A DNA stretch of 64,000 nucleotides from Klebsormidium nitens (taxonomy: Eukaryota; Plantae; Klebsormidiophyceae): contig DF237116.1 of NCBI GenBank assembly GCA_000708835.1, positions 1-64,000 on the forward strand, in the 5' to 3' direction. Below are positions 1 through 64,000 of the stretch, in pieces (the first letter of the stretch is position 1; each line of letters opens with the position of its first letter). The position numbers and the translations under genes were made by a program. The notes below the pieces were generated by a model. That model was not told the DNA's origin and made no database searches. It saw nothing but the letters and a program-made list of their open reading frames with translations.

Positions 1-548
1 CAAGTTACGGTACCTAGGTATCGTATAGGTACTTACGGCAATTACCGGTACGCCGGAGTCGCCGGGGCCCGGGGGTACACGTTAAACCCAAGGAGGTACC
101 TACCGGTATACTGAAAGTACCCACCAGTCCTGAGGTACCGGTACCTACCTACCGTAACTTTCAGCTCAGGGCCGGGCAGGCGGTTACCTACCGGTATTCT
201 GTACCTTACAGGTACGGTATGCACAAGTTGCCAGCAACGCTTTGACGGCAGGCCGCAGAATACCTACCGGTACCTACACACCAAGGCCCGTGGCAAGGGT
301 ACGGTACCTCTTCCAGGCTGTGCATGATGCTCATGATGGTGCTGACCACCTTGACTGATGTCAATGACTGGAACTCGGAAAGGAATGCACTGTGCATTGC
401 ATATTCAGGACTGTGTTTTGAAGGGATCCCAGAGCATTGCCATTGGTGTTCGTTGCCGTTCTTTGGCTCCTCTCTCAAGCCCACATGATGCATCAAAACC
501 CAACGCACTGTGGCATTCCGAAGGACTTTTAGAGGTTCACTACCCTGC

Positions 549-3500
549 ATGGAGGGCCGGGAATTTTCAACAGATTCGCTGGCATCGATGGGCGATGCAA
601 AATCTCCATTGAAAACCGCCGCTGGAAGTGCCCAGGCCATTGTTTCTCACATGAGCATCGATTCCCAAGTAGGGTCGAGCAATTGGACACCGGAAAAGGT
701 GGGGTTTGCGAGCTTTGGTGCTACTAGGGATGTTGTCCGTCCTGCTGGAGACCTAGTGGCGCCATTGCATTCCACAAATGCTTCTTCAGTAAAGGGCTGT
801 GAGAGGGTTCCACTTGAAAAAGAATCTGAGGACAGCATCGGAGGCCAATTTAGGCGGCAAGGAGAAAGGGCTCGTTTTGAAAAAGGAAAGGCAATCGAAG
901 AGGAGTCAGAAGGGATCGAACGGATTGGGGAAGGGCCTCAGGCAATGGAGACCGATACTCAAATGCACGCGGAAGAAACCGGGCGATGGCGGAGCGCTTC
1001 GGAGCCCGTTAGGAAAAACTCGGGGAAGGAGCACCTAGACAGGGAGGTGAACCCGGTTCTGCTACGGTTCATAAGTAGTGCCCACTTGTTTGATGGGTCG
1101 GTTGTTAACCCACCGGAAGAAAGCAAAGCTTTATCCAAGCAGCCGGCGTCGCCTACGCTTCTGAAACAGTCGTCCCTGACCAAACTGCAAGTGAGTCCCA
1201 GCTTCAAGCCCAAGGTGGGTCTTGAGCGCAGCCTCAGTTCTAATCTGAGCCTCAAGAAGCCCATCAAGCTGATGCCCAAACCCGCGCCTCTGCCCGACGT
1301 GGTCAGCCCTGCGCAACTAGTGCGCAGCGAGAGCGACTCGCCCGCGTTCGTTTTCACAAGTCAACCGTCGCCCTTTCTCCCGAACCCAGAACAGCCCACA
1401 CGGCAAGATTCGAGCGGCTCGGAAGCGTTAAGCATCGGGGGGCAGTCCCTGGGATCGTCGGACAGTGGTGGGCTCCGATCGATGGGGTCGCTGAACGTGT
1501 TCCGTAACACGGGGGAGCCGGGGATGCATTCGGAGTACTCGGCGAATGAGGGGCCGTCAGGGTACGGTGGAGATGGGAGAGGGGGCGCAAACTTAAGCAA
1601 CTCAGGTGAGTGGAAGTGGTGCATTGGGAAGATTGGGCCTTCTGTTGAATCGATGGTGTCTTCTGAGGTGGTCGATGTTCATGCATTGCGCAGAAATGGG
1701 TGACATTGTATGAATAAGTGGTGCATTGCGCATTTCAGTGGATTGGGTTGTGTGGTTGGGTCCACGCGAGATCAAAGGAGGATTCTGCAATTGGTGCAAC
1801 TGGCAATATTGATGGTACTGTCTTCTTTTTCATGTGTCCTCTGCACTTGCTTGTTCTCATGCACTTCATAAACACGTGGTGCATTTGGAGAGTTTGACGA
1901 TGCCTCGCATGCTTTGGCTGATGTTCACGCATCTGATCATGGTGCAGCTTGATCAGCTTGATCATTCTGAGAGACTCAAAGGGTTGAAATACTAGAGAGT
2001 TCTTGAGCTTGCTGAGAACCTGGCTTGCTTCCGGAGTCATTTGCGTGCTGACTCCGATTTCCATGCATTTTCTATACTTGTTTGGCACCATCATGTAGCA
2101 TTCCAGAAACCCTTGAAAAACTGGTGCATGTGCAAGGATACAGGTGAAAATGCGGTTGGCGGGATGACAAGGGATGACATGCAGCCTTAGAGCTCCACCA
2201 TGTTTTGGTTGAATGGCTGATGATGACTTCCCTCGGCCAGCTCTGAGCTGGCTAAGAGCATGGAAAGTTATGTTTCGAAAGATAAACCAAATAATGATAC
2301 GCCATTGCGATTGGTGGGCTGTCAAAAACTCCAGAATTATTATCTTGCTTGCTGTAGCCTAAAATGCATCGCGCTAAAGTGATTGTTTCTGCTGTCTCAT
2401 TCACCTACCTACAACCACTACTCTCAAGAAACCGATCGCTGGTCTGTTGGTGATGGCCTTTTTCAAAGCTAGAATGGGGTCAGTGGATACCAGATTCAGC
2501 TGACCCTAACCTTGGCAAGTCATAACTTAACCACACTTGCACCTGAGAGACACTGTACTGAAGAGCTGGGGACCTGTTTTCGGTTGGTTTAAAACTTGTT
2601 TGCTTAATGCAGGCATTTAGTAAGACCCAGCTTTCATGTGAAGGAGGGCATACAAGTTTCCCTTCTGATATGGCTTGGGTCGACGGAGCAGGCTGAGCTG
2701 GCTTCTCTCGACTTTGCAAAAATCGCACAATAGCTCCCCATGTAGAAATCGGGAAGAACGCCAGGGGCGAAGGCACTCTGCTAGGCCTGGCGATAATGAC
2801 AGGGGGGATTATTACTCTTAGAATATTTTGGCTTTTCTTCCCACACTGGGATATGCAGTGTGTTAAGCGCCTATATGTCTACTGGTTTGAACTGTTCACA
2901 GGAGATACTCCACCCCCAATTTTGATGGTCGGCGTGCTTTCTTATAGTTGCTGAGAAGGTCAATCTGCAGCGAAGCATACCGAACGGAAAAGGCCTTATG
3001 GTTCATTTGTGAACCGTAGGCTTATCTTTTTTGGATTAAAGGAGCTAGCGGCCCGAGCTACGGTGAAAAAGCTGCAAAAGAAAGTCTTCGGTAACTTGTA
3101 CTTTGAGCTACTTGTAAGGAAGCCAACGACACCTTGTATGGCGAATGGTTCGGTGTACTCCATACAATCTTGAGGCGCTTATTGTGCATTCACAAATACT
3201 CGCTCACCCTGCCGCGCTTGCTTCACTCTGATGGCAGCTTTCGAAGTAACATCGGGGCTAGCATCAACAAGCTAAAAAGGGTTGAACAGAGACGCTTTCG
3301 GGTTTTGCCAGTAGCCCCCACTCGTTTCGGCTGCTTCTGTTCAAGGTGTCAGGTCTATTGCCTGTTAAAATATTTTAAGGGGACGCTCTCAGGTTCTGAC
3401 AATACCCCCCACTCGAATCCACAGGTTCCGGGGGGTTGGTCCAGCTAGCAAGCGCTCACCCAGTCCTCGCGCCCCGTCTCCCGAAGTTCTTTGGAAGGGC

Positions 3501-6500
3501 GCAGCCGACTCCTTCAAGGGGGCAAGCGGCAGTCAGCTCACAAGTGCACCCCATGAGTTTGTCAGAGGGGCCGATTCTCACCAAAACGGTGCAGGTGAAA
3601 TCCAGCTCCGGAAGAAAGGCAAATGGGAAGGAGAGGCAGCTTGCCAATAGGGTCGTTCTCTTTAAGCTGTCTTTAATGTATTCCAAATAAAGCTCGATGT
3701 GTGGTCGTAAGCACTGGCTAGACCCTCAAGAAAGCAATTCAGTAGAAGAAAAATAAAGTCCCCTCCCGTTGCTTCCCAAAAGTGGCCTGAATGAGGACAA
3801 TCCTCTCCCCCCTAAAGTCATTCTGCCCCCTATAAATTTATTGAGGATCCCTCTCTTATGATACTAGGCTCCACAAACTTCAGTCCACAAGCTAGATTCT
3901 TTTTCATGTCTGATCCCAAAAATGTGGGCCTCAGCAAACTGGGCAACTGACAAAAAAGCGTGCCAGATCTTTTCAATCATGGCCAAGAACTCCTCGAAGG
4001 CAACTTTGGCTGTTTACAAGTGCCGTTTCCCTGCTACTCTTCACTGCTCTTCTTATAGCACTGTCATTACAGGTTGATGTGAAAACGGGTCAGAGTAGAC
4101 TCGGGATTCTACCTGTCACAATCAATGTGAACTTCCTCCGTTCTCCGGGAAGAGTATGCGTTCCCGTTAAAATCGATCTCCTGACGGTTTGACACCGCTC
4201 CTGCAGGTTAAGCCCAGCTTCGGGTCTTCGCTCAAGAAGATGGTGTTCAAGAGCTCGAAGAAGAGCGGAGAGTTTGTACGGGACCCTGAGCTCGGCGTTG
4301 TGCCCGCGGCCCCTGCAACTGCTTCTGCTACGGGCGAGGTGGATATTCTCTGCTCTCACCCCTGTAATAGCAAGCCTTGTCTGCTTTCGGGGTCTTGGAT
4401 CGTCGGCGAGGTTGTTTCATTCGCAATTTCGGAGACGTTGAAACATTTTTGGCGATCCTGCTGGTATTGTGGCTGTTTGGCGGACATGGTAACGGGTTCT
4501 TTGTGTATGGGCTACGGGTACTCCAACAACAGTTGCATCTCCCAACTCCGGAGGACTCTCAAAACTGCCTTGTTTTGGTCTTACCATGAATCCAACGGCT
4601 TCCGGGTTGTACTCGGTCAACATGAACTTACCTTTCGGAACACGCACCGAGCGGCGCGTGCTTGCCTTGGCGATCTCCGAGTGGAGTAACTTCAAATGAC
4701 GTCAGTGAACCAGCTTACTGGTATCTTACCTTCTTAAGATAAGCTCGTCTGCGTTCACAGGTGTGGAGTGACGTCCACATACAGGAGAACGCGGCGCTGC
4801 CCTCTGGATGGCGGAAGCCCTTTGCTGATTCAAACTACGTTCCCCAGTGGTCGGCCATCTCCACTGAGTGAGTAACTGGTGTTAAACCAGCTTTAAGTCA
4901 GAGTGGTTTTAAGAACTTGACACCGTTTGGCGTTTCTAATTCTAAAGGAAGCCTTCTGCCGATGTAGATTGTATAGCCCCCAGTGGTCAGCAATCTCCAC
5001 ACAGAGTGAGTGGGCGGTGTCAAGCCAGTCGTGTATGAAGTCACTTGAGAACGTGACACTTCATTCACATCCCGTGCAAGCCTTGCTTGGAGTACTAAGA
5101 AATGACACGACAGAGAGTTTTTACGGAAGCCCTGTGCCGCTCTGCTGACAGAAGTCGGCGTTTAGAAAGACTGGTGAAAGGTGCCGATTTAAGCTCAGCG
5201 CAAGGTTTCCAGAAAGATGTGACACTTCTTTGATATCAGCTCCGATAGCTCCTTGCCGGCGTGGCCTAGACCCACTGCTAAGAACGGGTTGCCTCCGGTA
5301 CTCAAGTTCTGGTTGATGATAGTTAGACGCTTTGAGAGCAAGAGACGGGGGCAGCGTAGAGTTCAACTTCAGACGCTTTGAGAAGCAAGAGACGGGGGCA
5401 GCGTAGAATCGAACTTCAGAACGCATCATTCGAGTCGGACGGACGCTCGGACTTGATGTTCAAGACAACGGTATCGCGACTTTTACAACTATACAGTTTC
5501 TTTGTTGGTTAGGGATGTGACTGCTGAAACCTAGTTCTCTTTCTGCTGCAGCGAGTTGATATCCCAGCCTGCTCCACCGAGAATCGGTACCATTCTGTGC
5601 TACCTCGTGCGGAATCGAGACAAGAAGCACCCGACCTTCTGGATGTACACGCAGGTGAGCTCCTTCCCCCGCTTTCTTTTCTTCTTCTTTCCGCTTTGCT
5701 TCTGTTCTAATAACATCTTCCTGTGTCGATCTCAGTGACTTGATTACGGCCTAGCAGGGGAGGTCAAGCGCAAGAAGACTCGGCGAAGCTGGCCTACACA
5801 AGCATAGACCGAGTCCGTATTCTACTGTACCCATGGAGCGGGCTCTATTGATTCATACGAAAGCGGAGCTCTGAAATGTCGGCTGACGTCAGCGGGCTGC
5901 CCTGTTTGAATCACTAGCATACACGGTCTACACTCGTCCTAGGCCGCTCGTTCTTTGCTCGGTTCAGTTCTGCAAACTATGACAAGGTTGACAAACGCCG
6001 GTCGTTTATGCCTGGTTGATCTCACACAGCTGTGGGCTGATGTCTTGGCGCCACTTCGGGTTCGTCCATTACCCCTTAATCTTGCGGTATTTCCACCCGG
6101 TGTTTACCTTAGAACGTCCGCATTCTTTAGTCCAGGAAAACACGGTTGCCAAACGGTTGCTTCTACTTGCCCGCTTTAATAGCCGGGGTCCGTTGGCGGG
6201 CGGTGAATACATCTTTTTATCAGGAATAGCTTCTGTGGAACCTTGGACTTTCCTCAAGCTGATGTAAACCCATTCGTGCAGGAAAGCACGGTGGCCGACC
6301 GGTTGCTCTTAGTCGCCCGGTTCAAACAGCCGCGGTCCGATGGCGGGCGGTGATTGCATCTTATTCACGAATGGAGACGTTTGCTGGACGATTTGAACCC
6401 GTTCAATTCCCTTCTTAACGCTACGTAAGTCTATTGGCCCCTGAAAACCCGTTCGAAACCCTCTGTAAAGTGGGAGTAACTCATTCATGCAGGAAAACAC

Positions 6501-9500
6501 GGTTGCCGACCGGTTGCTTTTAGTCGCCCGGTTCAACAGCCGGGGGCCGATGGCGGGTGGTGAATACGTCGTCTCCAAGAGCGAGAGGGGCCTTCAAACG
6601 AAGGACCAAAGAGACGGCTACTGCGGGCGTGTTCGATCCAACTTTTCCGGGTCGCGCTTCCAGTTCTACGACCATGTGAGGGGTTTTTCGAAGGGCGTTT
6701 CATCTTTGTTTTCTTGGGTTTCTCTGGATGGTTCCATAATTCAGGATTTTCTCAACATGAGACGGCTACTGCAGCTTAGTCCGGTCGACCTTTCCGGGGT
6801 CACGTTTCCAGTTCTACGACCCTGTAAAAGGTCTTCCGGACGCTTTATTTTCTCTGGTTTTCTTGCATTGGAGTTCTTGGGATGAGTATTCAAGATGTGA
6901 AACGGCTTCCGCAACTTCGCCGAGTCCGTATTCTCGGGGTCTCCCTTCCACTTTTACCACCATGGAAGAGCGTTGTCTGCCGTCTAGAAGCCTGTATCCG
7001 ATCCTTTGGAGTCAGGCTTCGACAACGAGTCTTTATTGCGGACATTCATGATGAAAACATTCGTTGAGGCCGGCTTCTGTCATGCTTCTTGCAGTCCCCC
7101 TCCCATGACCGGTTAGAACATCCTATAAAGCCCACGACAGAAGTTGATCAGTATGGAACGGTCGCCTTATCGGATCCGGACGATCCAGACTGTGTCCGAG
7201 AATGCAGATGTGGACAAACCCCGGACAATAATTTAAGCATAGTTTGGGACGATTCTCTGACCATCTGGACGCCTCCTTTTCGCAGACTGTGTCCGAGAAA
7301 CAGATGTGGACGCAGGACTCTGTGGCGCACACCCAGGGCGCTGTGAGGTGAGGGGGCGGGTGACGTCACCTTGTTAACAGGCTTTCGTCTTGCCTGAGCC
7401 GCTCTCTTCTTAGTATCCCTCTTCCTCTGTGCTGACAAGGAGTAGGTGCGGTAGAGGTGATGATACTGAGTACCTGAGTGTCAGAAACAAGAAAGAACTT
7501 ATCCTCCCTACGACTATAAGAGGATTCCTTACGGTTCGGAACGCGAATCGCTGACGTTCAAGCGTTCTCGTTGGGCGAGCTATATGAGAGTCATTCGCTG
7601 AGGTCCTGCTAAATCTCACAGCAGTCATTTCCTGGAAAATAAGAAGTTTATAGTTTTCTCGACAGGGAGTGCCCGGTCGTGCCAGCACTCTGATATTTGC
7701 GGTAACCGGATGATGCAGTTGGGAATCGACGGCTAACACGCTTGCGGGGGGGTGGCGAAAGATGGGCGTTGCGGTGAAAGCACTTGACGAGGAGTCGCCA
7801 GCACCGACGTCGAACAAGGTGGGCGCCTTTTAACGTAGTCCAATGAAATGATTGCGAATGAATGCGTAAGTATTTGCATTTGGAGGGTTAGACAGTCAAA
7901 TTAAAGATTCGGAAAGGTTAAAATTTTCTGGAATGGTGCTCGGAAGCCCCAAAAGGACCAGAACAGCCTGCAAATGTTCTTTTTAGGCGATGGGAATCGA
8001 GATTGTTGTCGGAACGAGCATAAATGTTTCTGCTTTCCTGGTCGATTGTCGGAAAGCAATTCAAAATAGAGTTGTTCGGAATCATCACCTTAGACTACGG
8101 TACTCCTCTTCCCATGCCCTAAGGCACTTTCATGAGAGAGCATACAAGTAGTAGAATGTTTGGTAAGAACGAAACCCAGACCACAATCGTGAGGTACTGA
8201 GCCCTTAAATCCCCTCAACTTCCTTGGCTGCTGGATATTCTGTTGACCTTCTCATGAGCACGAGCCTAATTCTGGTTATGCTTTTGACTTTCCTTGTCAG
8301 GCAAAGGGTAAACAAAAACCTGGGCCTTGAATTACTTCGTCTTCTTCTCGGTCTTAAACCTGTTCCTGAATTGCCTTATATTCTATATTCAGGTCAAGGG
8401 ATGTGAAGCATCGAGCCCGTTGCTTCCCTAGTTGAGAAACATTTGGCAACAAATTCTCGAGCATGGAACGGAAATTAGAACTGCAGTCTGCTTATTTTTC
8501 CAAGTGAAACTGTATCGACAATTGGGTCTCGAGTTCCCCCGGCCGTAAGACTAGCTGGCGACCGCTTCCGACCAAAGCCTGTGTCTCGACCTGCTTTCTC
8601 AATTTGTCCGTTAGCCTGTTTCTGAAACTACGTTCTGCTCTGTTCTCAGGTGAAGGGGGATGGAGAACCGGGCCCCTGGTCCCCGCGGTTGTGGGACAAC
8701 ATGGAGCGCGAAAGGCAGTGCCGCTGCCTGCTGTCAAAAGAACCGGAGCACAAGATTGTGAGTAACTTAACTGCTTTAGGATCATGGTCGGACTGAAATT
8801 GCACTGAGCGTCAGGGCTAGGTTAGGTTCTAGAGTTTGGTTAGGGTTAGGGTCAGTGTTCCGATTTCAGTCGGACTTTTCGACATCTGCAAAACAAGGTA
8901 GGCGTGGTAAACTTCTTTGGATTTCCGGAAACATTGGCGTCTTTGAACCTAATTTTGTGGATCTTGCACTCTGACGGTCCTCACACAGTCGCTCCCTTCT
9001 TGTAAGGGTGTCAAATGCTCTAGCAATTTGGCTCTGCGTGAAAAGATACGAAAACGCCCAGAAGAAAGCTCGCTTCCGGGCAGATTCGCTTTCCCTCTTG
9101 TATGAAGCCAGACGTCTTTCACGCTGTGGCTCATGAATGGAGTCCTGACCGTCCGTTCCCGCCACGTGGCAGGACGACAAGGGGCGGGAGAGCTTCTTCC
9201 TTCAATACGGCGACAGGTGCAACTTCCCGTCAAAGCGCAACTTCCAGCTAGTCTCAAAGGTGAGGGGATCCAGGGATCTGTCCTTGTGGTTGCATGGGAA
9301 AGTCTTCTGCAGTTTGATTGGGGACTATCAACCTTTTCCCACGGACCATCTTCGAGTTGATGGAGAACGCTGGTTGAGCTGACTGCTGACTTTAGGTCAC
9401 ATCCGCCAAACATGTCGATTGACCTTAGGCTTCCCCTTGAATTCCGAGTGAATAATTGGGTTTGATACCGATTTTCCGACAGACTCGGGACAAGGTCTTT

Positions 9501-9902
9501 GAATAGACCTGTTCATGCTCTAGTTGATTGCAGGTTCCTTCAAAATCTCTGTACTACTTTTCAAGTCTTGCGCCTTCAGTCGTTCATGAAGCTTCCGTGA
9601 TTTTGCCGACCCAAGCGTTACAACCATGAAACACCTCGAACCAAAAATACTCGTACTTTTGGTATCGCCCTGGACAATCACCTTCTCTGTTCGGCAGGCC
9701 TGATCACAAATTGCTTTAATTGGACATCTAAAGCAACACGGTATCTCTCTTGTTACAGGCCGATCCTGACGCCGTAGTGTGTTTACTGGGGAAGGTTGAG
9801 CAAGACGCGTTTGCACTGGACTACAGCTATCCTCTATCCGCATTCCAAGCGTTTTGCGTTGCGCTCACGTCGATCAACGACAAGTGGTGTTTTGCAGTCT
9901 GA
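549..9902 (+). CDS. Tubby-domain (TLP/TULP-like) protein with a long Ser/Pro-rich N-terminus, multi-exon
   Basis: GT-AG exons: 549-1605, 3425-3594, 4207-4338, 4761-4867, 5552-5654, 6493-6675, [one unresolved 3n+1 exon in 6676-7285], 7286-7347, 8650-8757, 9173-9259, 9759-9902. Phases agree except at the unresolved junction. Tubby motifs: SQPAPPRIGTILCYLVRNRDKK, LLLVARF, GRVRSNFSGSRFQFYD, SKRNFQLV, LGKVEQDAFALDYSYPLSAFQAFCVALTSI. Linking the N-terminal exons and the start at 549 is inferred from phase continuity. Confidence 0.8.
5325..5417. repeat. ~46-bp direct tandem duplication in a Tubby intron
   Basis: agacgctttgagagcaagagacgggggcagcgtagagttcaacttc followed by agacgctttgagaagcaagagacgggggcagcgtagaatcgaacttc. 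Confidence 0.9.
6136..6822 (+). repeat. Degenerate intronic copies of the ends of Tubby exon 6493-6675
   Basis: 5'-half copies with acceptor AG at ~6136-6213 and ~6282-6360 (frameshifted); 3'-half copy ending in a GT at ~6759-6826. Confidence 0.85.
8787..8875. mobile_element. Short fold-back element with a telomere-like core
   Basis: Arms gtcggactgaaattgcactga (8787-8807) and tcagtgttccgatttcagtcggac (8852-8875) are imperfect inverted repeats around gggctaggttagg...ggttagggttaggg. Confidence 0.5.
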
Positions 9903-11913
9903 TTTGCAGCCGTAAGAGATTTCTGTACAGTTACAGTTAGAAATTTATGGTAGTTGTGGAAGATGTGTACAGTGATAGAGCACCGGAAGACAGCACACAC
10001 CGTACCCATGCAAAGACAAAGAGTACGTTGGTTTTAACCGCACTAACGCTTTACGAAGCCGGGGAGGTTTGCCGTAGACTTGTGTAATAAGTTGGGTTCA
10101 AACTACTGGTATGTTGTTGAGACCGTTGAATCCAGAGTGATAAGGCGTCCGACCTTTCTGACTCGGTTGTTGTCAAAAGCTGCTGACTCGGCGTTTGCTA
10201 GAGGTTGAAGTCTTGAGCAGAACTCAGCCTAACAGCACGTATCCCACTGGCTTAGAAACTTAGCCACAAAGTAATCACGTCCAATAGCAAAACGGGCCGT
10301 CCTTAGGGTATCTAGCGGGGACGTACTTGTTCACAGACGACGTCGCTCATGGTAGGAATTGAAAGTCTTGGTAATCATTACCATGCAATTAATTCTGACG
10401 AAGGGCGAGACCTGCCAATTGGCAAACGAATATCCCACCGTCGTCGGAACGTCCCACGCTCACTGGATATTGCTGGATTCAGTCATTAGATGTTGCAACA
10501 TTCAACGATGAACTCATAACAGTTCGTATTGCGGAGTCATCATGGTGTTCCGACATGATGTCTTAGTCATCATGAACTGCGCATATGATAAGCAGGATAC
10601 CAATCTTGACTCAATTAATCAATCACAGCTAGATGCAGCATGCAATCATTGTTTCCGCTTGTCAATAGCTTCGAAAACATTTTGTGTGCCCGTGGCAGTA
10701 CTAACAAAAAACTTCCGTGGCATGCTGACAAATAACTTCCGGCATAAGTGAAGTGACTTGCAGCCGGAATGCCGCAGGCTCATGTGTGCGCACAATGAAC
10801 CGGCCAAATATAGCCAAACCAGTCTTGCATTGGCAGCATGGCAGTGCCAGGACGGTGGTATTATGCGGCCATCTATCGACCGTACTGAGCTAAGTTTGGG
10901 CAACTTAAGAACCGTCTCTAATGGAAGTATATATATTGAAGTCTGTCAACAACAACCAATCTCCACAAGGTTCGTTGCATCCACACCGACTTGAAGGGTC
11001 AAATACGTTAGAGAAAATCTTGAGGCACTGTTCAATTATGTACGGCCAGCCAAATCACTACGCAACGACTCGTTCAATGAAAACCTTCTAGCGGCTTAGA
11101 AATGTAGGTTTAGAGGAATCTTCAACCACGTTTGTACAATTCAACATATCAATCCGTGGATAAAACCGACCTTGTCAACAATGTAGCTGACGACCTGCCT
11201 GGTCAAGCATCAACGTAACTCGCTTTGATGCAAGGCAAATTGTAACATAACTTACGTCAGTGCATTTTGCGTTACTACCCCTGCGAGACGACACTACAAC
11301 GCTTGCCACGACTCCTGGGACCTGTCAACTAGACTAACATAGAGGGACTCTAAGCAAGGCTGATGGGTGCAGGTGTGAAGATTCCGGTCTTGGCATACCA
11401 GTTCGGGGTGGGGCTGAAAGTGGTATTGCTCAGGTAAGTCCACAGAATTGTGGCAAAATGTTGGAGGACCTGCAAAGACGATTCCCAACCTTCAATATAT
11501 GTTGGCGCTTTTGCACAGAAAGGACGACACGAAAGTGGCTGGGCTGCCTTGAAAATGTGGCTCAATCAAATGGCTGCAAAGCAATCCGCACATCTTAGAC
11601 TATTCTCCGACGCCGAGTTCCTACCGAATAAGTAGAGAAGCACGTTGATGTGTTGAAGTTGAGATGCAAAGTGTAAGTGCGTCGGAACGTTTGAGCACAA
11701 CTCGAAATGACACTTGGGGATGTCTGCTCCCACAAACAAGATGTCTTGCTCAATCAGACACCGAAGTAGCTCTAGCAAAAGGCGTCGAAGAAGTAGGGGA
11801 AGAACGGACTTGGAAGGGGTTTTCTTGTGGCCCCACGAGCTGCGCTCGGTTCGACCAAACCTCCGAGATGCTATTGGCAGCCGTGTCTGGTGCGCTCGTG
11901 AAAAAGTGCGCCT

Positions 11914-14900
11914 TCACCGGGTTACGTTTGGATCGAAAACAGAGACCAGCTGAAGCAAAGCAATCAGCTGCTAAGTTTTTGAGGGTCTTTAAATGTGGAG
12001 TGGGTGATTGAAATAAGATGACGAGACGCGACTCACCGGGACCTGGACGGTGATGAGGGCGTTGGTCGGATCGATAAGAATGAACTGCTTGACGACGGGG
12101 GCCGTCGTGTTGGCGAGCGGGTTAGCGGCGGTAGCCAGGGCGAGGTTCGTGGTCAGGTAACCAAGAATGGCGCCGACGCTGGTGATGCTGCAAACAGACG
12201 GGTTGAAAAGGTTAACGATGAGGGTTTACACTGCGACTAACAATGAGGTTAGTGATGAGAGTTAACAGTAAGCGTCTCTCGGTTCTGGACGGCAACTAAG
12301 TAGCGTCAAATAGCTATCACAGAGGCCGCAAAGTGCGAAGCCTTCCACTGAGATGCTCAAGTCAGGGTGCTGCCCTCGGAAAGGGGCAGTTCCTCTGACC
12401 ACTAGCAAGTGTGCGTTTCTTACGCTCTTAAGGGAATGAAACAAGAGTGAGATAAACGAACTCGACGAGTACAATAATACACTATTTGCGTCAAGGAGAC
12501 GTGTATTCACACGCTGAGGAGTCCTAGACGTTCACCACCTCACAAAGGAGTCAAGTGAGCATCTTCTCGAAAGAATGCTCACTTCAACGGGCCGGACGTG
12601 TTGGCGGCAAACACGGTGAGGTCGTTGGTGATATATGTCACCACAGCAGTGGCGTTCTGCGCGATGGCAGCGGTCGCGAAGCCCAGGGTACGGGCCACAA
12701 CGGCGGCCTGGGCAATCGTCGCATTGGCGGTGGCGTTCATGGTTGAGTTCCCGGCAATCGCGGTTGCGGTGGTGTTGGCTGCGACGGTGGTCGTGTTGGC
12801 AGGGACGGTGGTCATGTTGGCGGCAACATCTGCAAAAACAGTCAGAAAGAGTTGACACCAAGCAATCTACCAAAGGCAGAGGTTGCCACCAAGAAAGAGG
12901 AGAACGGCGGCGGATGCGATACCAGTGTGTTGGCAGCGATGCTAGTAATGTTGGTGGCACTACCAGATGGAGAGTGACTTCAAGCTGGGAAACAAACACC
13001 AAGCTCGAGAACTCTGCACCAAGCTGGAGAATTTGACACCAAGCTGAAGAATTTGACGCCAAGGTGGAAAGGGTTTTAGGGTTTTAGGGTTCGCCCCCTA
13101 AGATTCTCCAGGAAAGCCTGCTGATAGTGCCCGTGTTTCGAAAATGAAGCAGTTTGTCAATGCCCAGTCTTTCCCTATATATTGACTACTTGGAAGGCCC
13201 GATGCGGATTCTCTGGTCACAAGCCAAACAGCTTCTAGCGGGTGCAACTCACTACCACTACGGAACTTGGAATGTCTGCGAGCCTAAAACTACAGATTAT
13301 GAAACTAGAAGCATGGCTCACCAGCAACGACAACGGTTCCAGTCATGGAGGCGTGCACAGTGCACACGTAGGTGTAGGTTCCAGGAAGAGTGGGGGTGAA
13401 GCTGACGTTGTAGGGAGCCCTGATAGGCTGGGGGGGGACCGTGAGCCCCACAATACCATTGGTAGCGATGCCAGTGAAGCCGGCAGGGAAGGTCAGGACT
13501 GCGGCAATAGAGAGAGACCAAAGTCAACCAGAAATTTTGCGCGATAACAATGAGCAGATTCAACAGGCAAAAGTTCTTCCGAATACTTGTAGGCCATGGA
13601 ATTTTTGAAAAATTGGTACTTGCGGAGACACTAAGTCGAAATCACGCAGGCGCACAGGAAGAGCATGGCAAATTGGCGCGTAGAATGCTTTATATCCTTC
13701 AGAAAGCGTCAGCAAAGCAACACTCCATATGAGCACTCAAGCACAAGCGACTATATGAGCAAGAGCCCTTGAGCAGTACGAGATGATTCTTTGAAGCCTC
13801 CAAGATTTTAAATAGATCGGAACTCACATTGGATGTCATGGGGAGCCGTGTCCGTCCAGGTCCAGATGATCGTGTCTCCCACATTGACAGTGTCAGACAG
13901 AGTGATCGGCACCCTCCAGTCCTTGTTGATGACAGCCGCCGACGCTGCAAGACAGTGTTCCAATTTCATTGTTAGTGCTTTGCTTTCTTCAACGGCTGAT
14001 TAGGTATATGGCTCCTTCGGATGGGAGATGTTCCTGATGCTTCTTCAGTAAGTCTGAGAAATCACAAAGTTGTTTAGTTTCTCCCCCTGATGTCTCGTGT
14101 TAGTGACAAAGCATCCTCCATTCTGCTGGTGTCAAAGTTTCTTGGGGTTTGCACAAAGAAAGAGATAATGTACTGCCTGCCGCTTACACCTAGAACGCGT
14201 TCTGACGACATATCTGCATGCAGACAACCCTCCTTCAATCCTTAATTACGCTGTTCCCTGTCCTCTTGCTGTCCAAGGTGGAAGTGCACCACCCGTATGC
14301 AGATCTGTGGAAGGCATTAAATGTAACATGTACCCCCTGTGCTCTCAATATTCTGGGGGACTTCCTGAGCATCATAGGGAAAAGATGGCGCCATCATGTG
14401 ACCAAAGCTAGACACCCCGATCACAAGCCCCAGCTAAGAGGAAATGCTTTTACGTACACACGCAGCCGGGACAAGTTTCCTGCTCAAAGATGAAGCCCAG
14501 AAGCAGCTCTGTGTGCTTGCACGACTCCAGAGAGAACGAGCACAATACTTGAACCAGGATTCTGTTCCGCGTTTGAGCCGGACAATTCTAGATTCAGTTC
14601 AAAAAGGAGCACTGTAAGAAGCAGAATGTCCCCTTGCTTTCTGGGTTGAAAAGCTTCTTACAAGGCACATGCTGCACCTTTTTGGCAGATCTTGAATCTC
14701 TGGCAGAAGTGGTCATGTCAATTACCGCGGTGTGTTCTGTCATACATGACCAATGCCAGGCACGACTCCAAAAGGCTGCAACTTTCAATCCTTCAGGGCA
14801 CTGCCCCGAACATTGCTGACATAGATATTTTCAATTTCGAAAACACGTCTAAGCCCGCGCTTAGGGACGTGTGGTCATTCAGGTAGTGCACCGCCTAGTC

Positions 14901-15283
14901 CACTCATTTGGTTTTGAGCTAGATCTGGTTCGCGAAAGAAACAAACCTCCAAAAAGAAGCAGACGCAATGCTGGGAATCTGGTTACAATCCGACGGCCTC
15001 GTGCAGACATAGAGAATAAATGACTTCACGAAAAGCAGATTTGGGACTGACAATGCTTTAGAGACGAAAGGCATGAAGAGCTGGAGCTAACCATTAGCAT
15101 GCTGCATTCTGACATTAAGCTCATAAACAAGGCTTCGGGTACATAATGCAAGGCTACATAAACGTAAACCTCTGCATTTCAGCAGCAACCTTGATCCGGA
15201 CACAAATGGAGAGATTCCTGCTCACCTTGGTGAACAGCAAGCGCGAGCACCGCGCACAGGATGAGGGACTTCATGGCGGCCAT
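11914..15283 (-). CDS. Secreted blue-copper (cupredoxin) protein with an Ala/Thr-rich, NxT-rich C-terminal extension
   Basis: Six phase-consistent exons: 15283-15226, 13944-13828, 13498-13322, 12829-12583, 12187-12037, 11949-11914. Signal-peptide-like MAAMKSLILCAVLALAVHQASA, then VNVGDTIIWTWTDTAPHDI and PGTYTYVCTVHASMTGTVVV (His/Cys/His/Met type-1 Cu ligands). Confidence 0.85.
12981..13090. repeat. ~20-bp minisatellite (about 4.5 units) abutting interstitial TTTTAGGG telomere-like repeats
   Basis: Units like caagctggagaatttgacac from 12981 to 13071, followed directly by ggttttagggttttagggtt. Confidence 0.8.
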
Positions 15284-15628
15284 GTGAGCTGTAGGGTCAA
15301 CGATGGTCCTTCTGCTGAGCTGGTTGTGGCGTTTGCTGAAGACTGTGAAGTGCTCAGTCGAGGACCACAATGAAATCCACCAGCTTTGCCTACGTAAACC
15401 TTTTGGCAACTCGGCAATTGCAACAAGCAGCTTCTAGATCTGTACATTCAAAATGTTCAAATTGTACTCTGCACAAAGTCGATCAGTTCTTGCCGGCAGC
15501 CTGGAGAACTTTCCTGTCCAAATTACATATTCAGAATATTAAATCTCAGCTAATATTACCGTACACGAATTCGGAATGTAGCTAGTTAACAGAAACTTAG
15601 ACCCAGACATGGTTAAGAGCTCCGCATA

Positions 15629-15947
15629 CCGTACGAGCCCCAGAACCGAGTCGGGTCCACAAGTGGATCGGGCTGAGCTAGAAGTGGATCGCTTTATTTG
15701 TTATCTTGTTCCAGTCTACGCCGATCGCCGATCCATCAAGTTTTCTTGCTCTTTTTGGCCAAAATCGAAGGTTTTCAGGGCTGCAAGGACCTCCTCGGGG
15801 CCAAATCAAATTGCGATTGCTGCCCTCGATGGGGCTCAGTAAGACAGGATATGTGCAGAAAACCGCTTCTAAAACGGTCCATATTTGGTCCCAGCATTGC
15901 AAATAAGCGCTCAAAAAATAGGTGAGCCGGTATAGGGTCTCGTACGG
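15629..15947. mobile_element. MITE with TA target-site duplication (Tc1/mariner-pogo-like, non-autonomous)
   Basis: TA|CCGTACGAGCCCC at 15627-15641 and GGGTCTCGTACGG|TA at 15935-15949; 13-bp TIR with 1 mismatch; no coding capacity evident. Confidence 0.6.
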
Positions 15948-18900
15948 TACTTGTGCATATAAACCACCCTTTCACTAACCCAACCCAGGGTTCCTCCATT
16001 ATTATCTACCCGTCTTATAACCAAAATGGGAGACCAACGCAGGCGGCCTGGCCCTGGCCCTTAATTTAGAAATGAGTCAAATAATCAATTGGATGTTGAC
16101 GATCGAGGCTCAGGTGATGTAGGTGATGTCAGGACCGATCAGAAGTCACCGTCTCCTTGCCCGGCCGCTGCGAAGTATCCCGGTAGTAGTCGGTAGACCC
16201 GTTTCAGGTTAGCTTCAAATGAGTTTAAAGAACCGTAGGAAGGCTGGATACCTATTGTGGTATTCATTTTCAGTCTGCGCTTTCTCGTATCGGGTTTTAG
16301 ATCCTTGTTAGCCCAGGGTTAGCAGGTGCCAGCCTCCGGGTGGTTGGCTGGACTCCAGAGTCCACTGAGCATGTAGGGCCAAGGATCGGCTGGCTCAGTT
16401 CACAGTGACGCATGCAATGATGACTCAGCATCTGATGTATGCGCGGGGCCCGGGCCCGCGCTAGGATGTCAACACCAGCCTGCGTACATTCCGAAGGTTG
16501 GATTGACACCAGATCTAACCAAACGACCCGCAATGATCGTTGATGGAAAACTGTGTCAACGTTCTCGAATCGAACCTAGGGCCGCCGACGTGGCTCAACA
16601 TGATGAACCGAGGACTCCCAAAAACCCCAGTTGATCTCTACTCTGCTCCCACTCTGCTCCCGGCGCGTGACTGTGACAGAACCGGCTACCTATCGTAGTT
16701 TGATTTATTCGGCACCTAGGATAGCTTCCAGTGCCAGTCCTGAGTCCTGACTCCAAGTTACCTTACCAGGCGGGCATTTAATATGCCGAAATGTGGAAAG
16801 CAATTGCCAAAAATACGGTAGGACCAGGTAGGACAGTGCGCCGGCCGGTATTCTGTTTCTCGACCTATTGAGCGTTCCGGGGCACACTGCTCGGGGTGCG
16901 CCGGTGATCGGTCAGTGCGTCGGTAACGTATCCGGGGTAGCCAATTGCCACCTGGCAGCCTGCGCGGGTTCCGACGAAAGTACGTGACGGCCCGGTGCGT
17001 TCGGACGACTCGGACACCAGGCAGGCTGCTCATCTGACTTGTAACCTATTCTTGAAACTGGACGTACGCTTTAAAAACATCCTGACCGCATAAGCGATTC
17101 TGTCAGGGCCTGTAGAGCCGTACGATAAGGGTCAGCATTCGTAACCGTGTCTTGATTCCTGTGCACAGTGTGCAGACTGCACTCTACGTGCCCCATGTGC
17201 AACTGAGGGTGACTGACTCAGCTCAGATTGGCCGGTAAATGCTCAACGACCTTGCCTGAAACAGCATGACGTCTTGTCTTGTTATTTTCAGACAGCGTTT
17301 TGACACTAGCAGGCGCTGACAATTCCATTGGCAGACTCAGAAGCCCTTCTGTGCAGTTTGCACAATCTGCCGCCCTACACGTAAGATTCACCTCAAGTTT
17401 GTTCACCTAATCTTTGTAGCGTGCGAGAATCTCGCAAACAAACCAGATACGTGGTGCCAGCTTCAACGATTCAATCTCAACTGTTCACATAACTACTTTA
17501 ATCTGCTGTGTTGCATGAGAAGGCAGTCCTACCTAGATACTACGATCGACAAGACAGAGCTGCCTATGTATAGACACGGGGCCCCATGGCCCCATTGTTC
17601 AACTGTCTGAGGAGCACCCCGTGCATGGCACATGCCCTTATCCCCTGAAGCAATTTCAACATTCAAACACAATCCTAAAAATAGATGCTTGAGAATACTT
17701 CTGAAGCTCTATACTGTCGCTAGAAAGGGCTCAGAAACGGGTGAAGGGAGCTCATTTCCAAAGCTTCCAAGTTCCAAGCTTCAGACAAAGTGGTGGTAGG
17801 CGCAATGCTGGGTTGCTAGCTCCAATCACAAACGAATTGTGCAGCGTACATACCTGCCAACCCTCCTGAGCTCCTGCGTCGTTCTTTCAGAAAGGGCTGG
17901 CCATCGGAGTGGTGACGAGGGTGTGAGGTCACGTTGCAGCTCCTCTGTGCAGGTTGGAAAGTCCAATATTGGTTTGACGCGACAGAAACTTTGTGAGAAG
18001 TCTGCAATACAGGTGAGGGCCAGCAATGCTTCTGCTGGCTGTGAGGTTTTGCTGAACCTGTGCTCTCTGTTGTCTGATAATCATGTCTCCATACCACCAC
18101 AGTATTTTTCAGAAACTTTTTGAAAAAGTCTTCTGCATTCGGACAAAGGTGGTTGAGTGGCGGGGTCAAAACCCTCTCAAGATAGGTAACCCTACTCACA
18201 AGGTGCTGAGAAAAAACAAGGCATGACCACTTTCTTATGGTCAGAGGGCAGGGCCTAGCCAAACAGATTAACGGCCCGGACAGACGTCAGACTTTGGTGG
18301 AACCAGGACCAAATGCGTAAATCTCCCTCCTTCAGGCTTGTTCTCAATTGAGCTCCTGATTCTAAGCAACAAGAGTTTCAAACTTGGAGAAGGAAAATTG
18401 TTTTGAGCTTGCAGGAAAATGAGAATGCAAAGATAACACTTACAACATGGGGCCATTGGTGCGCTCAAAATCAAACTAAAAGATGGCCACCTAAGAGTTT
18501 TGTCGAGCACCTCTCTTTCAAAATCTTGGTTTGGCCTTGGATCGAAGATTGTTCTAGGTATCAAATATCAACAACGCTCACTAAAAGCCCCATAGTGCAG
18601 TCTGAAAAGGCGATACATTTCAGATTGAGTTTTACCAACCGCACTGGAGTCTGATGTTTGTTTGATCTCCTGTGGTCAAAAGCTGCTGCTCTATCTCCAC
18701 CTCTATGACATATTCCATACTTGGCCGTTCTCCTTCAGACTTTCTTGCTTTCTGCTCCATGTCAACTCCTGTATGACAGTGCGCTTTTCACCCTCTGAAA
18801 GAGCCCTTGGCACCTTCTACTATGCAACATTTGCCATTTTGTGCTTAAGAATAAGGAGCATGTGGCAGATCTCACTTGATATAAACACCTCAAAGCGCCA

Positions 18901-19240
18901 TTTGCACTGAAAGATGGCCATGACATGGCTGGTAAAATATTTACACAGCTTTGGCACTAGTAATCTTTTGGTCCAGAGTTGTCCTTGCCGAACTTGTACA
19001 CCTGCGACCACCCCAAGCTTCCTCGGGAATCTGGCAAGAGTCCAGCCAAACAAAAAAGAAGGCATTTTTGCTCTTCAGATTCTCTTGTATTACGCCCAAC
19101 TGTATTCCATGGGCCTTCTAATTTGAAAATCTCTAGCTGATAAGTCCCATTCTATCTAGAACCTCCTACAATGTATCAGTGACACTGGTGGTATATTCTG
19201 CTAGCTAACCTTTCCCCAACCGTCTGATTGCAGGTTTACT

Positions 19241-22200
19241 ATGGGGGCCCAAAGCTTTTACGTTGCCTGCTCAGCGCTACTGCTCCTGCTCCTCGTGATA
19301 AGTGGTGTCAACGCCCAGCCTGGGTGCCCACAGCCTGGTACGCAGTTCCTTAGCTTGACACCATCCGGCAGTAGAATTTTAGACAAGAAACACCAACTGA
19401 GTGCCTGCTTAGTAGGAATGAATGACTGAGCGTCTGTTCGTATCTGCAGTATTGAATGTGCGCATGTCTCCATGGGAGGGGGACTTTCGAGAGCTCTTTC
19501 ATCAGATTAGCCGGTAGAGATTTTGTAAACCATCTTCGCAGAACTCTGGCCGTTGAAAATACCGCCAATGCCTTTGTCAGCCTTTGCTTGTGCTGGCCGG
19601 CAAAAGGGCGTACTTCATGGGACCGGTCAATTTCGCTGCTTTCTGTATGTGATCGAGGGTGGTGTCATTATAAAGCCATGAAGCTGCTATGGCCTGCCTC
19701 ATTTCCAGACGGATCTACCTGCCTCAAACCTCCATCCTCCCTTCAGCATGGCTCTCAATGCGGCTCCGTTTCTATCTTACAAAAGGGGCCGTCGCAAGGC
19801 CCGTAACTCTTCCCCTCAACTTTGGTTTGACCCAAAATCTGTCAAGGATTTTGTTGTTTTAGGGTCTCCTTTCAAGGAGGTCATCCAGGTGTGACCACTT
19901 CCGAACACCCTGCTTTAACTTATTTGGCCGTATGATCAGCAATCATTACCGCGCTCTCAACTTTTGTCTACGTTACGTCAATATTTGTCGACCTTTCTCG
20001 TTTCAGGGGGTCCCCCGCCAGTGGGGCCGGTGCCTACCAACTGCCCCCCCCGGCTGCCAGAGAACAACGGGCCACTCTGCGGGCTCACAGCAGACGCCTC
20101 TCAGTTTAGCATTGCCGCAAGCGGGAGCTTCTGGTACGTCATCATGCTCGTACCTGACGTCATCTTCATCGTGAGGATGCTTCTGTAGTTGCTTGGAAAG
20201 GACATCCGTTCTCTTGTTGAAAAGAGGGCTCGCTCTTTTTTCTTACACGGTGGCGCGAAGTGCTCCGAATGGGCAAGGGACTACGAATGCATGCTCCCAC
20301 ATTTTGAGCATTCACTTCTTTTTAACTATTACTTCGTTGTCATTCTGCTGCATTTCGCCTCCATTCCGTTTCTGTTTCACAGTTTAATCTCTTCCAACGA
20401 CAGCACCTCGGATTTGCGGGTCAAGGCTCTGGCAGCATACAAGACTTTGGGTCTCCCCACATTTACATATCGGAGACACGTCAATCCAAGACCTTCAAAC
20501 CACAGAGCGCAGCTGCTGAGCCAGTAATCACAGGACCAGTCATTCCAGGCCCCCCTGCCCTCCAAACAGAGTGCTCGACTTTCGGTCCTAAAAGGGAATC
20601 AATCTGGCTTTACCATTATCAACCTCGTTTGTCAGGCTGACCTGCCTTGACCCTGCCCTAAGCCGGAATCAAACCGCTTGTTTAGCAAATGCTCAACTCC
20701 TCTGGTGACAAAAGCAAAGCGATTTGGCCTAACCCTGCCCTCAGCCGGCTCAAAACCCGCTTTCCAGGCGCATCCGGAGCAACAGTTGCCCCAACTACGA
20801 CTGGACCGGTCAGTCCAGCCCCGCGCGCGGAGCCGTACAACAGAATCTCAACCTTTTGATTCCCCGTCATCCCATACTCCAAAAGGGGACCGGAACATTT
20901 GTGGGCACTAGTAGCCCGGTCAGGGGACCCATCGGCGTGGCGTTCAATGCGGTTGCCATGTTCAGGTGAGCGGCTCTCTTCTCGTTCTTGTTGTTTTGCC
21001 CCAGCTTATCTCCGGCTTGCTTCCGCCTGTTCCGCCTGATTCTCTGTCTTCGCTAATTGGAAGGTGAATCAATCTTCGCATTTTCTTCCTGGCTGGTTCG
21101 CTGAGCGGAGGTACCTTAAACGGATTTCTGTGGCTGTTACATTTGACAACAAAGCAACCAACTCGACACGTGCTTCAATGGTTTGGAGCCTAAAACTACT
21201 TCGGTAGAACTCAAACGCTAAATCGGCCTATCTTGGTGGCAGTCATTACAAGGCCAGAGTTCTTCGACCGTAATGACATGCAGAAGTCCTGTGAAAGGAT
21301 GAACGCTTTCAGCCGGTCGAACAACGTCGTCATCTCTTCGCAGCTTTGTCGATGCTCTTGGTCGCAACGCGATCCTCTTCGAAGGATTCACTTTCGACTA
21401 ATGCGGCGGACACCTGGCGCCCAATCCCAGCACTGACCACTTCCACCACTTCCACCGGGGATGGTTCACCGGCCGGTCAATATCAATAAGCTCCAACTAA
21501 CCCGAAAAATCCTAACCCAAAAAAGAACCTGCTCCGCACCCCCTCCCCACCCTGATCCCCTGCGTAATTCTTATACCCGTCCCAGTGCGCTTACCAAATA
21601 ACACGTTAGCATTCATTCCGTTCCTGATATTGAAGCTGACATCACCCCCATTTCTTGCAGTCCGGTTGACGCCCTAGGCCGCGACGCCCTCCTCTTCGAA
21701 GGCTTCACCTTCGACCAGTGCGGCGGCCACGTGGCACCCGGCCCCAACATCTACCACTACCACACCATGCCCGGGGATGGCGCCCCGGGCAGTCACAACA
21801 ACACCCTGAACGAGGACTTCAACTTCTGTGCGCCGGTTGCGCCGCTAGTCGCGGGATCGCCAACCGGGCACTCGCCCGTGTTTGGGATCTTCTATGACGG
21901 GATCCCAATCTACGGTCCTCGGGTAAGGAACAACTTTTATTGTCTCTGCGAGCAGCTCCGTTTCGATGCTTCATGCTAGAACGAAGACTTCAGTTTCTGC
22001 GGGCCCGTCGCGCCGCTAGTCGCTGGATCGCCAACCGGGCACTCGCCCGTGTTTGGGATCTTCTATGACGGGATTCCAATTTACGGTCCTCGGGTAAGGA
22101 AGCAATTCAATATTTGGGCGAGCGCCTCTGCTTTGGAAGTTTGCAGAACGCCAAACGCGCCGCTACCGAGAGATTGCAACTTGGGCGCTTGCTCATACTT

Positions 22201-25200
22201 AACATTTACCAAGACGGGATCCCAGTTGACGGGTTCCGAACAAGAAAATTGTTTATATACCTAAGCAGGATACTAGCTTTCCCCTCGCCAGTTCAGCGCA
22301 GATGGTGTCAGTTTGACCAGGGCTTGCCCGATACAGGATGTCGCCACGTTTAGCCGTCAGGGTTGGCGGTCTTGGTCAGGGGCTTTTGCACTCAGGTTCA
22401 TCACCTAGATCTTTCAGCTCGGAATGTCAGTAGAAACACTCTGCCTGTCTTCGAAAGAAATTGATTCATTGAAGGGACGACCAGATTTCGAACGAGCTGC
22501 GGGACGATCTGGCCGGCTATCTCGATCGTCCGTCGTTCGCAAAGAATTGCGAACGGGCTTGAAGTGCCGTTCAGCTTGAGAGATAAGTCAGGAACGTCTG
22601 GCCCAAGAAAACCTTAAGGTTTCGAGAAACATCGAGAGCCCTGCTGCAAATCCAAAGGACTTTTTCGAACTTTTACTGAATGATTCCAGCTCTCTCATGT
22701 TACGGTACGCTATCTCTGCAGTTCACAAGTTAAAGACCAAAAGAGCATGCCGTCTTGAGGAACTAGAGCGAGACCTTTTTCCCGTTGCATTTGCAGGGCG
22801 ACAACGGCCAGCTCCCGCAGAACCTCGACGCCTGCAACGGACACGTGGACCAATCGTACCCGTATTACCATTACCACGCCACGAGCACATACCCTTACTT
22901 GGTGAGTTCTCCGAAACGCCGTTGCTTCATGCGCCAACCTGTTAAAGTTGGATTCAGTCAAATGTTTCCTCTTAGGGAATCAGTCTCTGTGCGCTCTTAG
23001 CCGGGCTCTGACTGTTCAGTCAAGCACGCCGCTGACTGATTTGCTTTGAGACTCCGCGTCTGTAGTAGCTCAGAAAACCGCGCCGACGGATTCGCAGCGA
23101 CGGGTAGTCGCGAGTTCCCTGTCTGTATGTCGCCGCAAGCGACTCGGGCCAAACGCGCTCAGCTCAATAGAGCCGACCATACAACCAGAAAGTTTCAGTA
23201 GGAACAACGATCTGATATCCGGATAAGCAGGTTCGCTATCATCTTACACTGAATCCTTAGCACAACATGACGTGTTCCGCACCCTAACCCACCCTCACTA
23301 ACATTCAGCGTCACCCAAAATCCGACTTCGTTGCAACAATCGGACCTTAAGAATATTTGAAGTGCAAAGATTTGAGTGATGTTGCATCTACGTTACAGGT
23401 AAACTGTCTCAAGGGCTGCGTTGATCAGTCGACGGGGAACAACAACTTCGGGAACGTTCCTTGCATTCCGGACGACGGTGAGGGGGTTTTCAGCTTCTCT
23501 GTTTATGCTCGTCGCTGTTTGTTTCCCTGTTCAGAGGCGTTGCGGTGTTCATTCTCCTGATCCGACGGCGCTGGGCTGTCTGGTCTCGTGATTCGACGGC
23601 GCTTTGGATCTCAGCATGCTTCTTGTTCCACAGTTCCTGTCATTAGGCTTGCAAAGAAAGCTAAAGAGAAGACTTTTGTTGAAGAGCACTGCGAGTGAAT
23701 CAAACGCAGATGCGACTTACCTGTTGTCGGATTGATATCGGCAGAGTCCCCAGCAAGTGCGCTTGGCGTGACGTCAGGTCAAAACGCCGCACGTGCAGTC
23801 TTTTCATGGGCGAGGTCAGAGGGCACCCTACATCTTCAGGAGAAGAAAGAATGTCAAGTTTTATCGTAAGGGTATGCTTGTCTCTCCGGTCTGTAATCCA
23901 GATGCCTACTCTCTTCGTTGCGCGTCCATAGGCCGAGCCTTGGAGCTTTATAACCCACAGCATTACGGGTCTTTAAGCTAGTAGACTGTCTTAATTAAGC
24001 TTTGCTCATCTGTTTCTTGCAGTCCAATACGACTATTCTATCCTCGTCACGCAATTCCCTAGGTCTGCTCTCCAAGCGGCTATCTACAGCGCCCCAGGCA
24101 CGTGCGATTCAGTCACCGGTGGATCTACCCCCCTGAACCAGTGCTTCAACAACGACGGGTCTTCGGTAAGCCGATCAAATAGTTCGTCCTTTTGTCTTAG
24201 GGACGGTTAGCAAAGATTCTCAACATAACTTGACTTGCGCCGTTGAACTAGAGCTTTTACAATGACGTTCTTTGCTAAGCCGATAAATTGGTTCAGCCGC
24301 CGAATTTGAGGAGGCTTGGCGAAACTTTTCTGAACAGAATCGGGTTTGCGCCCCAGAGGGAATCCTTTGAAAACGACGGGTCTTTGATGGCCGTATGGAC
24401 GGCTTCGTGGCATTTTTCTTGGAGGAGCTCGACCAGACAACACTCAAGATGTACTGAGGAGCTGCCAAACGCTTCAGATCAAACGCTTCAGATCAAACGC
24501 CTCGGTCTTCCATTGTGATTTGCCATCGCTTGTGAATATCCAAGGCCGCAAATCGCTTTCTCTAAAGGCTTCCTTCGCTTTTGTTTTGCCACAGCTTTCA
24601 CAAGCGATCCATTTTCCTGAGCTGGCAGAGAGCAGAAGATACCTGCTTTGATCACCATGTCCGTCCAGTTTCGTCGTTTTCGTTTTTTCTTCTCGTGTAC
24701 TACTCCGGTCGCCGTATGACGGCATCTCCTGACTGCAGAAGCCTTTCTTCTTTGGCAGTGATAGTCTTGCTTTCTGTTGCCGTTTCCAATCTATCTACAA
24801 GCCGTCCGCGCTTATATCTCCAGCTCTGAGTAGATTGCTTCTAGTCGGTCCTATCGTCACATGTCGGAGTTTGAGAAAGCCCTGATTACTCCTGTCGGTT
24901 CCGATGCTCAATGAAAGCTCTTGCTGATTAGAACGGTTTTTCCCTGATCGGCCCATCAGCTTCAAGTTTAGTCAACCCGCTCAGCCTGTGGCTTTTCCCC
25001 TCTCTTCCGATTTTTCCTCACACTTTTCGATCAAACCCGTTGACCTTTTGATTACCGTCTCGCTTCCGACTTTCTTCTCTCTTTTGTAAACGCCCCTCTC
25101 GTTTCTTCCGGTTCTCTTGCTGCGCCGGCCATTGCGGCCCGGTAGGCCCTTCCCCGACGTGCGAGAGCGGCTACACTGTCCCCAATCCAAATGCCTTAAG

Positions 25201-26458
25201 CTCTGTTTGAACAGCTCTTTTCATTGTCCGCTCTCGAATGTTGCTCGCCATCTACGATTCGTTCTTTTTCTGCTCCGGTTCTCTTGTTGCGCTGGCACCT
25301 GCGGCCCGGTAGGCCCTTTTCCAACTAGTGCGAGGGTTTGGCACCATCACAAACGCCTTATGTATCTCCCGCTTTTGATTCATACTCGCTTTCTAAAATT
25401 CCCTCTTGTCTTTCCCAGTTCTCCTGTTGCGCCGGCACCTGCGGCCCGGTAGGCCCTTCCCCGACGTGCGAGGGCGGCTACACTTTCCCCAATGCAAACG
25501 CCCCGGCCAATACGACCGGGACCCCAACTCCGGTGCCTACTTCCTCCGAGGGGGGTTCTTCCGCCCCGATTCCTACCCCCCCTCCACAGCCCACGCCCTC
25601 ACCGGGGAATCCTATCGGGGGAGCGCAACCCGTCGGAGGAGTTTGCGATCCCTACGGCCAGTACCCCAACCAGGTGAGACTATAACCAAAAACTTTGATA
25701 GTAGTGAGGATCTGATAGTAGTAACGAAGAGGAATATACTGGTCAACGGACTAAAACCCTGATTAGAACATGACTTGCTCCGCACCCGAGCCCAATGCAA
25801 CCTTCAAAGTAAGCCCACCCGTCCTCATCGGTTGCTTGTGACCATTAAACCTTGTTACATTAGAAGAATCTGCACTGGGAAATAAGTGCTGTACGCACGG
25901 TATGTACAGATTGGTATGTCCAGATTGGTCGACATGTGACAAACGCTTTCGAAATTTGCTTGTGGGTTCGTCTCTGCTTTCGAGACCAGGTTTTCTTACT
26001 AGTCGCCGCTGCTCGTTGTTTCTCTGCTGCTGACGGAAGTCGTACGATTGAGGTACTCTACTGACCGCACGCAGCAGGCAGGCACTCCAAGCAGTTCGCC
26101 CCAATCGATGTCTAGCTTTGGGGCTTCGAAAGTCTGGCTTGCAGTGTAGCTTGACTCGTTACGCTGAACGGGGTGGAAATGACTGACCAGTGACGATCAT
26201 TAGAATCAAGCCAAAATTTGCAAAGAGATACGACCAGGCAATAATGGCTGGGGGGGGGGGTTGTCCTCATATTGCATGTATGATCAAGTTACTGAGAGCT
26301 TTTCGGGGAAGATGGTCGCCCATAATCAACGGCTCAACGACCACCAACATGACAAGCCCGTCGCTTCTGGATTGCAGTGCTTCAGCTCCGATGGTTCTGC
26401 GTCCGTTTGCTGTACGGGAGCCTGCCCCTCAAGCCCCTCCAGTTCCCCCGGGTGTTAA
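19241..26458 (+). CDS. Secreted YHYH-domain protein with Cys-rich repeats and a Pro/Thr-rich linker
   Basis: Nine phase-consistent exons: 19241-19337, 20007-20133, 20768-20965, 21661-21922, 22797-22901, 23399-23477, 24023-24165, 25419-25673, 26378-26458. Signal peptide; RSNSCPNY, GPIGVAFNAVAMF, DQCGGHV...IYHYH, HSPVFGIFYDGIPIYGPRG, LDACNGHV...YYHYH...TYPYLVNCLKG. Confidence 0.88.
21344..22245 (+). repeat. Intronic copies of both ends of YHYH exon 4
   Basis: 5'-end copy at ~21344-21470 (retains cag acceptor, has TAA); near-identical 3'-half copy with gtaagg donor at ~21979-22098; more decayed copy at ~22200-22245. Confidence 0.85.
21477..21633 (-). mobile_element. Degenerate copy of the G-rich-core fold-back element
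   Basis: actaac...cctaacc...gctccgcaccc...ccaccct...tacccgtcccag matches the reverse complement of the 34135 core; residual arms tcaatatca/tgatattga. Confidence 0.6.
25111..25357 (+). repeat. Two intronic copies of the 5' end of YHYH exon 8
   Basis: 25111-25195 and 25278-25357 match ttctcctgttgcgccggcacctgcggcccggtaggccc...; both have lost the acceptor AG (ccgg in place of ccag). Confidence 0.9.
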
Positions 26459-28842
26459 AAAAGCGTGCGCGCGCGCGCGGCTGGTAAGGACCGGGCGGCT
26501 GCAAAGGAGGCGCGCGCGCAGAGGACTCGGCGGCCGAACAAGAGCGCGCGCGCGCGACTGATCAGGAGCGAACGGCCGGCAGAAACGGTCGTTTTCATTG
26601 GTTGATCGGTCTGGTACAGTGGTAGTCATGCTCGAGTCGACCTTGTGGTCATGGTAGACGTCTATGACCATGATTGGAAGTTAGCGAAAAGAATGCATAT
26701 TGCTCAAGCACCCTTCCTTTAGAGCGTCAGATGATGTTGATGCTAGCAGCCGCTGAGCAGTCACGTTAGCGAACACCAGTAGTCTTGAAGTCAAGGTTCG
26801 GAGGAGGTAATGGAGCGTCACGTCTTGTGAAGATTTTCTTTCTTCTCGAGGTTACCAGGTTCCGTTGCTTGCTGATCGAGGTAAATGCACTTCCAGAGCA
26901 TGAGGGTTCGAGTATGAAGAAGCTCCTAAGAAGTCGGTAACAACAGGGTACGAATGTTGACCCAGTGTACATCTAGAATAGTGACAAGTACCATAGATTG
27001 AATAGGAGCAAATCTTGAAAGATTGCTCAGTGTGTGTGGAGGACCATCTTGAGTGCATGAGTTGTTGTAGTCGCACCAGTCGTTTCAATGATTGCATGGC
27101 TTCTGAAGTCCAACGCCTTTCAAGATTTGTTTGCAAATGATGACTGCATTGATACAAGCCCGGCTTGGACAGTCGAGTCATGGCAGGCCGGCTGAAAACC
27201 GAGCTTCAATTGCGTTGGGAGGCCGATGATTGTATATTTAGTTATCAACGAGGTACTAAAAGTGAAGCGAAGTACAAAGCTCCTTGATGGAGACTCAAGA
27301 CACGGTTCATTTGGCGCGCGTCCGGTCACTGTTATGCATGTCAAGCCCGCGCGGCCCAGCCGGAATCGTACCTGGCCACGTACTCGCCGCCGCCTACTAG
27401 TCTGCATGGCACACAATCTCTCCGGTATCCTCACGCTAGCTGCGTTTGGTCACGTATATACAAACAAGCTGCTTAGTAGACGGTGAGTCTGGCCCGAGTT
27501 AGTCAGGCATCATTGTACGAACTTAGAATCCAATGGCACCTTACGCCGCGCGGCGCTTTGGAATTCATAGAATTCACGATTTACGATTCACTCGATTACA
27601 TCTGCCATTTGTCACACCGAAATTCATGTGCAAGATAGAGCCTGGCACGTGCACGGTGACCATCATTTGGGCGGACGGTCGGGCTTATCATGCATGTGGG
27701 TAGACGAATCATATCTATTATATATTGCATGTGGAATGCATACTAAAGGAGACTGCGATGAGCACGATCCGCGGTCATGCATGCAGATCGATGGTAACTT
27801 CCAATTAATTGAACGCGGTCCCTTAGCCGCCATGGCCGTGGAGCACTGACGGTCTCCGGCGCGGCCGGGAATTTGTTTTTTGACTCCGCAACTTGCTACG
27901 TACGGCTATACGAGTCATGTACAACATGCAGACTCATCGATCACTAACATATACAGGCTCCGGCCGGCGATCGTAGTACAATAGTTTCTGTCGGATCTAG
28001 TGGCCGGTGAGCTAGTTGCAGCGCGCGCCACCATCATGCTAGCTATATCTAGCCTGCACATGCCTATATTTCGCAATCGTCAGTTGCACTATTCGTTTTA
28101 TATTATCTTAATTAAGCACCATCGGCCATGGCCGGCGCCGCCCGGCGTCAAGTCAGCGGACGGTCACTGACGCGCCGATCATTGCCGGCGTACGTTCCTG
28201 CGCATTCTACTGTAAACCAGGTTGCCAACTTAAGCCGCCGTCGCTAGAGTCGGACGGTCCGAGCCAGCCGTCACATGTGACGGTGTCATGCATATATGAG
28301 CTGCCCCCGCGTGATGCATCGAGTCCGCAGTGAGTCTGGGCTCACTCAGTGTCAGCTTTATTGGCGAAGTTGAGAGCGAACAAAAAATCGCCACCAACAC
28401 GGCGCGCAGTCATGGCTAATTGATAAGTTGTGGCCAATTACGTTGTGTCATTACTAGCACACGGACCCACTGGACTAGAAAGCCCCCGGGCCATGTGCCA
28501 ATGAGCATGTTGCATGCACCAGACTGTACGTACTTCAATGCGTGCCCATAGTCGCGAACAAATTAGCCTGACGATACCCCTTGTCCAAGTTCCATTCTGA
28601 GTATACGTTCTGGTTCCCGATCGATTCATTCAAGCAAGAAGAGTTTGTCCAAACAATTCAGGGACAGATTCAGGTAGGATTGTCGGCTTGAGAATATAAA
28701 GATCAGGTTGGTTCAAGCAGATTCGGTGGTGGTCTCTCGAATTGCCACGTCAATTACCTGCAAACCATCTCTTGATTACCAAAAGCTGCTCTGTTCAATA
28801 TGAGTACAATACCTTCTCTGAATATTCTAGAGTACTTTCAAA

Positions 28843-31800
28843 CTATGCCATCAGTCCTTCAACAATGAAGCCACAATACAGGTCCCTGCAAGGAAGCACC
28901 CAGATTGTCAGGAATTAACACTTTTGTAACTACTGAAGATCGACATAATCCAGAAAACCAAAGCTCTTTCTTTACTGGTATCAACTAAATGGGACTCTTC
29001 CAAAAGAGCACGACCTGGCACGTCAAATCAAGAAATGAAGAAACCCTCGCGTTGCCAGACGAATCCACAAGCAGAGGACGGGGAAGAGGGGAGCAAACCA
29101 CGCTAGATAAGAGATAGAAATCATGCAAAACCCAAAGCGCTCTTGCAGTCGTCGAGTCACGAAGTAAGCTCGCAACTAGGATGGCGCCTCTCTCGAGACA
29201 TGAATCTGGCCGAGGTTAGCAGTTGGCTGGATACTCAACGAAGTCCACTTCAATGAGAAACGGCTATGGAAAGACAACACCCCGTGAATAGACTAAAAAG
29301 GACTGATAAGAAGAGCCAGTTGACTATCCCTATTCACCGTTATTGCGGTATTAGCTGAGCATCGTTCTCAACACCTCGTAAAAATTGTCAACCAGGCTGC
29401 CTCTAAACTGGCATCAACATTTTGCAGAAAACATTTGCATAGAAAATGACGTCACTGCAGATCTGGACGATCAGGATTTTGGACGGCACTTTCACGAACA
29501 TTCAAGCACCATGCACTTGGGAACGATGCACGTCTTACGCCCCCTCGAAACAGGGGCAACACTTACGATGAATAGTTTCTGACGGAAATGGCAATTGACG
29601 CCAAGGCCACATTCAGAAAGGCATGAGACAGTAGAAGAGATGTAGTGACAAGAAATCGCAGTGGCTGTCAACACCGAGGCCACATCCAGTAAGACATGGA
29701 GCAGTAGAAGAAAATAAGTAACCAAAGATCGCGGACGTGTGGTCCTTACATGGAGTGCTTGACGGCCTTGACCGCCTCCTCGGCGCCCAGGAAATCGTTC
29801 ACAGCAACCTGCTTGTTCTCGTTCTTCTTGTAGTCCTCAAAGAAGCGCTGGATCTCCTTGAGCCTGTTCGGGGAGGGAGCCAGCTCTTGGTCAGCATCAA
29901 GATGAGATGAGGAGCAGAACTCTCATGAAGTACGCCTGGGCGTCTTTGATTGAACCCGCCTCGAATATCGTACAAGAACAGCAGATATGCTTTCGATGTT
30001 GCTCTACCTCCTCGATCCTAAATCAAAGTACCCAAACCAAAGTTAGCGGTCACCCAGAATCTTAGAACGCAGAACTGCAAGCATTTCATATCTCGATCCT
30101 GGCGTGTTGCTCTCTCTTTACACAGACAGGAAAAGGGCCTTGATAAAAAAGTTGTTCCGACCTGTGGGGGGGCAGTTGCTTGATGTCGGTGTAGTGGCGG
30201 AACTCCGGGTCGTCCGCGCAGACCGCAATCACCTTGTCGTCCTTCTCGCCCTGCACCGAAGGGACGGATGCCATCAGCGGCTCAGTCATGACGTCAGCAT
30301 CCCGGGCACTACTGGGAGCAGAAAAGGCAGAAGAACCACATACTTGTACAGGTCGAAAGTTGGTTGAGGGAAGCTGCCAACTGGTGGTCTCGAGAGAGGC
30401 GACCTATTTTCCTGCGCTCTTAAAGTTGACTGATCTGAAGGAGAGAGCGTTCACCGAGGGGGTACTTTGCAATACGGCTGCACACCTGGTCCGTCAACGT
30501 CATGAAACCAGTCTCACTAAACCTGCGACTGATGGAGTGATCAATGCTTTATGGTCCAAGATTTGCGGAATGGCTGCTTTCTTGGTCAATCATGGGCATG
30601 AGACCAATCTCAATAGCTCGCTGAACATTTTATGGTCAAAGTACGAGAGATGGCTGCTTACCTGGTCAATCATGGGCATGAGACCGATCGCACGGGCCCG
30701 CAGGAAAGCGCCTGGTAGGACGGGCTCTTGCATCAGCACGAGGACGTCGATGGGGTCTGCACAAAGGAGACAATGGAATAATTCTTCATTCCTGTCCCCC
30801 CTATGTTTTTGCAGCCCTTCATTGCAGGATGTCAGTCTGCCTGGGCAAATTCCTCTTGACTGCCGCGACGGATCAGATCCACTTGTTATGCTATCTCCTG
30901 CGTTGCACTGTTGTGAAGGTCACACGTGTTTCAACGGATACCAGGGGTAGAGGGGCAAAGACTTAATGCAGTTCTGCCAGGTAGTGATGAAGAAAGGCAG
31001 TACACAATGCACGATAAAGACAATCTTGAAGTAGAAGGGGATCCTATCCCTCAACTTGCTGAATGGAAACAGGATGGAACTGGCTGCATGTGTCTGAGGA
31101 CGGGACTTCTGGACATTAAGTAAAGAGCACAGGCTCTGATCAGGGGTCAAATCCATCTACCGGTTGCAAGCGAAATGCATGATCATGGAGGGTTCAGGCA
31201 AAGAGGGGGTCTTACCATTGTCCTCGCAGAGTGTCCTGGGAACAAAGCCGTAGTTGTGGGGGTAGACTACAGAGGAGTAGAGCACGCGGTCAACCTGCAA
31301 CAGAATCAGCGGCGGTGTCAGAGACTAGCTGCTTAAATTGTGACGTTTAGGGTTTTGAGGTTGGGGTTTGACTCCCTGCTAGCATGCTCTGCACAGATTG
31401 ACAAATAATTGTTGGCAAATCACCTCAATCAGACCCATCGAAAAGAGACCTAGTTCATCTGCGATTGAGGACATGATTGGACCGAGTACTCAGACTGACA
31501 ACAGTTCAGGCTCAATGGGAAAGACCCCTATAAAGTGAAGGTATGTCACGCTTGATGCCGAATCAATTCAACTGAGAGATTGCTGGGTGCTCGACAAGAG
31601 AAAGGCTGGTGCCTTTGCCTTTGGTAGTGAGCAATTTTGTCAATCAAGTTGCATAGTTCCACTCCATTGTTTATCTATGTGTTGAAAAGCAGACTGACAT
31701 ACCTTGATGAGCCCGCTCTTCTTGTCAAGCTCGTACTTCACCTTGCTGCCCTTTGAGATCTCAATAACGCAGTTGAAGACCTGGGGAGCGCCGGGACCTG

Positions 31801-33434
31801 CAGCATACGCGTGACTCAAATTCTCAGCGATTAAAATAATTGATCCTTGTTCACAAAGTAAACTGATGATTATCGTGAATCAAGGAAAGTTCCAACATCT
31901 TGGCAGCCAGATCCTGTGACCCTCAGTCTGATTAAGACAGCGATTGCCTCAGTCAGTGAACAATTTGAGTCCGCTGTCAATAAATGCAACCCTCTGGTCA
32001 TGAGCAAATCCTGAAGATTTTCTGCTGTGCAGATATTGCATGATTGATAGCAGCAAAGTTCTCAATTGCCACGCGGGAGCCAAATTTGAACGTGATCAAC
32101 CATCTGCTCAATGATAGCACCATGCCAGGAGCTATCCCAACCCTGGCTCTTATCAAGCATAAAAGCATACTTGCCAATCATATTATTGAATCTCCCACTG
32201 CGCAGCGAAGGGCGCAATCGCTTCTGGCGATACTCGATATGATTCTGACAAATCTGAAACCCTAAAATCTGCCTACTGGCGGAAGCCCTTTCGAACATTA
32301 GCACTCCCGTGCAGAATTACTTTCAACAAGGAGCAGTTGAGGGTCGAGGGTTGGGAAGCATCTATAGAATGGTAGGATTCAAATGCATTTTAAATGGAGT
32401 TTTGAGATACTAGCTGAAAGGAATCTTGAGGAATTCAGCTAAAATTTCCGTACCAACATCGATATCGTGCCAGGGATGTGCAACCACATTTCTGCTGAAC
32501 TGGCCACGCCCCCCTCGGCCCTTCTGCACGGATAGCGGTCCAAGAGGTTGGTCAGAGTACGCACCATTTCACTCAAGGAAAGGGCTGGACTTTGTTTTGA
32601 CACTGAACGTGTGGCCAGCACCCCTCTTGAGCGAAAGGCAGTCGCAATACTCTGAACCAGCCTCTTGGACTGCCTGTCCCTCAAGAGGGCTGCTTCTAAG
32701 TGCTCTCTTGGCTTTGCTTGCTGTTTAAAAAGCAAGGCCAAGAGACCACTCAGAAGCCAGATTCAATCAGAGTATTCTAGGGGGTTTGTTTATTAATCGC
32801 TAATCTCTGCTTGCATCTTACCAAGTTCCAAATCGTGCCATGGATGAGCAGCAACAGATCTGCTTATGAGAGCGGAGAGTGTCCGCTTGGGAGGCTGAGC
32901 AACCTGCGCAGTTGTCAAGCAATGCATCCCTCTTGAGCAGATTGACAAAAAGGGAAGGCCGCTGATCTCAACACAAACGTGTAAATCAAGCCACTTTTAT
33001 TCTTTCTTAGCATTATTGACAAGGGATGAAGCTGCTGATCTATCCGGAATCGTCAAAATCCAAGCAGATGAGGTATGATCTTTGCCAATCCTATGTGCTG
33101 ACTCCAATCAATGCAAGCAAGGGTGCCGCACAGCACACAAGAGGGTTTGCATTCCCTCTAACTCATCTACAAAAGTCACTCTTGATTGAGCGAGAACATA
33201 ATACAGGAAATGCAAGCTTCTATATGTATAAAGTTATAATGAGGTTGCTCGTTCTTTGAGACACCTTGAAGATCCATTCAATCCACTGCCACCTTGCCAA
33301 GGAAGGTTAGATAGCTTCCTTACTGGTGCACTCATTGTGGGAGCGGGAGCCGCCTTCGGTTCCTGCTTCTTCACTTCTGCTTTTGTCTCGGGGACCTCGC
33401 TCTCGGCCTTCTTCGTCTCAGCCTTCTCACTCAT
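28843..33434 (-). CDS. PPA: Soluble inorganic pyrophosphatase (family I, plant cytosolic type)
   Basis: Eight phase-consistent exons: 33434-33324, 32903-32822, 31797-31703, 31294-31216, 30756-30662, 30250-30162, 29863-29750, 28885-28843. Motifs [74 protein letters not shown]. Confidence 0.96.
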
Positions 33435-34134
33435 TTGCGGAGGGACGAGCTGCTGTGAGGTGCGTAGCTGCGAGTAAGCGAAGCAGAGACAGGAGGAGCA
33501 GCTGAGAACGCGAGGAGGGCGGAATGAAAATGGACGCCAACGATCTACGAAACTTTTGCTGAACGGGCACCTTCTCCGCCTCACATTGCTCGTGCAGCGG
33601 CCGCTTCCAAAACGGAGTCCATGCAGCCACACCGTACTTCAGATTGACACTATCGTTTGCCCGAACGCACCACTGAGCAAGTTGTGCTATTCTGTTATGA
33701 ATCCAGTGTCAAGACAAAGAGGGTGTACAAACTGCAAAGAAGGATGATTCCCCAGGACCGCCAGCAATTTTGGAGGCGCTTCGAGCCCCACGATGATCAA
33801 AAGCTACGGTTCTCAACACTTGACGCGCGCGCATCGACCCAAGATTCACCAGCAATTAATGAAGTCAGCGGCCCATGTACCTATGCCGTACAAGTGGCAG
33901 ACACAATGCACATTGCAGAGCATCGACGGCTGAGGTGGTAAAAGAATTACAACCGCCAACTAGGTGCGACAGGGGATCCGATCCGACTTTCGCCGTCATA
34001 ATTTAAGATTCATCGCGACCGTCAAAACGTTTGGACGGCCAGATAACTTCCAACGATTGCGAATTGCATCTCCTGGTATAGATTGGGTGAGAGTTGTCAA
34101 AGTTGCTCACGTGGCGGCCTGGAAACTTCAAGAA

Positions 34135-34311
34135 TCTTCAATTTAGCAATAGCAAGCTTTAGCAATAGTAAGCTCACCAGCCTGGGACGGGTAGGGTTAG
34201 TTTGGGGGTTAGGGTGGGTTCGGGTGCGGAGCGGGTGTTTTTGTAGGTTAGGTTTTTAGTGTTAGTGCCGGAGCTTACTATTGCTAGGGCTTACTATTGC
34301 TAAGTTGAAGA
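34135..34311 (+). mobile_element. Fold-back element: 41-bp inverted arms around a G-rich telomere-like core
   Basis: Arms 34135-34175 and 34271-34311 match at 37/41; each holds two tandem ~16-bp units (tttagcaatagtaagc). Core gggacgggtagggttagtttgggggttagggtgggttcgggtgcggagcgggt at 34184-34236. Confidence 0.8.
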
Positions 34312-34696
34312 GACATGAAAACTTCGGGTTGTGGCAGGTTGACTCAAAAGTGGAGCTGCAGTTTCCTTCGCCAGTGTTCCGGCCAGCTTCAATGGTGCAG
34401 CTGGGTGCAGCTGCTCAACAAGGACAACGAGCATTTGTTTAGCTCTTCCCTACATCCAGGCGCATGAAAAGAAGTTTGAAGCCACAGAACAGAAGGAACC
34501 TTTGCTTTGAGTCATTTCTGGAGCACGACAACACAGAGCGGTTGTCCTCAAGTTTGCCTCGCAGCGGTCATCATCTTTTGGCTGAGACAAAGGATTGGGC
34601 TGGATCGGTCCAAAACACAGCATTAGGGTTTCTTGTTGAAGAAGCTCTTGTGCCCCCGCTTATGGGGCGATAAGGTGCAAGATCTGGGGGTAGCTT

Positions 34697-37600
34697 ATGG
34701 CAGCGGCTGCAGCGAGGGCCGGTGTCGACGTGGTCAAAACCGCAGCTCGGCAGGCCATAAGACAGCGGAAGCAGGTGCTTGAGTTGACAGAGTCCGCAGC
34801 TGATAGGGTGCGGCAGCTGTTGCAAAAGAGGGGGAAGGAGTATTTGAAAGTTGGGGTGAGGACGAGGGGGTGTAACGGCCTTAGTTACACGCTTAATTAT
34901 GCGGGTGAGTGGGAAGCAACTTTGCTGCCAGAACTTTTCCGGTCCTCAGGCATGGTGTAAAAAATTGCCTACGCATGTGTTTGGTGTTGGGAGATTTTCC
35001 TCCTCGTATAGAATATTGTTTTGCAGGATCACCACCGTCAAAAGTCTCTCGTAAGTTGCCCACACCTCTTCCAGAATCTGTGACAGGATGTTGTCTGGAT
35101 GCGGATTGGCTTCTTGGTGGAAGACCCGATGGTCGGATCGCTCTATGTTGATGCATGTGAATCAATGCTGTCACCCTTGCTGCTGATTACCAGATCTAAA
35201 GCAGTTGTTTGGCTGGTTTACTTTCTTATGTGTCGAGGCCCTCGCAAATTCATCATAAAGGACAGGCCAATTGAAAGAAGATGACGTCCATTTCCTGTGC
35301 GTTGCTCTCTGCCCTTGCTTATCAATTTCAGCATAGCATTGCTGGTTTGTATGCTTCTCTGAGCTTCTTTGTTTACCCACTCTTGGAAGTGTTCGTTTGA
35401 TCTGACACTGTTGGGTAGTGGTGAATTGGTTTCATCTTTGCTGTGCTCGTGGCAAGTTCGTTGAGTGGCGATGATGCTCGAGCAATTGGAATTGTTAAGC
35501 TATTCAGTTAGACCATCGGCCACCACTCCGCGGTTCATTGCCAACGCTTTCATCGTGCCACCACTCTGCGGTTCATCACCGACTGAAGCGGTGGCAGTCA
35601 CCATTGATGACCCCACCTTTTTCCACTCTTCCGAGTCACAAACGTTGAACCGAAGAAGGCCAGATTCATTGGCCAAGTGAAATAGGCGCGGATGGCGATC
35701 TTAGACTACAGATGCCAACTTTGTCAGAGACCTTGAGTCTGGGGATTCAATTGTCATACAATAATAGTTCGCATCCGAGTAGCTTGCTTTGATCGCCTTC
35801 AGGGCATATGTTCTCATTTCCTGAAGGCTAGGTTTCTCAATGGCTGCCGCCTTGGCATTTTCGTTTTGTAATTGTGAATCAGCGATTGTGAACACGTTCT
35901 GCTGGTGACATCTACACACTTGCAGTGCTTAACCTTTGTCATGAGGAACGGTACTGTAGAGTATCTGGCCAGGGAGGCGATGTCAATTTCCGTTGCAAAG
36001 CGCATTTAATAGCGACCTTTTGAGACCTGTCATAGCAAGTAGTGGCACGGACAACATTAAGTGCTAGTCAGCTCCGGCTACGTTCCGCGAGAGTGGCGCA
36101 AAACCTCTTAAAGGTCGCAAGTCTCACTGCTCGAGAAGTCGCGCTGTTCACGTTGTTGATGGGCAGAGGGTCCACCACGTGTATTGAGTGTTTAGCCTCT
36201 TCCAGACTTCTTTGACGCCCCTTTGGATACCCACAAACGACACTGGCCACTTTTTGGTTACTGGTGTCGAGCCTCTTTCTCCTCTGTTTGAAGTTTTGGA
36301 GTCCTTTTGCTTTTCAATCCACCTCTGCAGAGAGTCTTGGCCCTTTGAGTACGCTCGGCCCCCTCAGAAGCTAGGGTCGAAGACGCACGGTTTACGTTGT
36401 GTTCCTCCGGAATGTTTATTTGCAGGCCACACGAGAAGGGCTCTTTGTGACAATTCAGCCACTGATTTTTCGACTTAGCTACTTGCTTCGATTCTCCTGA
36501 CCGGCTTCCGTCATTTCGACAAGTTCGAAACATCTCAAGGAATATTCTAGATTCAAACATTTGTTTGCCCTGGACAACTTTTGCATATGACGCTCTTTTC
36601 TCTTGTCCTTTCTGCAGACGAGGCGAAAAAGTTCGACGAGGTCGTCGAAGATAAGGGGGTGAAGGTTATCGTCGACCCGCGAGCGCTTATGACGATCATC
36701 GGGACGAAGATGGACTTTGTGGAAGACCGGTTAAAGTAAGCAGCTCTTCCCTGTTTCCTTTTTTTTCCCCCCCCTCTACTTTCGCTTTCTTGGGTATATT
36801 CTTGGTTTCTCGTTCGACTTACTCCTGCAATGCGCTGGTGACTGCATCAACAGAAAGAATGGGAGTCTGAAGAGACCAAGTATTTTCCTGTCACTGTGCT
36901 TCGTCGTGCAAGTTTGAGGTTTTGTTCCTTACACGGAACTTGAACGACGATGAACCTGGCAAAATCTTGGACGGGAGCAGCGCTCTATGGCCTTTCTCAA
37001 CCCGTCCTTCTTCAGGTCTTTTTGTTCCATCGTTAGTTTCAGCTTCTCGGCTTTCTTTGGCGTTCTTGCATTCCTTCCTCTTCCTACTTTCTCATCTTCA
37101 AAAACGTGTTCCACTTTCTTCCTTGCTTTTCTTCTCTGGACACGCTTTCCGATCAGAGTGGCGGGTTCGAGCCGGGGCAAATACCAGGTTTCTTGATTCT
37201 CAAAAGGGGGGTTTCCGAGTAGTCTGCTCAAGAAAATGTTTCGTTGGTCCGGTCACGACTGACGTTGTTTGGGCGACTTGCAACCCACATAATCACCAAG
37301 TCTGTCGCCCAGAATGCTTATTCACTCGGTCACTTTGAGGTTGTTAGGGCTACGTAATTTAAGTGACCGAGAATAGGAAGTGCTAGGTTGAGTGTGACCA
37401 ACGTGGTCAGAAGCTCTCGCAGGTCAAGGCAAAACGTTCTGTATGTGGCCAAGACACACCTTTGTCAGATCGGAGAAGATTACCTTTGCGTAACTTTTGG
37501 TCGATCAGTCCTTGCCCTGTACACATGATCCTTACCCTCGTTTAAACAGCTCAAAAGTAGTAGTGACACTTTTCTGCAGACAGTCAAGGATTTGATATGT

Positions 37601-37755
37601 GTTGGTAATTGTCAATAGACCCTATTTCGACATTTCTTACACACGAGTGCGCGTCAATGACTGCAAATCTCTGTTGTTCGTGCAGATCCGAATTTGTCTT
37701 TATCAATCCCAACTCGAAAGGCCAGTGCGGTTGCGGGGAGTCGTTCAACGTTTAG
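34697..37755 (+). CDS. ISCA1: A-type iron-sulfur cluster assembly protein (IscA/HesB family, mitochondrial type)
   Basis: Exons 34697-34904, 36618-36735, 37686-37755. LTESAA...[33 protein letters not shown]...[34 protein letters not shown]. Confidence 0.96.
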
Positions 37756-39639
37756 GGAAAAGCATCGTATCTGGACGGTCCGGTCATTTTCTGTATCATA
37801 AAAGCCCCAAGTCCGAAACGAAACACACTCTTTTCACCGGAAGAGCAAGCACACTGCCGGCAAAGGCCTTTGTCTGCGACATATAGCTGCTGGCAAGTCT
37901 AATCATGAGTAGGGACAGTATTGCCAGGACATTCTTATTGTTCCGTCCGAAAGGTCGAGTTCAAGCAAGCTTTCGGGTCCAGAACGGGTTGTGGCTCATT
38001 GCATTCCTGTTAAATGCATGTTGATAATTGCGATTTCTAAGTTGTGCAGCAAATCCATGATCGTGTAAGACGAGTTAATTGAGACTTAATTAAATGAGTA
38101 GATTGCTTTTCTGATCGTATGATGTGATTGCATACTTGCCAACCATGATGTCTGGCCTGCAATTTTTGACAAAATTTCGAGTCACGAAGCTGGCATAACA
38201 TGACATGTTCCCATGCAAAACGATTGTTGCTCAAGCATTGGCCCGGGAGAGATCGGGGCTGGCCGGCTATTGAACTGGCCGCCCACACGTACAATCACCG
38301 GCGATACTGCCTGTTCCGTGCAATCAAACGAGAGGTACTCGAAATTTCGATCACTACATGAATGAACATTGACGGTTCAGTGAGCTAATCCAGTGAATCC
38401 TACTAAGTAACGCACAACGAGTCCTCAGATGGTTCAAACCACGTTAGTATCATCACGTACCAATGCGTTGTCCGCCCAGCTCGGGCCCTAGCTTTTTCGA
38501 CAGAGTGTTCGATGTCGTTCATTTTAACCATGTGCCGCATGCAGTGATGCAGGCATGTGGGCAGCCTGACCTTCCACATGATGTTTCCAGTCGCCGGAGA
38601 AAATCAACGGCCGGCCCCGTGACCCTAGCTAAGTGTAACCATTGAAGTGAATCTGAGCTAGCTATGCTCCTATGCATACGTTTAAGGAGCTAGCTAGGTA
38701 CGGTATGCATTAGGAGCTAGCTATGAAGGCTATGAAGGCTAGCTTGCAACTTCAAGGCTCAAGGGCCAAGGCTCAAGCTTGTATTAGAGTCCGTACCGTG
38801 CGGATCATTACGTTTGCGCTATAAAAGCCTAAAATTCCGGCATTCAGGTTCTGTTTGTGCACAAGTTTGCGCAATAAAGTCGCACGGGGGCAAAGTCCGT
38901 GTACGGATCAGTCGAACGAGTCACGTGGGAAATACGTTTTGTTCTCAGCTGCGGTTGCTTCTCACCCCGGGTCCCCGTCGCCCGACCCAAGCCTTGAATT
39001 GAAACCTAGAATGGTAACGACGATATCTACGCAGGAGCTAGTGCGTCAGTAGGTTTTCACCGTCGAAGAAAGCCCCGGACGGTTGAGCTGCAAAGCTGGT
39101 CGCGTTCGGAGCGCCCACGGATTTGCCGGGCCAAGAATCTCAAAATGTACGACACATTATACTAACTCCTCCGTACCCCATACTCCGCCGGGTACTACCA
39201 ACTTCACGCCGATATGACACCAAACACGCCCGGTCCCGCATAGCAGGGTTTGGTGTGACCCGGCATTGAGTACCTAACAGATAGTGTACCAAGCCAACTG
39301 GGTGCGACGATCGGATTCAGCTTGCGAAACGCACATGCCGAGCGCGAAGGGTGCGCCAAACAAAATGAAGATCCGCTGTGATCGAACAAAACACTGTTCA
39401 AATGATCCTGCAGACGGCATGCCTCTTAGAGACCAGCTGATAATTCATCAGCAGGGGGCTTCCACACTTCATGCAGAAGGGAAAACAAACAAACCGCCAA
39501 GACTCCTCTGGTCTCGACTTAGCAGTGACGCATCCTGCAAAGGCGCATCCGCTTTTGGCTTTCTGCGCTAGCTAAGAGCTTCTTACCGCTGTACTTTTGG
39601 CTGCAGCAATTACGATGATGTGACAACCTCGACTCTGCC

Positions 39640-39646
39640 TATAAAA
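39640..39646 (+). promoter_or_regulatory. Candidate TATA box of the root-cap-domain gene
   Basis: cTATAAAAg about 240 nt upstream of the ATG at 39881; position only, no transcript support. Confidence 0.35.
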
Positions 39647-39880
39647 GCTGCCGCCAGCTGTGTTCGCTGTCATTTCATTCTTCAATTCTTGGTAGCTCCG
39701 CCAGCAATTAGTGCAAAATCTGGCTCTTCAGCTCTCTGTATTCGCTCCATCATCTTCCTAGCTGCACAGCTTTTCCTCCTCGAAGCATCCGCCTTCAACA
39801 TCTTTTCCAGCTCACATTCTCCTTGCGCAGCGTACTTCTCTATTCTTTCTCCTCGACCAAGATCAACCCTTTCCCAAGCA

Positions 39881-42800
39881 ATGGCGCCCCGTCTGAGCTC
39901 CAGCTGGATCCTCCTCGCCGCAATCCTGGCCGTCCACGTGGCAGCCGCCGCCGCCAAGGACTGCACCATCTGCAAGAACTCGGTGTCGACTCCCTCCGAC
40001 ACGAACGCAAACTGCTACACATCTGGCCTAGACCAAAGCACCGACAGCTGTACGGTACTGCTGGCCAGCTACTACTGCGACCTCTGCAAGCCCAACGGAG
40101 ACGCGACGGCCGACGGCAACTGCGCGTGCAAGAAGACGTGCGAGCCGGTCGGAGGCTCTGGGAAGAACAAGGTGTACTGCACCTGCCGCCCCAAGTCCAC
40201 CACGCCGGGTGAGTCGCTTGTATCCTATCTTTTTGTTTCTATCTATACTTGTCTCCGGTTTTGGAAGAGGCTGAGGTGTCCGCTGAGGTCAGCAAAAAAG
40301 GCAAGCTGGTAATATTGCACCTGCCACACAAGTGAATCTACTTCAGTCATCGCTCGTGAGACCTTTTCCAACAACGCCTTGCCTTGTTTCCTCTTGAGAG
40401 CTGAGCTGTTAAAAAGGTTATATAGTCTTTGGGGGAAAGTAAAGTCTTGGGAGAACCCATGGGAGTTGGAGCTCCAAGGCCCTTGTTTTAAGAGAGCCAA
40501 GTAGTTGGTTTAGATTAGTTCTTGGGTCAACCGATTGCCAGGGACCAATGGTTTGCATGCTGCAAGGCCATGCCCTACATACAGTGCTGAGGTGTCCATG
40601 TCTTTTCTTGTCTTCTTGCTTCTCTGATCCCGCGTTCAGCAAAACCTTGTAGAAACTTGACAAGTTTTGTGCGGGGACTTTTCGTGCGAGATTCCCAACC
40701 TGACTTGTGTAAAACACCTGCTTTGAAATACACTGAGAGAATCTGCACAACCAAATCACAAACCTCCCGATAAGCATGCAAGAGCCCAGCGACGGGTCAG
40801 CTCGAGTCCTTTTAGGTTTGTAATCTTGCATCTTTTAGCTTTTTAGAAGCTCACACAAAACCAAGTTTTCCTTGGACCTAAGCAAGGATTCTTGCAAGGT
40901 TTGGCTCTTATGGTTCGTTGTGACGCTGAATCTTCCGAGAACTTCGTTGCTGTTTCTGATCTGGGTCCTTAACTTTTTTCCAGGTGTCTGCGCTGATCCC
41001 CACTTCACTGGAGCATACGGAATCCAGTATGACTTCCATGGGGTTCCAGGTACGCCCTTCCACCTTCTTTCTCAAAGAATAAGAAAACGAGCTGCAAAGA
41101 AAGCAGGTATTGGGTAAATTCAGACGCACCCTGAACACACTTGTTTTGCTTGTTCTGAGCTTCCACCTAGAGACCTGAGGATCCTTTTGATTCTTCGGGT
41201 GTTTTGTGGTAGGGGCTTAACCTTGGAGTTGCATCTTGGTCGCTTTATGCGCTTCAGAACATTCCAAGGCAGGACCTTGCTCCAAGTAAGCATCTTTAGT
41301 GGTAGAGCAACACGACGACAGCTACTACTTGTTTATCTTTTGCTGCTGGTCCTTGACCATAAAGAGCAGGATGGTGCTCAATTCCGAAGTTTCGGACTGG
41401 TCACGTCTTCATTTGATACCAGCCACCGTGGCTCATCAACGTTAGTTCAGAAACCATTACCTTTCTGCTTACTTTTGTCCTGTTTCATTTCTGTCCCGCA
41501 GACAAACACTTTACACTCATCACCGACAGAGACCTCAACCTGAACGCCGAGTTCATCGGTCAGGACGGAACCGAGACCGGTTTCGACGGCACCTGGATCT
41601 CTGCGCTTGGGATCAAGTGGAACGAAGGAGCGCTCACGCGCAAGCTGTCAATCTTCCTCAAAGACGTGAGCAATGCCTTCTACTTTTACTGCGTCTGGAA
41701 TTGATATCAGAGACAGTTGAGAGTTTGTGATCGTAGTTTCAAATCTCGATGGCGGAAGCTCGAGACAAAGCTTGAATAACAAGGTTCAAACAAAGCTGGT
41801 GAGCTTCATAGGGCGGTGGCAGGATTTCTTTTTGAACATAGTCAAGAGCTCGAATGCTTTGAGTCGCCCATGTCAGTACAGCCAATCCGCTGAAAGGAAC
41901 TGATTCTCCGTATTTGTGAAAATTGACCTCGGCAAGGGGACGTCCGGTCTGGAACCACAATCCTCTAATCTCCAGACCTGTCCGTTCTGCGGTGGTTTCA
42001 ATCTATCTCGTTAGCCCCCAAAGATACTTCATCCCCTTCTTCTGGTTCTCTCCCCTACCTCTTCCTTTCTCTTTTAAAAGAGGACATTGGAACCTCCGCA
42101 CGTCCAACTCTCGTTTGAGTCCTGTATCCTGCCACGTCTTATCTTATACGTTCTTTTGACGTTCTGCTGACACGTGTCCGTCTCTCTGCGCCTCAGGATG
42201 CCGACATCCGCACCAGCCAGGACCCGTTCATCGTCAAGCTGGGCGACACCGAGGTCCTCCCACCCCTCGTTGCTGACGTCAGCGACCCCCTGGCCATATA
42301 CGACGACGCCGGGCTTATTATAAGGCGCGCCACCGACGGGCGCACGTATGTCTTTGACATTCCGCACCACATGATTCTGGGGGTCACTGCGGCGGATCAC
42401 GAGTTCCCGACCGGAAACCACATGGACATCACCCTGGAGAAGCTGAACGTCACTGGTGGGTTTTACTTCTACTTTAGTTTTCGAAGGTCGGCCAACCTTG
42501 TTTCATCGTTTCTAAGCACGTGTTGGAACGCTGTGAAACTGTTTCGACAAGAAGGAATGCAGTGTTTGAGAAGTCGCATAAAGCAAGGCTGTACTTCTTT
42601 TGTAGTTTGTCGATACTGGATCATAGCTGTGCTCAAAGGCAGACAAAGTTCCTTTGCGGTGTAAACAGCTTGCCAAGCAATTGCAACCGCTGCCAATCAA
42701 CCAGTTGCCAGAGCGTAATCTTCAAAGTGCAGTCTGCGCGTTCACGGCTCGCCTGTTCTTTTTTCTCTTCCTTCTACGAATCGTCAAGTCCCCCTTCCAT

Positions 42801-43310
42801 CTCTCGTCCTAACTTGAGAATCTCCATTGCACACGTTGCTCCGTCTGAAACGCGGTCCCTAAGTGGGACGGCGGTGGCTGGCTAAGAAAATCTGACGGAC
42901 CTTATCAATATCGTCTTTGTTCTCACTCCAAAAAGTTCCTTCGGCGAGTATTGACGCATTTTCCGCTCCCTCCTTTCCTTCCAGGCACCGTGCACGGCGC
43001 CCTCGGCCAAACCTTCGCCGACGCGCGCCGCGCCGCCCTCAAGGCCGCGGCCGCGGCCGTCGGCACGAGCGAGCGCTTCGACGCGACTGACGTCGTCGAG
43101 GGCAAGGACGCCGACTACATGACGTCAGCCCTGCTCGCGAGCGACGCGCGCTTCAACCGGTTCCAGCTCCCGGGCACCGGCGCGGAAATTCTGAAGCAGA
43201 ACGTGCTGCGCAAACTGCTCGGGAGGGCGACCGCACCTACCGAGAGTCTGGTACCGGGGCTGGTTCGGTGCGCGAGTGGGCCGGGCGGGAAGCTGACGTG
43301 TGACTTCTAG
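39881..43310 (+). CDS. Secreted root-cap / LEA-related domain protein with a Cys-rich N-terminal module
   Basis: Exons 39881-40208, 40984-41049, 41502-41665, 42197-42455, 42985-43310, phase-consistent. Signal peptide; CADPHFTGAYGIQYDFHG, LITDRDLNLNAEFIG, TWISALGI, VHGALGQTF, VEGKDADYMTSALL. Confidence 0.85.
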
Positions 43311-44771
43311 ACGCGCGGCGGGAAGATGGCGTCAGGACGTGGAGCTAGGAGCGGCGAGAAACAGAGCTGGTCAGGGGTCAATGACGATTTGAGAAAATAA
43401 AAACAAAATAAATGATTGCACATGAGAAGTAGAGCTGGTTTGTGGAACAATGATCAACGGTTAGAAATGATGAACAGTCCTGAAGTGGTTATTTGAAGTG
43501 GATGAGCGCTTCGAATGAGATCGCTTAGAAGACGTGGGCAGATTTAGATACAATGAGTAATGCTCCCTCGTTACACGCGAGTCACTTTCGTTTCCAACTA
43601 TCCCATCGAGTAGAAGGGTTGAGTGTACCGAATAGAGTGCTGCCACTCATTGAGGGTTAGTGAGCAATAAGCTGGGTGCCCATTATGGCTCCGACATGAA
43701 CATGCTGAGAAACGAACCAAATATAAAGACCAGAGAAGATGGAACAATCAGACGGGTTGCAGACGGTATGCCGAGAAACTTAGCGTTGGCAATAACATTG
43801 ACGATCGCACAAAATTAGAGAGTTTGATTTCACGACAGGTCAGTGCTTGAGTCTTCGACAGTGCAAGAGAGGCTTGGAACCTGGAACGAACGGAGAAAGC
43901 TTTGCATGGTTCAACGATTATGAGCGCAAGACCAGAACCACTGCTCAATCATTCTGCACTCTTGACCGCATACGTACATACTTCTGATGAAGCTAGTTAA
44001 ACGCTCTGTCAGAGCTACCTACCTGATTGGAGCGATCAGTGCACGTCGTAATTGCATGCCAGGGGGCGTTGATCGAAAGACCCACCCCTGATCCCGCACC
44101 GAAGCCGACGTACGGTCGTCACATGAAATCTGCGTACAAATGTGCAGGGACTTGGGATGGAAAACTTCATTGCTCATGCAGAGCGAATGTTATGGCAGGG
44201 AGGAGGCCTTCAAATTCCCGGCGCCGATTGAGTTACAAAATAGCCCATGGCAATATGGTCTGAGGCCCTTCTACGCACGTCGACCGTTATGTTGGTTTCG
44301 ACAGGCCTGGCCCGTATTGCATGCGTCCCAGAAAGGCGGGAAGTTTACAGACTATCGTCGAAACTCGTTATATTGGAACTGAATGCAATGCAATAAGCAC
44401 CGAGACTGGCCGCCGCTGCAGCCCGTTTATCGGGCGCACGAGCATGATAGCTTTGCTTTGCAGGGTTTTCACGTGCCTCGCTGAAACACGTCGGACAATA
44501 GATAGTCGCCCGAAAGAAAGCCCGAAAGAAAGCCGTTGTGTGTGCATGCTATTCCAAGCCTACAGCAAAACGCACGACTTTAATCGTCAGTGCAATGAGG
44601 GCCAAAATTTGTTGTTACAGATTCATACGGTCACTGAAAGGGATCTGCCGCCTAAACACAACCACCTCCTCGTCCTTTTCGACGATCTGCGTCGATTGCT
44701 TACCTGCAACAATCACGGTCCGTGTCACGAAAGCGGGGCTTCTTGATTCATATTTGCACGTTTTCAGGATA

Positions 44772-44967
44772 CTGGCAACTCTTGCTTTCACTAACCGCAG
44801 CTTTCACTAAGATAAAGGAGCCCCGGGCACCTCAACTAAGAACCCTTACCTATGTAATGACCCGCTCCGCACCCGTACCCACCCTAACCCCCAAACTAGC
44901 CCCACCCGTCCCCCGGGTGCCTGTCTTAGTGAAAGCTGTCGTAATTAGTGAAAGGAAGAGTTGCCAG
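44772..44967 (-). mobile_element. Fold-back element, same core as 34135 but with different arms
   Basis: Core 44860-44912 matches the reverse complement of 34184-34236 at 50/53. Arms ctggcaactcttgctttcactaaccgcagctttcactaaga and tcttagtgaaagctgtcgtaattagtgaaaggaagagttgccag. Confidence 0.8.
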
Positions 44968-46440
44968 AGTGTTTTCAGGGTCGGTTCCGCACGCGATGCC
45001 GTATCGGCCCCCCCCAACCATAGCGTTTGAGCTTTCGCTGCGAGGACATTCGCGGAGGCATCAGTTGCTAGCAAGCGATGGACGTTGTGTCTGAACTCTT
45101 GAACTCATTAATGCTTCATGACTAAGTACAACTCAAAAGTCAGGTACTTTGTCTCTCAGCAAAACGGAGCCGAGACAGTTGCTCGATTCGCGAGCTTCTG
45201 AATTCGTAATGACGAGATGCATTCCTCGTTTCGCCGCGGGATGCCTCTACGCTTCTCATTCTCGGCCAGTAAGAATCGAAGGCCGGGGGCTGCAATCGAA
45301 GGATGGATAGCACTTATTAATCAGGAAAAGGGATCTGACAGACCAAACAGATTTGAGTGATTCTGTCATATAATCTCGAGGCCGTCAATCAAAACGTGCG
45401 GTTAGATTGTACTGACGTCAGATTTTCACCTTGTTTTGACGAAGCTGACAGCGGTATATACTGCGTCCAACATTGCAAGCTAGGGCATGACAGCATTATG
45501 TCAGACTCGAAGTTCGACGTCAATCAGAAGGGTATTACGTAAAGCTCGTCGAGGATTTTCAGCCCATCCTTAGAATCAGAGGGAAGGTTCAAATACAGAG
45601 GTGAACACCACCAGCGAACACCAAGTTGTTTCGGAGCAGTGGGGCTTCTGTGACCAGGCTGAAAAGCTTAGCACCAGTTTTGGAGAACGACTGTGCCCGC
45701 CCCTAGGCCGGCGCTCGGGCGGCCCCTTGTGGCTGATTGGCACTTCCAAAATGGTTCGAAACCATCGATTATTAGTGACTAGCTAGTACAAGCCTGGTCA
45801 TTGCCGGGGTGCTATGTTTGCTTTGTAATCTGTTATAATTTCGCATAACATATTTGCCAAATATGTTATAATAATATGTTATAATAGCAAATTTTGCTGC
45901 GATCCCTCAATGCGAAGAAAGATGAAGCAAGGTTATCTAGCCGTAGCTCACGAGCTAAACGCATTTCCCTGATAATAATCTGCAGGCTGTAATCAATAAT
46001 GCACTCGCCAGCTGGGCCTGCTTCATTCCGCTGAGACGCGGGCCCCGGCGCCTCGCGGCCGCGAACGGTCCATCTAAGTTCACGGCCGGCCCTGGATTCC
46101 CACGTGGACACCGTAATCTTGACTGTCAAGCACAGCCGTCGATCCCCTATCCGAATGATTAACGGACGGCTCAAACTGGCTATCAAGCCAACAGGAGGGG
46201 AATCTTCGCTGAACGTCGGCCAGCTGGCGGCTTGACAAAGCGCTGGATCAAGATTTGGAGATCTGCGTGAAGAGAAGCTTCCAAAGTTTTGCTTGCTGTG
46301 CAAAAGTTCGTTCTTTCTTCCCTCTTGTTTGAAAGAATACTCCGCTCCTTTCAAGTTCCCGCATTGCTGAGTTTGGGCGACATCCAAGGGCAGAAGGTTT
46401 GACCGCTCAAAGTTCTTTGCATCTGCGTTGTTTGTGAAAG

Positions 46441-54402
<7,962 letters not shown>

Positions 54403-57400
54403 AGACCTAAATTTTGTGACGGAAGGGCTATATCTCCATACCAAGTCGATAGAAAGTCAGTGTCATGCGTCTATTTTGTATGTTACGTCATGTGTTGAGG
54501 GAGTGTGATGAGTGCGCGTTGATTGATTGAGGCGCCATCCGGCAGACAAGTGCTGCATGCGGAGATACTGATACTGTGTTGGAAAGGGACTGTCGGGAGA
54601 GCTCCGTCCCGAGCGGGAGGGCCCGGTTTGTGATGTCTCGTATTTGATCTTTAAGCCACCAGAACCACGAATTGAGAGTCCGTTCGCTGTGGCAAGTTTG
54701 ACATAGAAAAACGTTTAAGAAGCGAAGTAGTGACCCACTTCGTCAATCATAGTTGCTGATAGGGAAAATGCGGTCGACGGTATACAGTGACTTCAAAGGT
54801 TTCTGCATTGTTGGATCCAAGTTTTGCAAGTGTCCCGGCGGCGGTGGGATCGATATAATGCCAGGCCCACTGCATGCTGACAAATGACTTGCTATGGCTC
54901 GCGACGGCAGCGCGGGCCATGAATGTTTGAGCCCGGCACGGAGTGCCGTGCGTAACCGACGGTGAATTGATGTTCGTATGGTTTGGCTCAACTTTAGCAT
55001 GCCTGGCAGCCTGGTGCCGCGGCCACTGTCTGGCAGCGAGCGGGCCTGGATTCAGCTGGCCGACGAGCGGAGTCCGCGCTTCGAACATCACCAGTCATGG
55101 CATTCTGCATTGCTTGGCTTCCAGTGCATCACCGATTGAATTAACGTATCTGCGCTCGTTTCTAGTAGCCTGTGTTGTGTAAGCTAAAACCCAGATCCAA
55201 GCATGTTTGTTTGGCGCGGCGGCCTGCATGTACGTGCATGCAATACGATGCGTTGCGCCTGTGTTAATGACAATAAGAAAGTAGGAATCAAATACGGGTG
55301 TTTGGCATGTTGGATGAGTCTCGATCATGCATGCACATGCAGTGGCACTGAGTCCTGATATTATGTAGCTAGGATATCACATGTGCAGCGCATATCATTA
55401 TATACGATCGATCCTTGAGGAAGTCGAGGGCCTCATCATTCATTGCCAGTTGGACGTGTCGAATAAAAGCGCGCAAAAAATTAGACCTTCGAAGGTGGTT
55501 CTTAACGGTTCAAGCTGTCAAGCTGGATATATACCATATTAAGAGCTATTCAATTACATGCTGGCATGAAAGATCTTGTAACTGATGTTGGCAACATATC
55601 TTCAAATACGTCGGACGGGCCCAGGCTCGTCACATTGGCATGCTGGTTAAACTTGACTAGAATTCACAGAGTGACTGCTTATGCATGATCGAAAGACAAG
55701 AAAGCAGCCTGTCACCGGGGCGGCTAAGTTCTGTTACCATCGGAGACCCGGCCGGCGTCTCACCGCGCGGCCCGGCCGACACTGGACAAATTCCAAGTTT
55801 ACGGTGCGGTCTCATCTGTATGAAACCGATCGGGGTTTCTCCCGCGAGCGTATGTAAGGGCCGCTAGATTTTGTTTGTCTTCATCTACGATGGTCACGAA
55901 GGATCGTGCCTAGCTAGTCTCAAGAAGACCTCCTACCACCTTTTTAGCTGTCTCGAGTCGTGTACTAGGATCCAGTCATATAGCCCAGCTTTACGTCATG
56001 TCTTTCACGACTCTTTTCCGTGAAAGAGACGTTTAACCAGGCTCGCTAGTAAGAGTCAACCATAACTGCTTGTTCCGTGGTCCCATATACGTTATGGTAC
56101 CGTCCCATAACGTATACTAATGGGAAGTCGGCGGTCCCATACGGAACTTACACGAACGTACTGACGAACTAGAGTAATCCTGTACATCAAGGCTGCTGTT
56201 GTCCAGCTGGTGCCGCTTCAGTTTAGCAGAAGGTATAGCATCCGGCCATGAAGTTGTGTAACCAGATCTGCCAAGCATAAGTAAGAATTTCGGATCTCTG
56301 AATTGCTTAAGAGCCAAATGTTTCTTGATGCAAGTCCTGGCTTTTAAGGACTGATATGTCAAACTCGGAAGCGGGCGCATTATGAAAGGTCCTAGTAACC
56401 AACAGTACATGGACGAATGAGACAGCTATAGTAGTTGTGGCGTTCGAAGCGATTCATCCTAAAGCAAGAATTTTGTTCAAAGCTGTTTCTGCCCGCCGTC
56501 ACGCCATACTTTCCTCGAGGATGATCATCTTCATGAACGTACGTCTTTCTTGAGACGCTGATCCGCAAGGGGATTGGTCCAGATACCGAGAGAACATACT
56601 TTGATAAGAAGTTACGTTTCATCTTGTTCATCGAAGCTCATTGAACGTTGGCAAAACTTTGATATGCAACGAAGGGGGGAGAACTTCATGTAACCATTGA
56701 GCCCTTGCTCCCTTCCTTCTTCTTCTCCAACCTTCAGTTCCTCTTAAGTGCTCAATCGTTGAGGTTTTCCCCGTTTGCCCGGATGCACTGCAGAACAATC
56801 AAGCTACTTTCTAACATTGTACCATCGATATGCACGTGTTTCAATCATCCCAGAACCAGCTCATTCTGTGCCAGCAGATTTGTTTACAGCCTTGAATCAA
56901 CGATGTATCTCTCAACAGTACTCAGCTTCAACCTCATGAGCCAAATCAGGCCACTTCCCAATCTTTGCGCATGGTTTTGATCAGACTTTTCAGAGGTTCC
57001 GAAAGAGTGGCTGGACAGTCCACAAAACCGGCTGCCTGAGTCCACAAAGATCTGTTGCGCAGAACCGGTTGCATGCTCGAGACTTGTGTCGGAACTGGGC
57101 TGTTATTCTGTCGAAAATTCTAGAAAGTCTATTCTCTCTCCAAGCAGAAGTCACCAACAAAACATCTGTTGAGCAATTGATTCTGTTCAATGTTTCACCC
57201 TCCTCGCAGCAGCCTTGATCCGCAAAAGGAGACTTCAAAGGCCTCTGTCGAGTTGTTGACGCGATTGAAGGCAAAGTACTGAAAGGCCCTTGATTCGCCA
57301 TAGAGCCTGAATGAGCATGACGAACAAAACTGTTCAGAAACAGAGTGTCAAAAGCTCAACTCACCAACAGATCAGCCACTCGTCATGGCAGGTGCGCAAA

Positions 57401-57588
57401 ACAAGTCTTTTGAAGGTTCCTACCCAGTGGTTGACCTAAGCAAAGGCAACGTACTGAAATGCTCCTGCATCGCCGTAGAATCCGAAAGAGTACCGCAGTA
57501 AACAAAACTGAAAAGAAAACAGAGTGTCAAACTGAGCTCAACTCACCGACAAACCCACTCGTCATCAGCCCCCGCCCGGTTCCATCTT

Positions 57589-57876
57589 TCACACCTTATG
57601 CATGACATGCATCTGGGGCTTCGGAGGCGCCGGCACCAAGAAGCTTTCTCCCGCAGGGATGCAGCAGAACCAGTGGCGGGTTTGGTTAACCCGCACAAAC
57701 CCGTTGCCCTCGTCCTGGCGGTCAACGTCAACGCGCCAGCTGCACGTCAGCAGCCGGAAGATCCCGTTGATGACGCCACACGCGAGCATGACGGGCAAGC
57801 AGGGGAGCACGATCAGGAACACGCGGCAGCAGTCGCAGCCTAGTCCGAAGCATCCGACGTCCTTGCGGGCGTCCAT
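57589..57876 (-). CDS. Small (95 aa) Cys-rich putative membrane protein of unknown function
   Basis: ccgcaaATGG start context, visibly GC3-rich codons, MDARKDVGCFGLGCDCCRVFLIVLPCLPVMLACGVINGIFRLLTCSW..., one hydrophobic segment; GTGAGT donor 42 nt after the stop. No family recognised. Confidence 0.6.
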   Translation of the reverse strand: MDARKDVGCFGLGCDCCRVFLIVLPCLPVMLACGVINGIFRLLTCSWRVDVDRQDEGNGFVRVNQTRHWFCCIPAGESFLVPAPPKPQMHVMHKV

Positions 57877-58746
57877 TTGCGGCGGCAATTAAGGAGCTTA
57901 TAAGCTGCCGATCAGGCGCCTCCTGGAGCGGTAGATAAGGCCCCAGTGGAGAATGCTAGCGCTGCCAAGTTCGAGGCTTCAACCTGGCAGCCAAGTTCAA
58001 GCTTCAACCTAAGCTAGTGAAGCGACGTGAAGAGTCTGCCAAAGTCCAGTGCCGAGTCGAGTCTGCTCGGCGCTGCAAAGATATTCAGATTATTCCGGGC
58101 CTGCTTTAGAAACGTCACGCCCAAAAAAGTTGAGCCCTTCACTCCCCTACTCAGAGCCCGCTGTCCCTTGGGTACGTGTGTTAAGACTGTAGAACCATCT
58201 CTGTGCCGCGCGGTGTGACTTCAGCACGGACTATAAAGCAGCCAAAGCTAGACTCACATGATAAGTGCCGCAATCAATCAATCAGCATGTGAATCTTCTC
58301 GTTTATTCGGCATTACCAGTAGATTTTCCATTCTGTCCTCCTGTCCTCCTCATGCGTCAGTAAGCTGCATGTATTGTGCAGAAGAAATATTAGTGTGAGA
58401 GAAAGGGAGGTGATTTGACAAGAGAGAGGGATTACAGCCCTCCCTCTATCGCCTACGTTTCCTTACTCAGGTTCCGCGTTAAGATTTGAAGGGGGATTGC
58501 TCACTCCGAGCGTCAGGCCAGTGTAACAGGAACCTCGGCGCTCATGATAGGGTGATCCCTCGCAACTGCAGGCCGCCACGGGGCAACTTGCAAGTTGCAA
58601 GCCAGCTTTCAAAATTCAAGGTGCATGGTGACATTGGAATTTAATGAGCACACTTCTGCAGCATGATTGATGCATGATTGCTGATTGCATTGCTGGCAGC
58701 TAAAAACTGTTGTCGCTTGGCAATCAGGTATTATAGAGCTTCTCGT

Positions 58747-58963
58747 CAGTGCTTGCCACCAACTTTCACCGGTGCCGGCTGTCTACCGGCCCTCCTACAT
58801 TTCTACCGGCTGGCAACACGGACTAAAGCACCGGGCGCCGGTTTTGCCTAGGCCCCCAACATCTTTTGCCGGCTGTCCAGCCGGTGGGGTGCCTTCGGCA
58901 CCGGTGCATCTGTCATTTCTGCCGGCCAGGTCCAGATTGAACACCGGTTCGTGGCAAGCACTG
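58747..58963. mobile_element. hAT-type MITE with 8-bp target-site duplication
   Basis: Perfect 13-bp TIR CAGTGCTTGCCAC (58747-58759) / GTGGCAAGCACTG (58951-58963); identical flanks CTTCTCGT at 58739-58746 and 58964-58971; CCGG-rich interior. Confidence 0.88.
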
Positions 58964-61192
58964 CTTCTCGTGAGTCGTCACATGTCATATCCGCGGGCGT
59001 TCAACGAAATTCCATCGACGGTTTTTATTGTTCCTAGGGTGACGTCTTCCGGATTTGAGTCCGTTGATAAATCACTTGCGCGTGTCCGATCGACGGTTGG
59101 TTGTCGGATGAGCTCAGCGGACCCGCGTCGGAAAGACGGTTAAACTCGACACAGACTACACAGGCTATTAACAGCTTGGTAGTGCAAACTTGTTCTAACG
59201 TTCGGACACGCATGAGAGCAGGAGCCTATGAGATGACAAAATCGTTGAGGATTGAAAATACATCCGAGCCATCAGTGTGATGAAATTTTGTCCTGTCTCT
59301 CGTTTTAGAGGTACGAGAAAACCCTTAGTCCGCATTCTGACCCCTGACAACTTCAATTAAATCCGGCCACTAGTAATCAAGTTAGCATGATAGCATGATT
59401 GCATGCAATGGGAGCATGTGGAGACAATGGTTGACGTATACTAGGTACTGAACGAGTTCCCCGCACTGAGGAACTAAGAGATGATGATCGACGATCTGAG
59501 CCATTGACTAATTCGGACTTTGCAACGTAGTGGAATCGAAGGAAGGCTAAGAATATAAGGATGCTACTACCGTAGCTAGGTAAGCAGGCTGGATGGCTTT
59601 TTCGGTCTTGGCCGTCCACGGCTTCAAGTTCATCGTCAAGGCTATATATAAATTCCTTCAAAGCTACTCTTCCATGCATTTTGTCCACTTTTCGGTCATC
59701 CGTTTTCTGGCCCTAGATTAACCGGGATCTGGCATCGGCAAGCTAGTGCGACGTTTCGGGGCCAATAATCTGGCATTTGGCCCAAACATTTATGGGAACA
59801 TAACAATGATCTCGAAGTTTTCAATTTTCCAAAAGATCGATATGATGGAAGAGGTTGGTATCCAAACTCACATCCTTGCATGGTAAACAGCTAGCTAGGT
59901 TTTTTATGTTCAATATGAGTGCCTTGATGTGTGGAACATGGCATTCTCAGACTCTGGAATTGAAACTTTGACTCATTTACGGCTTGAGATTCAAATACCC
60001 GAACCCCCGGGAATGCCACGCTGCCCGGGCCAGATCATTTTAGTTCGGCAATAACCGTAGAACTTGAATGGTTGAATCTAGCTGCAGCACAAGCTCATGG
60101 CCTGGCGGCACCTTGGCAAATGCTCTCAAACAAGATATTTTTTGAATCCGGCCAGCAAACTCGATCAGCCGAGCTCGACAACCAGTAAAGAAGTCAAAAC
60201 TGTTTATCGTCACTACGTTCATAAGATTAGTACCTTAGCAAGCTAGTTTGTGCGCGTGCTCGCAGAAAAGATAAATCTGGCTAAGCTTCACATTGTCTGA
60301 GTATACTTGAACGTAATTCCTTCTGAGTCAACTCCATAACAATAAACATAAATTGCTCATGTCTGTTGCACACAGTTTTTCCCGAACCCGGCCAGCCATG
60401 CGCGCGCGCAGGCGTGCCTAAGGCCCATGGCCGTGCCCTAAAATGTCTACGACAAAGACGCAGCGTGTAGAAAAACTAGCCTAAGCGGGCGCGAAGCAAC
60501 AATTAATCCCCCGTTCCTTGTCGATGTGGCTGCACATCTGACATCATCACGTACCGTCGTGACAAGCCGCTGCAGAAAGAACTTTCTCCGCTGCGCTACT
60601 CGTCAAACCTAGTTACAAAATTGGACATGCACGTGGAGCCACGCGAACAGTAAACAATTGGCGCATGTTAGCACCTGTCCCGCGCCTTCCGGTGATGACG
60701 AGTTCCGCGGTCATTCCGGCGCACCATGCAAGGTTCGCTTTGACGGATAGATTCCGGCGGCTGGCTGGCCCCCATGTCAATGACTGAGCACGAAGTCGAT
60801 TGCGCTGATGTAACCCGGGTTCAAGTGGTCGGTTATCTGCACGGGAAGAAACGACGCCGACATGAGAGCCACTTGAAGACATCACAGGAAAGTGACGTAA
60901 GGATCAAGCGGTCAACGAAAGCTCCTCTCAACCGTTTGCAATTGTTGGATATCGCAAACAGGAGTCTTTGGTAGGACGCTCCACGTCGGCGCAAAATGAA
61001 CCGAAGGAAGCCCGCACTAACGTCAGACGAGGCGACAGCTTGAGATGGGTCTGTAATCTAGCCGATTTGATTTTAACATATCATTCCCGCCCCGCGCCCC
61101 CGGCTGTTCAAATTGCCTCGGGATCCGATGAGAGAGTACCCCTTGCGCTTACAACATGTCTTGATGTCCTTAAGAAGCAGTGTCTCAACGAT

Positions 61193-61340
61193 ATGTCATA
61201 TCAAAGGGCTATGTATTAGAAGGCTCATTGCCTGGGACGGGTGGGTTAGTTTGGGGGTTTAGGATGGGTGAGATTTTTCATAGGACAGGGTTCGAAGTGT
61301 TGAGGAGTTCCTTTACAATACATGGCTCTTCGAGAGTCAT
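61193..61340 (+). mobile_element. Fold-back element copy with a shortened core and a third arm sequence
   Basis: gcctgggacgggtgggttagtttggggg matches the 34135 core; degenerate arms atgtcatatcaaagggctatgtattagaaggctc and gagttcctttacaatacatggctcttcgagagtcat. Confidence 0.6.
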
Positions 61341-61468
61341 CTTTCTACCCAGAGAAGCACTACGGCCTTCCAACTTCAACGACCGAAGGCGACATAAAGA
61401 CGGGAGGCTAGGAATTAGCTAGGAGGAAGTAGTCGGTAATCCGACGGTGCAAGATGAGGGCGACTCAC

Positions 61469-63445
61469 GCTGCCCGTGTAGTATAGTGGGCGGTCGCCGC
61501 TCTTTGCTTGGACGTATCCGGTTATGCTGTCCCGGGCGAAGAAGATCGTCCCGTTGGCTAGACAGGTTTGCAAATACCTGCGGGCAATGTTGACTTGGAG
61601 AATGACTGTCCGGACATGGCAAATGGGTTGAGAATTCACTCCGCATTGCCCTTTTACTTGTGAAAGAAGGAGGGGTTGCGTAGGCTTTGCAGATACCTGC
61701 GGGCAGATTTGACTCAGGGCTGTCCAGACATGGAAACTGGTCCTGCACTCATTTCGCATACCCCTTTCACTTTTAAAGAAAAAGAGCTGGCTAGCTTTCC
61801 AACAAAGACGTCAGGAATGGTAGAAGCTCATCAGATCAACGATTAGGCCAGAGGGGGCGTAATTACACCTCAAAGTTTAACGAACTAAAAACACCAAACA
61901 GAATATAAACCAGGGTTTCAGCCGATCACCCCTGCGCTCGGTGGGTACCGACGGTACCGTTTCCTGCTGATCTACCAACCGGAACCTTCTCCCCCATCTC
62001 TTAACCCTGTGTTCTTGACCATCTTTTCCACTCTATCCCGACCCCAGTCAATAGCAGGGAGCCTCTTCCAACTTTCTTTCGAACCCACTTTGCTCAATAC
62101 GAGGAGAAAGCTGTTTGTAAGGTTAATAACCATGTAAGAACCATGGTTAAGAATCAATGTCAAATATCGGGGTTAAGCATGAGGGTTTCAACTAACCCAA
62201 TTGAAGCTCCGTGAGGATTGACAGTACCGCGTCCTGGTTATTTAACATCCGGTATCTCCCCCATTTCGTAACTCCGATCTGACCCCCTTTTCCAGACACT
62301 TTTTCGAGTCAATTCCGTAACATATAAAAGCCTGTTTGCAAGGTTAAGAATCAGGTTTCAGCTCACCCTTGAAGCGCGGTGGGGATTGACGGTACCACGT
62401 CCTGGTTGTTTACCATCCGGTACCTTCGCCCAAGCGCGATCCGGCCGTCGAAGAAGCCGACGAAGGCCGGGTTGCCGACACGTGGCGCGCCCGCGTTGAT
62501 CATGCTGACGTCAGCCTGCGCGCGCGCGCGGACGGAGCAGGTGTTTGACAAAATGCTTTTTCAATGACCACCAAAACCTGGTTTGAGAAGACATCCAAGA
62601 CAACACCATATCCTAGCCTTGCTTACACGACTTTGACAAGGAGCCTTTGCCATGCTCAGTCTAGGAGACTCAACGAAAAACTTCGAACCGAGCGGCAGCG
62701 AACGCTTGCGTAGTGACTTCTCTTATAGATACTGCTCCCCCAGACTGAGAATACGATATACCACCAGACGCAGTGCTTTCGAGTGGTTAAGCTTTCTTAT
62801 TTTGAAAACATAGGAATCTAGAAAGGACCGAAGACGATAAGCGTGAATGAGCGCAATACCTGTGGGAACTGCTCGCCGGCCCAGATGGCTCCTAACGTCG
62901 CCAGCGCGCCTCCCAAACTGTGACCCGCATTGAAAACCCTGAAGAAGCCACGCGCGCATTTGTGAGAAGGAATTCAGTCTGGCACCATTGATGCTGACGC
63001 ACTTCGACTGTCCGAGTCAGCATGACGACAATCTCGAGCAATGTCTTACACGAGAGGAGTCGAGTCAGGTACGGCAGTTGGACGGTATAGAACGTAGTCA
63101 TCTGAGGTGGAGCTCGCTCAAACTCGAGGTAAATCAGGGTGGATGAAGTGTCAGACTCTTCTCGACTAGTGCAAGCAGCTTTGCTAATCTGCTCCAAGGC
63201 TCCTATTGAGATAGACTCCAGCTTTGTCAACCTGTCGTGAAGTATAAAATTCTTGAACCTTATCAAAATCTATGCAACATTTACACACAGAAAAAGGGCC
63301 CAGCTTACTTTGTGACGCTCTCCAAAGTGGCGTTCGAACCGTGAGCCGCCTGGTACGTGGCGACCATGGACGCGCAGATGTCGGTGGCGGGGTCGCCGCT
63401 CCCACCGGTGACTGCGGAAAACGCGGCTAAGAAACCGGCATGGAC
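61469..63445 (-). CDS. Class-3 (fungal-type/PLA1-like) lipase, partial model
   Basis: Phase-consistent exons 63445-63309 (VHAGF), 62938-62860 (AGHSLGGALATL), 62515-62367 (GAPRVGNPAF...RMVNNQDVVPSIP). Probable further exons 61742-61697 and 61557-61469, with the phase link unresolved. Start and stop not located. Confidence 0.82.
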
Positions 63446-63511
63446 CTGCATACACACAAGAAGCCAGTGATGATTTTTCCTAAATAGTACAGACTTGTAT
63501 ACTGGTAACTC

Positions 63512-63688
63512 CATTTCAATTAAAAAGCAATTCGCTTAAGATTTTAAGTCCACCGGGTAGTTAAATCAAAACCCTAACCTTAAGATTCACGCGCTCCGCA
63601 CCCGAACCCACCCAAACAACCGTACTAACCCTACCCTAGCCGCCCCTTCTGGGCGCCTATGTTGAGCAGAATGCGTCTAAGTGAGATG
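63512..63688 (-). mobile_element. Fold-back element copy with a fourth arm sequence
   Basis: aaaaccctaacc...gctccgcacccgaacccaccc...actaaccctaccc matches the reverse complement of the 34135 core; degenerate arms catttcaattaaaaagcaattcgcttaagat and atgttgagcagaatgcgtctaagtgagatg. Confidence 0.6.
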
Positions 63689-64000
63689 CGAGTTATCAGA
63701 ATCCGACTCGTAAGAAAGAGCTATGAGTACTTGCGGACTTTCCAGTCTATGTCAGAGCAGACGCGTTCCGATTGTAAGTGCCTACAAAGGCCATGAAAGC
63801 ATTCCGTTGCCAAGGTTTCTCGTTGAATCAAAATGATGCAACCGCAAAAGATGCTGGTGGCAGACAAAGTTAGGAACATCCGAAACCTCAAGCGAGTGCA
63901 AATTCTCGTCAAACCCAGTTGCCTCATGCATTTACTTTGACAGACGGTCCGCTATCCCAATGCTTTAATCGGTTGATCGGACGTCGAGTGTGCGCTCAAA

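Follow-up and report, generated by a model that had tools for sequence, protein, structure and literature searches.

A family of short fold-back elements in Klebsormidium nitens with several arm types around one G-rich core

A 64-kb stretch of Klebsormidium nitens DNA (the window, by which we mean the whole stretch that was analysed) contains seven copies of a G-rich core, found by profile search: four full elements (A, B, C and D), two decayed ones (E and G) and one fragment (F). These elements probably make up a family of non-autonomous cut-and-paste DNA transposons (MITEs) of a Foldback/Mutator-like kind, in which several arm types, at least three, surround one G-rich core. It is normally the ends that define a MITE family and keep it going, and an interior kept at about 82% identity across ends that cannot be aligned stands in contrast to that rule. 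An earlier note on this DNA had described several arm types around one internal core as the reverse of the usual MITE pattern, and the comparison of A with B, where the cores align and the arms do not, bears this out. The family is, all the same, an unusual variant of ordinary cut-and-paste mini-transposons and no new class of mobile element. If our reading is true, an interior shared across subfamilies would mean that the body of a MITE can outlive or switch its transposase-recognition sequences, and the family would offer a natural setting in which to study the influence, if any, of an internal G4-prone loop on transposition.

Copies of the element and their target-site duplications

The profile HMM took five cores as input, found the same five again and added two sites outside the model, at 25752-25826 (E = 1.9e-8) and at 23252-23297 (E = 7e-4). 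All of the copies claimed earlier, at 34135, 44772, 61193, 63512 and 21477 together with a fragment near 23274, are present, and the profile adds the one at 25752-25826, which was absent from that list (Table 1). Alignment of the seven sites gives a consensus of about 100 nt, whose invariant columns are the G-runs. When the window was searched against itself with BLAST, the core was the only dispersed repeat, among many local tandem duplications, and similarity between copies ended at the core edges. The shared G-rich module measures about 100-115 bp and includes a short conserved inner stem, which reads approximately TAAGC.C on the left and GG.GCT..TTA on the right of the conserved part of the alignment. 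The cores of A and B, the two best copies, differ at three positions in their best 53-nt stretch, the 50/53 identity counted previously, and are 82% identical over 92 aligned columns.

Table 1. Positions of the G-rich elements, their parts and target-site duplications (TSDs), and of the local tandem duplications in the window
Feature	Positions	Strand	Inverted repeat z	Remarks
Copy A, full, 187 bp	34130-34316	+	10.3	hairpin z -8.5; G4 motif 34184-34224
Copy A, arms	34130-34175 and 34271-34316			each a terminal ~12 nt and two 16-nt units
Copy A, G-rich core	~34173-34269			
Copy A, TSD	34121-34129 and 34317-34325			GGAAACTTC and GAAAACTTC, 8/9
Copy B, full, 202 bp	44769-44970	- (G-rich strand on minus)	10.8	hairpin z -9.5; ends ATACTGGCAACTCTT and near-complement of ATACTGGCAACTCTT
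Copy B, TSD	44760-44768 and 44971-44979			GTTTTCAGG on both sides, 9/9
Copy C, full, older, 171 bp	61182-61352	+	3.5	13-nt core deletion; weaker arms
Copy C, TSD	61173-61181 and 61353-61361			AGAAGCAGT and AGAAGCACT, 8/9
Copy D, full, old, 204 bp	63499-63702	-	5.6	arm type as in B; end ATACTGGTAACTC
Copy D, TSD	63490-63498 and 63703-63711			CAGACTTGT and CCGACTCGT, 7/9
Copy E, decayed	21477-21635; core 21495-21593	-	2.5	9-nt terminal inverted match TCAATATCA is all that remains
Copy G, decayed	25703-25876; core 25752-25826	-	1.8 (p 0.056)	arms marginal
Fragment F, 46 nt of core alone	23252-23297	-	none	without arms
Local tandem duplications	6127-6838; 21348-22101; 25083-25502; 49124-50271; 51313-51677; 52333-53634; 57268-57565; 61567-62431			

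The full elements are short (171-204 bp) and non-coding, with arms of about 45-55 nt, so that the two arms account for roughly half of each element. Left flanks were compared with reverse-complemented right flanks and scored against shuffles. By this test the inverted arms are highly significant in A, B, D and C (z between 3.5 and 10.8), weak in E and G and missing from F. As single strands, A and B form long hairpins with a stability far above that of shuffled sequences (Table 1).

A 9-bp direct repeat flanks each of the four full copies, at precisely the same distance from the inverted repeat on either side (Table 1); the earlier note had found no target-site duplication evident. For each inverted repeat, the scan took the best-matching pair of direct 9-mers near its two ends, and the same search at 3000 random position pairs, scored for near-symmetric matches, served as the null. 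Matches of 9/9 arose there with a frequency of 0.4% (0.004), of at least 8/9 with 2.5% (0.025) and of at least 7/9 with 14% (0.14), which gives a combined chance of about 2.5e-4 for the four copies (a hand estimate by Fisher's method). The repeat at B is exactly nine bases long, because the adjoining bases differ on both sides. The duplicated sequences of the four copies are unrelated to one another, as target DNA would be, and they set the boundaries of A, B, C and D. In A the boundary is ambiguous by about 3 nt, as a 12-nt direct repeat (10/12) at 34118-34129 and 34314-34325 is also possible; the A duplication starts with GAA and ends with TTC, so that the inverted repeat extends into it. 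No duplication is recognisable around E and G. Taken together, the 9-bp duplications point to ordinary staggered-cut integration.

On the G-rich strand, CTG[GA]AAAC is common to the target duplications of A (34118-34129 and 34314-34325) and B (44760-44768), in registers that differ relative to the element ends. A common target motif was rejected: the sequence is absent from C and D, and with the A and B registers differing it is probably a coincidence. A weak target preference of the family is possible.

Assignment to a transposon group

The full copies have the features of MITEs, being short, without coding capacity, bounded by terminal inverted repeats (TIRs) and flanked by a duplication of fixed length, 9 bp. 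They also have features of Foldback/MULE-F elements, namely TIRs that are built of tandem subrepeats and form a large part of the element (A and B), together with the 9-bp duplication. Judged from duplication length and architecture alone, the Foldback/Mutator assignment appears the most likely one. The target-site duplications of Mutator elements range from 8 to 11 bp; Merlin elements have duplications of 8-9 bp, and given this length Merlin is a possible superfamily for the elements. Plant foldback transposons (FARE, Hairpin, Tnr8 and those of Rebatchouk and Narita) belong to the green lineage and have a hairpin body with modular, subrepeat-containing arms. The present family resembles them in these descriptive features; a conserved G-rich loop is, to our knowledge, no described feature of plant foldback transposons.

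A duplication of nine base pairs is typical for Mutator-type transposases. Duplications of 9 bp have been tied to MULE transposases, and in Tm1 of root-knot nematodes Foldback-like composite TIRs, such duplications and MITE-like derivatives go together with a MULE transposase (PMC3169594). The elements described here resemble FB and Tm1 in consisting mostly of hairpin, in having arms of short tandem units, in the 9-bp duplication and in the abundance of miniature non-coding derivatives. FB and Tm1, however, are recognised as families by their composite TIR motifs and vary in the middle, whereas here the middle is shared and the arms differ between subfamilies. The arms are also short in comparison (about 45-55 nt, two units), and no transposase partner turned up in the window. 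A Foldback-like shape is found in the P superfamily too, in Galileo (PMC3573991).

Several other assignments were considered and rejected. A MITE of the hAT (8-bp duplication) or P (7-8-bp duplication) type does not fit the B duplication, which is exactly 9 bp with differing bases on either side. HUH single-strand transposons have asymmetric ends and make no target-site duplication; elements of this kind that recognise hairpins (Helitron, IS200/IS605-like) were dismissed on account of the 9-bp duplications and the symmetric inverted ends. An introner-type element is contradicted by the position of A, which is intergenic between divergent genes, and by the ends of A to D, which have no common GT...AG pattern. 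A known RNA family was discarded as well: Rfam gave nothing at gathering level for the whole window, and A and B had chance-level matches only, at E up to 10. Nor are the cores telomeric or interstitial telomere repeats, as they contain isolated TTAGGG-like hexamers only and no array. The Klebsormidium telomerase product consists of TTTTAGGG-type repeats (PMC3622300), and the likeness to telomeres described earlier is therefore superficial.

Searches for relatives and partners of the family were negative within their scope. The window showed no sign of an autonomous partner with matching ends, and none of its ten ORFs of at least 170 aa contained a Pfam domain, in what is a crude screen since the genes are split by many introns. 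For the ORF that reads through B, a word-indexed protein search gave no candidate relatives, and HMMER gave one unrelated repeat protein. A metagenome search for further copies returned one GC-rich chance match with no element around it, and the viral and prokaryote collections held none. In the literature searched we found no account of a family with this G-rich core or of Klebsormidium MITEs.

Arm types and the shared core

In copy A each arm consists of a terminus of about 12 nt followed by two 16-nt units that are 94% alike. In copy B a 15-nt terminus is followed by the 11-nt motif GCTTTCACTAA, which recurs at 16-nt spacing. The tandem units of about 16 nt are clear in these two copies, weak in C and decayed in D, and the u-u-core-u'-u' layout proposed previously is in this sense real, with two such units per arm (in A, 16/16 nt, 94%).

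As for the sequences of the arms, alignments of the arms only, scored against shuffles, reveal homology between those of B and D, at z 5.2 (p<=0.002) for the right arm and z 2.3 for the left. The two copies have the end ATACTGGYAACTC in common, and their arms are 78-82% identical in aligned positions. No significant arm relatives of A or of C were found in the window by these alignments, and the arms of A and B cannot be aligned at all beside their 82%-identical cores. The four full copies in the window thus have at least three arm types (B/D, A and C). The arms are not unique to each copy, and the B/D pair contradicts the claim that the four full copies have unrelated arms. When the seven copies in the 64 kb are grouped by their ends, B and D are the sole end-sharing pair. 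By eye, E has CTTCAAT and TAAGC.CAC in common with A, and G has GTTGACCAGTAT in common with B and D; neither resemblance is significant against shuffles, and both were rejected as grounds for calling E an A-type or G a B/D-type copy.

One origin suggested for the arms was templating from target DNA, in which fold-back synthesis or template switching would copy them from target or neighbouring DNA every time an element inserts. The arms of A and C, which lack relatives in the window, and the fact that each arm is an inverted copy of its partner would agree with such an origin, which we nevertheless hold to be most improbable. Compared with their own 300-bp flanks on both strands, the left arms scored within the range of random 300-bp pieces of the window. 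B and D carry homologous arms at different loci with different duplications, and clean 9-bp duplications lie outside the arms. Moreover, the layout of a terminus and two units recurs in unrelated arm sequences, which would be hard to obtain from random target DNA. No arm units were found elsewhere in the window. Since the arm-flank scores are those of random DNA and the B/D arms are common to two loci with different duplications, templating at insertion is unsupported, and no new class of mobile element is opened by it. The earlier note had itself named arms that fall into subfamilies, with standard TIRs and target-site duplications, as evidence against its reading; in the window this is seen in part, as the 9-bp duplications and the B/D arm type.

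Both A and B are young copies whose arms match well and whose duplications are good, and an 82%-identical core beside unalignable arms is not the outcome of plain descent and neutral drift. In the B/D pair, conservation of the arms (78-82% in aligned positions) does not fall below that of the core (70%). This indicates that inserted copies decay as a whole and that the host does not preserve the core, so that conservation acts in the active lineages or, alternatively, the core has moved between lineages. Agreement with the consensus reaches 88% of cells in the G-run columns and 78% in the other columns (Fisher p 0.009, where the cells are non-independent and the alignment was anchored on the G-runs), a weak hint of selection on the core. 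The variable part of the elements is the outer ~45 nt on each side, where a transposase would putatively bind. The conserved part with its inner stem may be the remnant to be expected if an element landed in another's loop and its own outer ends were lost afterwards.

The same observations bear on the possibility that the core itself is the cis-signal, with a transposase recognising the loop, or a G4-prone structure at the tip of a cruciform, and with arms that need only be self-complementary and could thus vary from lineage to lineage. Such a signal could account for the 82% identity of the A and B cores between unalignable arms and, on the rough test above, for the better retention of the G-runs. 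It would also suit the layout of a terminus, two units and core, which is the same in all arm types, and the canonical four-run G4 motifs in A, B, C and E, which are 4 of the 8 such motifs in the window, with 1.7 expected in shuffles. However, the tandem subterminal repeats of the arms are the usual form of transposase binding sites, and because the arms have this protein-binding layout the core is the less likely signal. In addition, B and D have kept the same terminus, suggesting that ends matter, and old copies lose arms and core at similar rates. We know of no DDE transposon that uses an internal loop as its sole recognition site, and we regard this explanation as unlikely.

In the reading that we prefer, cut-and-paste transposition with recognition through the arms, the elements would be dead or dying MITE copies of 170-205 bp that fold into a long hairpin, each arm being a terminus of ~12 nt followed by two ~16-nt subterminal repeats, and the loop being the G-rich module. 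A DDE transposase acting in trans would most likely integrate them via a 9-bp staggered cut, a cut length that points to the Mutator/Foldback group. It probably recognises the terminus together with the subterminal repeats, and the arm types (B/D, A and C) are probably matched to different transposase lineages. As to the route by which subfamilies came to share the core, we infer one of two: gene conversion, interrupted gap repair or nested insertion may have carried it from one to another, or selection in the active lineages may have kept its G-runs. After insertion, copies would decay as a whole.

A bolder proposal, which we put forward tentatively and think doubtful, is that the G-rich body of ~100-115 bp is a portable selfish module. 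It would either acquire new transposase-recognition ends, through conversion, through interrupted gap repair or through nested insertion with subsequent loss of the inner ends, or be kept for a G4-prone loop that promotes hairpin extrusion and transposition, and the unit of selection would be the interior and not the ends. If this were true, a module repeatedly given new ends could live off several transposase lineages, one after the other.

The closest parallel to a single core with differing ends is Galileo of Drosophila mojavensis. Some of its copies combine two TIRs from one subfamily with the central region of another, and this region recurs in several copies; ectopic recombination or conversion, its two breakpoints lying within the element, was proposed as the origin of the chimeras (PMC3573991). 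Galileo differs in its 7-bp duplications, in TIRs of hundreds of bp and in that copies bearing a transposase are known. Chimeras make up a minority of Galileo copies, whereas in the present family a shared core is the norm. Foreign interiors are also known from P-derived MITEs such as AgaP2-P12MITE, a hybrid P-MITE of Anopheles gambiae, where they have been put down to ectopic gap repair and where the ends may derive from different transposon subfamilies (PMC1562414). With this element and with ordinary MITEs the present family has in common that it is short and non-coding, has TIRs and target-site duplications and occurs in many copies. Typical MITE families, however, are defined by conserved ends, and an 82%-identical interior across unalignable ends is not usual among them.

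Genomic surroundings

Copy A lies in the divergent intergenic region between a pyrophosphatase gene (minus strand, PF00719, exon 31640-31819) and an ISCA gene (plus strand, PF01521, ORF from 34697), about 380 bp upstream of the ISCA start. This agrees with its previous placement in the PPA/ISCA divergent promoter region. Among named entries, those closest to the ISCA exon are from streptophyte algae, and the exon has relatives of 96% identity on a 27-kb public contig and of 82% identity on a 104-kb public contig.

Such a position, together with the strong hairpins of A (z -8.5) and B (z -9.5) and a core rich in G4 motifs, could be taken to mean that the elements are hairpins used by the host, either as small-RNA precursors or as regulatory loci (for example G4 promoter modules), with mobility incidental. 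We give this very little credence. The absence of an Rfam match speaks against it, as does the presence of every state of decay, including arm loss and a 13-nt core deletion, and the B/D core is no better kept than the arms. Half of the window's canonical G4 motifs belong to the family, which is located in promoters and gene-dense DNA, and for this reason it matters for genome annotation and for G4 or small-RNA surveys of this alga.

A 132-bp local duplication, with units at 21348-21479 and 21665-21795 that are 75% identical, encloses copy E. The gap of 185 bp between the units has the size of a full element, so E was probably inserted between existing duplicate units. Local tandem duplications of 60-250 bp, with periods of ~140-320 bp and 70-94% identity, are numerous in gene regions of the window (Table 1). 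Two exon-like copies encoding AHPWHD, at 32410-32529 and 32793-32948, occur among local duplications in the pyrophosphatase gene. The region of this gene also contains two adjacent palindromic stretches, 32617-32694 and 32692-32757, which are 78-80% self-complementary and unrelated to the core family.

The 397-aa ORF at 510-1703, which has no Pfam match, adjoins a cluster of four GGTACCTACCGGTA-like motifs in the first 300 bp, where 0.08 would be expected in the whole window; the cluster is inside a 160-bp fold-back with arms at 2-23 and 139-160. Between copies C and D, an exon of a class 3 lipase (PF01764, E 2.5e-7) is located at 62363-62551 on the minus strand.
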